A stretch of DNA of 64,000 nucleotides, taken from contig CAWFCL010000004.1 in the NCBI GenBank assembly GCA_963814365.1, forward strand, positions 1,311,432-1,375,431, given 5' to 3'. Source of the DNA: an uncultured Actinomycetes bacterium. GTDB taxonomy: Bacteria > Actinomycetota > Thermoleophilia > RBG-16-64-13. Positions 1 through 64,000 of this stretch are shown one piece after another; within the stretch, counting starts at the first letter, position 1, and each line of letters begins with the position of its first letter. The translations under genes and the position numbers were made by a program. The notes beneath the pieces were generated by a model, which was given only the letters and a program-made list of their open reading frames with translations, was not told where the DNA came from and searched no databases.

Positions 1-341
1 AGCCAGAGTCCCGGTGCGACAGGCGCCCAGTTGCCCAGCCAGACGATCGACCCCGCATTCCCGCGGACAGAGCTTGCAGCGACGTAATTGCTCCCAGGCC
101 TGCCTGGCCCGAGCCGCCAGGTCGCCGGTGCGGTGCATCGCTAGATATGAAGGCCACTCAGATCCACGTGCAGGCAATGTGCCGGACCACCTCGACCATC
201 TCGTTGAGCGCATAACAAAAGGGACAGCCTCGCAGCCGTCCCCCCGGCTCTCCCCAAAAGAGCCTCAACGCACTACATCATAGACCACCCGACGCGCCAT
301 GCGAAGTGTGTCATTCTTGATATAGCCGTGGAGGTGACACC

Positions 342-1268
342 ATGCACGCGAGAACCCTCGCTGTCTACAGCCTGGCCTGCATCGCGACCGCCTGCATCTT
401 GGCGCTCGCCGTATCAGTCCCGTCAGCCTGCTCGTCCTCCGAACCCTCCGGCAGCTCCGCTGCGACCCAGGCCCTGGGCACCACCACCTCGACCACCGCC
501 TCGACCACAACACCGGCTGCCGCCGCCTCGACCACACAGACCTCACACCTACCCTCACCGATCACCTTCACGGATGTATACGACAATCAGAGCGTGCAGT
601 CCGGACTCAAGGCCGACTGGGGCTTCTCCTGCCTGGTGCAAGGCTACGAACAGACCGTGCTGTTCGACACGGGAGCTGGCGGACGCCTACTGCTGACCAA
701 CCTTGATGCCCTGGGCATCCAGGTGCAAGAGATAGATGTAGTGGTGCTGTCACATCAACACAGCGACCATACCGCGGGACTGGCCTCACTGCTGGATCTG
801 AACCCAGACATCACCGTGTACTGCCCCGCCTCTTTCTCTGCCTCCTTCACCAGAGCGGCCGAGCGCCTGGGAGCCACCGTGGTGCGCGTGGACCATCCTT
901 TCTCGATCTGCCCTGGGGTCACAATGGCGTCGCCTTTGCCCGGTGGATCAGTCAAGGAACTTGGACTCCTGCTGGAGACAGCGGGCGGTCCGGTGCTCAT
1001 CACCGGATGCGCTCATCCAGGCATCGTACAGATGGTCGAGTCAGCCACCACTCTGGCCGGACGACCCCTAGTGGCAGTGCTGGGCGGTTTTCACCTCTAT
1101 CAGAAGTCCGGTAGAAGCGTGGATGCCGTCATAGCGCAACTGAAAGAGCTAGGCGTACGACAGTGCGGTCCTTCGCACTGTACCGGCGCCGGTGCTGTCG
1201 CGCGCTTCGCTGAGGCCTTTGGGTCCGACTTCATACGGATGGGCGTCGGAGCCGTAGTCCAGTTCTAG
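342..1268 (+). CDS. MBL-fold metallo-hydrolase, secreted/lipoprotein-like
   Basis: HxHxDH motif (LSHQHSDHTAG) in the translated ORF. N-terminal hydrophobic signal with Cys, followed by a Ser/Thr-rich linker. Confidence 0.7.
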   Translation: MHARTLAVYSLACIATACILALAVSVPSACSSSEPSGSSAATQALGTTTSTTASTTTPAAAASTTQTSHLPSPITFTDVYDNQSVQSGLKADWGFSCLVQGYEQTVLFDTGAGGRLLLTNLDALGIQVQEIDVVVLSHQHSDHTAGLASLLDLNPDITVYCPASFSASFTRAAERLGATVVRVDHPFSICPGVTMASPLPGGSVKELGLLLETAGGPVLITGCAHPGIVQMVESATTLAGRPLVAVLGGFHLYQKSGRSVDAVIAQLKELGVRQCGPSHCTGAGAVARFAEAFGSDFIRMGVGAVVQF

Positions 1269-1284
1269 CGGGCACTTGTAATAC

Positions 1285-1298
1285 GAACATTTGTTCAT
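1285..1298 (+). promoter_or_regulatory. Cheo/LexA-type SOS box 1 (CGAACATTTGTTCA) upstream of dnaE2
   Basis: GAAC-N4-GTTC palindrome 45 bp upstream of the dnaE2 start codon. DnaE2 is a canonical LexA-regulated gene. Confidence 0.45.
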
Positions 1299-1317
1299 AT
1301 ATACTCGCCGCCCTAAC

Positions 1318-1331
1318 GAACATACGTTCAC
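1318..1331 (+). promoter_or_regulatory. Cheo/LexA-type SOS box 2 (CGAACATACGTTCA)
   Basis: Second GAAC-N4-GTTC palindrome 12 bp upstream of the dnaE2 ATG. Two boxes in tandem. Confidence 0.45.
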
Positions 1332-1342
1332 ATGGCGCTACA

Positions 1343-4300
1343 ATGACAAACGACTTCGTGCACCTGCACGTACACTCGAACTTCTCGTTCTTGGACGGCG
1401 GCAGCCGCATCGAGGAACTGGCGGCGCGGGCAGCCTCCCTGGGCCAGATAGCCCTGGCCCTCACCGACCACGACGGTCTATACGGTGCGGTGCGCTTCGC
1501 TAAAGCCTGCGCCAAGCACGGTATCAAGCCCATCTTCGGCGCCGAATTGCGGGTGGAGTCGTTGACCGACGACGCACGGGGCACCACGCCCCGCGCCGCG
1601 CCCCGCACCGCGCCCCGCGCCGCGCCTTGGGAGACGCCAGGCGTGGCACCGCCCGGCGATGAGCCGCACCACCTGGTGCTACTGGCCGAGACACGCGAGG
1701 GCTACACCAACCTGTGCCAGCTAATCTCGGCCGCGCACTTGGCCGACCCCGAGCGGGAGAGGCCGCCCCTGGTCACCCTGGAATCGTTGCGCGCCCACGT
1801 AGCAGGGCTCATCTGCCTCACCGGATGCAGGCACGGTGAGGTCGGCTATCTGATCGATGCCGGCCGCGACCAAGACGCTCAGATCGCTCTCCAGACCCTG
1901 CGCGAGATCTTCGGTCCCGATCACCTCTATGTGGAACTCCAGTACTTCGGCTACCAACCGCACCAAGAGGCCTACGCCGGACAACACGGCGCCACCGTCT
2001 ACCGCAAGGAGCCGGCGCCGGGCGGTCGCCTACGCCACCGCCCCGCCGCCGCTCACCAATATTCGACCGAAGCCCCACCTTCTTCGATCAGGAGCCTACC
2101 GGACCGACCAGAGGCTCCACCTCCCCCACCGTCTCCACCTGAGCACCTTAGCTGCGTTTCTGATGACCAGTCTGCCACATTGCATCCGACGCGCTCTGCA
2201 ACTTTGGTTGCATCTTGGCGTGGGGGGACGAGGACGGGCTCGGCAACCATCGGAGCGCCTCTGCCGGCACGCGGCCGCACGCGGAGCGTCGCCGAGCCGG
2301 AGCGTCGCGACCTGCCGGCCGGGGCGCCACATCGCCTCAACCCTGCTGACTACGACGTGGGGTTTCACAAGGATGGACGACCGTGGCGCCTGTCGTGCCT
2401 GACCTACTGCGAGCGCCTCGCGCGGTTGGCCGAAGCCTCCGCGCTACCCGTTGTACTGACCACAAACGCCCACTATGCGGGCCCCGAAGGACGCGACCTG
2501 CACCTGGTGCTACGCGCCGCGGGGCACGATCAGCCGCTATCCGGCTATCCCGAAACAGTGGCGGGGCATCGCTGTCTGAAGTCGGGAGACGAGTTGGCTA
2601 CTTTCTCCTCCCCACTCTTGGAGCTGATCGAGGACGTGGACCCCTGGGACCGCATGCTGGATGACTACGACGACTGGGCTCCCTCTGACTACGGTAGTGT
2701 GCATACCTGTGCGTTTGCAATGAATCTTGCATCAACGTGTGAGAGAGGCTCGCCGCTGGCCGCCGCGACCGAGATCGCCGCCCGCTGCAACGTGGACCTC
2801 GAGTTGGGGGTGTACCACTTCCCTCAGGTGGAGGTGCCGGCGGGCGAGACCGCCTACTCCCTGCTGGCGCAGCGCTGCTTCCAGGGGGTGGCACAACGGT
2901 ACAAGCCTGTGTCGATGGAGGCGATGGCTCTGTTGGAGAAGGAGCTCCGCGTGATCCAGGAGATGGGATTCGCCCATTATTTCTTGGTGGTGCACGACAT
3001 CGTCAGATGGGCTCGGTCGCAGGGCATCGCCTGCTCGGGGCGAGGGTCGGCCGGCAACTCCATCGTGTGCCACGCGCTGGACATCACCGCTTCGGACCCC
3101 ATCCGCCACCATCTGCTGTTCGAGCGCTTTCTCAACCCCAACCGCCGCGAGATGCCCGATATCGACGTGGACTTCTGCTCCGAGCGCCGGGACGAGGTGA
3201 TCGAATACATCTACAAGACTTTTGGAGAAGAGAACGTAGCCATAGTGGCCAACGTCAACACGGCCAGTCCGCGTTCGGCGGTGCGCATCGTGGCCGAGGC
3301 CCTGGGGTTCGCGCCGGCGGAGATCAACGCCCTGGCCAAGCACGTGCCCCGGCACGGGGACGCCGCGCGGCTCAGGGAGTATCTGGCCGGAGGGTGGCCC
3401 GAGCTCGCCGACTCGCCGCTGCAGGACTGCGCCCCCGCGGAGCCCGCGACGCCGGGTGGGGCGCCCGGGCGCCCGGCGGGCCGGTACGCCCGGCTGGTGG
3501 ATCTGGCCGAGCGGCTGGACGGCTTCCCGCTCCACCTGGGGACGCATCTGGGCGGGTTCGTCATCGCCGATAAGCCCATCACCCACTACGCCCCGCTGCA
3601 GTGGGCGGCGAAGCGCTTAGCGCAGCGCGACGCGCCGCCGGGGGGCGCGGCGCCGGGCGGCGCCCGCCACGCCGTGGTGCTGCAGTTCAACAAGGACGAC
3701 GTGGCCGCGCTGGGGCTGGTCAAGATGGACATCCTGGGGCTCCGCACCCACTCGGCCGTCTCGGAGTGCGTCCACCTGATCCGGCAGCGCACGGGGCGCC
3801 GCATAAGTCCGTACGAACTGCCGCCCGACGACCCCGCCGCTTACGAGATCATCAGCAACGGGGGCTCCATCGGGCTCTTTCAGTTGGAGTCGGCCGGGCA
3901 GCGCAACCTGGCCTCGCGCCTCAAGGAGCGGGACTTCGACGACGTCATCGCCGCCATCGCGCTGTATCGTCCGGGTCCGCTGGAGGCCGAGATGATCACC
4001 CCCTTCATCGATCGCCGCTGGGGGCTCGAGCCGGTGGACCTCCCCCACCCCTCCATGGCCGAGGCAGTGGCCGACACCTACGGGGTTATCCTCTACCAGG
4101 AGCAGGTGCTGCGCATCGCCCAGTCGGTGGCGGGGTTCGACCTGGCCGACGCCGACAGCCTCCGCCGAGCCATGACCCGCGACCGCAGCCGTGAAGACAT
4201 GGCCAAGATCGGCGAGACCTTCGTCAGCCGGGCCGTCGAGCGCGGAGTGCCGGAGGAGGCGGCCCGTGAGGTCTTCCGCCAGTTGCAGGGCTTCGCCGCC

Positions 4301-5758
4301 TATGGGTTCAACAAGAGCCACTCGGTGTGCTTCGCGGTTATCAGCTACGCCACGGCCTGGCTCAAGGCCCACTACCCGGCGGAGTTCCTCTGCGCCGTCC
4401 TGAACAACCAGCCCATGGGCTTCTACACCCCCCGCACGGTGCTGAACGACGCCCGCCGCTTCGGGCTGGAGGTGCGGCCGCTGGATGTGAACCTGTCGGG
4501 ACGAGGTTTTGTAGTGGAGGACCTTGTGGCACCGGACCCCTGGGGTGTGGGAGACCCCTCGGCTTGTCGTGCGCAGCACTCTGGGGCGACACACACCTGC
4601 GGGGCGGGGACGCCCTACGACCCCTTCGCCCAGGCCTGGACCGCCGAGCATGGATGGGGGCTGACTGAGGTCGACCTGACGGCGCTGGCCACCGAGCAGG
4701 TGGGGGCAAATCCTGGTGATGTTTTGACCGGACGCGCGGGACCGCCGGTCGCGAGTCTGACGCCTGCCGGTGAGCCACGCTTGGGCGGCGGACCTTACGG
4801 TCACACACCCCGGGCGGGGGGCGAAGCGCCCCCAGATGACGAGGCGCACCCCCTACCCCGTGCGCCGCGCGCTCGCGGCGGCGTCGCGCCTGACGCTTGC
4901 CTCGCCCCCAGTTGCGGCATAGCCCCCGACGCGGGCCGGGCACTGCGCGTGGGCTTCAGCTATCTCAAGCAGATGAGTGAGCGAGCGCTTGCCCGCATCG
5001 AAGAGGAGCGCCAGCACGGACCCTTCAGCAGCTTCGAGGACTTCTACCTGCGCACTCGCGTGGAGCAGCCCGTGGCCGAGAACCTCATAAGGGTGGGCGC
5101 CTTCGACTCGCTGGAGCCAGACCGCACCGAACTGTTGTGGAGGCTGCCCGTGCTGCACGATCGTCTGGAGGCGCTGGCCGGGTCTTCCGGACAGAGGCGC
5201 GGCCAACTTCGGGCCTTCTTCAGCCCGCCGAGCCGCGCGGGACTGGAGCGCGAGTGGACGCGCGAGGACAAGGTGCGGGCCGAGCTCGACCTGTTGGGGC
5301 TCAGCGTGAGCTGCCATCCCCTGCAGCTCTACGAGGCGGAGCTGCGCCGCATGGGTGTAGTGATGAGCTACGAGTTGCCCGAGCTGGGCGACGAGGTGCG
5401 AGTGATGGTGGCCGGCGTCTACGAGCGTGCCCAGAACCCCTGGATGCGCTCGGGCAAGCGCACCATGTTCCTCACCCTGGAGGATGCCTATGGCCTCTTC
5501 GAGTGCGTGTGCTTTGAGAGCAAGCTGGCCCAGATCGCCCCCGTCGTGGCAAGGGCTAGCTACTTCTTAGTGCGTGGCCGATTGCAGAACAACCACAGGC
5601 GCGGGCTGGCTATCGTGGCTGAGGAGGTGCGGGATCTGGAGGAGGTGATGGCGGCTCCCGAGAGACACTCCCGACAAGACCGCACGCCAGGGAGAAACGG
5701 GATAGGGTCTGCTACTAGCTTCCCAGCCTGCCTCGGATGTTCTCGATTTCCTCCTTGA
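1343..5758 (+). CDS. dnaE2: Error-prone DNA polymerase III alpha-like DnaE2 (ImuC), unusually long at 1471 aa
   Basis: N-terminal PHP domain (HLHVHSNFSFLDG ... LTDHDGLYGAVRF). Polymerase core motifs (GRGSAGNSIVCHAL ... MPDIDVDF) and a C-terminal OB region. Low-complexity Pro/Ala/Arg-rich insertions account for about 400 extra residues. Confidence 0.85.
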   Translation: MTNDFVHLHVHSNFSFLDGGSRIEELAARAASLGQIALALTDHDGLYGAVRFAKACAKHGIKPIFGAELRVESLTDDARGTTPRAAPRTAPRAAPWETPGVAPPGDEPHHLVLLAETREGYTNLCQLISAAHLADPERERPPLVTLESLRAHVAGLICLTGCRHGEVGYLIDAGRDQDAQIALQTLREIFGPDHLYVELQYFGYQPHQEAYAGQHGATVYRKEPAPGGRLRHRPAAAHQYSTEAPPSSIRSLPDRPEAPPPPPSPPEHLSCVSDDQSATLHPTRSATLVASWRGGTRTGSATIGAPLPARGRTRSVAEPERRDLPAGAPHRLNPADYDVGFHKDGRPWRLSCLTYCERLARLAEASALPVVLTTNAHYAGPEGRDLHLVLRAAGHDQPLSGYPETVAGHRCLKSGDELATFSSPLLELIEDVDPWDRMLDDYDDWAPSDYGSVHTCAFAMNLASTCERGSPLAAATEIAARCNVDLELGVYHFPQVEVPAGETAYSLLAQRCFQGVAQRYKPVSMEAMALLEKELRVIQEMGFAHYFLVVHDIVRWARSQGIACSGRGSAGNSIVCHALDITASDPIRHHLLFERFLNPNRREMPDIDVDFCSERRDEVIEYIYKTFGEENVAIVANVNTASPRSAVRIVAEALGFAPAEINALAKHVPRHGDAARLREYLAGGWPELADSPLQDCAPAEPATPGGAPGRPAGRYARLVDLAERLDGFPLHLGTHLGGFVIADKPITHYAPLQWAAKRLAQRDAPPGGAAPGGARHAVVLQFNKDDVAALGLVKMDILGLRTHSAVSECVHLIRQRTGRRISPYELPPDDPAAYEIISNGGSIGLFQLESAGQRNLASRLKERDFDDVIAAIALYRPGPLEAEMITPFIDRRWGLEPVDLPHPSMAEAVADTYGVILYQEQVLRIAQSVAGFDLADADSLRRAMTRDRSREDMAKIGETFVSRAVERGVPEEAAREVFRQLQGFAAYGFNKSHSVCFAVISYATAWLKAHYPAEFLCAVLNNQPMGFYTPRTVLNDARRFGLEVRPLDVNLSGRGFVVEDLVAPDPWGVGDPSACRAQHSGATHTCGAGTPYDPFAQAWTAEHGWGLTEVDLTALATEQVGANPGDVLTGRAGPPVASLTPAGEPRLGGGPYGHTPRAGGEAPPDDEAHPLPRAPRARGGVAPDACLAPSCGIAPDAGRALRVGFSYLKQMSERALARIEEERQHGPFSSFEDFYLRTRVEQPVAENLIRVGAFDSLEPDRTELLWRLPVLHDRLEALAGSSGQRRGQLRAFFSPPSRAGLEREWTREDKVRAELDLLGLSVSCHPLQLYEAELRRMGVVMSYELPELGDEVRVMVAGVYERAQNPWMRSGKRTMFLTLEDAYGLFECVCFESKLAQIAPVVARASYFLVRGRLQNNHRRGLAIVAEEVRDLEEVMAAPERHSRQDRTPGRNGIGSATSFPACLGCSRFPP

Positions 5759-8108
5759 GACCCTTCGATACAGCAGGCCAGTCAAAGATGTCAGGTTTCT
5801 GCGCACCTACGACCCATTGCTCATCCAAATACGCAACGAAGACTGATGCTCGCTTCAGCCGATCTCGGATGCTCTCCACATCTTCAATCTGGCTCCGATA
5901 CTGAGCGTCGAGAATGGGGGTGTTCACAACCATGGAGTCTACGTAGGTGAATTGCCTCACGAGCGGTCCGAAGTGATATGCCCCCACAGTCGTTACACGT
6001 ATCGCGGGTACATCGTATTCGAGACTAGCGATTCTGGGCTGCAACAGATTCTTCTCAATGGCACGATCGAGACAGGAGTTGATCTGATCCGACCGGAACC
6101 CTCGTCGCTGAAGAACGTCAGCAACAACTTCAATGGCGACAAATCCTCCATCTCCTGCACTTTCGCTTAGAGACACCATCGCGCCAAGAAGAATCGGGAG
6201 CAGGAAGTGTTCTTGAGCATCGACGAATACGAGGTCAAAGAGATTCGCCACCAGAGACCTGGATGGGTCATAGTGCTTCGCATCACCGTAGATAATCGCG
6301 CGTATGAACTGATGTATGGGAACCGTGTAGCTACCAGCTTTCTGCAGCCTGGCAATCTCAGGAGTATCAACGTGTCCACTTCCGAGGAAGCCCGCGACCA
6401 AGTCCAAACCCCTTCTCGCATTCCCTCCCGAGATATTGTCGATTGCCTCAACCAGCCTGGCATTCCGGTCCAAAGAAGACCGAAAAGCGTCCAAGACAGC
6501 CAACAAATCCTCCGAGCTGATGGTGACCGCGTTCGCCAGGGCGGGGATTCCAACTTCACCCCGTGCAATCTTGACTGCATAGTCAAGCCTTCGCTTGACT
6601 ACCAGGTCTATGCGAGGTGGTGCAATCGTGAAAGCCTTTGGGTGATAGCCGGAGAGCGATCCTCTTTGAGTCGAATCAAAGAAAGTCTGCGGTCGAAGGG
6701 CAACATAGACTAGAACATGCCAATTCACAGCCATCTCGTTGGCGATGAGGAAGGCTGCCTGTTGGTCATCGTATGATCGCTGGTCTGCGTTGTCCAGGAA
6801 ACAGATGACCTGCTGCTTGCGACCCCGAGCCAGGTGCTCCAGAGCAGCCTTGAGGTGAGCATCCGGCCTGGAGATAAGCTGCTCAAGGAACGCGAGCTCG
6901 CGCTTGGTGAATTCCTGGGGGTCTTCCTCCACAAGCCGGCCGTATATGCCAACCCTGAACGACTCGAGTTCTCTGTGGTAGATGCCTCTGACGATGTTGT
7001 CCGCGCGGATGTCAAAGCCATGGTTCTCCCGCAACTGCCTCTCAATGTCTTCGACCACGAATTGTTTGAGGTCGTCACCGAGAGTCGCGCGAGACCCAAG
7101 ATCTATGTAGATAGCAACAGCGTCCTCAAGAATCTCCTTCCCCTCGACCTTGATTAGATTTCGAATGAAGCTGGTCTTCCCCGCACCAACGTCCCCCATG
7201 AGTATGATGGGCCTCTTGGAAAGACCTTCCGCGAGCAAATCATCGCTTACCCCGCGCTTGTCTGCAGCTGGAACCATCGTTGGCTTCTCGACATTGGCGC
7301 CGAAGAGAGCAGCGTAGCGTGCCCTGAGAATGTTCTTACTGACCAGGGCATCCTGAGAGAGGGCGCCACTGGGCGCATAGCACTCTCTTAGGAACTCTTC
7401 CTCCTTCTCTTCCCCAAGTGGCAAATCTTGCAGAACCAATTCGCTCATTATTTGAAGACCGGTCTGAAACTTGTTCCGGTCCTTGTAGCCCGGGTAAGAC
7501 GGAATCTGCGAGCTAAGTCGGGGAGGCAGGACCTCTCCAAGCTCGTGCGTCAACTCTCTTACTACCCGTCCGGCGACAACGCCAGGTCTTGAGAGAAATC
7601 CCCAGAGATCCGAGAACCCCTCAACCATATCCCTCAGGGAGTCAAACACGAACGCGTCACCATCCAAGGGAGGTACGCCGTCGCCACGGACAGCCACAAA
7701 TGAGATTAGCTGCCACCCGTTGCAGACGCACGCAAGCTGCACTCCGCGCTTGTGACAGTATTCCGCTACCTGCGTCACCGCAGCGCCTATCTGGTGGTTA
7801 TCACGCGTAATCGAAACAAGGTTGACCCTTCGCTGAAGTCCTGGAGGCAATTCGAAGTACACCCCTTCTCGCTTCGCTTCCACGACGAGAGAGGGCCTCG
7901 ACACGCTTAGCAGGTAGTCCGCATATCCACCTCCTTCAGCGTGTTCACATGAAATGTCCGACGCTTCCCACCCGAGACAGTCTTTCAGCAACACGTCAAC
8001 GAGATGCAACCGCGTGGTAGCCTCGTTCCTAGCACCTTCCGCTGTCTCATTGGCTTCTTGAAGAGCCTTGAGAGCACTGAAACTTCGGGTGTAGATATCA
8101 GCAGTCAT
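5715..8108 (-). CDS. Fused PD-(D/E)xK nuclease (HsdR-N-like) and P-loop NTPase protein; candidate defence ATPase-nuclease
   Basis: N-terminus matches the HSDR_N-type nuclease pattern (ETAEGARNEATTRLHLVDVLL..LGW ... YADYLL ... LVVEAKRE). Central Walker A (LMGDVGAGKTSF) and Walker B-like (VICFLDNAD). ATG at 8108 is preceded by an AAGGGGG SD-like run. The ORF track extends to 8189 using an upstream start. Confidence 0.55.
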   Translation of the reverse strand: MTADIYTRSFSALKALQEANETAEGARNEATTRLHLVDVLLKDCLGWEASDISCEHAEGGGYADYLLSVSRPSLVVEAKREGVYFELPPGLQRRVNLVSITRDNHQIGAAVTQVAEYCHKRGVQLACVCNGWQLISFVAVRGDGVPPLDGDAFVFDSLRDMVEGFSDLWGFLSRPGVVAGRVVRELTHELGEVLPPRLSSQIPSYPGYKDRNKFQTGLQIMSELVLQDLPLGEEKEEEFLRECYAPSGALSQDALVSKNILRARYAALFGANVEKPTMVPAADKRGVSDDLLAEGLSKRPIILMGDVGAGKTSFIRNLIKVEGKEILEDAVAIYIDLGSRATLGDDLKQFVVEDIERQLRENHGFDIRADNIVRGIYHRELESFRVGIYGRLVEEDPQEFTKRELAFLEQLISRPDAHLKAALEHLARGRKQQVICFLDNADQRSYDDQQAAFLIANEMAVNWHVLVYVALRPQTFFDSTQRGSLSGYHPKAFTIAPPRIDLVVKRRLDYAVKIARGEVGIPALANAVTISSEDLLAVLDAFRSSLDRNARLVEAIDNISGGNARRGLDLVAGFLGSGHVDTPEIARLQKAGSYTVPIHQFIRAIIYGDAKHYDPSRSLVANLFDLVFVDAQEHFLLPILLGAMVSLSESAGDGGFVAIEVVADVLQRRGFRSDQINSCLDRAIEKNLLQPRIASLEYDVPAIRVTTVGAYHFGPLVRQFTYVDSMVVNTPILDAQYRSQIEDVESIRDRLKRASVFVAYLDEQWVVGAQKPDIFDWPAVSKGLKEEIENIRGRLGS

Positions 8109-8131
8109 CGCCCGTCTTTCCCCCCTTGATG

Positions 8132-9064
8132 TCAGCCTCGAAATACGGCATCCCAGTGCCACTCCAACAATTCCCGGTTGGGCCGCCAAAGCTCCGAATC
8201 CGGAACTGAGATCCTCTGGCGGTCCAGCCCGTAGTAGCTATGGCCATTCTTGAAGTCCTGGCGAAGGCTTTCGCCCACACGGAAGACGTAGTCCGGCGTG
8301 ACCGTCACGTACCCTCGTTCATACAAGCGGTGCACGTCGCTACGCAATAGCAGCCCGTTGTCGACGCGGTGTTCGCCGCCTTGACCGTAGGGTTGGATGT
8401 GGGCAGCCTCCAGAACGGGTAGCGAGTGTTCACCGGTTACCGCGCAGGCCCCGTGGTACGCATCGCGCACAGCCAAAGAGAACAGACCCTGCCCAAGACG
8501 CGGGTGCACCTCAACTGCGGCACCATAGCGAGCAACGTTCTCCGCCACTAGCGCCGGGTCTCCGTCGATGTTCCAGTAGTGCAGACCACCCGTGGCACGC
8601 TCCATGCACTCTCGCAACACGCGGTCGCCTTCGCCCGAGGTCATGTCATAGAGCTTCCCGACCTGTATACCTGTTGGAGCCCAGTCGCGTGGCGGATTCA
8701 CCCATTCGTCGGGCACGAAGAAGACAGGTGCGGCAATCATTATGCAGCCGATGGAAAACTCACCAGAGGCCGGAGTCCGCTCTCTGCGGAGTCGTGCTAG
8801 ACGATCAATCATTGCCTCGTAAGTCGGAGCTCCGTTCGCATCGCCAAAGCAGTCCCATGCATAGCGAGCAGACATGGATTCGTAGCGCTGGAAGAACCCG
8901 AAGCCTGCAACCTGTCTGGCAGGTGCTCGAAGCTTGAAGAAGAACGGCTCGCCCGGCGCCAATGCGCGGAACGCGCGGTCGCCATGAGGCTGCCAGAAGT
9001 TGACCTCGTCGAGCTGTGGGCGGCCCGACAGATACCGATACCAGTCTGGGTCAGTAAGCGCCAT
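8132..9064 (-). CDS. HNH_2-family endonuclease with N-terminal PUA-like (EVE/ASCH-like) domain; type IV-restriction-like
   Basis: C-terminal HNH_2 signature (CAVTGEHSLPVLEAAHIQPY ... NGLLLRSDVHRLYERGYVTV). N-terminal roughly 200 aa with an FWQP ... FFFKL ... VAGFGFF beta-rich pattern. Lies immediately downstream of, and co-oriented with, the NTPase-nuclease gene. Confidence 0.65.
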   Translation of the reverse strand: MALTDPDWYRYLSGRPQLDEVNFWQPHGDRAFRALAPGEPFFFKLRAPARQVAGFGFFQRYESMSARYAWDCFGDANGAPTYEAMIDRLARLRRERTPASGEFSIGCIMIAAPVFFVPDEWVNPPRDWAPTGIQVGKLYDMTSGEGDRVLRECMERATGGLHYWNIDGDPALVAENVARYGAAVEVHPRLGQGLFSLAVRDAYHGACAVTGEHSLPVLEAAHIQPYGQGGEHRVDNGLLLRSDVHRLYERGYVTVTPDYVFRVGESLRQDFKNGHSYYGLDRQRISVPDSELWRPNRELLEWHWDAVFRG

Positions 9065-9105
9065 GTAGCCGTTGGATGCCAACAAACCTCCCGCTCAAGG
9101 ACCAC

Positions 9106-9891
9106 CTAGTCCTTCAACAACACCAATCCCCGGGGTTCCAGCATTGGGAAGAACTCTGGGCCCTTGGTCTTGGGCAAGGCTGAAATCCCCACGGGCGGAC
9201 GAGCGAACTGCCCTGCAAACTTCGCGAGAGAGGCTCGGTCCAGAAATACGGCAATGATGTGTGCGCAAGTGAGAAGAGTGTTCTGGCCTCCGGTACCATC
9301 CTTGATGTTGTGCCCCAGTCCGTCGTACTTGACGCTCTCGTTCAGCGAAAGTGCGACTACCATGTGGAGCCAAACGTCTGCCGGTATTCCGTGGATGTCC
9401 GGGATGCGTTCCAGGATAGTCTCCATGACCCTCTCAGGCGGAGACCAACGTAGCGCCCCTCGCTCATTTCTCCGGTAATCCTGCATCAAGGCAGCTCTGA
9501 AGAACAGGCACCCGACGAGTTCGAGAGCGAGTTCGTCGGCACGGCCTGTGCCTTGGAGATCTTCGAAGACATCTTCGAAAGTCGCTAGGTAGGGATACGG
9601 GGAACCGTCTAGCATCACCCGAGGGGTCATGTCGTCAGGGTTGTTGGTGGGTGTTCCGTCTTTGTGGCGACAGCCCTTGTAGGTATAGGGCGACTCCTTA
9701 CCTGGCTTGCAGAGGGCCACGCTATAACTGCCCGACTCGTACACAACGTGGGGAATCTGCTGCTCTGGGGACTGACCTTTGGGCCATTCCCGTGCCTCCA
9801 CAACAGCCTGAACCCTGAGAACGTACGCATCGTTGGTCAACGAGCCTTGCGGCAGTGCCAACTCAGGAAACTCGACATCGTGATCGGTCAT
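9106..9891 (-). CDS. Hypothetical protein; positional candidate for the restriction endonuclease of the adjacent Dcm/Vsr module
   Basis: 261-aa ORF co-oriented with and directly downstream of vsr. No recognisable motifs beyond acidic patches. Confidence 0.35.
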   Translation of the reverse strand: MTDHDVEFPELALPQGSLTNDAYVLRVQAVVEAREWPKGQSPEQQIPHVVYESGSYSVALCKPGKESPYTYKGCRHKDGTPTNNPDDMTPRVMLDGSPYPYLATFEDVFEDLQGTGRADELALELVGCLFFRAALMQDYRRNERGALRWSPPERVMETILERIPDIHGIPADVWLHMVVALSLNESVKYDGLGHNIKDGTGGQNTLLTCAHIIAVFLDRASLAKFAGQFARPPVGISALPKTKGPEFFPMLEPRGLVLLKD

Positions 9892-9956
9892 TCGGCCCTC
9901 CCCTGTGCACAGACAACTGCTCCAGGATAGGACTTTCTGCGTATTGATGCGAGAGC

Positions 9957-10361
9957 CTAGTACCGCCTGGACGACTGAACTGGTCTTGCTCGAGCCAGCG
10001 CGTCCTCTATTTCACCGACCACAGCTTCAGGTTCTTCGGCCAGCCGGCACTCCCAAACAACCAGAACATGCCAACCGAGTTGCTCGAGAATCCGCACCTT
10101 CTTGGCATCACGTTCGACGTTCAGTTCGAACTTCTTCGCCCAGAAGTCTGAGTGACTCTTCGGGAGTGCCGGATGACAAGTCGGGCAACGATGCCAGAAA
10201 CACCCATGCACGAAAATCGCCAAACGCTTACCTACGTAGGCAATATCCGGATGCCCCGGCAGGTTTCTCGAATGCAGCCGATAGCCGGGGTGGCCGGCCT
10301 CTCTGAGCAGACGCCTCAGCTGCAGCTCGGGCCCCGTGTTCTTACCCCGGTTTCCCTTCAT
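9957..10361 (-). CDS. vsr: Very short patch repair endonuclease Vsr
   Basis: Hallmark motif (LAIFVHGCFWHRCPTCH ... FWAKKFELNVERD ... GWHVLVVWEC). ATG at 10361. The upstream 66 codons of the ORF-track model are low-complexity and probably not translated. Confidence 0.85.
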   Translation of the reverse strand: MKGNRGKNTGPELQLRRLLREAGHPGYRLHSRNLPGHPDIAYVGKRLAIFVHGCFWHRCPTCHPALPKSHSDFWAKKFELNVERDAKKVRILEQLGWHVLVVWECRLAEEPEAVVGEIEDALARARPVQSSRRY

Positions 10362-10402
10362 CGAGGCGGTCACAGCCTCCGAAGTGGGCGGGGGAGGCGG
10401 AC

Positions 10403-11726
10403 CTAGGCGGGAAGGCACTCTCTCGCCTTCTCCGGGAGGGATTCCTTGATGCGCGTCATCTCGACAGCTAGCTCTCGGCCTATCCTCTCGACTACACCCA
10501 CAACAAGAGCGTTGCCCATGCAGAACGCTCGCCGTGTGTCCGGCATCCCTTCGGTCCAATCGTCGGGGAAGCCGTCTATCCGCTCAAGCTCGACTGGGGT
10601 CAACCGCCGGTATCTGCCACTCGGGGTGAGAACAAGATGCTTGAATCTCGACGGGCTGGTCCCGCCCTCTCCCGTAAGAATCGTCCTCGCTGGCTGCTCC
10701 AGATGGTCAGGGAAGGGAATGGCCCCTTCTGAATACAAGTAGGGCTCTCCATTCCTGTGCCGGCGAGGCTCCTTCTTTGCGCCCTTCAGATAACGCCAGC
10801 TTTCCAGGGCCTCATCAGTAACGAAGAATTCCTCCGGAACCTCAGCCTCGGGCACCAGAACGTCCTTGAGTCTGTCCTTGGGTCCATGGTAGTTGGGGGT
10901 CAACTCGCGAGTCCACACAATACGATTCCACGCTATCCCAGCATTCTTGAACGGATTGCCAAAGTTTCCGGCATTGAAGCCAGTCGACACCTCAACCGCA
11001 TCTCCATAGATGCGAAAGTCCCCGAAACCCAAGCCCGGTTGGCTCGAAGGGTGAGCAGGCAAGGCCCTGGCCAAAGGTCCCTCGCTCTCGATGTACCTCA
11101 CGCCATCGAAAGACTCCGGCTCCGCACCAGCGTCCGACTCCCCAAGTAGTTCCCCCACGATAAACACGCGCCTGCGCTTCTGGGGAAAGCCGTAATCAGC
11201 CGCATTCACCACGCGCCACTCGACTCTGTAACCAAGGTCACACATGGTCGCCAAGATGATGGCGAAGTCCCGGCCGCGTTGTTTCGCGGGAGACTTCAAC
11301 AACCGGTCAACGTTCTCCAGCAATACAAGGGGGGGCCGGCGAGCCTCCAGCAGTCGATAAATTTGCCACCAAAGAACGCCCTTCTTGCCCTCGATGCCGT
11401 GGGCATGGCTGGCGGGTCTGGCGACAGAGTAGTCTTGGCACGGGAAGCCCCCAACCACCAAGTCAACCTGGTCGGGCACTTCAAACGTGTTGTCCCCAAC
11501 CTCGAGAGAGTCGAGAACAACGGTGATATCCTCGCAGACATGCGTGCCAGTTGAGAACCGTCGCTCGTAGCACCATGATGCGTGCTGAGTCTTGGTCCCA
11601 GGTTCCCATTGGTTGCTCCAGGTGACTTCCCACCCGGAACCTCTCAAGTCCGATTCTGAAGCCACCTACTCCTGCAAACAGCTCGATGACATTGCCGATT
11701 GGGGTCGGCCTCCGTGCGTTCTTCAC
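10403..11726 (-). pseudogene. dcm: DNA (cytosine-5)-methyltransferase (Dcm-like), frameshifted
   Basis: Motif I (LFAGVGGFRIG) lies in ORF 11481..11726. Motifs IV (GFPCQDYSVA), VI (ENV) and the rest of the enzyme lie in ORF 10403..11665 in a different frame. The frames overlap at 11481..11665, so a frameshift falls near 11560-11640. Confidence 0.7.
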
Positions 11727-11873
11727 TGACGTCCCTGCCTTTCATGGCTGCCCAAACAGGGCTAGCGGTGATTTTCGGCCTTGGGCTTTCTTCTTCATGC
11801 AGTAAATCATAGAGGGCCAGTCGGACGGAAGAGAAATGGGCCACCGGCCACACGAATTCCACACACCCCGGGG

Positions 11874-11954
11874 CCAGACTCACCCCCAGCGTGGCGTCGC
11901 CACCCAGTCCAACCAACACCAGAACTTGCCCCGAGAAACGGTCGACCTCAGACC
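11874..11954 (+). repeat. Intergenic ~85-bp repeat, copy A (family consensus ...AGACTCACCCCCGGCGTGGCG.CAC.GCCCGTCCAACCAACCCCAGGATTTGCCCCAACAGACGGTCAGACTCGCTCC)
   Basis: Aligns by eye to copies B-F. Lies between the dcm start and the mazG-like end. Confidence 0.65.
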
Positions 11955-11978
11955 ACGGGCCTGTTCATGAAGCCAGCC

Positions 11979-12339
11979 CTACGTAGCCGAACCCCGCCCC
12001 CGCTTGTTCGACCAAGCCCTCCCCTTGGCCTCCTCGACCGGGAAGCGCTCGGCATTCTCCTCGACCTTGGCCAAGGCCTCCGCAACCAGATCGACACCTA
12101 GGTCGTCGGCCAGCAGCACCAGGTAGATGAGCACGTCGGCCATCTCCCTCGCCACCTCGGCCCGGCCCTGGTCGCCCGGGGTCTCGCCGTCGCGGCGCCA
12201 CTGGAAGTGCTCACGTCAGCTCGGCCGCCTCCACCGCCACACTGGTGGCCAGGTTCCTGGGGGTGTGGAACTGCTCCCAGTCTCGGGCCTCGCGGAAGGC
12301 GATCAGCTCCTGCCGCAGCTTCTCCAGACCACTATCCAT
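11979..12339 (-). pseudogene. MazG-like nucleotide pyrophosphohydrolase (small NTP-PPase), 1-bp frameshift
   Basis: Reverse-strand translation gives MDSGLEKLRQELIAFREARDWEQFHTPRNLATSVAVEAAELT*, then in the -1 frame EHFQWRRDGETPGDQGRAEVAREMADVLIYLVLLADDLGVDL. This is a classic MazG/YpjD fold. An extra T sits at about 12205 (ACG-T-GAGCAC). Confidence 0.6.
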
Positions 12340-12354
12340 GGGCGTCGACCTCGC

Positions 12355-12732
12355 TCACTCCCATTCCAGGACCGCCTCTTCGGTACGGCTGCGGAAGAAG
12401 TCCTCCGTCTCCTTGTCCATGAAATAGACATAGCAGCCCTTCATGGCTCTGGAGAGGAGCGCCCTGCATGAGTTCTTGACCAGGTCCACGAACTTGTCGC
12501 CTGAGCGCTTGACCACCGTGTCGTATGAATGCTCCTTCTGCCCGACCCATCCAGTACCCGGGCGATAGACCAGGTCGGGGCCGAAGATCAGCCCCGCGTA
12601 GTCCAACTCGAAACCCTGAGCGGTGTAGATGCAGCCCACCTGGTCGATACCCCGCGGGTCGTAGGCCCAGAGGCTCTCCGTCCTCGCGCCAACGTGCGGC
12701 CAAGGGCGGAGTAGCGCCGGCCAAAGCTGCCG
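12355..12732 (-). pseudogene. C-terminal remnant of a DUF2075-family (AAA/helicase-like) protein
   Basis: Only the last ~125 aa are present (LWAYDPRGIDQVGCIYTAQGFELDYAGLIFGPDLVY ...), matching the conserved DUF2075 C-terminus. An in-frame stop lies upstream with no N-terminal body. Confidence 0.5.
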
Positions 12733-12819
12733 CTACGCTCTTGGTACGCCATCGACAACCTTCGGAAAGGAGTGGGTGTATGCTTGCCCCGGACACAGTC
12801 AGTCGCCTGGAGGCGCCAA

Positions 12820-13041
12820 GTGCAGTACCACTTCTCCGCGGTCGTCGGACACGATACGGATGGCTATTGGGCCAGGTGTCCCGAACTGCAAGGCTGCTAC
12901 ACCCAGGGCCGCAGTTACGAGGAAGCGCTCGCAAACCTGCGAGAGGCCGTGACGCTTCATATCGAAGACCGACTAGCCGCTGGCGAAGATGTCCCGCAGG
13001 TAGAGACCATCAGCCTGATCACGGTCGAAGTACCCGAATGA
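12820..13041 (+). CDS. hicB: HicB-like / UPF0150-family antitoxin
   Basis: VQYHFSAVVGHDTDGYWARCPELQGCYTQGRSYEEALANLREAVTLHIE. GTG start with a GGAGG SD 6 nt upstream. No hicA partner seen. Confidence 0.6.
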   Translation: MQYHFSAVVGHDTDGYWARCPELQGCYTQGRSYEEALANLREAVTLHIEDRLAAGEDVPQVETISLITVEVPE

Positions 13042-13099
13042 ACCCACGGCTCCCGTGCCTCACCGCGAGGGAGATGCAACGGCACCGCCCACCCCGCGG

Positions 13100-13195
13100 C
13101 TAGGGTCACCCCCGGCGTGGCGTCACTGCCCGTCCAAACACCGCCGGAATTTGCCCCAACAGATGCGAAGACCGCCCGAAAGCGGTCTCGCGGCC
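13100..13195 (+). repeat. Intergenic repeat, copy B
   Basis: GGTCACCCCCGGCGTGGCGTCACTGCCCGTCCAAACACCGCCGGAATTTGCCCCAACAGATG... in the same orientation as the other copies. Confidence 0.6.
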
Positions 13196-13289
13196 CGAGC
13201 GTGTAGCCTGGGGGTTGCGCTCACTATCCTGCATCTCTATCCAAAGTCTCATATGACGATCAGACAGCGTGTGCCACACTCGGTCCCAC

Positions 13290-14051
13290 ATGAAGATCCT
13301 GTATCTGGACGAATCCGGTGACCACAACCTGGTGCGCATCGACCCTCAGTACCCCATCTTCGTCCTTGGTGGAGTGCTGGTCGATTCCGATGATGTTCGA
13401 GAGATGCACGAGGAGCTTTGCGGCCTCAAGCGGCGATTCTTCGCGGACACCCATCTGATCCTGCGCACTTCAGACATATCCAGAAACCGGCTCGGCTTCG
13501 AGTGCCTCACCGACACCCCCACGCGCCAGCGGTTCTACCGGGAACTGAATGACTTGATGGAGCGCTTGGACTATTCAGTGGTGGCTTGTGCTGTGCGCAA
13601 GGACCGCTTTCGCCCGGCCTTCCCCGAGCCCGACCGTGACCTCTATCTCATCTGCCTGGAGATGCTCGCCGTACAGCTGTACCACCAGACCGCTGTTGCA
13701 GGAACGGACGCGATCATAGTGGCCGAGTCCAGGGGCCAGGTGCTCGACACACGCCTCAAGCGCTCTTGGCTGCGCCTGCTGGCCGAGGGTGCCGGCAGTC
13801 TTTCGGGAGAGACCATCCGGCGCAACGTCAGAGCACTCCTCTTGCGCTCGAAGAAGGTGAATCTCGCCGGTCTCCAACTGGCTGACTTGGTAGTCGGTCC
13901 CATCGGACGCTTCGTCCTAGGCCGGAGATCGAATGAGGACTTCCGCATAATCGCAGGCAAGCTGATCCGAGGTCCAGGGGCCGAATATCCCGATGGGGCT
14001 CTGGTGGTTCTGCCCAAAGAAGAAGGTCAGGACCCGCTACGCAGTTCCTAA
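13290..14051 (+). CDS. DUF3800 domain protein (defence-island associated)
   Basis: Starts MKILYLDESGDHN, the DUF3800 hallmark. Confidence 0.7.
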   Translation: MKILYLDESGDHNLVRIDPQYPIFVLGGVLVDSDDVREMHEELCGLKRRFFADTHLILRTSDISRNRLGFECLTDTPTRQRFYRELNDLMERLDYSVVACAVRKDRFRPAFPEPDRDLYLICLEMLAVQLYHQTAVAGTDAIIVAESRGQVLDTRLKRSWLRLLAEGAGSLSGETIRRNVRALLLRSKKVNLAGLQLADLVVGPIGRFVLGRRSNEDFRIIAGKLIRGPGAEYPDGALVVLPKEEGQDPLRSS

Positions 14052-14147
14052 CCTTGCATCCAGTTTACTACCGAATTCAGAAGTTGACCAGAAGAAGCTC
14101 TAGGTCTTTGGTCGCAGGTGGCACCACTGCAGGCCGCGTGCCCCGCG

Positions 14148-14240
14148 GAGAGAGTCGCTGCCGGCGTGGCGGCACTGCCCGTCCAAACGACATCAGAGCT
14201 TAGCCCGACAAATGCAGGCACCACCCGAACGCACGCGGCG
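14148..14240 (+). repeat. Intergenic repeat, copy C (more diverged)
   Basis: GAGAGTCGCTGCCGGCGTGGCGGCACTGCCCGTCCAAACGAC ... shares the core GGCGTGGCG..CAC.GCCCGTCCAA. Confidence 0.5.
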
Positions 14241-14418
14241 CGTGGCAGGCGCCAAGATACATCCATGGTCCCACACCTGCTGACGGCCGCTCGGGCAACA
14301 ATACGCCCCAGAGCAGGGCCCCAAGGACCAGCCTACTTGAGGACGGTCGGATGGAGGGTTATGGTTTTGGTCAATACAGCCTCTTTCCCGCCCCAAAATA
14401 CAGGGAAAGGGGCACTCT

Positions 14419-14847
14419 CTATCCCCGCAGCCGCTCCACCATCTCCGCCACCGTCACCACCTTGAGACCCGGCACTACAGCCTCAAGCAGTCGCCTGTCG
14501 CCAGTCACAATGGTGGTGGCGCCCGCCTGCAGTGCAGTCTCGACGATCGGGTCGTCGTTCGGGTCCGCAGTCCAGCGCTCGCACGCGACAAGAATGGGAG
14601 TTACCTCCATGAAGCCGGCGAGTTCCACAGCCAAGGTTTCACAGATGTCGGAAGCGAAACCGAACTTCACGCTGAGAAGAACGTCCTGAAACTCCCGGAG
14701 GATGTATAGAGAGGTGACTCCTCGGATCCGCCCGACACGTGTGGCCTCAACCGTCTCTGCCGGCTTGCCACCGAACAAGACGGCTGAGAGCAGCACGTTG
14801 GTGTCGAGGACTACCTTCTCAGGAACGCTGCCCACGCGACTCCGCAA
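14419..14847 (-). CDS. vapC: PIN-domain toxin VapC
   Basis: VVLDTNVLLSA ... DPNDDPIVETALQAGATTIVTGDRRLL. The start is probably GTG at 14835; TTG at 14847 is used in the ORF track. It overlaps the vapB stop. Confidence 0.75.
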   Translation of the reverse strand: MRSRVGSVPEKVVLDTNVLLSAVLFGGKPAETVEATRVGRIRGVTSLYILREFQDVLLSVKFGFASDICETLAVELAGFMEVTPILVACERWTADPNDDPIVETALQAGATTIVTGDRRLLEAVVPGLKVVTVAEMVERLRG

Positions 14848-15070
14848 GAGCCCGCTCGATGTCCGCTTCGCTCAGACCTCGCTCGGCCGCTTGTCGCCTG
14901 ACCTCGGCGAGCAACCTCTCCCACCGGGACACGGTCGGCTTCATGATGACCGTCTGGTCACGGACGGCGACGTCCACTTCCGTGTCGGCGCTCAGATCCA
15001 GATCCAAAGCGATCTCCTTGGGTATGGTCACGGTCAGACTGTTGCCGACTTGCCGTACCTTGACTCGCAT
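14819..15070 (-). CDS. vapB: AbrB/MazE/SpoVT-type antitoxin VapB
   Basis: MRVKVRQVGNSLTVTIPKEIALDLDL. ATG at 15070 with an AAGGAGG SD. Confidence 0.75.
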   Translation of the reverse strand: MRVKVRQVGNSLTVTIPKEIALDLDLSADTEVDVAVRDQTVIMKPTVSRWERLLAEVRRQAAERGLSEADIERALAESRGQRS

Positions 15071-15205
15071 ATCGCCTCCTTGATGTATACGCAGTATACA
15101 CCGCGATGCGCCCCAGTGGTTGAGTGCAAGGTCCGCCACGACGCTTCGCAACCCTATCGCGACTAAGCGGGTGCTGTCTCACAACTTGGTATGAGCCAGG
15201 AGAGT

Positions 15206-15300
15206 GCGACTCACTCCCGGCGTGGCCGCATCGCCGGGTCCAACCAACCCCAGAATTTGCCCCAACAAACGGTCAGACTCGCTCCAGAGCCCTCTCCATG
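15206..15300 (+). repeat. Intergenic repeat, copy D
   Basis: Near-full match to the consensus. Its 3' end (GCTCCAGAGCCCTCTCCATG) encodes MERALERV* on the minus strand, identical to the C-terminus of the aminotransferase at copy F. Confidence 0.7.
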
Positions 15301-15348
15301 TCGGGAAGGCTGGATAGCAGAAGCGATCGAACTCCCCGGTAGGCTCGC

Positions 15349-15663
15349 CTACGCCACCTGCAGCGGTCGAATCCGCTCGACCTGATCCCCGATCGACTGC
15401 TCTGCATCCCATAGATCTATGGCACGTTGAGCGTTCAGCCAGAACTCTGGGCTGTTTCCGAACAAACGAGCCAGACGTAATGCCATCTCAGGACTGAGAG
15501 CCCGACGCTCTCTTATCAGCTCGTTGACGGTCTGCCGAGTCACCCCCAAGGCCCCAGCTAGGCCGGCGACAGTCAGGGAGTAGTCGGGCATGAAGTCCTC
15601 TCTCAGCATCTCTCCCGGGTGCGTAGGACGGACCGTTCTGTTCATTGTGTTCGGTATGCTCAT
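15349..15663 (-). CDS. higA: HigA-like XRE-family antitoxin
   Basis: HPGEMLREDFMPDYSLTVAGLAGALGVTRQTVNELIRERRALSPEMALRLARLFGNSPEFWLNAQ. Confidence 0.75.
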   Translation of the reverse strand: MSIPNTMNRTVRPTHPGEMLREDFMPDYSLTVAGLAGALGVTRQTVNELIRERRALSPEMALRLARLFGNSPEFWLNAQRAIDLWDAEQSIGDQVERIRPLQVA

Positions 15664-15676
15664 GTCTCACCGCCCG

Positions 15677-15854
15677 TCAGTGGTAGTCGATGATCTCTAC
15701 GTCGAACGCATCAGTGCCCACGAAACGGAAGCAGATGCGCCACTTTTCGTTGATGGAGGCGCTTCGCACGACGTACGATGTCCGGAGGCAAACGACGCGA
15801 CCGACCAGTCTCGTAGAGACACCGCGTATGCTCGTCGGCGAGCGTCCTTATCAT
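15677..15854 (-). pseudogene. higB: HigB (RelE/ParE-fold killer) remnant with internal deletion and frameshift
   Basis: Minus-strand translation gives MIRTLADEHTRCLYETGRSRRLPPDIVRRAKRLHQ.., then in another frame WRICFRFVGTDAFDVEIIDYH*. The central ~35 residues of a normal ~92-aa HigB are missing. Confidence 0.6.
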
Positions 15855-15971
15855 ATCAAACTGTCACGTGTCATGTTACACCTACCAACTTGCCGCGTGG
15901 CCTCTTCGGGCTCAATGCTCACATCCGTGGTCGATGCGCGAATCAGACTTTGAGTGGAGCCTGCGGCACCC

Positions 15972-16055
15972 CGCGCCCAGACTCACCCCCGGCGTGGCGT
16001 CACGGCCTGTCCAACCAACCCCAGGATTTGCCCAACAGACGGTCAGACTCGCTCC
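15972..16055 (+). repeat. Intergenic repeat, copy E
   Basis: CGCGCCCAGACTCACCCCCGGCGTGGCGTCACGGCCTGTCCAACCAACCCCAGGATTTGCCCAACAGACGGTCAGACTCGCTCC. Confidence 0.7.
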
Positions 16056-16067
16056 GTCACTGGTCTC

Positions 16068-16375
16068 CTAGAACCTTCCGAATAGCCTGCGTACGAAATC
16101 GAGATCGCTGTCGCGTATGCGCTGGTAGATCTCGGCTCTACTGCCCACCTTGACCACTATCACCAGCAGTAGCTCATCCTTGACCGTGTATACGATACGG
16201 TGGACGCCGACCCTGGCCCGATACAGACTGTCGTATCCGCTCAGTTTCTCGCAGCCGTTGGGCGTGGATCGTCGGCCAGCGAATCTATCCTGGCGGCCAC
16301 TTGCACCAGAACGGCACGGTCGAGTCTCCTGAGTTGCCGCTGGGCGGCTGGACTGACCTCGATGCGGTGAGGCAT
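16068..16375 (-). pseudogene. relE: RelE/ParE-family toxin with a 1-bp frameshift
   Basis: N-terminus in one frame (MPHRIEVSPAAQRQLRRLDRAVLVQVAARIDSLADDPRP..). C-terminus in a second frame (..CEKLSGYDSLYRARVGVHRIVYTVKDELLLVIVVKVGSRAEIYQR). Confidence 0.65.
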
Positions 16376-16384
16376 CCCCTGCGA

Positions 16385-16640
16385 CTACAACCCCAGTTCG
16401 GCCTTGAGGTCGTGCCAAGACACAGAGCCACGCCCCTCCAACTCCTTCAGGGCATCGGCGGCATCAGCCAGATCCAGGCGGTCTTCGATGAGCGCGAGGA
16501 TACGCGCTTCGGTCATGGACACGAGAACAGGCAACGTCCTTGCCGTGCCGGGTCAAGCACACCCTCTCCTTGCCATAGGCGACGCGATTGACTATCTCTG
16601 CCAGATCATCGCGGGCTGCGGTCACGGGCATGCTGGTCAT
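16385..16640 (-). pseudogene. yefM: Phd/YefM-family antitoxin with a 1-bp frameshift
   Basis: MTSMPVTAARDDLAEIVNRVAYGKERVCLTRHGKDVA, then in a second frame VLVSMTEARILALIEDRLDLADAADALKELEGRGSVSWHDLKAELGL*. An extra T falls in GCC-T-GTTCTC. Confidence 0.65.
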
Positions 16641-16810
16641 GTGTCGGTTCCTCCGTCGAAGTTCGTGCGCCATCTGGAAGCTACGCAGTGGTTACGTACG
16701 TATTGTACTTCTCGTACGTTACGTACGACAAGGGACGGCACTACTCTCGCACTGGTTCAAGCGGGCCGCTATCCGACTTTGGGTGGTGCTTGGCGGTCTG
16801 GCGAGAGGCC

Positions 16811-16909
16811 CGCGCCTAGACTCACCCCCGGCGTGGCGGCACAGCCCGTCCAACCAACCCCAGGATTCGCCCCGGGAAACCGTCAGACTCGCTCCAGCGC
16901 CCTCTCCAT
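16811..16909 (+). repeat. Intergenic repeat, copy F, overlapping the aminotransferase stop
   Basis: CGCGCCTAGACTCACCCCCGGCGTGGCGGCACAGCCCGTCCAACCAACCCCAGGATTCGCCCCGGGAAACCGTCAGACTCGCTCCAGCGCCCTCTCCAT. Confidence 0.7.
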
Positions 16910-18130
16910 CCGCGTCAACGCCTCCACCAGCGTCACCCGCGGGCAGGCGAAGTTGAGGCGCACGAACCCCTCCCCGCCCTTGCCGAATATGGCGCCGTCG
17001 GCCAAGGCGACCTCTGCCTCTTTCAGGAAGAAGTCCGCGGCGTTCGTGGTGCCGGTGGCGCGTGCGGCCTGTGCGGTGCTCAGGAACTCGCGACAGTCGA
17101 GCCAGGCCAGGTAGGTGCCCTCCAGCGCGGTCATGCTCACGCCCGGCAGTCGGGTGCTGACGAAGTCGAACAGGTAGTCGCGATTGGCCTCCAGGTACGT
17201 GAGCACCGCATCCAGCCAGGGCTGTCCCTCCTGGTAGGCGGCAAGCATGGCCGTGAAGCCCATCACGTCAACGTGCGGCACCAGACCGCGGCCGGTCTTC
17301 TCGAACTGCGTCCGCAGCGCCTCGTCCTCGATGATCGCCACCGAAGCCTTGATACCGGCGATGTTGTAGGTCTTGCTGGGGGCCATGAAGGTGATGGTCC
17401 GCGCCGCGACCTCCGGGGACAGCGAGGCGATAGGCACGTGCTCGTGCCCCGAGAAGACCAGGTCGCAGTGGATCTCGTCGGAGCATATGACCACCCCGCG
17501 AGCGAGACAGATCTCGGCCATGCGGGTCAGCTCGTCCCTGTAGAAGACCCGCCCTGTGGGGTTCTGCGGGTTGCAGAGCAGAAAGATGCGCGTCCGCTCG
17601 GTGATGGCCGCCTCGAAGGCCTCGTAGTCGACCGTGTAGCGGCCGTCGGGGCGGCGCGTCAGCTCCACGGCTTCCATGGTGCAGCCGGAGTTCTCAGGCG
17701 CGTAGAGCATCGGATGGTAGACGGGGGTATGCAGCAGCACACCGTCACCGGGTGCGGTCACGGCGCGGACTGCCTGGTTGAAGCCGGTCACGATGCCTGG
17801 CAGGAAGAGAAACGCTTCGGGAGCGACAGTCCAGCCGTAGAGCCTTTGGAGGCGCTCGACCAGGAGGGGCCGCAGCTCGGGCGGCTCTTGGCCGTAGCCG
17901 AAGATGCCGTGCTCCACGCGGTCGCGCAGGGCGGCGACGACGGGTTCGGGAGCGCGGAAGTCCATGTCGGCGACCCAGAGGGGCAGGGCGTCATCGTAGA
18001 AGCTCCACTTGAGGCTGTCTGAGCCGCGGCGGTCGATGACGCGGTCGAGGTCTGCCGGCGCGGGGGCCTGCGGAGTTGGCGCGGTCGTCGGGCCCGTCGG
18101 GGCGGCCGGAGGCGCTGCCCGCTTGTTCAT
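16883..18130 (-). CDS. PLP-dependent C-S lyase / aminotransferase class I-II (PatB/MalY family)
   Basis: DRRGSDSLKWSFYD ... VADMDFRAPEPV ... SKTYNIAG (PLP lysine). ATG at 18130. The ORF-track upstream extension is low-complexity. Confidence 0.8.
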   Translation of the reverse strand: MNKRAAPPAAPTGPTTAPTPQAPAPADLDRVIDRRGSDSLKWSFYDDALPLWVADMDFRAPEPVVAALRDRVEHGIFGYGQEPPELRPLLVERLQRLYGWTVAPEAFLFLPGIVTGFNQAVRAVTAPGDGVLLHTPVYHPMLYAPENSGCTMEAVELTRRPDGRYTVDYEAFEAAITERTRIFLLCNPQNPTGRVFYRDELTRMAEICLARGVVICSDEIHCDLVFSGHEHVPIASLSPEVAARTITFMAPSKTYNIAGIKASVAIIEDEALRTQFEKTGRGLVPHVDVMGFTAMLAAYQEGQPWLDAVLTYLEANRDYLFDFVSTRLPGVSMTALEGTYLAWLDCREFLSTAQAARATGTTNAADFFLKEAEVALADGAIFGKGGEGFVRLNFACPRVTLVEALTRMERALERV

Positions 18131-18333
18131 CCCGCGTCCACAGTCGTCTGGGTGCTCAAGTGTGTACCTCAAGTCAGATCGGGGCCGTGTCTGCCTACTA
18201 TACGGCACATGACCTGTCGCCGGTCTCAAGCTCGTGGCCGAGTGAGATGCGGGATCTGGAGGAGGTGGTGTGAGCCAGTGGTGTACCCTACTAGCTGACC
18301 GTTTGGCGCGCCGCCCGCAGGCGCGCTCAGGAC

Positions 18334-21300
18334 TTGCTCTCGCGTGAGCAGGGTACCTCTTACCCAAGCGAAGTAAGTTCGAGTACTTGTCACCACAAGG
18401 GGGCCCACATAAAATCGCGATGGTCGATCTCCAACGGACCACGGCAGCAGCCGCAAACCGAAGCTGTCACCGGAGTGACGCTGTCTGAACTCCTGAGTTC
18501 AGACCAGCTGAAGCACCACGCGGCGAAGCTGGCCACGTACCACCCGGTCGATCGAAATGCGGGCGAAGACCGGCTGCTCCCCCGGCTGGCCCAAAACGAG
18601 TCCATCATCGTCCAGGCCTACAGCGTGGTCACACGCGCGGCCTCCGCCGGACAAGCGATCACGCCCGCCGAGACCTGGCTGCTAGACAACTTCTACCTTA
18701 TAGAGCAACAGATAGCTCTGGCCCGCCGCCATCTGCCTCGCGACTACAGCCGCCAATTGCCCCGCCTGAGCGAAGGCCCCTTGGCCGGATATCCCCGCAT
18801 CCACGACCTGGCACTCGACCTGATCGCCCACCAAGACGGCCGCATAGACCGCGATAACACCGGATCGTTCATCGCCTCTTACCAGTCGGTAGAACCCTTA
18901 GAGCTTGGTGAACTGTGGGCCTTCCCCATCATGTTAAGACTGGGTCTGCTCGAGAACATCGGCCGGGTAGCGACCAGGATCGCCCGACGACGCGCAGAGC
19001 GTGATCTCGCGGTCAAGTGGGCGGACCGCCTGCTTGTGACTGCCGAGGAACAACCTAAGCGCCTGATCCACTTGCTGGCCGAGCTAGCTGAGGCTCCTGT
19101 GTCGCTCACCGCCACGTTCGTCGAGGATTTCTATGCCCGCCTCCAAGACCACGGACCTGTGATAGGCGTAGTGCAGGCCTGGCTGGAACATCAGCTTTCG
19201 CAAGAAGGCGTCAGCACCTCAGGGCTTCTGGACATGGCCAGTCGTGCGGCTGCCTCTGATCAGATCTCCATCGCCAATAGCATAGGCAGTCTCCGCTTCA
19301 TCTCAGCCCTCGATTGGGGACAGTTCGTAGAGGATCTTAGTCCGGTGGAGCAACTCCTATCCACCGATCCGGCCGGCGTCTACTCCGCCCAGGACTTCGC
19401 GACCCGCGACCGATACCGGCACGTCGTCGAAGCGGTAGCGCGAGGGACCCAGCAGAACGAGTCAGAAGTGGTCCGCGCTGCCCTTGCTCTCGCCCAGGCT
19501 GCGGCGGACCGGTCGGGTGTCCAAGACCGCACTGCCCACGTGGGCTACTACCTGGTAAGCCGAGGCAGACGCTCCCTCGAGCAGGCAGTCGGCAGCCGGG
19601 TACCACTGCTGACCAGACTGGCTCGAGTGCCCCGCCCTCTGCGTCTCTTCTCGTACGTTGCCCCCATCGTCATCCTTAGTGCCATAGCCGTCGCCCTACC
19701 GATCGCCTACGCAACCGCGCTAGATCGTGCCTATGTCGAGCTCATCTTCTTCACGCTGGTGGGGTTCCTGGCCGCCTCGGCACTGGTAGTGCCCGTAGTC
19801 AACCAGCTTGTCACCGTCATGCTGCCCCCGCGGGTACTACCGCGACTAGACTTCCACGACGGCATCCCCAAGGCTCATCGGACGCTGGTCGTCATCCCCA
19901 CGCTCGTGGGGTCTCCTGATCAGGTGACAGCGCTGCTAGAGGCTCTGGAGGTGCGCTATCTGGGGAACCGCGACCCCAATCTGTTCTTTGCTCTGCTCAC
20001 CGATTTCAATGACGCCTCCGAGCAGAGGCGGCCCGGCGACGACGAGTTACGCGCTCATCTGCGGACCGGCGTCGAGACTCTCAACGAGACCTATGCCGAA
20101 GATGGCCAAGACGTCTTCTACCTGTTCCACAGGCAGCGAGTCTGGAATCCGCGCGACCGCGTGTGGATGGGATACGAGCGAAAGCGCGGCAAGCTCGAGC
20201 AGTTGAACGCTCTGCTGCTCGCCGCCCGTGCGGACGACGAGCGGCCGCAGCCAGAAACCGAGCAGTCTCGGACCAAGGCGGCTCGAGGCGTTCTGTGACA
20301 TCGTCGGCGACCAGTCGCTCCTGGGCTCTATCCGCTATGTCATCACCCTGGACACCGACACCCAGCTGCCCCGCGACACCGCCCGTCTGCTTGGTGGGCA
20401 ACATGGCCCATCCGCTCAATCGACCCGTGTACGACTCCGCACATGGACGGGTCGTGAGGGCTACGCCATCCTGCAGCCCCGAACGTCCATCAGCCTCACC
20501 AGCACCAGCAGTTCCCGCTTCACGCGCCTCTTTGCGGGCGAGGCCGGCATCGACCCGTATACGCGTGAGATATCGGACGTCTACCAGGATCTCTTCGGCG
20601 AAGGCTCGTTCGTGGGCAAGGGCATCTACGACGTGCGAGGCATTCTCCAGGGCTGTCGCCGGGCGCTTTCCCGAGAACCTGATACTCAGCCACGACCTGC
20701 TCGAGGGCTGCTACGCGCGCTCGGCTCTGGTGACCGATGTCGACCTGATCGAAGAGCATCCCATCAGCTACACCATGGACGCCAGCCGCAGACACCGCTG
20801 GACCAGGGGCGACTGGCAACTGGCCGGCTGGCTGCTGCCGCGCGTGCCCGGTCCCGCACGGAAAGCGACAACGCAATCCACTCTCGCTTGCTCTCGATCT
20901 GGAAGCTGTTCGACAATCTGCGCCGCAGCCTGCTGCCGGCCGCGCTTCTTGCGCTGTGGCTGGGAGGATGGTTCTGGCAGCACGGCTACTTCTGGCTGTG
21001 GCCGCTGTCTGGTGGCCGGCGCGTTCTTCGGCCCGGTGATCGATCGCGGGACTGATCGACCTGGTGCGAAAGCCGGCTGAGCGCAGGTGGCTGCTGCACT
21101 TCGAACCTGACGGCCAAGTCCTTGGCTCGACCACTGTCTGCGCGCCTTGCTCGGGCTGGTCTTCTTGCCTTACGACGCACTGATCTATCTGGGCGCCATC
21201 TTCCGCGCGATGACGAGCCTGCTCATCACGCGGCGAGGGCTGCTGCTGTGGCAGTTGCCCTCGTACAAGCGGCGAAACTCCCGCAGCACCCCGCTGGAGG

Positions 21301-24300
21301 TTCTACGCTGGAGATGTGGGTGGCCCCCTTCTTGGCGCTCGCGCTTGGCGTCGCGCTCGTCTTCTGGCCTCGCCTCCCGTTGGCCGAGTGGCCCTTCGTC
21401 GCCCCCTTCGTCTTGCTCTGGCTCGCCAGCCCCCTGGTCGGCTGGTGGATAAGCAGGCCTCTGCGGGCACCATCCGCCGAGCTGGGCGAGACACCAGCGA
21501 GTGTTCCTGCGGGCGATGGCCCGACGCACCTGGAGGTTCTTCACCGATTTCGTCGGTCCGGCCGACAACTGGTTGCCTCCCGACAACTACCAGGAATATC
21601 CGGCCGCGGTGGTCGCCCATCGCACCTCGCCCACCAACATGGGCATGGCCTTGCTCGCGAACCTGGCGGCACACGACTTCGGCTACATCTGCACAGGCGA
21701 ACTGCTGCGTCGCACCGAGCGCGCTCTACGTACCATGGAGAAGCTTGAGCGTTTCCACGGGCACTTTCTCAACTGGTACGACACCCAGACCCTGGCGCTC
21801 TGCACCCTGAGTACATCTCGGCAGTAGATAGCGGCAATCTCGCCGCAAGCCTTCTGGCACTCAGGGCGGGTCTGCTGGAACTGAAGCAGCAGCCGCTGCT
21901 CCGCCGCAGGCCTTCCAGGGCATCGAGGACACCTTGCTGCAGCTGGCCGCGCACGACACCGCCTCCCCGACCCCGGACCTCCAGAGTCACATCGCCGCGT
22001 CTGCGGGAGCCACTGCGCTCTGCACGATGGCCACCCCGAGCACGCCGACGGTGCGGCGCTGCGAGTATCGCAAGCGGCGCAGTCGCTACTGCAGAAGCTC
22101 TGCATGGACAGCAGGGACCTTCTGGACGCGCTCCCGCCCGATGCCGACCAGGAGCTCAAGTACTGGGCCAGAGCGCTCAACCGACAGTGCCGCAGGTACT
22201 GTGACGATCTGCGCTCGGTGTTGCCCGAGCCAGAACGGTTCCTCACCATGCCCACCCTGGAGCAAGTGGCTCACCCGGAGCGCATGCAGGACCATCGACT
22301 GCCCTGGCCGCCCGCTGCCAAGATCTGGCGACATGGACTTCGCCTCGTCTACGATCACGTCGCGGCAACTGCTCAACATCGGCTATGACCTGGGTGAGCG
22401 CCGTCGCGATCCTTCTTGGTACGACATGCTGGCTTCTGAGGCCCGCCTTACCAGCTACCTGCTCATCGCGCAGGGCCAGGTGCCCCAGAAGCACTGGTTC
22501 GCCCTGGGCCGTCTGCTGACCAGCCGCGGAGGCGACCTCAGCCTGATGTCGTGGAGCGGCTCCATGTTCGAGTACCTCATGCCGCTGCTCTTCTTGCCAA
22601 GCTACGAGAACACCCTGCTGGACCAGGCCTGCCGGGCCGCCATCGCGCGCCAGATCGACTACGCACACCAACGCCACGTGCCCTGGGGGATCTCCGAGTC
22701 GTGCTACAACGCGGTGGACATGAACCAGGTCTACCAGTACCGGGCCTTCGGCGTGCCCGGGTTGGGCTTCAAGACCGGCCTGGCGGACGATCTGGTCATC
22801 GCCCCCTACGCGAGCGCCTTGGCCCTGACCGTCGTCCCCCGCGAGGCCTGCCGCAACCTGCAGGCCCTCAGCAACGCTGGACTCTCGGGGCGACTACGGC
22901 ATGTACGAAGCCGTCGACTACACACCGTCCCGGCTGCTTCCGGACTCCGACCACGCTGTGGTTCGCAACTTCATGGCGCACCACCAAGGCATGAGCTTCT
23001 TGGCGATCGCCCACGCACTGCTCGGACCGGCCCACCCAGCGCCGGTTCACCTCCGACCCGCAGGTGCAGACGGCCGACATGCTGCTGCAGGAGCGCATAC
23101 CCAAGCAGACCGTCACCATCCTGCCACGCACCTCCCAGATGGAAGCGGGGCGGCCCTCGGCCGACCGAGGCGGCCGCCGTACAAAGGGTGATGACCGACC
23201 CCGACACGCCGCTCCCCGAGGTGCATCTGCTGTCCAACGGCAACTACCACGTCATGGCCACCCAGGCCGGAGGCGGTTACAGCCGCTGGCGCGACCTGGC
23301 CGTCACTCGCTGGCGCGAAGACGCCACCTGCGACAACTACGGTACCTTCATCTACCTGCGCGATCCTGGACACAGGGCAGTACTGGTCCACCGCCTACCA
23401 GCCGACGCGCAAGCAAGCCCGACCGCTACGAGGCGGTCTTTGTCCAGGCACGCGCCGAGTACCGCAGACGCGACCACAAGATCGATTCACACACCGAGGT
23501 CTGCGTCTCTCCCGAGGACGACGTCGAGATCCGCCGCGTCACCCTCACCAACCATCTCCGACAGTGACGCGCGAGATAGAGGTCACCAGCTATGCCGAAG
23601 TGGTCATGGCACCCTTGGATGCCGACCTTGCCCATCGTGCGTTCAGCAACCTCTTCGTATCCACCGAGATACTGCCCGAGCACAAGGCCATACTCTGCCG
23701 ACCGGCGTCCTCGCTCACCGGGCGAAGAGACCCCCTGGATGCTGCACATGCTGTCGGTGTCCTGACTCGCTGGAGCACCCGACCTCGTACGAGACCGACC
23801 GTGCGCGAGTTCTTGGGCCGAGGCAGAACGGCCGCGGATCCGGTCGCGATGGAGACAGACCTGTCCAACACCGCAGGGTCCGGTGCTCGACCCGATAGTG
23901 GCCATACGCACCAGACTCGACGCTGGCACCGGACGAATCGCAGTCGGTGCGTACTGATCCGGGCATGGCCGAGACCCGCGAGGCCGCCTTGGCCATGATC
24001 GCCAAGTACCACGACCGCCACTTCATCGAGCGCGCCTTCGAGATGGCCTGGTTCGAGAGTCAGGAACTGCTTCGCCTGCTCGGTATCACCGAAGCGGACG
24101 CCCAGACCTACGGCCACATGGCCACGTCGGTCATTCATGCGAGCGCTCTGCGTCGCTCTTCCCCCGGCGTCATCGCCCGCAACCAGCTCGGCCAACCCGG
24201 GCTCTGGCGCTTCGGCATCTCGGGCGACCTGCCCATCGTGCTGGTCAAGATATGGCGACTCCAGCCGCATCGACCTCGTGAGACAAGCGCTAAGGGCACA

Positions 24301-27108
24301 CGCTTACTGGCGCAAGAAGGGGCTGGCGACCGACCTGCTCATCTTGAACGAGGACTACTCCGGATACCGCGCGGCCCTTCAGGACGAGATCATGGGTCTG
24401 ATAGGAGCGGGACCCGAAGCCTCCCCTGCTCGACAGGCCAGGTGGCGTCTTCGTCCGACGCTCGGAGGAACTCTCCGAAGAGGACCGGGTGCTGTTTCAG
24501 ACCGTCGCCCGTGTCGTGCTCACCGGCTCAACAGAGAATCGCTGGCCGAACCTGCGCAGCGCCGCTCGACGTCCGACCGCGCGCCCGCCTCTGCTGCAAC
24601 CTTCGCGTCGCCCGCGAGAGAGGAAGATCGAGCCCCTGCCGACACGCGAGAGCATCTTCCCCAGCGGTCTGGGCGGCTTCACTCCCGACGGCCGCGAGTA
24701 CGTCATCAGCATGGAGCCCGGTCAGAGCACTCCCGCGCCGTGGACCAACGTCATAGCCAGGCGAGCACATCGGTACCGTGGTCAGCGAGAAGGGCAGCGC
24801 GTATACCTGGGTGGAGAACGCCCACGAGTTCCGTCTGACGACTTTCCAGAACGACCCGGTGAGCGACAGCGGCGGCGAAGCCGTATACCTGCGGGACGAC
24901 GAGACAGGCGCCTACTGGTCACCCACCCCCCTGCCCTGTCCGGGTGAGTCCGGATATGTATGCCGGCACGGGTTCGGATACAGCGTGTTCGAGCACTACG
25001 AAGCGGGCATCTTCTCCGAGCTCACCACCTACGTAGCCGATGGACGCACCCGTGAAGTTCGTCACCGTCAAGTTGTCCAACCGCTCGGGTCGCACCCGCC
25101 GCCTTTCGCTGGCGGCCTACTGGGAGTTGGTGCTCGGCGAATGGCGGCACACCAACTTGATGCACATCGTGACCGAGAAGGACCCGGAGACCGGCGCGCT
25201 GTTCGCCCGCAACGCCTACTCCCGCAGGACCCCGGGCAGGGTCGTGTTCGCCCAGGTCAGTGAGCCCAAACGCAGCGTCACCGGCAGCCGCATGGAATTC
25301 ATCGGGACGCAACGGCTCGCCGTCCGACCCGGCCGCGATGCGTCTCGCGCATCTCTCGGGCAAGACGGGCGCGGGCACTCGATCCCTGCGCCGCCATACA
25401 GACCCCGATCGAGCTGAGCGACGGAGAGGAACGTGAGGTCGTCCTGATCTTGGGGGCCGCCGACAACGCCGACGAGGCCCGCCGCCTTTGCATGAGACTT
25501 TGGAGGTCCGCTCGGCGCACGGCGAGCTCTGGAAGAGGTGTGGCTACACTGGAACCGTCTGCTGGGCACCGTGTACGTCGAGACCCCGGACCGCGGACTC
25601 GATGTGCTCGCCAACGGCTGGCTGGTCTACCAGACACTCTCGTCCCGCTTCTGGGGACGCAGCGGCTACTACCAGTCGGGCGGCGCCTACGGTTTCCGCG
25701 ATCAACTGCAGGACAGCGTCGCCCTGCTCTTCACGACCCCGCAACTCACACGCCAGCACCTGCTACGGTGCGCCGAGCGCCAGTTCCGCGAGGGTGACGT
25801 ACAGCACTGGTGGCACCCCCCGACGGGGCACGGTGTGCGCTCGCACTCCTCCGACGACTATCTCTGGCTGCCGTACGCCACCTGTCACTACGTGAACGCC
25901 ACCGGGGACACCGGCGTACTGGACGAGATGGTGCCCGTTCGTCGAGGGCCGAGAGGTCGCTGAGCAAGAAGAGGCCTACTACGACCAACCTCAGCGCTCG
26001 AGCCGAGGTCGCGACCCTCTATGACCACTGCGTGCTGGCCATCAAACACGGCCTGCGTTTCGGCCGCCACGGTCTGCCGCTCATGGGCTCCGGGGACTGG
26101 AACGATGGCATGAACCTGGTCGGCGCCGGGGGCAAGGGTGAGAGTGTGTGGCTGGCCTGGTTCTTGCTGGAGAACCTGCGCCTCTTCGCGAAGCTGGCCA
26201 AGAGCCACGGAGACGACGACTTCGCCCAGGTCTGCGCGAGCCACGCCGAGGAGCTGCGTGCCAACACCGAAGCGCACGCTTGGGACGGCGAGTGGTATCG
26301 CCGCGCCTACTTCGACGACGACACACCCCTGGGCTCGTCGACCAACGACGAATGCCGCATCGACTCCATCAGCCAGAGTTGGGCGATCCTATCCGGGGCA
26401 GGCGACCCGAAGCATGCCCGCGCCGCCATGAAGGCGGTGGACGAGCTGCTGGTAGATCGGACCGCGGGGCTGGTCAAGCTCCTGGATCCACCCTTTGACA
26501 AGTCGGACATGGAGCCCGGCTACATCAAGGGCTACCTTCCCGGGGTGCGCGAGAACGGCGGTCAATACACGCACGCCGCAGTGTGGGCGGCCATGGCCTT
26601 CGCTCTGGTGGGCGAGACGGAGAAGGCCTGGGAGCTGTTCCGGATGCTGAGCCCCATGAGCCACGCCGGCGACCCGGCGGCTGCCGACGTCTACAAGGTC
26701 GAGCCGTACGTGATGGCCGCCGACATCTACAGCACGGCGCCGCACACGGGTCGTGGAGGCTGGACCTGGTACACAGGCGCCGCCGGTTGGATGTACCGGC
26801 TGGCGGTGGAGACGCTGCTGGGACTGCATCTGGAGGTGGACAGGCTACGTCTGGAGCCCCGAGTGCCCAAGACCTGGGACTCGTACAAGGTCTACTACCG
26901 ATATCGCGAGACCCACTACGCGATAGCGTTCAGGCGGACCGGCGCAGGGACCGCCCCAGGGGCCGCCGGCCGCAACGCTGCCGGTGCCGAACCCATCACC
27001 CGAGTCGTCGTGGACGGCGTCGCTGTGCAGGTGAGCCCCAAGAACGAGGGTATAGTCCCCTTGGTCGACGACCGCCGTGACCACCGAGTAGAAGTCGATT
27101 TCGGCTGA
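18334..27108 (+). pseudogene. ndvB: Cyclic beta-1,2-glucan synthase (NdvB/ChvB-like, GT84 + GH94), heavily frameshifted
   Basis: Homology can be followed through at least 15 ORF fragments that alternate among all three + frames. These include ERKRGKLEQLNALLL, VITLDTDTQLPRD, MAHPLNRPVYDSAHGRVVRGYAILQPR, HDLLEGCYARSALVTDVDLIEEHP, SYLLIAQGQVPQKHWFALGRLLTSRGGDLSLMSWSGSMFEYLMP and the GH94 C-terminus GSGDWNDGMN..WLAWFLLENL ... WTWYTGAAGWMYR. Confidence 0.7.
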
Positions 27109-27124
27109 CGCTGCCGATGCCCGT

Positions 27125-27152
27125 CGCGGGGCTCCAGAAGGAGCCCCGGCGT
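27125..27152. terminator. Bidirectional hairpin terminator between convergent genes
   Basis: Perfect inverted repeat CGGGGCTCC-AGAA-GGAGCCCCG between the ndvB stop (27108) and the aldo-keto reductase stop (27154). Confidence 0.4.
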
Positions 27153-27153
27153 C

Positions 27154-28083
27154 CTACCCCGCCGGCACCGCCTCCATCTCCTCCGCTGACAGCTGCCAGG
27201 CACCTCCGGCCTGCGCGTTAGCGAGTATCTGCTCGGGAGTCGTGGCCCCGGCGATGACCGAGGCCACGCCTTCCTGCGAGAGCAACCAGCCGAATGCCAG
27301 CTCCAGCAGGCTGTGCCCCGCCTCCTGGGCAAACGCGGCCAACTCGCGTACGCGGGCGAGCTTATCCGCGGTGGCTAGGTTGCTGAATTGCGGCAGCGTG
27401 GCCAGCCGGGAGCCCTGGGGCAATTCCGCGCCGTGCCGGTACTTGCCCGTCAGCAGACCAGATTCCAGCGGAAAATAGGGCACGATGCCCAGTCCGTGCT
27501 TGCGGAGCTCGGGGACCATCTCAGCCTCCACCTCGCGAAAGAGGAGGTTCCAATGGATCTGGTCGGCCACGAACCCAGAGAAGTCAAGCCTACCGGCGAC
27601 CGTCACCGCCTGCTCGACGAGCGCCGTGTCGTAGTTGGAGCACGCGATGTGGATCACCTTGCCCGACGCCTGCAGCTCTAAGAGCGTCTCCAGGGCCTCC
27701 TCCACAGGGGCCTCCGGGTCCGGATGATGCTGGTAGTAGAGGTCGATGCGATCGGTGCCCAGCCTGCCCAGGCTGATGTCACACCCCTCCAGTATGCGCT
27801 TGCGCAGTACGCCCGGCCGATACGCCTCGCCCTGAGGCCGGTCTTGGAACTTGGTGGCCACCACCACCGACTCCCGCCTACTGCCCAGGGCCTTACCCAA
27901 GAACACCTCCGACTGCCCGCCTCCGTACATCTCGGCGGTGTCAAAGTGGGTGATGCCGGCATCGAGGGCAGCGTGAACCACCTCAGTGGTCTGACGCTGG
28001 TCCAACTTCCAGCCGAAGTTATTGCACCCCAGTCCGACTACGGATACCTGCGGTCCGGCACTGCCTAGTCTGCGCATCTGCAT
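27154..28083 (-). CDS. Aldo/keto reductase
   Basis: MQMRRLGSAGPQVSVVGLGCNNFG ... HFDTAEMYGGGQSE. Confidence 0.85.
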   Translation of the reverse strand: MQMRRLGSAGPQVSVVGLGCNNFGWKLDQRQTTEVVHAALDAGITHFDTAEMYGGGQSEVFLGKALGSRRESVVVATKFQDRPQGEAYRPGVLRKRILEGCDISLGRLGTDRIDLYYQHHPDPEAPVEEALETLLELQASGKVIHIACSNYDTALVEQAVTVAGRLDFSGFVADQIHWNLLFREVEAEMVPELRKHGLGIVPYFPLESGLLTGKYRHGAELPQGSRLATLPQFSNLATADKLARVRELAAFAQEAGHSLLELAFGWLLSQEGVASVIAGATTPEQILANAQAGGAWQLSAEEMEAVPAG

Positions 28084-29363
28084 GGTGACCTCCGTGGCCG
28101 GTGGGTTGCTTGTCACGCGATAGATACCGCGAGGTCGAGCGGGCTAACCGGCCACCGGGTCGACGGACTCGAGACAGCCCCATGGTCAGCCATAGAGTAA
28201 GACCAAAGGCCGCAAAACCTATCATCAGGACACCTACGAACTCCACCCGCTCCCACACGTCGAGAGAGACCACGGCGGCAGCGACACCACCAAGGATCAT
28301 GCTCGTCGCAAGTATGATCCCCGATACCGAGCCCGCGTCGGCGTCGTGCTGACCCAGCATCAGATAGGTCGATGGGGGTCTCATGCAGGCCAAGCTCACC
28401 GCTGCAGGCAGAAAGGTGAGTATGAACGGCCACGGACCCCGTCTGCCCACAAAGAGCACCAACACGCCGCTCACCAGGATCGAAGCCAAGCAGCCCGTTA
28501 GAATACTGGTGCGCTGGAATCGACGCGACAACAGCATAAAGGTGGGAGCACCGACCGCGATACCGGCGCCGAACAGGGCGAAGAAATAGCTGTAGGTCTG
28601 GCTGCTCAGCCCGAAAGTGACCTCGTAGATGTACGAAGAGGACGCTATGAAGGCCATGCCTGCCATGCCCACCACCGAGAAGATAGTGATCAGAAGGACG
28701 AAATCTCTGTTCTTAATAACCACACCCAACCGCTTCAGCGAGGCCAAGGGATTGCCTGTCAGTCGCTGCGTCAGGGTCTCGGTGTAGAGCAGCGAGCCGA
28801 CGAGGATCGACCGAACCCCATATCCCCTGCGCTACGAAAGCGCCTCGCCACGAAGTGAACCTGAGTATCAGTCCGCCCAGGATAGGAGCCAGTAGCGGGG
28901 CGAGCACGGTCATCGACTGCACCAACGCCAGAGTGGTCTCACGTTTTCGCCCTTCGTAGGAATCCTTGACCACCGCCGTCGCCACAGTGCCGGCCGCTGC
29001 CGCCCCTATCGCCTGCAGCGCCCTAAAGGCCATAAGCTGGAAGACGTTCTGCGACACGGCACACAGGGCACCTGCCAGCGCATAGCACGCCATACCTACG
29101 AGCAGCACGGGCTTGCGGCCAAACCTATCGCTGAACGGACCCCAGAACAGCAAAGCGACTGCGTAGAAGACGAAGAAGAGAGTCAGGGTCAGGTTGGTCT
29201 GGTAGGCCGGGACCCCGAAGTAGGCAGTCATCTTGGGTAAAGCGGGAAGATACAGATCGGTGGAAAAGGCAGGAAAGGCGCTCAGCGCGGCCAACAGAAA
29301 CACCAGCCCAGCTCGTCCCAGATGCTTCTGTTGTACTGTCGTCCCGTCTGTCATCTGACTCAC
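28019..29363 (-). pseudogene. MFS transporter (Bcr/CflA-like), frameshifted paralog of 33926..35137
   Basis: N-terminal half (ORF 28713..29363) and C-terminal half (ORF 28019..28747) each align to the intact paralog at 33926..35137. They lie in different frames, and the break is near 28750-28800. Confidence 0.6.
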
Positions 29364-29515
29364 AAGTTAGCACGCCGCGAACTCATGCTTCGTCGACCCG
29401 CGCCCAGACCCACCCCCAGCAAGTCCCCGGGGCCCCGCCGGGAGTTACTTCACGACTCGCAACATCAATCTGCCATGGTAAGTGAGAACACGCACGACAA
29501 GAGGAGGGTGACCCG

Positions 29516-30982
29516 GTGAAGGCTCATCTTCGACAACTGTGCTGGGCGCTCTGCGTCCTGGCGGTACTGGTGGAAGTGCTCTCTCCCGCCGCGTGCGGAG
29601 GCCCCGCCGGCCCAGACCCTCTGGCCTTCCCAGTGCACGACTATACCGTGGTGTCGAAGAACATGAAGACGCCTACAGGTGAAGTTCCGGTGACCTTTCA
29701 TCTCTACGAAGGCGTCACCTACGTCACTGACCCCGTGGATCCGCTCTACCAGAATCTGAACGTGTGCGTTCCGGTGGAAGTGGACGGAGTCGAAGTCGAC
29801 GCCACCGAGGCTCCCATCCTTATGGTGATCGGAGTAGCCGGCTATTGGTCCAGCAAAGTCGAGGGCACCGGCGGCGTGCTGGACATCAACGCAAGCACGG
29901 CTTTGACGAAGGGTTTCGTGGTGGTCTCAGCGGCCTGCCGCGGCACCGACAACATAGCCGCAGACGGCACGTACTACGGCAAGGCCCCGGCCGCCATAGT
30001 CGATCTCAAGTCCGCGGTCAAATACCTGCACCACAATGACAAGGTGATGCCCGGCAAGGCCGACTGGATAGTCTCGGTCGGCGGCAGTGCGGGCGGCGCC
30101 CTATCGGCGCTTCTGGGCGCTTCAGGTAACAGCGACCTCTACGATTCGTACTTCCAAGAGCTCGGCGTCGCCGAGGCCAGCGACGCCATCTTTGCCAGTG
30201 GGTGTTTCTGCCCCATCATCGATTTAGAGCATGCCGACATGGCCTACGAGTGGATGTTCGGCGCCATGCCTCAGAAGACCGGGGTGGTGATAGACCAGGC
30301 ACTCTCAGCCGGACTCAAGGACGACTTTGCCGTCTATCAGGCGTCACTTGACCTTAAGGGCAAAGATGGCTTCGGCGTCCTGACCGCGGACAACTACGAC
30401 GAATACCTCGTTCAGGCCTACCTCACTCCGGCCGCCTCCAAGTATCTGGCCGATCTGCCGGACGAAGAGCGGGATGAATACCTGGCGGACAACCCGTGGA
30501 TCACGTGGGCCGGCGGCGCGGCTTCGTTCACGTGGGACGACTTTCTGGACTACTTTGAAGCGGTGCAGGGCAGGAAGGATCCACTTCCGGCCTTCGACAG
30601 CTTCAACATGGATTCTCTGGCAAATCTGCTCTTCGGAGACGAGGCCAACGACGGCAGGTACTTCACCGACTACACTCTGCGGAAAGTCACCGGAGACCCG
30701 AACGCTCAGATCGACAGCGAACTCAAGACCATAGTGGAACTCATGAACCCCATGTACTTCGTCGGTAGGGACGACGCCGACTGCGCCGACAACTGGTGGA
30801 TCCGCCACGGTACCATCGACAACTTCACTTCGCTCACCGTGATAACGAATCTGGCTGTGAGCCTCGAGAATCGCGGCAAGAACGTGGACGCGAAGATGTA
30901 CTGGGGCGCCAAACACGGCGCCAACCTGGACCCGGCCGCCTTCATCGACTGGATCGGAGATCTGACCGGCTACAGCATCTAA
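29516..30982 (+). CDS. Secreted alpha/beta-hydrolase, tannase/feruloyl-esterase-like
   Basis: Signal peptide, GGSAGG nucleophile elbow, 488 aa. The family call rests on overall pattern only. Confidence 0.5.
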   Translation: MKAHLRQLCWALCVLAVLVEVLSPAACGGPAGPDPLAFPVHDYTVVSKNMKTPTGEVPVTFHLYEGVTYVTDPVDPLYQNLNVCVPVEVDGVEVDATEAPILMVIGVAGYWSSKVEGTGGVLDINASTALTKGFVVVSAACRGTDNIAADGTYYGKAPAAIVDLKSAVKYLHHNDKVMPGKADWIVSVGGSAGGALSALLGASGNSDLYDSYFQELGVAEASDAIFASGCFCPIIDLEHADMAYEWMFGAMPQKTGVVIDQALSAGLKDDFAVYQASLDLKGKDGFGVLTADNYDEYLVQAYLTPAASKYLADLPDEERDEYLADNPWITWAGGAASFTWDDFLDYFEAVQGRKDPLPAFDSFNMDSLANLLFGDEANDGRYFTDYTLRKVTGDPNAQIDSELKTIVELMNPMYFVGRDDADCADNWWIRHGTIDNFTSLTVITNLAVSLENRGKNVDAKMYWGAKHGANLDPAAFIDWIGDLTGYSI

Positions 30983-31083
30983 GGGTCGGCCAGGGCCCAG
31001 CCGTGTCGGGCGCGGGCGTGATCAGGGGCGGGTCGAGGCTGTAGAGGCATAGGGTCACTCGGCCCAACCCCTATACTCCCCCA

Positions 31084-33118
31084 GTGATGGCACAGATATG
31101 GATCAACAACGTCTCGGTAAGTCTCGGCTCGCCGCTGCTGCTCGATGGGGCGTCGCTCGCCATCGAGGCGGGTGAGCGCATCGGGCTACTAGGCCGCAAC
31201 GGGGCCGGCAAGTCCACTCTGCTCAGGATGCTGCAGTGGCCACATCCGTCCGGATTCGGGCGAGATAGTCATGGGCGCCGGAGTCCGCGTCGGCCTGCTG
31301 CCGCAGGAGGTCCCCGAAGCTCTGCCGGGCACGGTGTACGACATAGTCGCCTCCGGCGGCCAGGGACACCTCGACCTGCTGCAGCGCTACCACCAACTGA
31401 CGTGCGCATGGGCCAGGGGCACGAGCCCGGCCTGATGAAGAAGCTGGAGCAGGTGCAACATCAGCTGGAGACGTCCGGGGCCTGGCACTTCCACCAGCGG
31501 GTGGAACAGGTTGATCGCGTGGGCTGGTCTGGACGAGGATGCTGAGTTCGGGCTGCTCTCCGCGGGCCTGAAGCGCCGGGTGCTCTTGGCCAAGGCCCTG
31601 GCCGACGAGCCCGATGTGCTCTTGCTGGACGAACCGACCAACCACCTGGATATCGACGCCATCCTCTGGCTGGAGGACTTCCTGCTGAGGTTCGCCGGCA
31701 CGCTGGTGTTCGTCACCCACGACCGCGCCTTTCTGCAGCGCATCGCCACCCGGATCGTGGAGATCGACCGCGGACACCTGCTCGCCTTCGACTGCGGCTA
31801 TGCCACCTACCTGGAGCGCCGGCAGCAGATGCTGGACTCGGAGGAGAAGGCCTGGCACGACTTCGACAAGAAGCTGGCTCAGGAGGAGGTCTGGATAAGG
31901 CAGGGCATCAAGGCTCGGCGCACCCGCAACGAGGGCAGAGTGCGGGCCCTGGAGCAGCTGCGGGTGGAGCGCGCCCTGAGACGGGAGCGCATGGGTAACG
32001 CGCAGATAGCGATAGTGGAGGCCAGCCGCAGCGGACGGCTGGTGGCCGAAGCCAAAGATGTCTCGTTCACCTACGACGCAGGGCCCGCTGACAGACCCGA
32101 CGGCGGCCGTGAGGCCGCGCGCGAGCCGGCGCAGCCCGGCGCGGCGTCCCCGACGCCCGCTAAGCCCATCGTGGACGACTTCAGCACGGCGATCATCCGC
32201 GGCGACAGGGTGGGCATCCTGGGCCCCAACGGCTCGGGCAAGACCACTCTGCTCAAGCTCCTGTTGGGAGAGTTGGAGCCCCAGAAGGGCCGGGTGCGCC
32301 TGGGGGCCAATCTGCGGATAGCCTACTTCGACCAACTGCGCGCCCAGCTGGACGACGACCGCACCCTGCGCGAGAGCGTGGGCGGTGGAGGCGACAGCGT
32401 CACGGTGCAGGGCAAGTCGCGACACGTGGTGGGATATCTGCAGGACTGGCTGTTCTCCCCCGACCAGATCAAGGCCCCCGTGCGCCTGCTCTCCGGTGGC
32501 GAGCGTAACCGCCTACTGCTGGCCAAGCTCTTCGCGGTGCCGTCGAACGTCCTGGTACTGGACGAACCCACCAACGACCTAGACAGCGAGACCCTCGCGC
32601 TCCTGGAGGAGCGCCTGCTGACCTACACTGGCACCATCCTTCTGGTAAGTCACGACCGGGCTTTCTTGAACAACGTGGTCACGTCGACGCTGGTCTTCGA
32701 GAGCGACGGCCGCCTGCGCGAATACGTAGGCGGATACGACGACTGGCTGCGCCAGCGCAAAGCGCGCGTGGCGGCGTCCGGGGCGCGCGGAGCGCGTGGT
32801 GGGGCGGCCGACACAGGCGCAAGACCGGCGGCGGCGCAAGCGACGCCGCTCGCAGAGGGGGCGCCGACCGCCGGCCTCCCGCGCGCCAAACGCAAGCTCT
32901 CATACAAAGAGACCAAAGAGCTGGAGACGCTGCCCCAGAGGATCGAGGCGCTGGAGCGCGAGCGGGACGAGTTGGGCGCCACGCTGAGCTCGTCGGAGTT
33001 CTATGCCGGCAACGACTCAGGCCAGGTGGCGACTACCAACGCGCGGTTGGCGGCGGTGGAGGCAGAGTTGGGCGCTGCATTCGCGCGCTGGGAGGAGCTG
33101 GAGGGGTTGGGCGGCTAG
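31084..33118 (+). pseudogene. uup: ABC-F ATPase Uup-like, with three frameshifts in the first ~450 bp
   Basis: First Walker A (GRNGAGKST) at the N-terminus. Homology then hops frames at about 31245, 31400 and 31515 (..DSGEIVMGAGVRVGLLPQEVPEALPGTVYDIV.. and ..KKLEQVQHQLETSGAWHF.. lie in different frames). From 31511 a clean 535-aa ORF carries the second ABC cassette and a coiled-coil tail. Confidence 0.7.
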
Positions 33119-33134
33119 CGGCGCGGTCGCAAGA

Positions 33135-33824
33135 CTACCAGGCGGTGGCCTGGCCGTCTTTGTAGTAAGTGATGCCTCCGCCCATCCGTTCCACGCGCAC
33201 ACCGATCTCTGTACCCGAGGCCGACCAGGTGCCGAGCTCGTAGCTCATCGCGCCGGTGCTGACCCACGCGACAACGTTCTGCTTCTGGTTGGCCCCTGTG
33301 GGAGGGGACGAACACAGGCCGGCGCTCGCCTGCATCCACGTGATCCCTGACGCCATAGTCTGCAGGGTCGCCTGACTGATGCCCTCAAAGCTACCCGACT
33401 CGACAGCTACCGCATCGAACGCCGTCATCGCGTTGCGAATCAGTGATTCGGCTGCCAGATCGGAGGCCTTGTCCGGAGCGGACGCCACCGCTGCCTCCTC
33501 TTCAACGATCGCCGCCCCGCCGGTCGTGAGCACGACGGCCACGACGATGCCGACCACTATCAGCGCGGCGGCCACGATGAAGGTCGCCAGACGGCCTCGG
33601 CCCTTGTTCTGACCCGGGGCCCGCCCAGGTTTGGCCGCAGAGGACGAAGTGGCCGCGAATCCACCCGGGTCGATCGCCTGGTGCCAGGACTGGGGCGCGT
33701 CCGGCCTTGTGCCTTGTCGGTCGGCCGTGGCGGCGACTCCGCACGACGGACAGCGGTGCCCTAACGCGCGCGGTCTCCCGCACTCTGGACAAGGGACGAT
33801 ATCGACCATGCTCCTGCCCTCCAA
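33135..33824 (-). CDS. Zinc-ribbon membrane protein
   Basis: CPECG ... CPSCG zinc ribbon, one TM helix, and an extracytoplasmic domain. Confidence 0.4.
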   Translation of the reverse strand: MEGRSMVDIVPCPECGRPRALGHRCPSCGVAATADRQGTRPDAPQSWHQAIDPGGFAATSSSAAKPGRAPGQNKGRGRLATFIVAAALIVVGIVVAVVLTTGGAAIVEEEAAVASAPDKASDLAAESLIRNAMTAFDAVAVESGSFEGISQATLQTMASGITWMQASAGLCSSPPTGANQKQNVVAWVSTGAMSYELGTWSASGTEIGVRVERMGGGITYYKDGQATAW

Positions 33825-33925
33825 CCAGCGAGCGCGCGGCTCGCTCGTTCACGACCGTTTCTCAAGCTATTTCGGCATCTTGTGATGATGCGCTTAGCGG
33901 ACGAAGCGTGCCTCGTAGTCAGAGC

Positions 33926-35137
33926 TCAAGCCCGCGCGGCCTGGGACCGCGCCAGCGGCAGACCCAGGGCCAGCCACAGACCCAGAGCCACCAGGGACAG
34001 ACCGGCGGTGAGTGCTCCGAGCAACTCCACCCTGTTCCATATGTTCAAAGATACGATCACAGTCGCGACGCTACCCATGGTCATGTGAGCCGCGAGGATG
34101 ATGCCCGACACCGACCCTGCGTCCGTATCGTGCTGCCCGAGCATGAGGTATGTGGCAGCAGGCCTCAGGCAGGAACGACTGATCGCCATGGGCACGTAAG
34201 CCAGTATCAAAGCCCACGGACCCAGGCTGCCCACGACCAGTATCAGCACACCGCAGACCAGGCAGAGCCCCAGACACCAGGTCAGGATGGTGGTGCGTTC
34301 GAGCCAGCGCGACAGCAGAAGAAAGATAGGTGGACCTATCGCGACGCCCGCTCCGGCCATCGCGAAGAAGAAGCTGTATGTCTGTTCGCTAACTCCGAAG
34401 GTGAACTGGTAGATGTACGAGGACGCGGCGATGAAGGCCATCGAGGTCATACTCACCAAGGTGAAGATGGATAGCAGCAGCACGAAGTCCCGGTTCTTTA
34501 GCACCACGCCCAAGCGCTTGAGCGAGGCCAGGGGGTTGCCCTCCAGCCTGTCGTGCAAGGTCTCTTGAAAAACCAGAGCCCCGGCCAAGATCAGCAGACC
34601 CCAGGCACCTTGTACGATAAACACACCCCGCCACGGAGTGAGTCTAAGGATCTGTCCACCAAGGATGGGCGCGACCAGGGGGGTCAGCACCGTGATCGAC
34701 TGCACCACAGCCAGCGTGACCTCGCGCTTGCGCCCACTGTAGGCGTCCTTGACGATAGCGGTGGCCGCCGTACTAGCAGCAGCAGCCCCGATCGCCTGCA
34801 GTACGCGGAACGCCATCAGCTGGTAGATGCTCTGCGAGAAGGCACAGAGGAAGCCTGCGGCCATATACATAGACATCCCCACCAAGATGACAGGGCGTCT
34901 GCCGAAGCGGTCGCTCAAGGGACCCCAGATAAGAAGCGCTACGGCATAGAAGACGAAGAATAAGATGAGCGTCAGATTGATCTGATACTCCGGAACCCCG
35001 AACTGAGCGGTCATGTTCGGAAGCGCCGGCAGGTAGAGGTCGGTCGAGAGGGCGGGGAACGCACTGAGCCCGGCCAAGAAGACCACGAGTCCTGCCTTGC
35101 CGAGGTACTTCTGCGGAGTGGTCGTTCCTTCTTCCAT
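33926..35137 (-). CDS. MFS transporter (Bcr/CflA drug-efflux family)
   Basis: 12-TM pattern and the LSDRFGRRP motif. Confidence 0.8.
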   Translation of the reverse strand: MEEGTTTPQKYLGKAGLVVFLAGLSAFPALSTDLYLPALPNMTAQFGVPEYQINLTLILFFVFYAVALLIWGPLSDRFGRRPVILVGMSMYMAAGFLCAFSQSIYQLMAFRVLQAIGAAAASTAATAIVKDAYSGRKREVTLAVVQSITVLTPLVAPILGGQILRLTPWRGVFIVQGAWGLLILAGALVFQETLHDRLEGNPLASLKRLGVVLKNRDFVLLLSIFTLVSMTSMAFIAASSYIYQFTFGVSEQTYSFFFAMAGAGVAIGPPIFLLLSRWLERTTILTWCLGLCLVCGVLILVVGSLGPWALILAYVPMAISRSCLRPAATYLMLGQHDTDAGSVSGIILAAHMTMGSVATVIVSLNIWNRVELLGALTAGLSLVALGLWLALGLPLARSQAARA

Positions 35138-35182
35138 ACTTGTAGCACGGTAGCATGAAGCAGGCCTCCGGCCCCGTCTACC

Positions 35183-35767
35183 CTAAGTCCTGGGCACCTC
35201 CCGCGACTCACCGTGACAATGTCCCCAAAAGAAACAGTCGTACGGCGTCGTGCAGTGCTCGCCCACCTCTATGCCGGGGCACTCCACTACCAGCATCGCT
35301 TTCATCTCGGCGAGAAGAGCCGGGATAGACGGAAGATACTCCTGCACCTGCTCGGTGATGTCCTCGGTGACGAACAGCTCATCCAGGTCGCATGGGCCGT
35401 CCGGCACCGCGCAGCCCGACGCCACGTGTAGCAGTCGCACCTCGCGCACGGGCAGGCCGGCGCCGCGAGCCACGTAGGTCTGGATAGCCGCGTCAGTGAT
35501 GTGCTCGGGCTTGAGTTGGGTGCTGGACTTGGCCTCGATCAGCTGCCAGGAGTCCTCGTCCGTCTTGCGCACGATGTCGACGCGGACCAGCACGCCATCA
35601 TGCATGAGCGCTGCCTCGTAGAGACACGAGATACCCTCGGCTATCAGGCGGGTCGTGGTCGCCACAGCAGCGTCACCGTGGCGGAAGTCCTCGGTCACCA
35701 GCACCCCACCGGCGTAGTACTCGCGCGCCAGCTGGCCGAAGCGATGTCCGGCGTCAAAGAGGGCCAA
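35183..35767 (-). CDS. Cas4/DUF83-like PD-(D/E)xK nuclease with C-terminal Cys cluster, standalone
   Basis: VDIV ... LIEAKSS nuclease motifs and a C-terminal CPGIEVGEHCTTPYDCFFWGHC cluster. No cas genes nearby. Confidence 0.5.
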   Translation of the reverse strand: MALFDAGHRFGQLAREYYAGGVLVTEDFRHGDAAVATTTRLIAEGISCLYEAALMHDGVLVRVDIVRKTDEDSWQLIEAKSSTQLKPEHITDAAIQTYVARGAGLPVREVRLLHVASGCAVPDGPCDLDELFVTEDITEQVQEYLPSIPALLAEMKAMLVVECPGIEVGEHCTTPYDCFFWGHCHGESREVPRT

Positions 35768-36149
35768 CCTCTCCGGACTTAGGGGATCGAGCCAGATCGC
35801 GACGGTAACACTCCAGCCACAGCCGCTTATGGCACTGAAGCCCCGCCTGAAAACGAGACTTAGATAGCTTGGGAACTTGAGTCATATGCCGCTCCTATTA
35901 GTGCTGCGCGTCGCGCCGCCACATTCTACATTCCTACCGTACAACCACTATGCCCATCAAGTAAGCCGTCTCCGGGTCTGTTGGGTCGGCAACCTTCGCC
36001 GGGCAACAGGGCGACTGCCCGCCCAGCAAGGTCTATCACCCTACCCCAGCAGATCATGCACAGCATTGACCAGGACGATCTCCCCTTATAGAGTGGTTTG
36101 CAGACGTTGGGCGGCCCAAGTTCGAGACACGACCAGAAGGGACCCACAC

Positions 36150-36497
36150 ATGCCAGAGATACAGGTGGATACTAGCTTGGTCGCCCGTTGCGGACTGTAC
36201 TGTGGAGCCTGCCGCTCCTACCTCAAGGGCAAGTGCAAGGGCTGCAGCCAGAACGTCAAGGCGACCTGGTGCACCGTCCGGACCTGTTGCGCAGACCGGC
36301 AGATAGCCACCTGCGCGGAGTGCGCCGACTTCCCCGATCCCCGCGACTGCAAGAAGTTCGACAACTTCATGTCCAAGCTGTTCGGGCTGGTGATGAGGTC
36401 CGACCGCGCGGCCTGTATCGCCCAGATACGTGAGCTCGGTCTGCAAGGCCACGCGAAGACCATGGCTCAGGCGGGAAGGCAGTCGATCAGGCGCTAG
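36150..36497 (+). CDS. DUF3795 Cys-rich protein
   Basis: CGLYCGACRSYLKGKCKGC ... CAEC. Confidence 0.55.
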   Translation: MPEIQVDTSLVARCGLYCGACRSYLKGKCKGCSQNVKATWCTVRTCCADRQIATCAECADFPDPRDCKKFDNFMSKLFGLVMRSDRAACIAQIRELGLQGHAKTMAQAGRQSIRR

Positions 36498-36530
36498 CCC
36501 GACGCCGTCGCGCCGACGGATCGCCCAGGG

Positions 36531-37937
36531 TCACCCGTGCTGCGCGGTAGGGACACGTAGGAACCTATCCCCCAGCGCATGCTTGAATTGCGCGTAGGCT
36601 CCGGCCAGAAGCTGCGAGTTGCGACGCGAAGAGACATTCGTCACCAGATTGATGATGGGGGTCTGGCCTCGGGGTAGGCTCCTGGCTAGTCGACCCGCGA
36701 TGCGCGGCCAGGAGTAGAACCTGCGGTTGCACCCGGTCATCTCGTCGATAACGTCGTCTAGCGACAGGCCTGCATACTGCGCTGCCGGATAGGTGAGCGT
36801 GTAGTACTTCCAATCCTCGGGAAACCGGTCCAGGGGTATGCGTCCGGCTTCTTTCATCTGCGACCAGAGCCGAGTGCCCGGCAAGGGGGTCAAGAAAGAG
36901 ACGTTCAGATTGTCCACCCCGTAGCGACTCGCAGCGTCCGCGACCCGACGTCCGATACCCTTGCGGTCCACGTCTAGGCCGATCATGAACGACCCCACCA
37001 CCATGATGTTGTGCCGCCGGATACGCCGGATGCAAGCCGTGAGATCCCTGGACTTGGAGAGATTGAAACGCTTTCCGATCTCCAGCAGCCCTTCCGGCGA
37101 AGGTGACTCGAAGCCGATGAATACACCGGCACATCCGGCCTTGGCAGCGAGTTCCATCAGTTCCTCGTCATCGGCGAAGTTCACCGTGGTCTGCGAGAAC
37201 CACTGCTTGCCCAGGTCGGCCTCCGCCAAAGAACGAAACAGTTCTTTCGCGCGCTCCATCTGAGCCGCACTCGTGCCGATGAGATTGTCGTCCACCACAA
37301 AGACGCGCTTCTCGGATATCGACCGGAATTCGCTGACGATATCGTCTATAGGCCGCTGCCGGTAACGCGCGCCGTTGAAAGCCGTGACACTGCAGAAGTT
37401 GCAGCCCAGAGGACAGCCCCGGGTGGTCTGGATGGCGCCTAGAGCGTAGCGGTCCGGTAGAAGATCGTGCCGCGCCGAACGCAACTTGCTGGGGTCGGCC
37501 AGGCCACCTTCGTAGAGAGGCCTTAGTCGGCCGTTGGCGGCGTCACTCAGAACTTGGGCCCAGACTTCCTCTGCCTCTCCGGTGACCAGTGAGTCCACGT
37601 GCTCCCCAGCCTCGTCTCTGCACATGGTGGCATGGATGCCGCCCATGACGACGGGTACGCCGAGGGCGCGGAAGTGGGCCGCGATATCGTAAGCCCGGCT
37701 GGCCTGTGACGTGAACGCGGTGACACCCACGAGGTCCGGCCGAGGCAAACCCTCGTAGTCGGGGTCGCCCAGGTTCTCGTCAACGATCGTGGTCTGCCAG
37801 TCGTCAGGCGTCAGACCGGCCAAGACCATCAGACCGAGTGGCTGCCAAAGACGGTAGCGACGACTCCAACGACTCTGGCTGGTCCTGGCCATATTGACCA
37901 GGGAGTTAGACGGGTTGACCAACAATAGTCGAGGCAC
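36531..37937 (-). CDS. B12-binding domain radical SAM protein
   Basis: N-terminal cobalamin-binding fold. CPLGCNFC radical-SAM cysteine triad. Confidence 0.8.
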   Translation of the reverse strand: MPRLLLVNPSNSLVNMARTSQSRWSRRYRLWQPLGLMVLAGLTPDDWQTTIVDENLGDPDYEGLPRPDLVGVTAFTSQASRAYDIAAHFRALGVPVVMGGIHATMCRDEAGEHVDSLVTGEAEEVWAQVLSDAANGRLRPLYEGGLADPSKLRSARHDLLPDRYALGAIQTTRGCPLGCNFCSVTAFNGARYRQRPIDDIVSEFRSISEKRVFVVDDNLIGTSAAQMERAKELFRSLAEADLGKQWFSQTTVNFADDEELMELAAKAGCAGVFIGFESPSPEGLLEIGKRFNLSKSRDLTACIRRIRRHNIMVVGSFMIGLDVDRKGIGRRVADAASRYGVDNLNVSFLTPLPGTRLWSQMKEAGRIPLDRFPEDWKYYTLTYPAAQYAGLSLDDVIDEMTGCNRRFYSWPRIAGRLARSLPRGQTPIINLVTNVSSRRNSQLLAGAYAQFKHALGDRFLRVPTAQHG

Positions 37938-38217
37938 GTTAGCCCCCTACCGGCGTCCGAACCTGTGAACCGCCCCCCAGCTCTCGCCTAGGCGTGATTG
38001 CTCTTTCTTCGCCTGGATATTTGCTTCTTTCTCGGTGGGGCTGAAGCCCTGGGACATGCGGCCGTTGCACCAAATTCGCCAAAGCCATAGGGGCTTCTTG
38101 GGCGTAGAGGTCCCTGCCTCGCGGATCTCGATTCTCATGACAGGCGTCCTCTCGTGTCTGCGGTTGGAGAAGCTAGAGAAGGCAATAGGAGGGGTGAAAC
38201 CAGCTTCAGTCTACCAC

Positions 38218-38484
38218 CTACCGCACCCCCAGACGCTCGACCACTATCAGCCTGGCCTCCTGTATCAGCCTCTCAGGCACCCTCAACTGGACATCGATCA
38301 TCTTCCCCGAGAAGAGACCGGAGCGACGCGGCTTAGATCCGAGTACCGGTACACCGCCCGCCCTCAAGGCCTCAATGAGATCCCAGACTTCGATGATTGA
38401 CACTCTCTTGAGGGACTCCAGCTCTACCCAAGGCTCCTCTGGGTCGGTCGGCGGCTGAGGGATAGTTGAACATCCGTCATCCAT
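38218..38484 (-). CDS. Small hypothetical protein (DUF2007-like?)
   Basis: Weak call. It overlaps the end of the Tag-like ORF in another frame. Confidence 0.2.
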   Translation of the reverse strand: MDDGCSTIPQPPTDPEEPWVELESLKRVSIIEVWDLIEALRAGGVPVLGSKPRRSGLFSGKMIDVQLRVPERLIQEARLIVVERLGVR

Positions 38485-38947
38485 GCCGACCATTCCCCCC
38501 TCCGTACTTGGCGATCTGTTCGTCGATATAGCTCTGCGGGATATGCTCCCCCACCATGGCCAAGAACAGAGGCGCTGAACTGGCACCTAAGAACCGGAAG
38601 TGCTCGGACATGGCAGCGCGTTGCGCGTCGAAGTCTCCCAACGAAGCAAGATAGCCCGCAAAACCACCAGGAGTCTTGTCCAGTTCGAGTAGCATCGCGG
38701 CATTGTCGGCGATGGCTTCGATCTTCTTGCGGTTGCGGATCAGACGCGGGTCGGCGGTCAGACGATCGATGTCGTCCATGGTCAGCCGGGCGATCTTGTG
38801 AGGGTCGAAGCCCCCGAAGGCCTCCTTGGTGCCCGGCCACTTGCTCTCGACCACCTTCCAGTTCATGCCCGACTGGAAGATGACCTTGCTCATGCGCTCC
38901 AGATAGCCGGAGAGGTCTTCTGGTCTGCTGTCTCGTGGATCGTGCAT
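38477..38947 (-). CDS. DNA-3-methyladenine glycosylase I (Tag)-like, N-terminally short
   Basis: FQSGMNWKVVESKW ... FDPHKIA ... RLIRNRKKIEAIADNA pattern of the Adenine_glyco family. Confidence 0.45.
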   Translation of the reverse strand: MHDPRDSRPEDLSGYLERMSKVIFQSGMNWKVVESKWPGTKEAFGGFDPHKIARLTMDDIDRLTADPRLIRNRKKIEAIADNAAMLLELDKTPGGFAGYLASLGDFDAQRAAMSEHFRFLGASSAPLFLAMVGEHIPQSYIDEQIAKYGGGNGRHG

Positions 38948-39098
38948 TGTGATGGTTTATGTCCCCCGCACGGCCGCGAGCCAATCCCGCCGTCGGACGC
39001 TCCCGCGGCAAGTGCTTGGACGTGGCAGTCCGTCAGGTCATGTCATATAGTTAGAGTCTGTGGAGACCGGAGCCAAGACCCCACTGTGAGGTGAAGCC

Positions 39099-39779
39099 AT
39101 GTCTCGAGACAAGCGCGATGTCGTGCTGCACAAGTGGCATACGGCAGTCCCACTGATACTGGTACTGTGCGGACTTGCCCTCCTCGCCTCGGCCTGTCAG
39201 GAACTGGGATCCGATCCGGACACAGACACTGCCGGCACCACCACGGTCACATCAGTCCAGTCGCCAGGACTCGACTCTCTGTATGGCACCTGGGACGGCA
39301 CCTACACCCCAGACGCGGCTTGGAGCGAAGATGGCCCCATCGATGATCCGCCTTTCGACCTGGGCGTCCCACTGGACATGCACATGGAACTCCACCCCTG
39401 GTCGGCGGCTGCGGGACAATACGGCACCATCACCGTCGGCGGGCTCTCCCCGGCGCGGGTGACTTCTCTAACACTGGACGGTGATCAGGTCACCATGATC
39501 GTGGTCACCGAGGTCGCAGGCCTGAACGACCTGCTGGGAGCCTTCACACTCACCCTGGACGGGGACACCCTTTCCGGCACAGACGACCGCGAGCCGGAGG
39601 TCCCTACGGGTTGGATATCCAGCTCAGGCGCCGTCTATCTGACGCGTACCGCACCTTGGGATGCTGCCGCGGCGGCCTCCACGGCTTCGGCTGATCCTCC
39701 GCGTCGTCCGACAGCGCCGCCGATGGCACAGGCGGCGATGCTGCGGACGGTGGCGCGGACGAAGACGGCGACCCGTTGA
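39099..39779 (+). CDS. Lipoprotein, hypothetical
   Basis: Signal with an LLASAC lipobox and a Thr-rich linker. Confidence 0.4.
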   Translation: MSRDKRDVVLHKWHTAVPLILVLCGLALLASACQELGSDPDTDTAGTTTVTSVQSPGLDSLYGTWDGTYTPDAAWSEDGPIDDPPFDLGVPLDMHMELHPWSAAAGQYGTITVGGLSPARVTSLTLDGDQVTMIVVTEVAGLNDLLGAFTLTLDGDTLSGTDDREPEVPTGWISSSGAVYLTRTAPWDAAAAASTASADPPRRPTAPPMAQAAMLRTVARTKTATR

Positions 39780-40147
39780 CGGTACTCTCCTTGTTCACCC
39801 CGATGTCCGCGCTCACGACCACGACCGAACCACCCACCCGGTGGACGTTCGACAACGACGATGACGGAAGACACGTGACGGTGGGAGTGAATGACCGCAT
39901 TCTTGTCAGGCTGGACTTCGCAGTGGCCGACGCGGTCACCCAGATCACGTTCGGCAGCACCTCCCCCTCGATTCTGCAACTCCGTCTGGGCTACTCAGAT
40001 CAAGACGCGGCGACCATGATCTACCGCTGGGCCAGTGGCGAAGGAACAGCGCATGCACCTGGCAACGTGGGAATCACGATCCTGTGTCGTCATGCTGATG
40101 GCACCTTGCATGACATGTGGCAGCTTTACGTGGTCGTGGAGGAGTGA
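39776..40147 (+). CDS. Hypothetical small protein
   Basis: ORF only; its start overlaps the upstream stop. Confidence 0.3.
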   Translation: MTVLSLFTPMSALTTTTEPPTRWTFDNDDDGRHVTVGVNDRILVRLDFAVADAVTQITFGSTSPSILQLRLGYSDQDAATMIYRWASGEGTAHAPGNVGITILCRHADGTLHDMWQLYVVVEE

Positions 40148-41352
40148 TCACCCAAACGCCGCCCCAGCAACACCCAGCCCAGTAGTCCCGCCGACATGTA
40201 GATAGCGGCGGCGGCCACGATCAGACACCTGATACCAAGCGTGTCCGCCAGGGAGCCGCCCAGACCGGCGCCCACGAACATGAGCACGGTACTCACCGTG
40301 TGATACGCGCCGAACACTCTGCCGCGGAAACGGTCCTCGGTACCCTTCTGCAATGTGGTCTGCACGCAGATGAGCCACGCCATGATGATAGGTCCGGCCA
40401 CCACCGTAAGACTCATGATCACGGACAGTCTGGGGAACAAGACCATCAACAGCACCACTATCCCCGTGCCGAGCAATCCTCCGTTCAGCATCAGACTACG
40501 CGGTAGTCTGGGTCCGACTCTGGCTATCAGCAGGCCCCCGAACAGGCCGCCGACCCCACGGGCAGCCAGCATCCACCCGTATTGAGTGGCGGAGAAACCG
40601 GCCACGTCCTGTACGAACGGCGCCATCAACGCACTCAGGATAGCGTCGCCCAACAGACCGACGCCCACCACGATAAACACTCCACGCAGCAGCCTGCTGT
40701 GAGCCACCAGGCGCAGCCCGTCGAGCCATTCGTCCCTCACCTGCCGCCAGCGCGTCTGCGCGGCCTCAGCCACCCGGGCGGCAGCCGGGGTCACAGCCAT
40801 CAAGCCGATGAGTACTGCCGCCACGGCATAAGAAGCGGCGTCGATTATGATCACATTCCGAAAGCCCACGGTCCCCAGGAGCACCCCGCCCAAGGCGGCG
40901 CCGATGATCCGTGCCAAGTTGTCGTTCAGAGCGTTGAGCGAGTTGGCCGACACCAGCTCCCTCTCACCCACCAGCGTGGGCAGTAGAGCGTTCTCGGCAG
41001 GCATGAGGAACTGGATAGCGCTGGACTCAAGCACCACCACCACGTATATCACCCAGACGGCGCCCAGAGCGTCGGTGAGGATCATCCAGGGTATGAGCGC
41101 TGCCGCGATCAGATTACCTATCACCAGCACCCGCCGACGGTCCCACCGGTCGACCAATACCCCGGCGAACGAGCTCAGCAAAGCACCTGGGGCCATGTGC
41201 GCCATGAACAGTCCACCCGATGCCAGCGCCGACCCCGTGACCTGGTAGAGATAGAAGGGCAGCGCAGCCAACAGCATCCAAGTGCCCATCATGGAGACGA
41301 GCCCCCCGGTCCACAGCAGCATGAAGTTGCGGTTGCGTAGCAGGTTGCGCAT
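40126..41352 (-). CDS. MFS transporter
   Basis: 12 predicted TM helices. Confidence 0.75.
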   Translation of the reverse strand: MRNLLRNRNFMLLWTGGLVSMMGTWMLLAALPFYLYQVTGSALASGGLFMAHMAPGALLSSFAGVLVDRWDRRRVLVIGNLIAAALIPWMILTDALGAVWVIYVVVVLESSAIQFLMPAENALLPTLVGERELVSANSLNALNDNLARIIGAALGGVLLGTVGFRNVIIIDAASYAVAAVLIGLMAVTPAAARVAEAAQTRWRQVRDEWLDGLRLVAHSRLLRGVFIVVGVGLLGDAILSALMAPFVQDVAGFSATQYGWMLAARGVGGLFGGLLIARVGPRLPRSLMLNGGLLGTGIVVLLMVLFPRLSVIMSLTVVAGPIIMAWLICVQTTLQKGTEDRFRGRVFGAYHTVSTVLMFVGAGLGGSLADTLGIRCLIVAAAAIYMSAGLLGWVLLGRRLGDHSSTTT

Positions 41353-41411
41353 GTCTATCCGCCCTCGTGCCCCTGGTCGCGCCCCATCGGTGGCGCCACC
41401 TCTGTCGGCCC

Positions 41412-42557
41412 CTACCTGATGGTCTTGAGCACGTACTGGCGGGTACCCAGTCCCCGCTGCTCGGCATACTCCAGGGTCCGCAGGCCATCGACGCCTGTGA
41501 TCTTGGCGAACTTGTCCTCACCCGGCGCCATGCCCTCTCCCCTGCCGCCCACCGCGCCTGGGGCAGCCAGCACCAAGTCGAAGGCTGCCTGGTCTATCGC
41601 CACCGGGTCCAGCGAAGCCAACACGCCGATATCGCCCACTATGGGTGCGTCGGAGAAATCCCAGCAGTCGCAGTCGGGAGTGATGTTGGTCACCCAGGTC
41701 AGATACAGGACCTTGTTCTTCTTGGCGTCGAGCACGGCAGAGGCGTGGTCGACGATCTTCTCCTGAGCGACCTGGGAGTCGGTCTTCCACTGGATGTCGA
41801 TGGCGCCATAGGCGCAGCGCGCCACGCACTCGCCACAGCCGATGCACACCTCCAGGTCTACGACGGCCGAGTCGCGCTCCAGCTTCATGGCCGCCACCGA
41901 GCAGCCCTCGACGCAGCGTCCGCAACGCGTGCACTTGTCGACGATGATCTCGGGCCTGAAGTCGGCGTGCATACGTTGCTTGGCGCTCCGGCACCCCAGC
42001 CCCATGCCTACGTTCTTGAACACTCCGCCGAAGCCAGTGAGTTCGTGCCCTTTGAAATGTGTCATCACCACTAGGGCGTCCGCGTGCATAACGGCGGTGC
42101 CGATGCGCACCGACTCGAAGTGGCGAGACCCCTCGATGGGTACCTCGGTAGATTCCCTGCCGTCGAGTCCGTCGGCGATGACGATGGGGGCCTCCACCGT
42201 CGCGAACGAGAACCCGTTGTGTAGAGCGCAGGCGATGTGGTCCACCGCATTGGCGCGCTGCCCGGAGTACAGAGTGTTGGCGTCGGTGAGGAACGGCCTG
42301 CCGCCGGCCTCCTTGACTCGGCGCACCATCTCACGGGAGAAGACCGGCGAGACGAACCCTGTGTTGCCCTGCTCGCCGAAGTGCACCTTGATGGCGACAA
42401 GATCGTCCTTGGCAATGACGTCGCGCAACCCCGCCTTCTCCGCCAGCTTGCCACAGCGAGCGACCAGGGACTCCTTGGCTGATGTGTGCACGGGGACGAA
42501 CCAGACGGTGGCAAGACCGCTGGAGATTGCGGTCGACGATGCGCGCACGCGGCTCAT
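41412..42557 (-). CDS. DUF362 Fe-S protein with 2x[4Fe-4S] ferredoxin insert
   Basis: CTRCGRCVEGC and CIGCGECVARC motifs. DUF362-like flanks (..DCDCWD..). Confidence 0.7.
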   Translation of the reverse strand: MSRVRASSTAISSGLATVWFVPVHTSAKESLVARCGKLAEKAGLRDVIAKDDLVAIKVHFGEQGNTGFVSPVFSREMVRRVKEAGGRPFLTDANTLYSGQRANAVDHIACALHNGFSFATVEAPIVIADGLDGRESTEVPIEGSRHFESVRIGTAVMHADALVVMTHFKGHELTGFGGVFKNVGMGLGCRSAKQRMHADFRPEIIVDKCTRCGRCVEGCSVAAMKLERDSAVVDLEVCIGCGECVARCAYGAIDIQWKTDSQVAQEKIVDHASAVLDAKKNKVLYLTWVTNITPDCDCWDFSDAPIVGDIGVLASLDPVAIDQAAFDLVLAAPGAVGGRGEGMAPGEDKFAKITGVDGLRTLEYAEQRGLGTRQYVLKTIR

Positions 42558-42593
42558 CCCCTCAGTCCTCCTCTGCAGTAGTCTTCAAGGTGG

Positions 42594-43142
42594 TCACCCT
42601 CCCAAGTAGTCAGGACCCCAGCCCGATATCAGGCTTGTGACGCTGCCGCCCGACACAGTTATGTCCCAGTATCCCCACTCCGTCCAGTCAAGGTTCACAT
42701 CCCCACCACCATGCACATCCATCGCGAAGCCCGAGAAGTCGGGACCCCAGCCCACCATGGCGTCATCAGGGACCACGAACGTGCGCAACTTCGAGTTCGT
42801 GTTGGTGATCTTAGGTTCGTAGGCGCCCGTGGGCCACTTGACCTGTATGTAGTCCACCACCACGTAATTCTTGCCGTTGCGGGTGTAGGCGTCCACTATC
42901 AGGCAGGGAGACTGACCGCTTTCATTGGTCACCTTCACCGGCGGTTCCAAGAGCGTGCCAGAGGTTATTGTGGTTTCCTCCACCAGGAGAGAGGTCGACG
43001 TGGACGCGTCACTCGCAGCCAGCGTAGCGCCTGTGGTCGACGTAGCAGTGAGGTCTTGGCACGCCACCAAGCCGAAAACCATCCCCGCCACCAGTAGCGC
43101 GGTTGCACCTCTGGCCACGTCCGCAGTCTTGCGCGTCTTCAT
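42594..43142 (-). CDS. Lipoprotein paralog 1 of a tandem triplet (unknown family)
   Basis: Signal and LVAC lipobox. Conserved core SPCLIVDAYTRNGKNYVVVDYIQVKW ... KITNTNSKLRTFVVPDDA. Confidence 0.5.
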   Translation of the reverse strand: MKTRKTADVARGATALLVAGMVFGLVACQDLTATSTTGATLAASDASTSTSLLVEETTITSGTLLEPPVKVTNESGQSPCLIVDAYTRNGKNYVVVDYIQVKWPTGAYEPKITNTNSKLRTFVVPDDAMVGWGPDFSGFAMDVHGGGDVNLDWTEWGYWDITVSGGSVTSLISGWGPDYLGG

Positions 43143-43172
43143 CGCACCCTTCCCTCGTTCGCTGACGGCAGA

Positions 43173-43730
43173 TCACTCATACGACCACCCCTCCAGACTC
43201 ACGACCTGGCCGTCCACAACCTCGATCCCCCAGAAACCCCAATCGGTGTAGAAGCCGGGCTCGTTGGTGTAATCGCTGATGTCCAGCCGGCCAAAGGAGT
43301 ACGGACCGATGTACTCCTCTTCCTCGTGGTCCTCACCTATCCACCAATGTAGCCAAGCATCATCAGGCACGACAAAGGTGCGGAGCTTGGTGTTGGTGTT
43401 CGAGATCTTGGGCGTACGCCCACCATACTCGTTAGTCGTCCACTTCACCTGGACATAGTCGACCACGATGTAATTCTTGCCGTTACGCGTGAACGCGTCC
43501 TTGAGCAGGCAGGGCGATTCGCTGGTCTCCATGGTCACATCGACCGGCTCCATAGTCGTCGACGTGGTCGTCGGTGCCTCGGTGGTCGTGGGAGCCTCAG
43601 TCGTGGTCGAGGCCAAAGTGGTCGCGCTGGACCCCAATGACTCACAGCCCCCGACCGCCAAGACCGACCCCAGAAGCAGGATCGCCGATAGGCCGACGGC
43701 CAAGGTGACCGGACTGGACTTTCTCATCAC
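43173..43730 (-). CDS. Lipoprotein paralog 2
   Basis: Core SPCLLKDAFTRNGKNYIVVDYVQVKW ... KISNTNTKLRTFVVPDDA. Confidence 0.5.
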   Translation of the reverse strand: MMRKSSPVTLAVGLSAILLLGSVLAVGGCESLGSSATTLASTTTEAPTTTEAPTTTSTTMEPVDVTMETSESPCLLKDAFTRNGKNYIVVDYVQVKWTTNEYGGRTPKISNTNTKLRTFVVPDDAWLHWWIGEDHEEEEYIGPYSFGRLDISDYTNEPGFYTDWGFWGIEVVDGQVVSLEGWSYE

Positions 43731-43770
43731 ATCCCCTCTCGTAGTTGTACGACGTGACCTCGATGCGGGT

Positions 43771-44292
43771 TCACCAGACGTACCATGGCCCCGAACCGCT
43801 CTCCAGACTAGTCACATAGCCGTTCGCGACTCTAATATCCCAGAATCCCCACTTCGTGTGCTCTCCCACGGTGTTCACGTCACCGCACTCGACTGCGTAT
43901 GCGAGCGCCTCGAAGTCCAGCCGAAGCATGGCGCTTGCAGGGACCACAAAGGTACGGAGTTTGGGATTGCCGTTGCTGATCCGCGGCGCTTCTCCTGAGT
44001 AGACGTCAGGAGGAAGCCACTCGACTTCGATGTAGTCGACCACCACGTAGTCCGTGCCATCCTGAGTGAAAGCCTCCCTTATCAGGCAGGGAGACTGACT
44101 GGTCTCATCGGTCACAGCAACAGGTGCCAAAGTGGTCGAAGTGGTAGTCGGCGCCTCGGTGGTGGTGAGCAACGCGGTCGTGACGGACCGGCCCTCGCCC
44201 AACGAGGTGCACGAAACGGTGCCCAGGAGCGCACACAGGGTGAGTATCACCAACGCACAGCGCATCACGTTGCATACGCTCTTCGCACGCAC
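43771..44292 (-). CDS. Lipoprotein paralog 3
   Basis: Core SPCLIREAFTQDGTDYVVVDYIEVEW ... RISNGNPKLRTFVVPASA. Confidence 0.5.
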   Translation of the reverse strand: MRAKSVCNVMRCALVILTLCALLGTVSCTSLGEGRSVTTALLTTTEAPTTTSTTLAPVAVTDETSQSPCLIREAFTQDGTDYVVVDYIEVEWLPPDVYSGEAPRISNGNPKLRTFVVPASAMLRLDFEALAYAVECGDVNTVGEHTKWGFWDIRVANGYVTSLESGSGPWYVW

Positions 44293-44436
44293 TATCTACC
44301 CCTCCTACGTTCCGCATCCCCCATACTCATCCATCGAATCATACCAACCGTGCCGTCGACGAGGCCAACGACCTTTCGGTCGCGCGCCGGCAGACGATGT
44401 CCTATAGTTGACGCAGATCTACCTGGAGGTGACCGA

Positions 44437-45213
44437 ATGACTCAGCGAAAAGCAGAGCACCGCCGGCGCCTGTCACTGCTGCCTCCCTTCGTCGCTCTAG
44501 TACTGGCCGTGCTGTTGTTGGCCACGCTCTTGCTGGCCACCGCCTGCGACGGGGGATCGGGGCTTCTGTCTTCTATCCGCGGCTCCGGCGATCTGGAGAC
44601 GCGGGACTATGATCTCGCCGGCTTCAATGGGCTCGACATAAGCAGCGCCTTCGTCGTCACCGTGACCCAGTCCGACACCTACAGCGTCAGCGTCACGGCG
44701 GACGACAACATCCTCGGCCTGATCCAAGTCGAAAAGGCCGACCGCACCCTGAAGATCGGCCTCGGCAACACCAGGGTGACCAACGTCACCCTACGCGCCA
44801 CCATCACCATGCCCACATTGAGCGCACTGTACGTGTCCGGCGCCACGCAGGCCACGGTCTCGGGTTTCAGCTCCAAGGACCCGCTCGCACTGGAAGCGTC
44901 GGGGGCCAGCGCCATCACCGGTGACATCACCGCGGGAGTCGCGGGCTTCAACGTCAGCGGAGCCTCTAGAGTAGAGCTGCAGGGAACGGCCGCCGAACTC
45001 GTTGCCGAAGTCTCCGGCGCCAGCCACCTGCTGCTTCGGGACTTTGCCGTCACCCACGCCGACGTCGATGTATCAGGAGCCAGCGAAGCGACCGTGAACC
45101 TCAGTGGACGCCTTGACGCCGAGGTGAGTGGCGCGTCGAAGCTCCGCTACCTGGGCAAGCCGACCATGGGCAGTATCAACACCAGCGGAGCCTCGAGCAT
45201 CAGCGCAGACTGA
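44437..45213 (+). CDS. DUF2807/DUF4097 (adhesin head GIN-like) lipoprotein
   Basis: ATG with a GGAGG SD. Repetitive VSGAS beta-solenoid-like segments. Confidence 0.6.
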   Translation: MTQRKAEHRRRLSLLPPFVALVLAVLLLATLLLATACDGGSGLLSSIRGSGDLETRDYDLAGFNGLDISSAFVVTVTQSDTYSVSVTADDNILGLIQVEKADRTLKIGLGNTRVTNVTLRATITMPTLSALYVSGATQATVSGFSSKDPLALEASGASAITGDITAGVAGFNVSGASRVELQGTAAELVAEVSGASHLLLRDFAVTHADVDVSGASEATVNLSGRLDAEVSGASKLRYLGKPTMGSINTSGASSISAD

Positions 45214-46616
45214 GTGCCAGTATCTTGGTGCCGTCGGCCACGAACAGCCGGCCGTTCGCCGCGGACAGCGTGGCGAACTGGGTCGGTGCCTGCGTGATCT
45301 GCAGCGTGTAGGCCACCGTGCCATCCACAGGATCCACCGCCTTGATCAGTCCTTCGCGGCCCAGCGTCCACACGTGTCCGGCAGCGATGATGGGTGAGCC
45401 GGTGCGCCCGGGCACACTCCAGGCGACCCTCATCTGGTCGCCTGCCGTATCGACGGCCACCAAGCCTTCAGTGCAGGGCACGAAGACTCGGGAGCCCCAG
45501 GCGATAGCCGTGCCGAAACCTGCGGAACCTACGTTCACCGAGGCGATGCCTTCACTTATCTCGCCTAGGTTCGCGGCGTCCAACAGATAGGCCTTGCTGT
45601 TCTTGCCGACAATCACCACCCTGCCCCCTTCGAGCAGCACCGGAGCGGTGGTGTTGATGTCAAGGTCCTTCTGGTTGAGAGACACCCAGTTGGTAGGCGC
45701 GAAGTAGTCGAGCCACTTGAGGTCCGGTGACATCCTTAGCACCGCATTGCCGTAGTCGAAAGTAGTCTGCGAGGCAGTGTTGCCGGTGGCCACCCAGAGG
45801 TCGCCCGCCTCGTCGATAGGCACACCTGTGGGGTTCCAGATACCGCCCATGCGGGTGGTGGGCACTATGTAGCTGATGGCCTCGCCCGTCCCGTCAGCGG
45901 ACACGCCCACCACAGCGCCCTTGTACTCACCGCAGTCCCCAGCCATTCCACCGTAGGGCACATAGACCATACCGGCGGATAGACTCAGAGCGCCCCGCTG
46001 CTGCTCCACCTTGGCAGACAGCTCAGGTGGATCGATGGCGCGGTCCCATCCGATGGTGCCGTCAGCCAGATCCAGGGCGTACAGCTGGTGATGCGGACCG
46101 TCGCTCAAGAACGCGACCACATAGATGATGCCCAGCTCGGTGTCTATCACGGGAGTGCCGGTGATACCCGAGGGGTCGATGTTGCCACAGGGCAGGGTCC
46201 CGCCATCGACGGGAGTGCCCAGGTCGGTCTGCCACACTATGGCCCCCGTAGCCGCGTCGCAGCGAGATGACCGAGTTGCCTTCAGTGGCCACGATCACAC
46301 GGTCACCGACCACTAGGGGCTGCGCGTACATGTAGCCGCCCAGGTCCTCCGAGGTCCATTCCTTCTGCACCTCACCCAGAGGCTCATGATCGTCGGAAAC
46401 GCCGCTGCGGGCCATGTCGTGATGGTAGGCAGGCCAGTCGCCCGTACCGGGTAGTGTGGTCGTGGTCGAGGCCAGAGTGGTCGTGGGTCCAAGCGTGGTA
46501 GTGACCTCAGCTTCGCCGCACGCACCCACCATGACCCCAGTCCCTAGCAGACCGAGTACCGCAAGTACCACGAACGAACGGACGAACCGCAGCCTCTGCA
46601 TCACGACTCCCTCCAC
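45200..46616 (-). pseudogene. PQQ-like beta-propeller (BamB-like) secreted protein, 1-bp frameshift
   Basis: N-terminal ORF 46062..46616 and C-terminal ORF 45200..46237 lie in different frames. The junction reads ..GNSVISL[R/D]AATGAIVWQTDLG.., with an extra G near 46255. Confidence 0.65.
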
Positions 46617-46789
46617 CTTCCCCCGGATTGGACGCCTCTACTGCCCTTTACCCGCAAGAGCGCGTGTTCACTCTAGGCCGTTCTAAGTTGTGTATACCCG
46701 CCTGTAGGTATACGCTTCTACGATGCCCTTTCGCAACGAGCCACGCAGATGGTCCGCTCGCCAAGGCAGTCCGCGCGAGTCCTGCGCCC

Positions 46790-47868
46790 CAGCCATTGGC
46801 ATGGTGGCGCCATGAACGTCGAGGCAAGACCTACGGAACCACCGGCGGTGGCGACAAGGTCGACGAGTACACGCTGACCACGGGCCACGGCATCGTCGCC
46901 AAGATGATCTCCTACGGCGCCACTCTCACCTGGCTCGAGACTCCCGACCGCCACGGAGACACGCGCCAACCTAGTCCTGGCTCACGCGAACCTCAAGGAC
47001 TACGAGAGACAGCGCGCACTTCTTTGGCGCGACCGTGGGCAGGTATGCCAACCGCATCGCCGGGCGCGTCTTCACGCTAGACGGAGCACACCTACACACT
47101 CGCCCGCAACGAAGCGACCGAACCACCTGCACGGCGGAGTACTAGGCTTCGACAAGACGCGTCTGGCGGGCGGCAGCCTTCGAGACCGGTGACTCGGCCG
47201 GCGTGACCTTCGCTTACACCAGCCTCGACGGAGAAGAGGGCTATCCCGGCACACTGGAGGCCGAGGTCACTTACCGCCTGACGGTGGACGGACGATTGCA
47301 TGTCACGTACTCAGCCGTCACGGACGTGGCCACCCACGTGAACCTGACCAATCACTCGTACTTCAATCTTGCAGGACACTCTTCGGGCGACGTGCTTGCG
47401 CAAGAACTGGAGCTGGACTGCGACGGCTTCTTGCCCGTGGACGACAGCCTGATCCCCACCGGCGAGATGGCCTCCGTCGACGGCACGCCCATGGACTTCC
47501 GCCACTCCAAGCCGATAGGCCGGGACATCGCCGGCCGCGAGAGCGGGTACGGCGAACTCTACGACGTTTGTCTGGTGGTCTGTCCGACAGGCTCCGACCC
47601 TTAGACCGATAGCCCGGGCGTTCGATCCGTGCCTCTGGACGACACCTGGAGATACTCGGTACTCAGCCCGGCATACAGCTCTATACAGGCAACCATTTCC
47701 ATGACGTGTCCGGGCATCGACGGCGCCGTGTACCAGAAGCACCAAGGCTTCGCCCTAGAGACCCAGCACTTCCCAGACTCTCCCAACCAGCCCGCTTTTC
47801 CGTCCACCCTCCTCCGACCCGGCGAGCACTACTTCGAAGAGACCGTGTACGAGTTCTGGGCGCGCTGA
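46790..47868 (+). pseudogene. galM: Aldose 1-epimerase (GalM), multiply frameshifted
   Basis: GalM-like segments in three frames: GGDKVDEYTLTTGHGIVAKMISYGATLTWLETPD; TFAYTSLDGEEGYPGTLEAEVTYRL ... NLTNHSYFNLAG ... IPTGEMASVDGTPMDFR; YQKHQGFALETQHFPDSPNQPAFPSTLLRPGEHY. Confidence 0.6.
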
Positions 47869-47947
47869 ACACCTCCGCCACGCATCCAAGGAGTGACCCC
47901 CATGGCGATCACCGACAGACCCGAATCTGACAGAAGCCGAGAGGCGG

Positions 47948-48757
47948 ATGTCGATAGCCAAGTACTACGACCTGCCCCTGTACCCGCCTGGTCCGCGCGA
48001 GACGCAGTTGATGCGTCATATGCCCTTGAACCCTAAGGACGCGCTCCCTCCACAGAAGCTGGTCGACCTCCTGCAGCCCACCGGTTACAGCGCCGCAGAG
48101 TACGGCTACTGCAAGATGCCGGACGGCTCCAGCTACATGGCCATGTACTTCGTCTACCCCTACTGCAAGCCAGAGATGATGGGTTGGTGGTTCCGCTGGC
48201 TGAACGTCCTGCCCAAGGACCAGCCAGAAGGCACCGGCAACCTGAAGTACAAGATCTGGTGTCCACCAGACCATGTCACCCACGCCTACAACAACGGCAG
48301 GGACATGTCCGAGGGCCAGTGGGCGATCGAGTCCATCGACCTGGGTGAGGGTGACGAGAAAGTCCTCTACCGCCGAGACCATCTTGACGCCAAGGAGTAC
48401 GGGCTCAGCGCTGCGAAAGAGAGGGAACTCCTGGAGGCAGGGTGCTGGGTCGACCTCTCCAACGTGACATTCCACTCGCCCGAAGACCCCACCGTCCGCT
48501 ACCCGGGCAACTGGCTCTGGTTGACCCTCTCCCGGCCCTGCGCCCAAGGCGGCGTGGAGTTGCGTACCCGGCTTTGGATAGGCTGCGGCGCTCGGGAGGG
48601 CAAGATCTACTATGACCACACCACGCCGGCGGCTGCGCTCAGCGAAGAGACCATGCGCAAGTTTCTGATTCACACCACGGTGGAACACCAGCACCTCGCC
48701 AAGCTACTGCCCAGGCTGTACGAGGAGTACAGCGACCGACCGGCCGACGAGGTGTAG
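47948..48757 (+). CDS. Hypothetical protein (possibly a PhlG-like hydrolase family)
   Basis: Clean 269-aa ORF. The family guess is weak. Confidence 0.35.
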   Translation: MSIAKYYDLPLYPPGPRETQLMRHMPLNPKDALPPQKLVDLLQPTGYSAAEYGYCKMPDGSSYMAMYFVYPYCKPEMMGWWFRWLNVLPKDQPEGTGNLKYKIWCPPDHVTHAYNNGRDMSEGQWAIESIDLGEGDEKVLYRRDHLDAKEYGLSAAKERELLEAGCWVDLSNVTFHSPEDPTVRYPGNWLWLTLSRPCAQGGVELRTRLWIGCGAREGKIYYDHTTPAAALSEETMRKFLIHTTVEHQHLAKLLPRLYEEYSDRPADEV

Positions 48758-48814
48758 CGGGGGCGTACGCCTGCCCCTACAATAGTCCAATCCCCGGGCC
48801 GAATCATTGGCCGT

Positions 48815-49423
48815 TTGGATACACCATTTTCAATTGACTCCTGCTATGGTCTGCGCTCCGAAGAGCGAAAGGAGTCTCCGATCCCGGTCACGGCCTTTGT
48901 CTGTGTAAACTGTGCGCGTCCTGGCCAGAAGCCTGATTCCGGCGGACGGCCTCGGCCATTGCTGCCTCGATTCTCGTGGCCCTTTCCAGTGCGTGAGGTA
49001 CTCGTGCCCTGCACCGGCCGTATCCAGCCAGAGCACCTCCTCAAGGCCTTCGAATCGGGCTCGGACCTGGTCTGCGCCATCGCCTGCGCCGAAGACAACT
49101 GCCACTACGTAGAGGGCAGCAAGCGCTGCGCCCGGCGCATCGACCATCTGCGCGGCATCCTGGACGAAGTCGGCCTGGGCCGAGAGCGTCTCCTGTTGTT
49201 CAACCTCCCCGGCACCGCGGCCCAGGACACGGCGCTGGGCGCCGACGATGACAAAGGCTGCACCGTGGGGCCCCCGGATGAGCAGATCGAGGCTATCCGC
49301 GACCAGGTGTCACGAGTACTGGAAGGACTGTCCCCCAACCCCCTGCAAACCGGGCCCGAGGTCGAACTGGCCGAAGACCCTTATCTACAAGCGGAAATGG
49401 ATGATGACGACTTCCCAGAGTAA
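48815..49423 (+). CDS. mvhD: MvhD/FlpD-like hydrogenase iron-sulfur subunit (copy 1)
   Basis: AFVCVNCAR ... VPCTGRIQPEHLLKAFESGSDLVCAIACAEDNCHY ... GLGRERLLLF. Confidence 0.7.
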   Translation: MDTPFSIDSCYGLRSEERKESPIPVTAFVCVNCARPGQKPDSGGRPRPLLPRFSWPFPVREVLVPCTGRIQPEHLLKAFESGSDLVCAIACAEDNCHYVEGSKRCARRIDHLRGILDEVGLGRERLLLFNLPGTAAQDTALGADDDKGCTVGPPDEQIEAIRDQVSRVLEGLSPNPLQTGPEVELAEDPYLQAEMDDDDFPE

Positions 49424-50270
49424 GTTCGCCCAGGCACTGGAATCCGACCGCCTCGTGCTAACGGCCGACTGCTACGCACCGCACAGCGGCGACGCGGGCG
49501 ACGTCAAGGCGCTCGCTGCAGCGCTGCCCTCCGAGTCTGGACGCGGTGGTGGTGGCCGAGAATCCCGACGGCATCTACGGCTCGGCTTTGGCTTGTGCCG
49601 CTCTGCTGGTTGGTGAAGGCCGCCAGGCGGTGGTCACCATGTCCACCCGCGACCGCAACCGCATCGCGTTGGAGAGCGACGCCTTGGGCGCCTCGGCCCT
49701 GGGTGTGGGCGCTGTGCTCTGCCTCAGTGGCAACCATCAGTCTCTGGGCGCCTGCCCGCAGGCGGGGTCGGCCTATGACATCGACTCTACTCAGCTCCTG
49801 CGCATCGTCAGCAGACTGGAGCTCCCCAGCATGCTTCTGGGAGCCATAGCGCACCCCCACCAGACCCCGGTGGAGCTCAACCTCATCAAGCTCAAGAAGA
49901 AGATCTCGGCCGGCGCCGGATTCGTACTCACACAGCCGGTGTTCGACCTCGACGTGTTCGAGGGTTGGATGAAGGCCGTGCGGGCGCTCAAGCTGCAGCA
50001 GCAGGCTCCCATCATCGCGAGCGTCCTACCCATCGCCACCGTCGAGCAGGCCGAGACCCTGCAAGGACAACAACACTACGGTCCGCTGGGCGACACCGTG
50101 GTGGCCCGCATCTCGGGCGCGTCGGATGTCGCCGCCAGGAGGGTGTGGCCCTGGCGGCCGAGATGGCCTCCAAGCTCAAGACTATTGAGGGTGTACGTGG
50201 CGTCAACATCCTGTGCGGGGGCGATGCGACGCTGGCCGGCGAGGTGATCAAGGCAGCAGGCCTGGCTTAG
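49401..50270 (+). pseudogene. metF: Methylenetetrahydrofolate reductase MetF (Hdr-associated type) with +1 then -1 frameshifts
   Basis: N-terminal segment in frame 0 (MMTTSQSKFAQALESDRLVLTADCYAPHSGD..AALPS). Middle segment in frame 1 (LDAVVVAENPDGIYGSALACAALLVGEGRQAVVTMSTRDRNRIALESDALGASALGVGAVLCLSGNHQ ...). C-terminal segment back in frame 0 (GVALAAEMASKLKTIEGVRGVNILCGGDATLAGEVIKAAGLA*). Confidence 0.65.
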
Positions 50271-50290
50271 GACGAGAGGACTAGAAGCGC

Positions 50291-51733
50291 ATGCCCGACC
50301 GCTACCATATCCACGCCGTGCCCCTGGCGCCGCACTTCCGCCGCGTCGGCAAGTTCGGCAACGTCGACTGGCGCGAAGACTGCTCGCGTTGCACCAACTG
50401 CGTCAAGTTGCGCTGCATCTACGACGTCTACAAGTACGAGGCCGACTACAACCGTGATCCCCAGACCGCGCTCGAGACGCACGACCAGTGCAAAGCTTGT
50501 CTCTCCTGCGTGATGGGCTGCACCAAGGGTCTCCTAAACATAGCGGTCAACCCTGAGTATCTGGCTATGGGCGATGAGTACTGGAAGCCCGACATCATCG
50601 CGACGACCTGGAACCAGGCGGACACCGGCAAAGTGCCGGTCTCGGGCGCCGGATACCGGGGTCGCTTCTACGGACCCGGCTTCGATTCCATCTGGACCGA
50701 CATGTCCGAGATCGTGCGCCCCACTCGCGACGGCATCCACGGGCGCGAGTTCATCAGCACCTCGGTGGACATCGGCGTCAAACCCATGCGCCTGCGCTTC
50801 GCGGCGGACGGCAACATGATCGACGAACCCAGTCGTTTGGTCGAACTGCAGATCCCGGCCATATTGGACGGACCTTCCTGGCCGGTACTCAGCCCCAATC
50901 TGACCCAGGCCAGGGTCCAAGCCGCCAAGGCATTGGCGTCGCTCGCTGTGGTGCCGGTGGCCGAGGCGGCAGAGCTGCCTGCCGAACTCCTGCCCTGGGT
51001 CGTCCCGCTGCTGGGCCAAGACGCCGGGGTAGGCGGCGAGGTAGACAAGTATCGCGACCTACTGAGCGCGGTGCGCATGGTACAGACGACCGACGGGCTG
51101 AAAGTGAACGAACTGGCCCAGGCGTTACAGGCTGCTCACCCACGACTGGTGATCTGCGTCCGTATGGACCTGGCGCCTACTGCCGCCGACCGCGTCGTCG
51201 AGCTCAGTCTCACTGCCGGACTCAAAGTGTTCCAGCTCTGCGCCGACCATCACGGACGCGAACGCCGGGCAGACGGCGGGCCGGGTAGGCACATCAAAGA
51301 CACCATGCGCGAATTGCACGGGCGCCTGGTCACCGCCGGCGTGCGCGACGAGATCACCCTGATAGTATCCGGCGGTATCGCGCTGGCAGAGCACATGGCC
51401 AAGACCATCATCTGCGGAGCCGATCTGGTGGCTGTGGGGACCCCGCTCCTGGTGTCCCTGGGTTGCCGCCTCTGCGACGACAGAGAACGCTGCGTGACCG
51501 AGGGCCGTTGCCCCGCCCGCTTGGACGATGCGCAACTCGACTACGCTACTCAGCGCCTGGTAAACATGTTCGGATCATGGCACAGCCAACTACTGGAGTT
51601 GTTGGGAGCCATGGGCATCCGCGAAGTCCGCCGTCTGCGCGGAGAAGTCGGACGGGCGATGTTCCTAGAAGATATCGAGGCCGACGCCTTTGGCGACCTG
51701 GACCACATCGCGCCGACCGAGGTGTGCTCATGA
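50291..51733 (+). CDS. Glutamate synthase-related protein, divergent GltB FMN/Fe-S-domain-like, with N-terminal ferredoxin-like Cys motifs
   Basis: CxxCxxC(x)nC at the N-terminus. C-terminal IVSGGIALAEHMAKTIICGADLVAVGT..LGCRLC....C.. pattern of the GltB FMN barrel. No canonical YGGGMSFGS block. Confidence 0.5.
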   Translation: MPDRYHIHAVPLAPHFRRVGKFGNVDWREDCSRCTNCVKLRCIYDVYKYEADYNRDPQTALETHDQCKACLSCVMGCTKGLLNIAVNPEYLAMGDEYWKPDIIATTWNQADTGKVPVSGAGYRGRFYGPGFDSIWTDMSEIVRPTRDGIHGREFISTSVDIGVKPMRLRFAADGNMIDEPSRLVELQIPAILDGPSWPVLSPNLTQARVQAAKALASLAVVPVAEAAELPAELLPWVVPLLGQDAGVGGEVDKYRDLLSAVRMVQTTDGLKVNELAQALQAAHPRLVICVRMDLAPTAADRVVELSLTAGLKVFQLCADHHGRERRADGGPGRHIKDTMRELHGRLVTAGVRDEITLIVSGGIALAEHMAKTIICGADLVAVGTPLLVSLGCRLCDDRERCVTEGRCPARLDDAQLDYATQRLVNMFGSWHSQLLELLGAMGIREVRRLRGEVGRAMFLEDIEADAFGDLDHIAPTEVCS

Positions 51734-53346
51734 CCACCGACTGGCCCCAGGGACACATCGACCGCGAAGTTCGGCCTGCCCCCGAACGGTACCGGAACGT
51801 CCTTGGCAAGTACAAGGTCAACCGTTCGGCCGATTGCATAGCCTGCGGCAGGTGCGCCCAGGTGTGCGAGCACGGCGTTCATGTGAGACCCGAGGGCTAC
51901 ACCTTCATGCTCCGGCCACAGGACTTCCGCTGCGTCGGCCCTGAGTGCTCCGAATGCGACACCTCCTGCGTAGCCCAATGTCCGCAGAAGGCACTGACCG
52001 TGACGCGCAACTCCTCCGCAGACGCCCTGGGCGATCCGCGCTGGTCCAGCGACCTGATCCTTTCTACCTGGCACCAGGCAGCTACGGGCCATGCAGCCCC
52101 CAAGCACCTGGAGCAGCGCACCGGCGCCTCGGGTGGCGGCTTCGATCGGTTGCGCTTCAAGTTCGAGGTGCCCGACAAGTTCACTCCTCAGCAAAGCGGC
52201 ACGGCTGCGGGCGCGGGCACCGCTGCGGACCCGTCCGGCGAGTCCGCCGTCAGACCCGAGGACGTCGATGTGAGTCTTGACCTCAACCAACGAGGCGACA
52301 ATCGCCCGCAAGTGCACATCGATATACCTGTGTACGGCGGAGGCATGAGCTTTGGCTCGGTGAGCATCCACACCATACTGGGCAAAGCGCGCGCCGCCAC
52401 AGCGTGGAACACCTTCAGTTGCACCGGAGAGGGTGGCTATCACGACCGACTGCGCCCCTACGACGACCACATGATCACCCAGGTGGCCACGGGACTGTTC
52501 GGCGTGCGCGACGAGACCATCCAGCGCGTGCGCATAGTGGAGTTCAAGTACGCCCAGGGGGCCAAGCCCGGTCTGGGAGGTCACCTACTCGGCGACAAGA
52601 ACACACCGCCTGTGGCGCGCATGCGCGAGGCGGTGGCCGGAAACGCTCTGTTCTCGCCGTTCCCCTTCCACAGCGTCTACTCGGTCGAAGACCACAAGAA
52701 GCATCTGGACTGGATCAAAGAGGTCAACTCCGACGCGCTGGTCAGCGTCAAGGTATCCACCCCCACCGACGTGGACATGGTGGCGGTAGGTAGCTACTAC
52801 GCAGGTGCGCACATCGTGCACCTGGACGGCAGCTACGGTGGTACCGGCGCCGCTCCCGACATCGCCAAGAAGAACATCGCCATGCCTATCGAGTACGCCA
52901 TCCCCAAGGTACACAAGTTCCTGGTGGCTGAGGGGATTCGCGATGAGATCACCCTGATCGCTTCAGGCGGCATCCGCACCGCCTTCGACGCCCTGAAAGC
53001 CATTGCTCTCGGTGCCGACGGTGTGGTGGTCGGTACGGTGGAGATGGTGGCCCTGGGCTGCGTACGCTGCGCCTGCTGCGAGAGCGGGCGGGGCTGTCCG
53101 CGCGGCATCGCGACCACCGACCCCGAGCTCATGCAGCAGATGACCCTGGAGTGGTCTACGCAGAGGATCATCAACCTCTACAACGCCTGGCAGGAGCAGA
53201 TGGTCGAGACGCTCGCCGGCCTGGGCATGAGGTCCATCCGCGAGCTGCGCGGCCGCAGCGACCTGCTCTGCTACGTCACCGACGAGAGCGTAAGCGGCGC
53301 GGGCACCGAGACGCGTGAGCCGGAGATGGCGGAGGTGGCCGAATGA
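51730..53346 (+). CDS. Glutamate synthase large-subunit FMN-binding domain protein (GltB central domain) with N-terminal ferredoxin
   Basis: IPVYGGGMSFGSVS ... KYAQGAKPGLGGHLLG ... HSVYSVEDHKKHLDWIKE ... LIASGGIRTAFDALKAIALGADGVVVGT ... GCVRCACCESGRGCPRGIAT. The start overlaps the upstream stop (ATGA). Confidence 0.75.
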   Translation: MTTDWPQGHIDREVRPAPERYRNVLGKYKVNRSADCIACGRCAQVCEHGVHVRPEGYTFMLRPQDFRCVGPECSECDTSCVAQCPQKALTVTRNSSADALGDPRWSSDLILSTWHQAATGHAAPKHLEQRTGASGGGFDRLRFKFEVPDKFTPQQSGTAAGAGTAADPSGESAVRPEDVDVSLDLNQRGDNRPQVHIDIPVYGGGMSFGSVSIHTILGKARAATAWNTFSCTGEGGYHDRLRPYDDHMITQVATGLFGVRDETIQRVRIVEFKYAQGAKPGLGGHLLGDKNTPPVARMREAVAGNALFSPFPFHSVYSVEDHKKHLDWIKEVNSDALVSVKVSTPTDVDMVAVGSYYAGAHIVHLDGSYGGTGAAPDIAKKNIAMPIEYAIPKVHKFLVAEGIRDEITLIASGGIRTAFDALKAIALGADGVVVGTVEMVALGCVRCACCESGRGCPRGIATTDPELMQQMTLEWSTQRIINLYNAWQEQMVETLAGLGMRSIRELRGRSDLLCYVTDESVSGAGTETREPEMAEVAE

Positions 53347-55985
53347 CCGACTTCGCCGAACGCCTGCTGCGCAGCCGCTCCCAGGTCTACACCGGACCAG
53401 ACATGCCTGCCGCCGACCCAGTCGAAGAGGGCGGCTGCGGCGTCACCGGGTTCACCTGCACCGTCCCCGTCAAGGGCCGGTTCATCTACGAGCCCAGCAA
53501 GCAGATGCAGAACCGCGGCAACGGCAAGGGCGGCGGCATCGCCTGCGCCGGGCTGGTGCCCGAGCAGTTGGGCATCTCCGGGAGGCGCTCGAGAGCCACT
53601 ACCTGCTGCAGATCGCCCTACTGGATCCGGAGTGCCACGCGGAGCTGGAGAAGGAGTTCGTCGCTCCCCCACTTCGACATCGCCCACTCCGAGCGTCAAG
53701 ACCATGTCGACGACCACACCGCTGTCGGCTTGGAGGTGCGCCCCCCGGATGTGCACCGCTACGTAGTGCGGGTCAAGCCCGACGTCCTTGAGGCTTTCGC
53801 AACAGAGGCGGGCTTGCAGGGCTTGTCTCCGCGCGAGCTCGAAGACGAGTTCGTCTGGCGTAACAGCTACAAGCTCAACGACACTTACTATGCCTCGCTG
53901 GGCGAGAAGCGCGCCTTCGTGCTCAGCCACGCCCGCAACCTGCTGATCTTCAAGTGCGTGGGCTACGCCGAGCAGAACGTGGAGTACTACAAGCTGCACG
54001 ACTTCCAGGCACATACCTGGATCGCCCACCAGCGCTATCCGACCAAAGGCCGAGTATGGCACCCAGGCGGCGCCCATCCGTTCATCGGCATGAACGAGGC
54101 CCTGGTACACAACGGCGACTTCGCCAACTACCACTCGGTCAGCGAGTATCTGCGGCAGCGCAACATTCGCCAGCAGTTCCTCACCGACACCGAGGTGGCG
54201 GCGCAGTTGTTCGACCTGTGGGACCGCGTGTACAAGTACCCGCTGGAGTACATCATCGAGGCGTTCGCTCCCACCACCGAGCTGGACTTCGACCAGTTGC
54301 CGCCCGAGAAGCAGACCATTTACAGGCAGATCCAGGCGACGCACGTACACGCGTCGCCCGACGGTCCCTGGTTCTTCATCATCGCCCGCAGCCAGGGAGA
54401 CAGGTTCCAACTCATGGGCATCACCGACACGGCCATGCTCAGGCCGCAGGTGTTCGCGCTCAGTGACAGTGGCGACGTGCAGATAGGCCTTATCTGCAGT
54501 GAGAAGCAGGCCATCGACGCCACGCTGCGCAGCCTGGCCGAGGAAGACCCGCGCTTCTGCCCCGTGGCCGACAAGTACTGGAACGCGCGCGGTGGCTCGT
54601 CCACCGACGGCGGTGCCTTCATCTTCAGCGTCGCGCCCGACGACACCGGCCGCATGCGCCTGACCTGTACCGACAAGTTCGGTCGCGAGGTCAAGAACGC
54701 CTGCGGAGCGGTGCGCTGCGACCTGCCGGTCGAAGAGCTGACCGACGGTGTGCAGGCCACCTGCACGCCCGAGCCGGTCAGTGCCGAAGAGGTGCAAGAG
54801 GAGCTACGCAGGGGCAACACCGACGCCCTGTTCCAGAAGGCCACTGATCCCGCTGCCGGCCTGGGCTCTTGGCCGGCGGACCACCTCCGTCGCTTCTGTG
54901 GCTACTTGCTGGCGGTAGCGGGCGACCCGGCCGCCGCTCCGAGAGTCCGCGCCGCCGGAGTTGAACTACTCACCAAGTTGCACGACCGGCACTACGCCAC
55001 GCACGACAAGCGTCGGGCCACCATCATCCGCGTACTCGAGGACGAGTTGGACCGTCTCTTCGACACCGCCCCGCTGTTCGGCGAGACCGCCAACCGTGGC
55101 TGGCGTCGCGTCACCTGGACGACGCGCGACCGCGTCGCCGCCCCACAGTCGGGTGAAGACACCTTGGTCATCGATGCCGATGGCTTCCCCCCCGAGGGCG
55201 ACGACTGTGACGCAGTGCTCCTGCGCGCGGCCTACCGCAAGGGCTGGAAGAAGTTCATCGTCTACCGTCTGCGTGGCCAACGCTTCCACGGCGCCGGACT
55301 GGGCGCAGCCACTGATGGCGTGCGCATCGACCTCTACGGCTCCAATGGTGACTACGCGGCCAGCGGCATGGACGGGCTGGAGATGCACATCCACGGCAAT
55401 GCTCAGGACCAGGTGGCGCAGATAGCCAAGCGCGGCAAACTGGTCATCTACGGGGATGTCGGGCAGACCTTCATGTACGGCGCCAAGGGCGGCGAGGTGT
55501 TCGTCCTGGGCAACGGCGCCGGGCGCCCACTCATCAACGCCGTGGGCCGGCCCCGCGTGGTCATCAACGGCACCTGCTTGGACTTCCTGGCCGAATCCTT
55601 CATGGCCGGCAACCCGCTCAACGGCGGCGGTTTCGTGATCCTGAACGGCATCGAGTTCGACGAGAACGGACGAATGGTGCCACAGGCCAGCCCCTACCCT
55701 GGCAGCAACCTGTTCTCGCTGGCCAGTGGAGGCGCTATCTACATACGCGACCCCGAGCGCAAGGTGGTCGATGGCCAGCTAAACGGCGGTGTGCTCTCTC
55801 CGCTCGACGATAAGTCTTGGCGACTGGTCCGCAGCTACCTGGACGAGAACGAGCGCTTGTTCGGCATCAAGGTGCAAGACCTGCTCACCGTCGATGGTGT
55901 GGTCCGCTCCCCCCAAGACGTGTACCGCAAAGTCACCGCCGTCTCGCTGGCAGTCTTGGCCGCCGGCGCCAAGGAGAAGAAGTGA
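53343..55985 (+). CDS. Glutamate synthase large-subunit-like: class-II amidotransferase domain plus C-terminal GXGXG domain
   Basis: GGCGVTGF ... NRGNGKGGGIA ... IAHQRYPTKG Ntn-amidotransferase pattern. C-terminal YGSNGDYAASGMDGLEMHIHGNAQDQVAQIAKRGKLVIYGDVGQTFMYGAKGGEVFVLGNGAGRPLINAVGRP (GXGXG). A roughly 30-aa extension precedes the nucleophile Cys. Confidence 0.75.
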   Translation: MTDFAERLLRSRSQVYTGPDMPAADPVEEGGCGVTGFTCTVPVKGRFIYEPSKQMQNRGNGKGGGIACAGLVPEQLGISGRRSRATTCCRSPYWIRSATRSWRRSSSLPHFDIAHSERQDHVDDHTAVGLEVRPPDVHRYVVRVKPDVLEAFATEAGLQGLSPRELEDEFVWRNSYKLNDTYYASLGEKRAFVLSHARNLLIFKCVGYAEQNVEYYKLHDFQAHTWIAHQRYPTKGRVWHPGGAHPFIGMNEALVHNGDFANYHSVSEYLRQRNIRQQFLTDTEVAAQLFDLWDRVYKYPLEYIIEAFAPTTELDFDQLPPEKQTIYRQIQATHVHASPDGPWFFIIARSQGDRFQLMGITDTAMLRPQVFALSDSGDVQIGLICSEKQAIDATLRSLAEEDPRFCPVADKYWNARGGSSTDGGAFIFSVAPDDTGRMRLTCTDKFGREVKNACGAVRCDLPVEELTDGVQATCTPEPVSAEEVQEELRRGNTDALFQKATDPAAGLGSWPADHLRRFCGYLLAVAGDPAAAPRVRAAGVELLTKLHDRHYATHDKRRATIIRVLEDELDRLFDTAPLFGETANRGWRRVTWTTRDRVAAPQSGEDTLVIDADGFPPEGDDCDAVLLRAAYRKGWKKFIVYRLRGQRFHGAGLGAATDGVRIDLYGSNGDYAASGMDGLEMHIHGNAQDQVAQIAKRGKLVIYGDVGQTFMYGAKGGEVFVLGNGAGRPLINAVGRPRVVINGTCLDFLAESFMAGNPLNGGGFVILNGIEFDENGRMVPQASPYPGSNLFSLASGGAIYIRDPERKVVDGQLNGGVLSPLDDKSWRLVRSYLDENERLFGIKVQDLLTVDGVVRSPQDVYRKVTAVSLAVLAAGAKEKK

Positions 55986-56569
55986 CAGCGCAATCCACCA
56001 TAGAACTCATCGAGGTGCAAGAGATAGGGTCAACACTGGCCCGCGAAATCGAGCAGCTCTGCGGCTCTTCGCCCCTGGCCTGTCTGCAGTGCGCCAAGTG
56101 CTCCAACGGCTGCCCGGTAGCCGCCCGGACGGGACTCACTCCGCACCAGTTGGTCCGACTACTGCAGACCGGTCAGCGCAAAGCGGCACTCAGCAGCCGC
56201 TTCATCTGGGAGTGTACCTCCTGCCACACCTGCATCACCCGCTGCCCGCAGCAGGTGGACATCTGTGCCATGAACGACGCCTTGCGCGCCCTTAGTCTCC
56301 GCGAAGGGTCAGCGACCGGCAAGTCAGCCGTGCCCACCTTCAACAAGGCCTTCTTGGACTCGGTACGCAAGCGCGGCCGCGTGCATGAGCTGGGTCTGAT
56401 GGCCGTGTTCAAGCTGCGTACCGGACGCTTGCTCGAAGACATGGGCAAAGCCCCCATGATGCTGACCAAAGGCAAGCTGCCGTTGTTCGGGCACCGCATG
56501 AGCGGCCGCCCCGAACGCGAGGGACTGTTCTCCCGTGCGGCCCGTGGACGTCGGGGGACCCGCTCATGA
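55982..56569 (+). CDS. hdrC: Heterodisulfide reductase subunit C-like (HdrC)
   Basis: Two CxxCxxCxxxCP motifs (CLQCAKCSNGCP, CTSCHTCITRCP). GTG start overlaps the upstream stop. Confidence 0.75.
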   Translation: MTAQSTIELIEVQEIGSTLAREIEQLCGSSPLACLQCAKCSNGCPVAARTGLTPHQLVRLLQTGQRKAALSSRFIWECTSCHTCITRCPQQVDICAMNDALRALSLREGSATGKSAVPTFNKAFLDSVRKRGRVHELGLMAVFKLRTGRLLEDMGKAPMMLTKGKLPLFGHRMSGRPEREGLFSRAARGRRGTRS

Positions 56570-57448
56570 AGTACACCTTCTACCCCGGCTGCTCATTGGG
56601 CGCCACAGCCAAAGACTTCTACACCTCCACTCTGTCCATGGCCGACAGGCTGGGCATCGAGCTCACAGAGCTCGAGGATTGGATCTGTTGCGGCTCCACC
56701 GCCGCTCACAACAGCGACCCGATGCTGGCGGACGCGCTGCCTGCTCAGAACCTGCTGGCGGCCAAAGGCGACACCGTGGCCGTGGCCTGCGCCAGCTGCT
56801 ACAGCCGGCTCAAGATGGCCAATCACCACATCGCCAAAGACGCTGAGGTCAGAGCCCAAGTCGCCGAGGTCGTGGGCGCCGACTACGACGGGCACACCCC
56901 CGTGCGACACCTGCTGGAGATCGTCACCGAAGATCTGACGCCTTCAGAGATCGCTACCAAGATCGACCCGTCCCCTTAAGGGACTCAAGGTGGCCTGCTA
57001 CTACGGCTGTCTGCTCTCGCGCCCGCCGGAGATAATGCAGTTCGACGATGCCGAGAACCCCACCATCATGGACCGCCTGCTGGAGACTGCCGGCGCCACC
57101 GTGTTGGACTGGCCGCACAAGACCGAATGCTGCGGCGCCAGCTTCAGCATCACCGACGTCGGCCTGGTGGTGGAGCTCACCGACAAGATCCTGGCCATGG
57201 CCGAGGCCGCCGGCGTGGACTGCATCGCCACCGCCTGCCCTCTCTGCCAGCTCAACCTGGACATGCGGCAGAAGGACGTGCAGGCCAAGCTGGGTCATAA
57301 ATACGATCTGCCCGTCTTCTACTTCACTCAGCTGATGGGCTTGGCCATGGGCTGCTCCCCCAAAGAAGTGGGATTGGAGCGCCTGGTCATAGACCCACGG
57401 CCACTACTAGAAGCCAAAGGACTGCTGAAGGACGAGGCCAGCCGATGA
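56566..57448 (+). CDS. hdrB: Heterodisulfide reductase subunit B-like (HdrB, two CCG domains), interrupted by a stop or +1 frameshift at about 56972
   Basis: MKYTFYPGC ... WICCGS (CCG1), ends ..IDPSP* at 56979. CCG2 (ACYYGCLL ... TECCGAS ... ACPLCQLN) continues in the +1 frame from 56990. Deleting one C from the CCCC run restores ..IDPSLKGLKVACYYGC... Confidence 0.7.
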
Positions 57449-59412
57449 GCGACAACGGCAAGAACATGAGCGACACCGCACGGGTCGACCAGGCCGCCGC
57501 GGCGGCCGCCCAGCCGGGCGCGACCCCCGCCGGCGCGGCCAAAGAGCCCGTGGGCGCCGTCATGGTGTGCGGTGCCGGCATCACCGGCATCCAGGCCTCT
57601 CTGGATCTGGCCGAGAGCGGGTTCAAGGTCTACTTGGTCGATTCTTCGCCGGCCATAGGTGGCCGCATGGCCCAGCTCGACAAGACCTTCCCCACCGGCG
57701 ACTGCGCCATGTGCATCCTGTCGCCCAAGCTGGTGGAGTGCGCACGCAACAAGAACATCGAGATCATCACCATGGCCGATGTCGAGGGCATCTCGGGTGA
57801 GCCGGGCGAGTTCAAGGTCAAAGTCCGACAGAACCCGCGCTTCGTCGACCTGATCAAGTGCAATGCCTGCGGCGACTGCGTCGAGGCCTGTCCCGTCGAC
57901 CTGCCCAATGAGTTCGACCGCAGGCTCGGCACCCGTAAGGCCATCTACCGGGCTTATCCGCAGGCTATCCCCAATGTATTCGCCATCTCCAAGGCCCCGG
58001 GTCGCGCGCCATGCCGCACCGCCTGCCCGGCAGGCATCAACGTGCAGGGCTACGTCGCCCTCATCAGTGCGGGCAAGTTCAAAGAAGCGCACGACCTCAT
58101 CCTGCAGGAGTGCCCGCTGCCGGCAACCTGCGGCCGGGTCTGCCCCGCCCCGTGCGAGACCGCTTGCACCCGGGCACAAGTGGATGAGCCTATCGCCATC
58201 GCCGGCCTCAAATGGTTCGCGTACGAGAAGGGCCGGCCCACCGAACTGCCCGAGAAGCTGCCCGTCCAACACAACGAGAAGGTGGCTATCGTGGGCGGCG
58301 GTCCCGCGGGTCTGAGTTGCGCCCGCGACCTGGCCCAGTACGGCTACGCCACCACCGTCTTTGAGGCTCTGCCCGTGGCGGGCGGCATGCTGCGTGTGGG
58401 CATCCCTGACTATCGCATGCCTCCTGAGGTGCTGCAGCAAGAGATCGACAACATCTGCGCGCTGGGCGTGGACCTGCGCGTGAACCAGCGTTGTGGCACC
58501 GACTTCACTGTCGACGGCCTTCTGGACGACGGGTACAAGGTCGTGTTCCTAGCTCCCGGTCTGCATGCCAGCCTACCGGCTCCCGCCAAGGGCGACGACC
58601 TCGACGGCTGCCTGAAGGCGATCGAGTTCCTGCGTGCCGCCAACCTGGGTGATCCGCTGCCGGTCGGCGACCGAGTCGTGGTCATCGGCGGTGGCGACGT
58701 GGCTTTCGACGCCGCCCGTACGGCCGCACGCCTTACTTCGGGCAGCGGCAAAGCCCCCTCGGTCACCGTGGCCTACCGCCGAACTCGTGGCGAGATGCCT
58801 GCCACCACCGACGAGATCGAAGAAGGTCTCGCCGAAGGCCTCACTATCGAGTACCTGGCCTCTCCCGTGGAGGTGCTGGGCGATGGAGGCAAGGTGCGCG
58901 CCATGAAGTTCCAGCGCTGCCAGCTTGGCGCGCCGGACGAAGGTGGCCGCTGCAAAGCCGAGCCTATCGAGGGCGACTTCTTCGAGATCCCCTGCGACAA
59001 CGTCATCTTTGCCATCGGTCAGGCCATGGTGGACGACTTCATCGCCACCGCCGACGGCGCCACCGTCGACGGTGTGGCTGTCGAGCGCAACGCCATCAAG
59101 GTGGACGCCGGCACCATGATAACCGGCCGACCCGGCGTCTTTGCGGGCGGTGACGCCGCCCCTCAAGGCCCCCTGACCGCCATCCAAGCCATCGCGGCCG
59201 GGCGCAAGGCCGCCGCGAGCATCCACAACTACCTGCGCGGCAAGCAGATCGTCCCGCTGGAACAGGATCGCTGCCCGACGCCGCCCGGCCGACTCCGACC
59301 TGGCCAAGGTCGACTAAAGAGCCCCGCGAGCACCTGTCGGAGCAGCCGGGCGACGAACGCCGGCGCAACTGGGACGAGGTCCGCACCGTGTTCACCGAGG
59401 AGCAGGCCGTAG
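57445..59412 (+). CDS. hdrA: HdrA-like N-terminal FAD/ferredoxin module fused to a GltD/NfnB-like NAD(P)H-FAD oxidoreductase domain (HdrL-like); 3' end out of frame
   Basis: VMVCGAGITGIQASLDLAESGF ... DCAMCILSPKL ... CNACGDCVEACP (HdrA). Then PLPATCGRVCPAPCETAC ... VAIVGGGPAGLSCARDL ... VVIGGGDVAFDAA ... VFAGGDAAPQGPLTAIQAIAAGRKAA (GltD-like). The last ~45 codons are low-complexity. Confidence 0.7.
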   Translation: MSDNGKNMSDTARVDQAAAAAAQPGATPAGAAKEPVGAVMVCGAGITGIQASLDLAESGFKVYLVDSSPAIGGRMAQLDKTFPTGDCAMCILSPKLVECARNKNIEIITMADVEGISGEPGEFKVKVRQNPRFVDLIKCNACGDCVEACPVDLPNEFDRRLGTRKAIYRAYPQAIPNVFAISKAPGRAPCRTACPAGINVQGYVALISAGKFKEAHDLILQECPLPATCGRVCPAPCETACTRAQVDEPIAIAGLKWFAYEKGRPTELPEKLPVQHNEKVAIVGGGPAGLSCARDLAQYGYATTVFEALPVAGGMLRVGIPDYRMPPEVLQQEIDNICALGVDLRVNQRCGTDFTVDGLLDDGYKVVFLAPGLHASLPAPAKGDDLDGCLKAIEFLRAANLGDPLPVGDRVVVIGGGDVAFDAARTAARLTSGSGKAPSVTVAYRRTRGEMPATTDEIEEGLAEGLTIEYLASPVEVLGDGGKVRAMKFQRCQLGAPDEGGRCKAEPIEGDFFEIPCDNVIFAIGQAMVDDFIATADGATVDGVAVERNAIKVDAGTMITGRPGVFAGGDAAPQGPLTAIQAIAAGRKAAASIHNYLRGKQIVPLEQDRCPTPPGRLRPGQGRLKSPASTCRSSRATNAGATGTRSAPCSPRSRP

Positions 59413-62018
59413 CCGAAGCCACACGTTGTCTGGACTGCGGCCTCTGCAGCGAGTGCATGCAGTGCGTCCAGGCCTGCTCGGCCGGAGCTATCTTGCACGA
59501 GCAACAGGCGGAGATACTGGAGATTGAAGCGGGCAGCGTGATCCTTACGCCCGGCTTCGAGGAGTTCCAGGCCACCCGTAGAGGTGAGTTCGGTCTTGGT
59601 CGCTACGCCAACGTCCTCTCGAGCGTACAATTCGAACGCATGCTCTCCGCCGCCGGCCCCACCGCTGGCGAGGTGATGCGCCCCTCTGACGGCGGCGAAG
59701 TCAAGCGCATCGCTTTCGTGCAGTGCGTGGGCAGCCGCGACTCGGCCAAGGGCAATGGCTACTGCTCGTCCATCTGCTGCATGAGTGCCACCAAGGAAGC
59801 TATGGTGGCCTTGGAACACGCTCACGGACACGACTTAGACGTCTCCATCTTCTGTATGGACGTGCGCGCTTTTGGCAAGGAGTTCGACAACTACGTCGAC
59901 AGAGCCCGTGACGAACACGGGGTCAAGTACATCCGGGCCATCCCTTCGCGCCTGGTCGAGGTACCGGGCAGCAAAGACCTGCGCATCCGCTACTTCGCAG
60001 ACGACGGAGCGCAGACCGAGGCCGACTTCGACTTGGTGATCCTGAGTGTGGGCATGCAGGTGCCCGATAGTGTCCGCAAGACCGCGGCGAATCTGGGTAT
60101 GGACTTGAACGAGTTCGGCTTCGCTCAGACCGACCGCTTGACCCCCATGGCCACCTCCAAGCCGGGTCTGTATGTGGCCGGTGCCTTCCAGGAGCCCAAA
60201 GATATCCCCGAGTCGGTGGCTCAGGCTTCCGCGGCGGCCGGCTGCGTCATGGACCAGTTGGCTCCGGCGCGCGGCAATCTCATCAAACAACACGAGTACC
60301 CGTGGGAGCGCGACACCACAGACGAAGAGCCGCGTGTAGGCGTCTTCGTGTGTCACTGCGGCCACAACATCGCTTCGGTCATAGATGTGGAGCACGTCGC
60401 CGAAGAAGCGGCCACTATGTCCAACGTGTGCCACGCCGAGACCAGCATCTACACCTGCTCGGACACGAATCAGCAACACATCCTAGATATGATCAAGGAG
60501 CACCGCCTCAATCGCTTGGTGGTCGCCAGTTGCTCGCCGCGCACACACGAGGCTCTCTTCCAAGAGACCCTGCGCGAGAGCGGCCTGAACCAGTACCTGT
60601 TCGCGATGGCCAACATCCGCGACCAGGGCTCCTGGGTGCACAAGGACGACCCACAGAAGGCGACCGAGAAGGCTGTGGACCTCATGTCCATGGCGGTCGC
60701 CCGCGCGCGGCACCTTAAGGCCCTGCAGACCGGACGTCTGCCGGTGGTCTCGTCAGCCCTGATACTTGGCGGTGGCTTGGCCGGCATGACCGCCGCGCTG
60801 GGCCTGGCCGAGCAGGGCTTCCAGGTCCACTTGGTCGAGAAAAGCGCTGAGCTCGGCGGCCTGCTCCGCAGTGTGCGCACCACTCTAGAAGGCGCCGATG
60901 TGCAGGCATATCTGCGCGATCTGGTGGCCAAAGTGAAGGCCCAGCCCGCCATCAAGGTCTACCTCAACACCACCGCCAAGACCCTTGAAGGTCACGTGGG
61001 CGACTTCCACAGCGTCCTAGGCGTGGCCGGCGAAGAAGTACCGGTAAGACACGGCGTGATCATCCTTGCGACCGGTGGCCAGGAGCGCTCCACCGAACTC
61101 TACTTGCACGGTCGGAATCCGCACGTCATCACTCAGAGCAAGCTCGAAGCGGCGCTGGCCGGCGACAACCTGCCCGAGGAGCTGCGGGGCAAAGAGAGCC
61201 CGACCGTGGTCATGATCCAGTGCGTCGAGAGCCGCAACGCCGAGCACGGTTACTGCAGCCGCGTGTGTTGCTCCGAGGCCATCAAGAACGCTCTGGAGAT
61301 CAAGCGCCGGCTGCCTGATGCCAATGTAGCCATCCTGGGCCGGGATATCCGCACCTACGGATTCCGTGAGCTCGCCTACCGACAGGCCCGCGAGAAAGGC
61401 GTCATGTTCGTCCGCCACGGCGACGGCGCTGAGCCCACCGTCACCGACCAGAACGGCGCACTGCGCGTGCAGGTGCACGACACCACCGGCGGCCAAGACC
61501 TGCTACTGAGTCCGGACCTGTTGGTGCTCAGCGCCGGCATCGCGCCCGCCGAGACCAACCCGGTACTCTCCGGGCAGTTGCGCAGCGCCCTCACCGCCGA
61601 TGGATTCTTCTTAGAGGCACATCCCAAGCTCCGCCCAGTCGACTTAGCCAATGAGGGCGAGTTCGTCATCGGACTCTCTCACTCGCCGCGGTTCATGGAC
61701 GAGACCATCGCCCATGCAATGGCCGCCGTAGGCCGGGCCGCCACCATCCTCTCCAAGCAGTATCTGGAGATTCCCGGTCAGGTCTCGGTGGTCGACCCCA
61801 CCCACTGCGTAGCCTGTGCCACCTGTGTGAAGGTCTGCCCCTACGGCGCACCGCACATCAACGAGGTGGGTAAGGCCCAGATCGAAGGTGCCATGTGCAT
61901 GGGTTGCGGTAGCTGTGTGGCCTCGTGTCCGGCGCGAGCCATCACCCTGCGCAACCAAGAAGACCAGGCGCTCGTCGCCATGCTGGATGAACTCCTAGTG
62001 GAAGGGGTGTCACTGTGA
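59388..62018 (+). CDS. hdrA: HdrA (remainder of the first unit plus a second complete HdrA unit)
   Basis: RCLDCGLC ... CVGSRD ... YCSSICC ... GVFAAGAFQEPKDI (end of unit 1). Then FVCHCGHNI ... CSPRTHE ... ANIRDQGSWVH (HdrA N-domain), ALILGGGLAGMTAALGLAE (FAD), YCSRVCC, CVACATCVKVCP ... CMGCGSCVASCP. Confidence 0.8.
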   Translation: MFTEEQAVAEATRCLDCGLCSECMQCVQACSAGAILHEQQAEILEIEAGSVILTPGFEEFQATRRGEFGLGRYANVLSSVQFERMLSAAGPTAGEVMRPSDGGEVKRIAFVQCVGSRDSAKGNGYCSSICCMSATKEAMVALEHAHGHDLDVSIFCMDVRAFGKEFDNYVDRARDEHGVKYIRAIPSRLVEVPGSKDLRIRYFADDGAQTEADFDLVILSVGMQVPDSVRKTAANLGMDLNEFGFAQTDRLTPMATSKPGLYVAGAFQEPKDIPESVAQASAAAGCVMDQLAPARGNLIKQHEYPWERDTTDEEPRVGVFVCHCGHNIASVIDVEHVAEEAATMSNVCHAETSIYTCSDTNQQHILDMIKEHRLNRLVVASCSPRTHEALFQETLRESGLNQYLFAMANIRDQGSWVHKDDPQKATEKAVDLMSMAVARARHLKALQTGRLPVVSSALILGGGLAGMTAALGLAEQGFQVHLVEKSAELGGLLRSVRTTLEGADVQAYLRDLVAKVKAQPAIKVYLNTTAKTLEGHVGDFHSVLGVAGEEVPVRHGVIILATGGQERSTELYLHGRNPHVITQSKLEAALAGDNLPEELRGKESPTVVMIQCVESRNAEHGYCSRVCCSEAIKNALEIKRRLPDANVAILGRDIRTYGFRELAYRQAREKGVMFVRHGDGAEPTVTDQNGALRVQVHDTTGGQDLLLSPDLLVLSAGIAPAETNPVLSGQLRSALTADGFFLEAHPKLRPVDLANEGEFVIGLSHSPRFMDETIAHAMAAVGRAATILSKQYLEIPGQVSVVDPTHCVACATCVKVCPYGAPHINEVGKAQIEGAMCMGCGSCVASCPARAITLRNQEDQALVAMLDELLVEGVSL

Positions 62019-62545
62019 CGTCGCAGCCGACCCCAGCCCAGGCCGACGCGCCCACCAACGTGCCGCCCTCCGTGGCGCCCGATTGGGAGCCGGAGATGAT
62101 TGCCTTCGCCTGCAACTACTGCGCTTACGCCGCCGCCGACTTGGCCGGTTCCCGTCGCATGCAGTACCCGACCAACGTGCGCATCATCCACGTGCCCTGC
62201 ACCGGCAAGATAGAGATGGAGCACATCCTGGACGCCTTCCTCAAGGGCATAGACGGCATCCTGGTGGCCGGCTGCTTGGAAGGAGGCTGCCACTTCTTGG
62301 AGGGCAATCTACGGGCCCGCAAGCGCACCGACCATATCCGCGAGATGTTGGGCGAGATAGGCGTGGGTCAGGATCGCCTAAGGATGGTCAACCTATCCGC
62401 GGCGGAGGCTCCCACCTTTGTCAGGAGCGTGAAAGAGATGGTCGATACAGTCAAAGCTCTGGGCCCCAGCCCGCTGAAGGGCAGTGCATCGCCGACGGAG
62501 CGCAGTCTGCAGCCCCAGCCATCGGAAAGTGAAGGACAGCAATGA
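62015..62545 (+). CDS. mvhD: MvhD/FlpD-like subunit (copy 2)
   Basis: IAFACNYCAYAAAD ... IIHVPCTGKIEMEHILDAFLKGIDGILVAGCLEGGCHFLEGN. Confidence 0.7.
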   Translation: MTSQPTPAQADAPTNVPPSVAPDWEPEMIAFACNYCAYAAADLAGSRRMQYPTNVRIIHVPCTGKIEMEHILDAFLKGIDGILVAGCLEGGCHFLEGNLRARKRTDHIREMLGEIGVGQDRLRMVNLSAAEAPTFVRSVKEMVDTVKALGPSPLKGSASPTERSLQPQPSESEGQQ

Positions 62546-63210
62546 TAGTCGCCTCCCCCAAGACCGTCACCGAACTCAAGGACCTCATCACGAGCCACAA
62601 GAAAGTCCTCTTCGTGGGCTGCGGCACGTGCGTCACTGTGTGTCTGGCCGGTGGCGAGCGCGAGGTGGGTCTGGCCGGCTATGCCGTCCGCATGGCGCGC
62701 AAGCTGGCGAACCAGCCCGTCGAGATATCCCAGATCACCATAGAGCGCCAATGCGAGAACGAGTTCATCCAAGACTTGGCGGAACCCGCTGTGGAGGTCG
62801 AGGCTATCCTCTCCTTTGGATGTGGAGTGGGTGTGCAGGCCATCGCCGAGAGATTCCCTAACAAGCCGGTCTACGCCGCCCTCAACACTCAGTTTATGGG
62901 TACTCTGGAGGAGCAGGCCGTCTGGACCGAGAAGTGCATGGGCTGTGGCGACTGTGTGCTCGCTGACTTCGGCGGCATCTGCCCGGTCACCCGTTGCGCC
63001 AAGCGCTTGTTGAACGGCCCTTGCGGCGGTTCCACCGAAGACCACTGCGAAGTAGACCCCGACAGGCCCTGCGCGTGGCAACTAATCTATAAGAGGCTCC
63101 GGGGCATAGGTCAGCTAGCCCGCCTTGAAGAAGAGGTGCCACCCAAGGACTGGAGCCCTTCGTGGCACTCCGGAGCCCGCAAGATCGTGCGCAAGGAGCA
63201 CAGGGTCTAG
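62542..63210 (+). CDS. metV: MetV-like Fe-S/zinc-ribbon protein (MTHFR_C family)
   Basis: FVGCGTCVTVC ... CMGCGDCVLADFGGICPVTRCAKRLLNGPCGGS. Confidence 0.6.
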   Translation: MIVASPKTVTELKDLITSHKKVLFVGCGTCVTVCLAGGEREVGLAGYAVRMARKLANQPVEISQITIERQCENEFIQDLAEPAVEVEAILSFGCGVGVQAIAERFPNKPVYAALNTQFMGTLEEQAVWTEKCMGCGDCVLADFGGICPVTRCAKRLLNGPCGGSTEDHCEVDPDRPCAWQLIYKRLRGIGQLARLEEEVPPKDWSPSWHSGARKIVRKEHRV

Positions 63211-63268
63211 TCCTCACACTAGAACGAGATGCAGCCTGCCGGCACCGGTGCTCCCCCAGAGAAGCCCG

Positions 63269-63889
63269 CTACCGGCGCTCGTCTGGAGCGTCCGGCCTAA
63301 GGAGTCTTGCCAACAGTGCGACCCCCTTGTCCACAGCCGCGCTCGTCGGCATACCTGGCTTGTGCAGATCTTGAGCCAAGATGAGGGGCTCCACCTCCAC
63401 GATGATGCGAGTGAACAACGAAGGCCACCAACGCTTCAGAGGTAGTGCCTTGCTTGCGCCCAGAACCCGCATGGGCAAGATGGGCGCTCCCCCTTTGATA
63501 GCCATGAACACGGCCCCGCCCGAAATACCGTCCCGAGCGATCCCCCCTTGGGGGAACAGTGCGACCGTGCCACCCTTCTGCAGTATCCGCACCGACTCAC
63601 GGAGAGCTGTGACCTCCTTGCCCTCGCCATAGGCAGGGATGGTGCCCACCCGGCGCGCGAAGCTACCCGCGATGGGCTTGTCATATATCCACGGAGCGGC
63701 CAAGAAGCTGGCGGGCGGTCGCTTCATGAGCGCTACACCCACCGCGAAGGGGTCCAAGAAGCTCTCGTGATTCGCCACCGCCACCAGTGGTCCGTCCAAC
63801 GGGATGTTCTCCCTGCCGGTGACGCGGAAACGGAAGAAGGCCTTGAGTAACAGCCACGCAAGTCTGCGCATAGTCTTGTAGAAGAGCAT
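63269..63889 (-). CDS. plsC: 1-acyl-sn-glycerol-3-phosphate acyltransferase (PlsC family)
   Basis: VANHESFLDPF (HX4D) and a PQGG-like block. ATG at 63889. Confidence 0.75.
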   Translation of the reverse strand: MLFYKTMRRLAWLLLKAFFRFRVTGRENIPLDGPLVAVANHESFLDPFAVGVALMKRPPASFLAAPWIYDKPIAGSFARRVGTIPAYGEGKEVTALRESVRILQKGGTVALFPQGGIARDGISGGAVFMAIKGGAPILPMRVLGASKALPLKRWWPSLFTRIIVEVEPLILAQDLHKPGMPTSAAVDKGVALLARLLRPDAPDERR

Positions 63890-64000
63890 CGATCCCCGAT
63901 CCCTGGTGGTCACGCCCGCGGAGCCCACAGCACCATACGTGGCTTGGTCATCTGCTTCACCAGGTCCTCGACCCGGCCATACTTCATACAAGCTGACAAG

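What the first reader, a model, noticed from the sequence alone, without database searches (positions are those of the whole stretch)
57445..62018. Giant HdrL-like HdrA: truncated HdrA + GltD-like domain, then a full second HdrA, with a frame change at the junction
ORF 57445..59412 (frame 1) shows homology through ..AIAAGRKAAASIHNYLRGKQIVPLEQD at about 59270. Frame 0 then carries a GltD/NfnB-like N-terminal signature (ERRRNWDEVRTVFTEEQAVAEATRCLDCG) from about 59355. The ORF-track start is a GTG at 59388 that overlaps the upstream ORF by 25 bp. Either a ~1530-aa fusion protein is broken by a frameshift near 59270-59350, or two HdrA-type proteins are translationally coupled. A tandem HdrA-GltD-HdrA arrangement is itself unusual.
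Basis: seen in the sequence. Interest (0 to 1): 0.55.

Follow-up and report, generated by a model that had tools for sequence, protein, structure and literature searches.

The report
One hdrL gene broken by indels
The two adjacent reading frames are one ordinary, already-described giant HdrL-type flavoprotein gene of about 1,524 codons, interrupted by three single-base insertions or deletions that are most likely sequence-assembly errors, so there is no new gene arrangement here.

Summary
The frame change is real in this sequence. ORF 57445..59412 and ORF 59388..62018 overlap by 25 nt in different frames.

They are two pieces of one gene. A rejoined 1523-aa product matches 120 of 120 best database proteins as single chains of 1437-1548 aa at 95-100% coverage. 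The best is 88% identical.

Against the closest relative's DNA, the only indels in 4.5 kb that are not multiples of three are one missing base near 59265, one missing base near 59283 and one extra base near 59313-59315. The net shift is -1.

The same window holds at least a dozen other frame-breaking indels, in metF, hdrB, a glutamate-synthase-like gene, a GH94-type gene and an aldose epimerase gene. Both halves of hdrL show the same purifying selection. Among relatives, broken hdrL genes occur only in Nanopore-only MAGs, once in this same linker. The break is therefore most likely an assembly artefact; a very recent real mutation is less likely.

An NfnB/GltD-like module sits inside the inserted ferredoxin domain of the first HdrA unit, and the break lies inside that unit. 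The type is known in the literature as HdrL and from the ANME HdrA-NfnB and fused HdrA proteins. Interest is low.

The parts
57445..62018 (+). hdrL, one gene of about 1524 codons once three 1-nt indels are corrected. The ATG at 57445 overlaps the hdrB stop by 4 nt (ATGA), as in the relative L001.
57562..57993 (+). HdrA unit 1, first half: FAD-binding GxGxxG, DCxxC (Cys194/Cys197 of PDB 5ODC) and the first 4Fe-4S motif of the inserted ferredoxin domain. Corresponds to HdrA residues 147-290.
58006..59244 (+). NfnB/GltD-like module: Fer4_20 with two 4Fe-4S clusters, an FAD site GGGPAG and an NAD(P)H site GGGDVA. It is inserted into the ferredoxin domain of unit 1.
59265..59270 (+). Indel 1: one base missing relative to L001. 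The true frame moves from mod 1 to mod 0. This is the only lesion needed to explain the split.
59271..59282 (+). Remnant read in frame mod 0: LPDA (homologs have MPDA/MPEA).
59282..59285 (+). Indel 2: one base missing in a GCC/GCCC run. The true frame moves to mod 2.
59285..59314 (+). Remnant read in frame mod 2: PADSDLAKVD (closest homolog PAESDLAKVA), about 90% identical to L001 at the DNA level.
59313..59315 (+). Indel 3: one extra base (GTCGACTAAAG against GTCG-CCAAGG). It creates TAA in frame mod 2 and returns the true frame to mod 0.
59388..59390 (+). GTG called as the start of ORF2. It is an internal valine codon (GTC in L001), not a conserved start.
59430..60101 (+). HdrA unit 1, second half: second 4Fe-4S motif CLDCGLCSECMQCVQAC and CVGSRD...YCSSICC. 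Corresponds to HdrA residues 289-517.
60306..60842 (+). HdrA unit 2: N-terminal cluster domain (CHCG...CSPR) and the start of the second FAD domain (GGGLAG). It has no DCxxC. Corresponds to HdrA residues 2-175.
61452..62003 (+). HdrA unit 2: end of the FAD domain plus the C-terminal 2x[4Fe-4S] ferredoxin domain. Corresponds to HdrA residues 466-655.
56566..57448 (+). hdrB (two CCG domains), also split, by one extra base near 56965 into ORFs 56566..56979 and 56990..57448.
55982..56569 (+). hdrC-like 2x[4Fe-4S] protein.
62015..62545 (+). mvhD (FlpD family), directly downstream with a 4-nt overlap.
62542..63210 (+). metV-like protein (DUF5981, methylene-THF reductase C-terminal-like).
48860..55985 (+). 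Upstream part of the conserved cluster: mvhD (48860-49420), metF (49401-50267, read in frames 3/1/3) and three glutamate-synthase-large-subunit-like genes (50291-51733, 51730-53346, 53343-55985). The last has a -1/+1 indel pair at 53576/53663.

Best explanation
Positions 57445-62018 encode a single HdrL-type protein of about 1524 residues.

Architecture, in order along the chain:
- the first half of an HdrA flavin domain;
- an NfnB/GltD-like NAD(P)H:FAD:2x[4Fe-4S] module, inserted between the two cluster motifs of HdrA's inserted ferredoxin domain;
- the second half of that HdrA unit;
- a second HdrA unit, which carries the N-terminal cluster domain and the C-terminal ferredoxin domain but lacks the inserted ferredoxin domain.

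The two units are complementary. Unit 1 has the DCxxC cysteines and no N-terminal domain; unit 2 is the reverse. They probably form an intramolecular pseudo-dimer like the HdrA homodimer (inferred).

Probable function (inferred from context and from the Moorella MetFV-HdrABC-MvhD precedent, not shown): with HdrB, HdrC, MvhD and MetF/MetV encoded alongside, the protein takes electrons from NAD(P)H at the NfnB-like module. It passes them to the HdrA flavin for bifurcation or confurcation between HdrBC or methylene-THF reduction and a low-potential carrier.

Why it looks like two ORFs: the linker after the NfnB-like module carries three one-base indels (two missing, one extra, net -1). These are most likely consensus errors of an error-prone, long-read-type metagenome assembly, not a feature of the organism.
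For: Single gene:
- 120 of 120 best homologs are single chains of 1437-1548 aa covering 95-100% of the rejoined protein; the best is 88% identical.
- In the genome loci whose open frame was measured, every short-read relative has one open frame across the junction (frame check across all 81 loci).
- The solved StnC, Bfu-NfnA and 9BOV chains align continuously across the junction, query 145/188 to 673/674.

Placement of the lesions:
- In the MAFFT DNA alignment of the whole gene against L001 (82% identity), the only indels not a multiple of 3 are at 59265 (-1), 59283 (-1) and 59313 (+1).
- Remnants of the homolog's sequence are visible in all three frames.

Artefact rather than biology:
- The same window has frame-breaking indels in metF (2), the GATase/GXGXG gene (a -1/+1 pair that leaves 29 out-of-frame codons while the other frame keeps the homolog's sequence) and hdrB (1). 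That makes 8 in 14.4 kb.
- A GH94-type gene is split at least 3 times.
- An aldose epimerase gene runs through frames 1, 2, 0 and back to 1.
- The parts of hdrL upstream and downstream of the break have the same substitution pattern by codon position, 0.075/0.063/0.375 against 0.100/0.052/0.389. All cofactor motifs are intact.
- Among relatives, frame-switched fused-type hdrL genes occur in 6 of 14 MFD MAG loci and in 0 of 57 other loci (Fisher p = 2e-5). The MFD MAGs are Nanopore-only assemblies made with Flye and one round of Medaka (PMC12313526).
- One of these, L045, is broken in this same Pro/Ala-rich, poly-C-rich linker but shifted in the opposite direction.

Known architecture.
Against: - The origin and sequencing technology of the window are unknown, and no reads can be inspected.
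- The source contig and identical proteins were not found in any collection, so there is no independent copy of this exact locus.
- The indels are clustered (three in 49 nt; pairs within about 90 nt elsewhere), and not all sit in homopolymers. This fits a locally poor consensus but is not proof of it.
- dnaE (4.5 kb) is a single open frame, so the errors, if they are errors, are unevenly spread.
- A naturally split version of this enzyme exists in other phyla, so a split protein is not impossible in principle.
Confidence: 0.8

Rival explanations
1. The indels are genuine recent mutations. Either hdrL, together with hdrB and metF in the same operon, is a fresh pseudogene in a cluster released from selection, or the organism tolerates HdrL made as two polypeptides that reassemble.
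For: - Several genes of the same operon are hit: metF, hdrB and hdrL.
- Essential dnaE is intact.
- Nature does build this enzyme from separate polypeptides, split at the same ferredoxin-domain site, in Planctomycetota, Geobacterales and Gemmatimonadota.
- ORF2 could in principle restart at GTG 59388, which has a GAGG 8 nt upstream.
Against: - Unrelated genes 10-35 kb away (the GH94-type gene and the aldose epimerase gene) are broken in the same way.
- No premature stop substitutions accompany at least 8 indels in the cluster, and codon-position selection is identical on both sides of the break.
- The out-of-frame fragments keep 78-88% identity to the intact relative, so any decay would have to be extremely recent in many genes at once.
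- All close relatives are fused.
- Broken copies elsewhere track the sequencing technology.
Confidence: 0.17
2. The frame change is a designed feature: either programmed -1 ribosomal frameshifting (for example at CUA_AAG, 59313-59319), or two translationally coupled HdrA-type genes as the normal state of this family.
For: - The net shift is -1.
- An A_AAG tetranucleotide sits exactly where the downstream frame becomes homologous.
- The two ORFs overlap by 25 nt.
Against: - There is no X_XXY_YYZ slippery heptamer anywhere in the overlap zone.
- The frameshift is absent from all 120 closest homologs and from the closest DNA relative.
- The homolog's sequence is preserved in three different frames across 49 nt, which a single programmed shift cannot read.
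- The only other relative broken in this linker shifts in the opposite direction.
- The GTG is not conserved.
Confidence: 0.02

Closest known systems
HdrL of Desulfobacterium autotrophicum HRM2 and Syntrophobacter fumaroxidans (Strittmatter 2009, PMC2702500; Sedano-Nunez 2018, PMC5947623)
   Same: A large soluble HdrA-like protein fused to a glutamate-synthase-small-subunit/NfnB-like NAD(P)H-binding module. It is followed by an mvhD gene and sits next to hdrBC-type genes.
   Different: - No selenocysteine here.
- The host is a high-GC Actinomycetota-like lineage, not a sulfate reducer.
- The neighbours are metF/metV and glutamate-synthase-like genes, not dsr or fdh genes.
- Direct sequence comparison with D. 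autotrophicum HdrL1-3 was not done.
ANME-1 HdrA9-11 (NfnB-like insertion in the inserted ferredoxin domain) and fused HdrA3/4 (Chadwick 2022, PMC9012536)
   Same: It has the same two design features. An NfnB-like insert of about 500 aa interrupts the inserted ferredoxin domain. Two HdrA units are fused, and the presence of the N-terminal domain and of Cys197 is complementary between them.
   Different: Here both features occur in one chain. The unit order is reversed: the unit without the N-terminal domain comes first. The protein is bacterial, not archaeal.
HdrA of MvhAGD-HdrABC (PDB 5ODC, 8RVU)
   Same: All four HdrA domains are recognisable at E about 1e-178 overall. The FAD and cluster motifs are conserved.
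   Different: The domains are spread over two non-identical units in one chain instead of a 654-aa homodimer. An extra NAD(P)H-binding module is present.
NfnB / NfnI large subunit / GltD (PDB 5JCA_L, 4YLF_B, 6S6S_G)
   Same: Residues 188-600 align end to end (E 1e-75). They carry Fer4_20 and Pyr_redox_2 above the Pfam cut-offs, plus FAD and NAD(P)H glycine motifs.
   Different: It is a domain inside HdrA, not a free subunit, and no NfnA partner gene is nearby.
StnC (8OH5_C), Bfu-type NfnA (9N5U_A) and 9BOV_A
   Same: They contain the same cassette: a ferredoxin motif, an NfnB-like module, a linker and an RCLxCGxC motif. This aligns continuously across the position of the window's break.
   Different: The cassette is attached to formate-dehydrogenase-like or molybdopterin-type domains rather than to HdrA.
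MetFV-HdrABC-MvhD methylene-THF reductase of Moorella thermoacetica (reviewed in PMC5861303; similar clusters in Actinobacteria, PMC7325909)
   Same: The gene set hdrC, hdrB, hdrA-type, mvhD, metV and metF lies in one cluster, with NADH as the proposed donor.
   Different: Here the HdrA-type subunit is the 1524-aa HdrL form. Three glutamate-synthase-large-subunit-like genes lie inside the cluster. No biochemistry is available.

Membership tests
HdrL (large HdrA-like / GltD-like fusion) | HdrA-type FAD domain with its Fe-S motifs | tested here: met
   phmmer against PDB HdrA 5ODC/8RVU gives E about 1e-178 in four collinear pieces. The motifs GAGITG, DCAMC and CVGSRD..YCSSICC are present.
HdrL (large HdrA-like / GltD-like fusion) | A fused NAD(P)H-binding glutamate-synthase-small-subunit/NfnB-like module in the same polypeptide | tested here: met
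   Pfam Fer4_20 (65.6 bits) and Pyr_redox_2 (112.6 bits) in ORF1. PDB NfnI-L gives 2.8e-75 over residues 188-598. All close homologs carry it in one chain.
HdrL (large HdrA-like / GltD-like fusion) | An mvhD gene directly downstream | tested here: met
   FlpD family, 162.8 bits, at 62015-62545, overlapping the hdrL stop by 4 nt.
HdrL (large HdrA-like / GltD-like fusion) | Sequence-level relatedness to D. autotrophicum HdrL1-3 themselves | not tested
   Those sequences were not retrieved. Membership rests on the published domain definition.
Canonical HdrA (about 650 aa, homodimeric) | N-terminal domain, FAD domain with inserted ferredoxin domain and C-terminal ferredoxin domain, all in one unit | tested here: not met
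   Unit 1 lacks the N- and C-terminal domains. Unit 2 lacks the inserted ferredoxin domain and DCxxC.
Programmed -1 ribosomal frameshift | A slippery X_XXY_YYZ heptamer at the shift site | tested here: not met
   None in 59155-59412 in the upstream frame.
Programmed -1 ribosomal frameshift | The frameshift is conserved in homologs | tested here: not met
   120 of 120 homologs are unshifted, and L001 DNA is unshifted.
Two translationally coupled genes | A conserved start codon and ribosome-binding site for the downstream gene, and no homology across the junction | tested here: not met
   The GTG is GTC in L001 and the residue varies (V/G) among homologs. Homology runs straight through the junction.
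MetFV-HdrABC-MvhD-type complex | Co-clustered metF, metV, hdrB, hdrC and mvhD with the HdrA-type gene | tested here: met
   tblastn of the L001 cluster proteins onto the window. The cluster is conserved in most of 81 loci.
MetFV-HdrABC-MvhD-type complex | NADH-dependent methylene-THF reduction, or bifurcation activity | not testable with these tools
   This needs a biochemical assay.

The most novel reading that the evidence does not exclude
The three indels are real, and this organism makes HdrL as two polypeptides. The first would be the HdrA unit-1 first half plus the NfnB-like module. The second would be the rest, restarted near GTG 59388. They would reassemble across the inserted ferredoxin domain. 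The natural three-gene NuoE/F/G-type variants in Planctomycetota and Geobacterales show that a split at this very site is structurally tolerated.
Probability: 0.05. Interest if true: 0.3.

Novelty: already known. Interest (0 to 1): 0.1.

Why it matters
It matters mainly as a quality flag. This window carries roughly one frame-breaking indel per 1.5-2 kb in several genes. Split ORFs, 'fusions' and 'overlaps' elsewhere in it should not be read as biology until the sequence is polished or checked against reads.

The gene itself, once repaired, is a normal member of the widespread HdrL-type NAD(P)H-linked HdrA family, inside a conserved hdrCB-hdrL-mvhD-metV cluster.

The more interesting biology lies outside this finding. 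It is the conserved association with glutamate-synthase-like genes, and the swap of the NfnB-like module for a NuoEFG-like module at one insertion point.

Tried and rejected
- Exact-sequence look-ups of ORF1, ORF2 and MetV in the assembly collection returned nothing on record, so the source contig and its technology could not be identified.
- Two exact-pattern scans of metagenome contigs, with the conserved 26-mer upstream of the junction in degenerate and then plain form, gave no hits. This was so even though L001, a JGI contig, contains the motif.
- The genome-contig scan found no relative closer than 80%.
- Programmed frameshifting: there is no slippery heptamer. Rejected.
- A real start at GTG 59388: the SD-like GAGG lies within conserved codons and the GTG is not conserved. 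Rejected.
- A GC3 frame plot used as a window-wide frameshift detector was too noisy to use. It was replaced by Pfam domain-continuity checks and comparison with L001.
- I looked for a common sequence context for the indels (homopolymer, GATC, CGAC) by eye only. The result was inconclusive and is not claimed.
- Structure prediction was not run. The protein exceeds the 1200-aa limit, and the PDB sequence mapping already resolved the domain order.
Full report
**1. Observation**

The window has ORF 57445..59412 (655 aa, start position mod 3 = 1) and a GTG-initiated ORF 59388..62018 (876 aa, mod 3 = 0). They overlap by 25 nt. Translating the three frames across 59190-59450 gives the following:
- The upstream frame runs sensibly to ...IHNYLRGKQIVPLEQD and then into an Arg/Pro/Ser-rich tail.
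- The downstream frame is open from at least 59190 and reads ...KEPREHLSEQPGDERRRNWDEVRTVFTEEQAVAEATRCLDCG.
- The third frame reads RPADSDLAKVD followed by TAA.

**2. One gene or two**

I joined 57445-59268 to 59271-62015 into a 1523-aa test protein and searched 5.8 billion proteins.
- All 120 best hits are single polypeptides of 1437-1548 aa covering 95-100% of the query.
- The best, P0001, is 88% identical and 1503 aa long.
- An alignment of the 30 best shows homology straight through the junction.

At the DNA level, the short-read genome loci whose open frame I measured each have one open frame of about 1470-1820 codons across the junction. A tblastn frame check over all 81 loci agrees. That criterion is not met.

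**3. Exactly what is wrong**

P0001 lies on a 28.8-kb JGI contig, L001. That contig has the same gene order as the window, and both its hdrB (293 aa) and its hdrL (1503 aa) are intact. Window 48836-63212 aligns to it at 82% nucleotide identity.

In a global alignment of the whole 4.5-kb hdrL gene, two indels near the 5' end are in frame. The only others are:
- one base missing at about 59265;
- one base missing at about 59283;
- one extra base at about 59313-59315.

The ancestral reading path is therefore:
- frame 1 to LEQD;
- frame 0 for LPDA;
- frame 2 for RPADSDLAKVD (P0001 has RPAESDLAKVA);
- frame 0 again from KEPREH onward.

The net shift is -1. The corrected protein would be about 1524 aa.

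**4. Not a designed feature**

- There is no X_XXY_YYZ slippery heptamer in the overlap zone.
- GTG 59388 is GTC in L001, and the residue is not conserved among homologs.
- The GAGG 8 nt upstream is part of the conserved Trp-Asp/Glu-Glu-Val codons.
- A single programmed shift could not read homologous sequence that lies in three frames.

**5. Artefact or real mutation**

The window is full of similar lesions. Against L001:
- metF is read in frames 3/1/3, with +4 at 49533 and +2 at 50130.
- The GATase/GXGXG gene has a -1/+1 pair at 53576/53663. This leaves 29 nonsense-looking codons in the called ORF, while the other frame preserves EALESHYLLQIALLDPECHAELEKEFV as in L001.
- hdrB has an extra base at about 56965 that splits it into two CCG-domain ORFs.

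That is eight frame-breaking indels in 14.4 kb. Elsewhere in the window:
- A large GH94-type gene (21934-27108) has its Pfam domains cut at consecutive profile positions across different frames at least three times.
- An aldose-1-epimerase-like gene passes through frames 1, 2, 0 and back to 1.

There is no sign of decay otherwise:
- Differences from L001 per site at codon positions 1/2/3 are 0.075/0.063/0.375 upstream of the break and 0.100/0.052/0.389 downstream.
- Every cofactor motif is intact and conserved.
- The out-of-frame fragments of the other genes keep 73-88% identity.

Among relatives, frame-switched fused-type hdrL genes are found in 6 of 14 loci from 'MFD...bin' MAGs and in 0 of 57 other loci (Fisher p = 2e-5). 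The MFD MAGs are Nanopore-only Flye assemblies polished with one round of Medaka (PMC12313526). One of them, L045, is broken in this same linker, which there is rich in C-runs, but shifted in the opposite direction.

I conclude that the break is most likely a consensus error (about 0.8). A very recent real mutation is the main alternative (about 0.17). I could not identify the source of the window or find an independent copy. Reads are needed for proof.

**6. What the gene is**

Pfam and a sequence search of solved structures give this map, in numbering of the rejoined protein:
- Residues 40-183 match HdrA 147-290: FAD site, DCxxC and the first cluster motif of the inserted ferredoxin domain.
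- Residues 188-600 match NfnB / NfnI-L / GltD end to end.
- Residues 662-885 match HdrA 289-517.
- Residues 954-1132 match HdrA 2-175: the N-terminal cluster domain and a second FAD site.
- Residues 1336-1519 match HdrA 466-655: the C-terminal ferredoxin domain.

So the NfnB-like module is inserted within the inserted ferredoxin domain of the first HdrA unit, and the break lies inside that unit. It does not lie between 'a truncated HdrA+GltD' and 'a full second HdrA'.

The weak Fer4_20-like 'signature' in ORF2 (19.9 bits, below the cut-off) is the linker plus the second ferredoxin motif. The same cassette is continuous in the solved StnC, Bfu-NfnA and 9BOV chains.

Unit 1 has DCxxC (Cys194/197 of 5ODC) but no N-terminal domain. 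[quoted passage not shown]

**7. Comparison with what is known**

[quoted passage not shown] - Chadwick et al. described a roughly 500-aa NfnB-like insertion in the inserted ferredoxin domain of ANME-1 HdrA.
- The same study described fused or tandem HdrAs in which the N-terminal domain and Cys197 are complementary between units, suggesting a heterodimer-like arrangement (PMC9012536).

The window's protein combines these known features, with the unit order reversed.

The cluster context (hdrC, hdrB, hdrL, mvhD, metV, with mvhD and metF upstream) parallels the MetFV-HdrABC-MvhD methylene-THF reductase of Moorella, for which NADH is the donor (PMC5861303; PMC7325909). The mechanism I propose is NAD(P)H oxidation at the NfnB-like FAD, electron transfer through the ferredoxin clusters to the HdrA flavin, and bifurcation or confurcation between HdrBC or MetFV and a low-potential carrier. 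It is an inference from these precedents and is not shown here.

**8. Verdict**

The frame change is real in the sequence, but it breaks one ordinary gene and is most probably an assembly artefact. The architecture is already known and widespread. Interest is low.

Noticed in passing
window 21934-27108 (+): A large GH94-type gene (Glycoamylase, two GH94 supersandwich domains and a GH94 catalytic domain, like a cyclic beta-1,2-glucan synthase or phosphorylase) is cut into at least four frames. The Pfam profile coordinates continue across ORF boundaries: supersandwich 16-114 then 107-210, catalytic 1-152 then 156-420.
   Followed up: partly
window 47146-47868 (+): An aldose-1-epimerase-like gene has an in-frame stop at 47602. 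The conserved ...LEILGTQPGIQLYTGN... motif lies in another frame. The path is frame 1, then 2, then 0, then 1, within about 150 nt.
   Followed up: partly
window 49401-50267, 53576/53663, ~56965: metF is read in three frame segments. The GATase/GXGXG gene has a compensated -1/+1 pair that gives 29 out-of-frame codons. hdrB is split by one extra base. All were judged against the intact relative L001.
   Followed up: yes
window 48860-63210; L001 1384-15731; most of L002-L081: A ten-gene cluster is conserved across Actinomycetota, Acidobacteriota (Bryobacteraceae), Planctomycetota, Myxococcota, Nitrospirota, Desulfobacterota, Omnitrophota, Hydrogenedentota and Gemmatimonadota. It runs mvhD, metF, three glutamate-synthase-large-subunit-like genes (FMN domain twice, then GATase+GXGXG), hdrC, hdrB, hdrL, mvhD, metV. 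I found no paper describing the glutamate-synthase-like association.
   Followed up: partly
L072 6502-12613; L060 6030-12604; also L057, L061, L062, L064, L066, L074, L077: A natural three-gene variant lacks the NfnB-like insert. Gene 1 is the first half of HdrA unit 1 fused to a NuoE-like 2Fe-2S domain. Gene 2 is NuoF-like (FMN/NADH). Gene 3 is a NuoG-N-like domain fused to the rest of unit 1 plus unit 2. The split is at the same ferredoxin-domain site. The NAD(P)H-input module therefore appears swappable at one insertion point.
   Followed up: partly
L045 ~9930-10060; L018/L022 (protein residues ~349-364); L021, L035, L039: Several Nanopore-only MFD MAGs have frameshifted hdrL genes. L045 is broken in the same linker as the window. 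L018 and L022 are broken at the same position as each other.
   Followed up: partly
window 1214-5758 (+): dnaE (DNA polymerase III alpha) is a single 1514-codon open frame. About 300 residues between the PHP domain (50-243) and the polymerase core (550-842) match no Pfam family.
   Followed up: no
window 14419-15178 (-): A PIN-domain toxin and MazE/AbrB-type antitoxin pair.
   Followed up: no
window 42594-43811 (-): Two tandem paralogous secreted or lipoprotein genes with Thr-rich linkers and no Pfam match.
   Followed up: no
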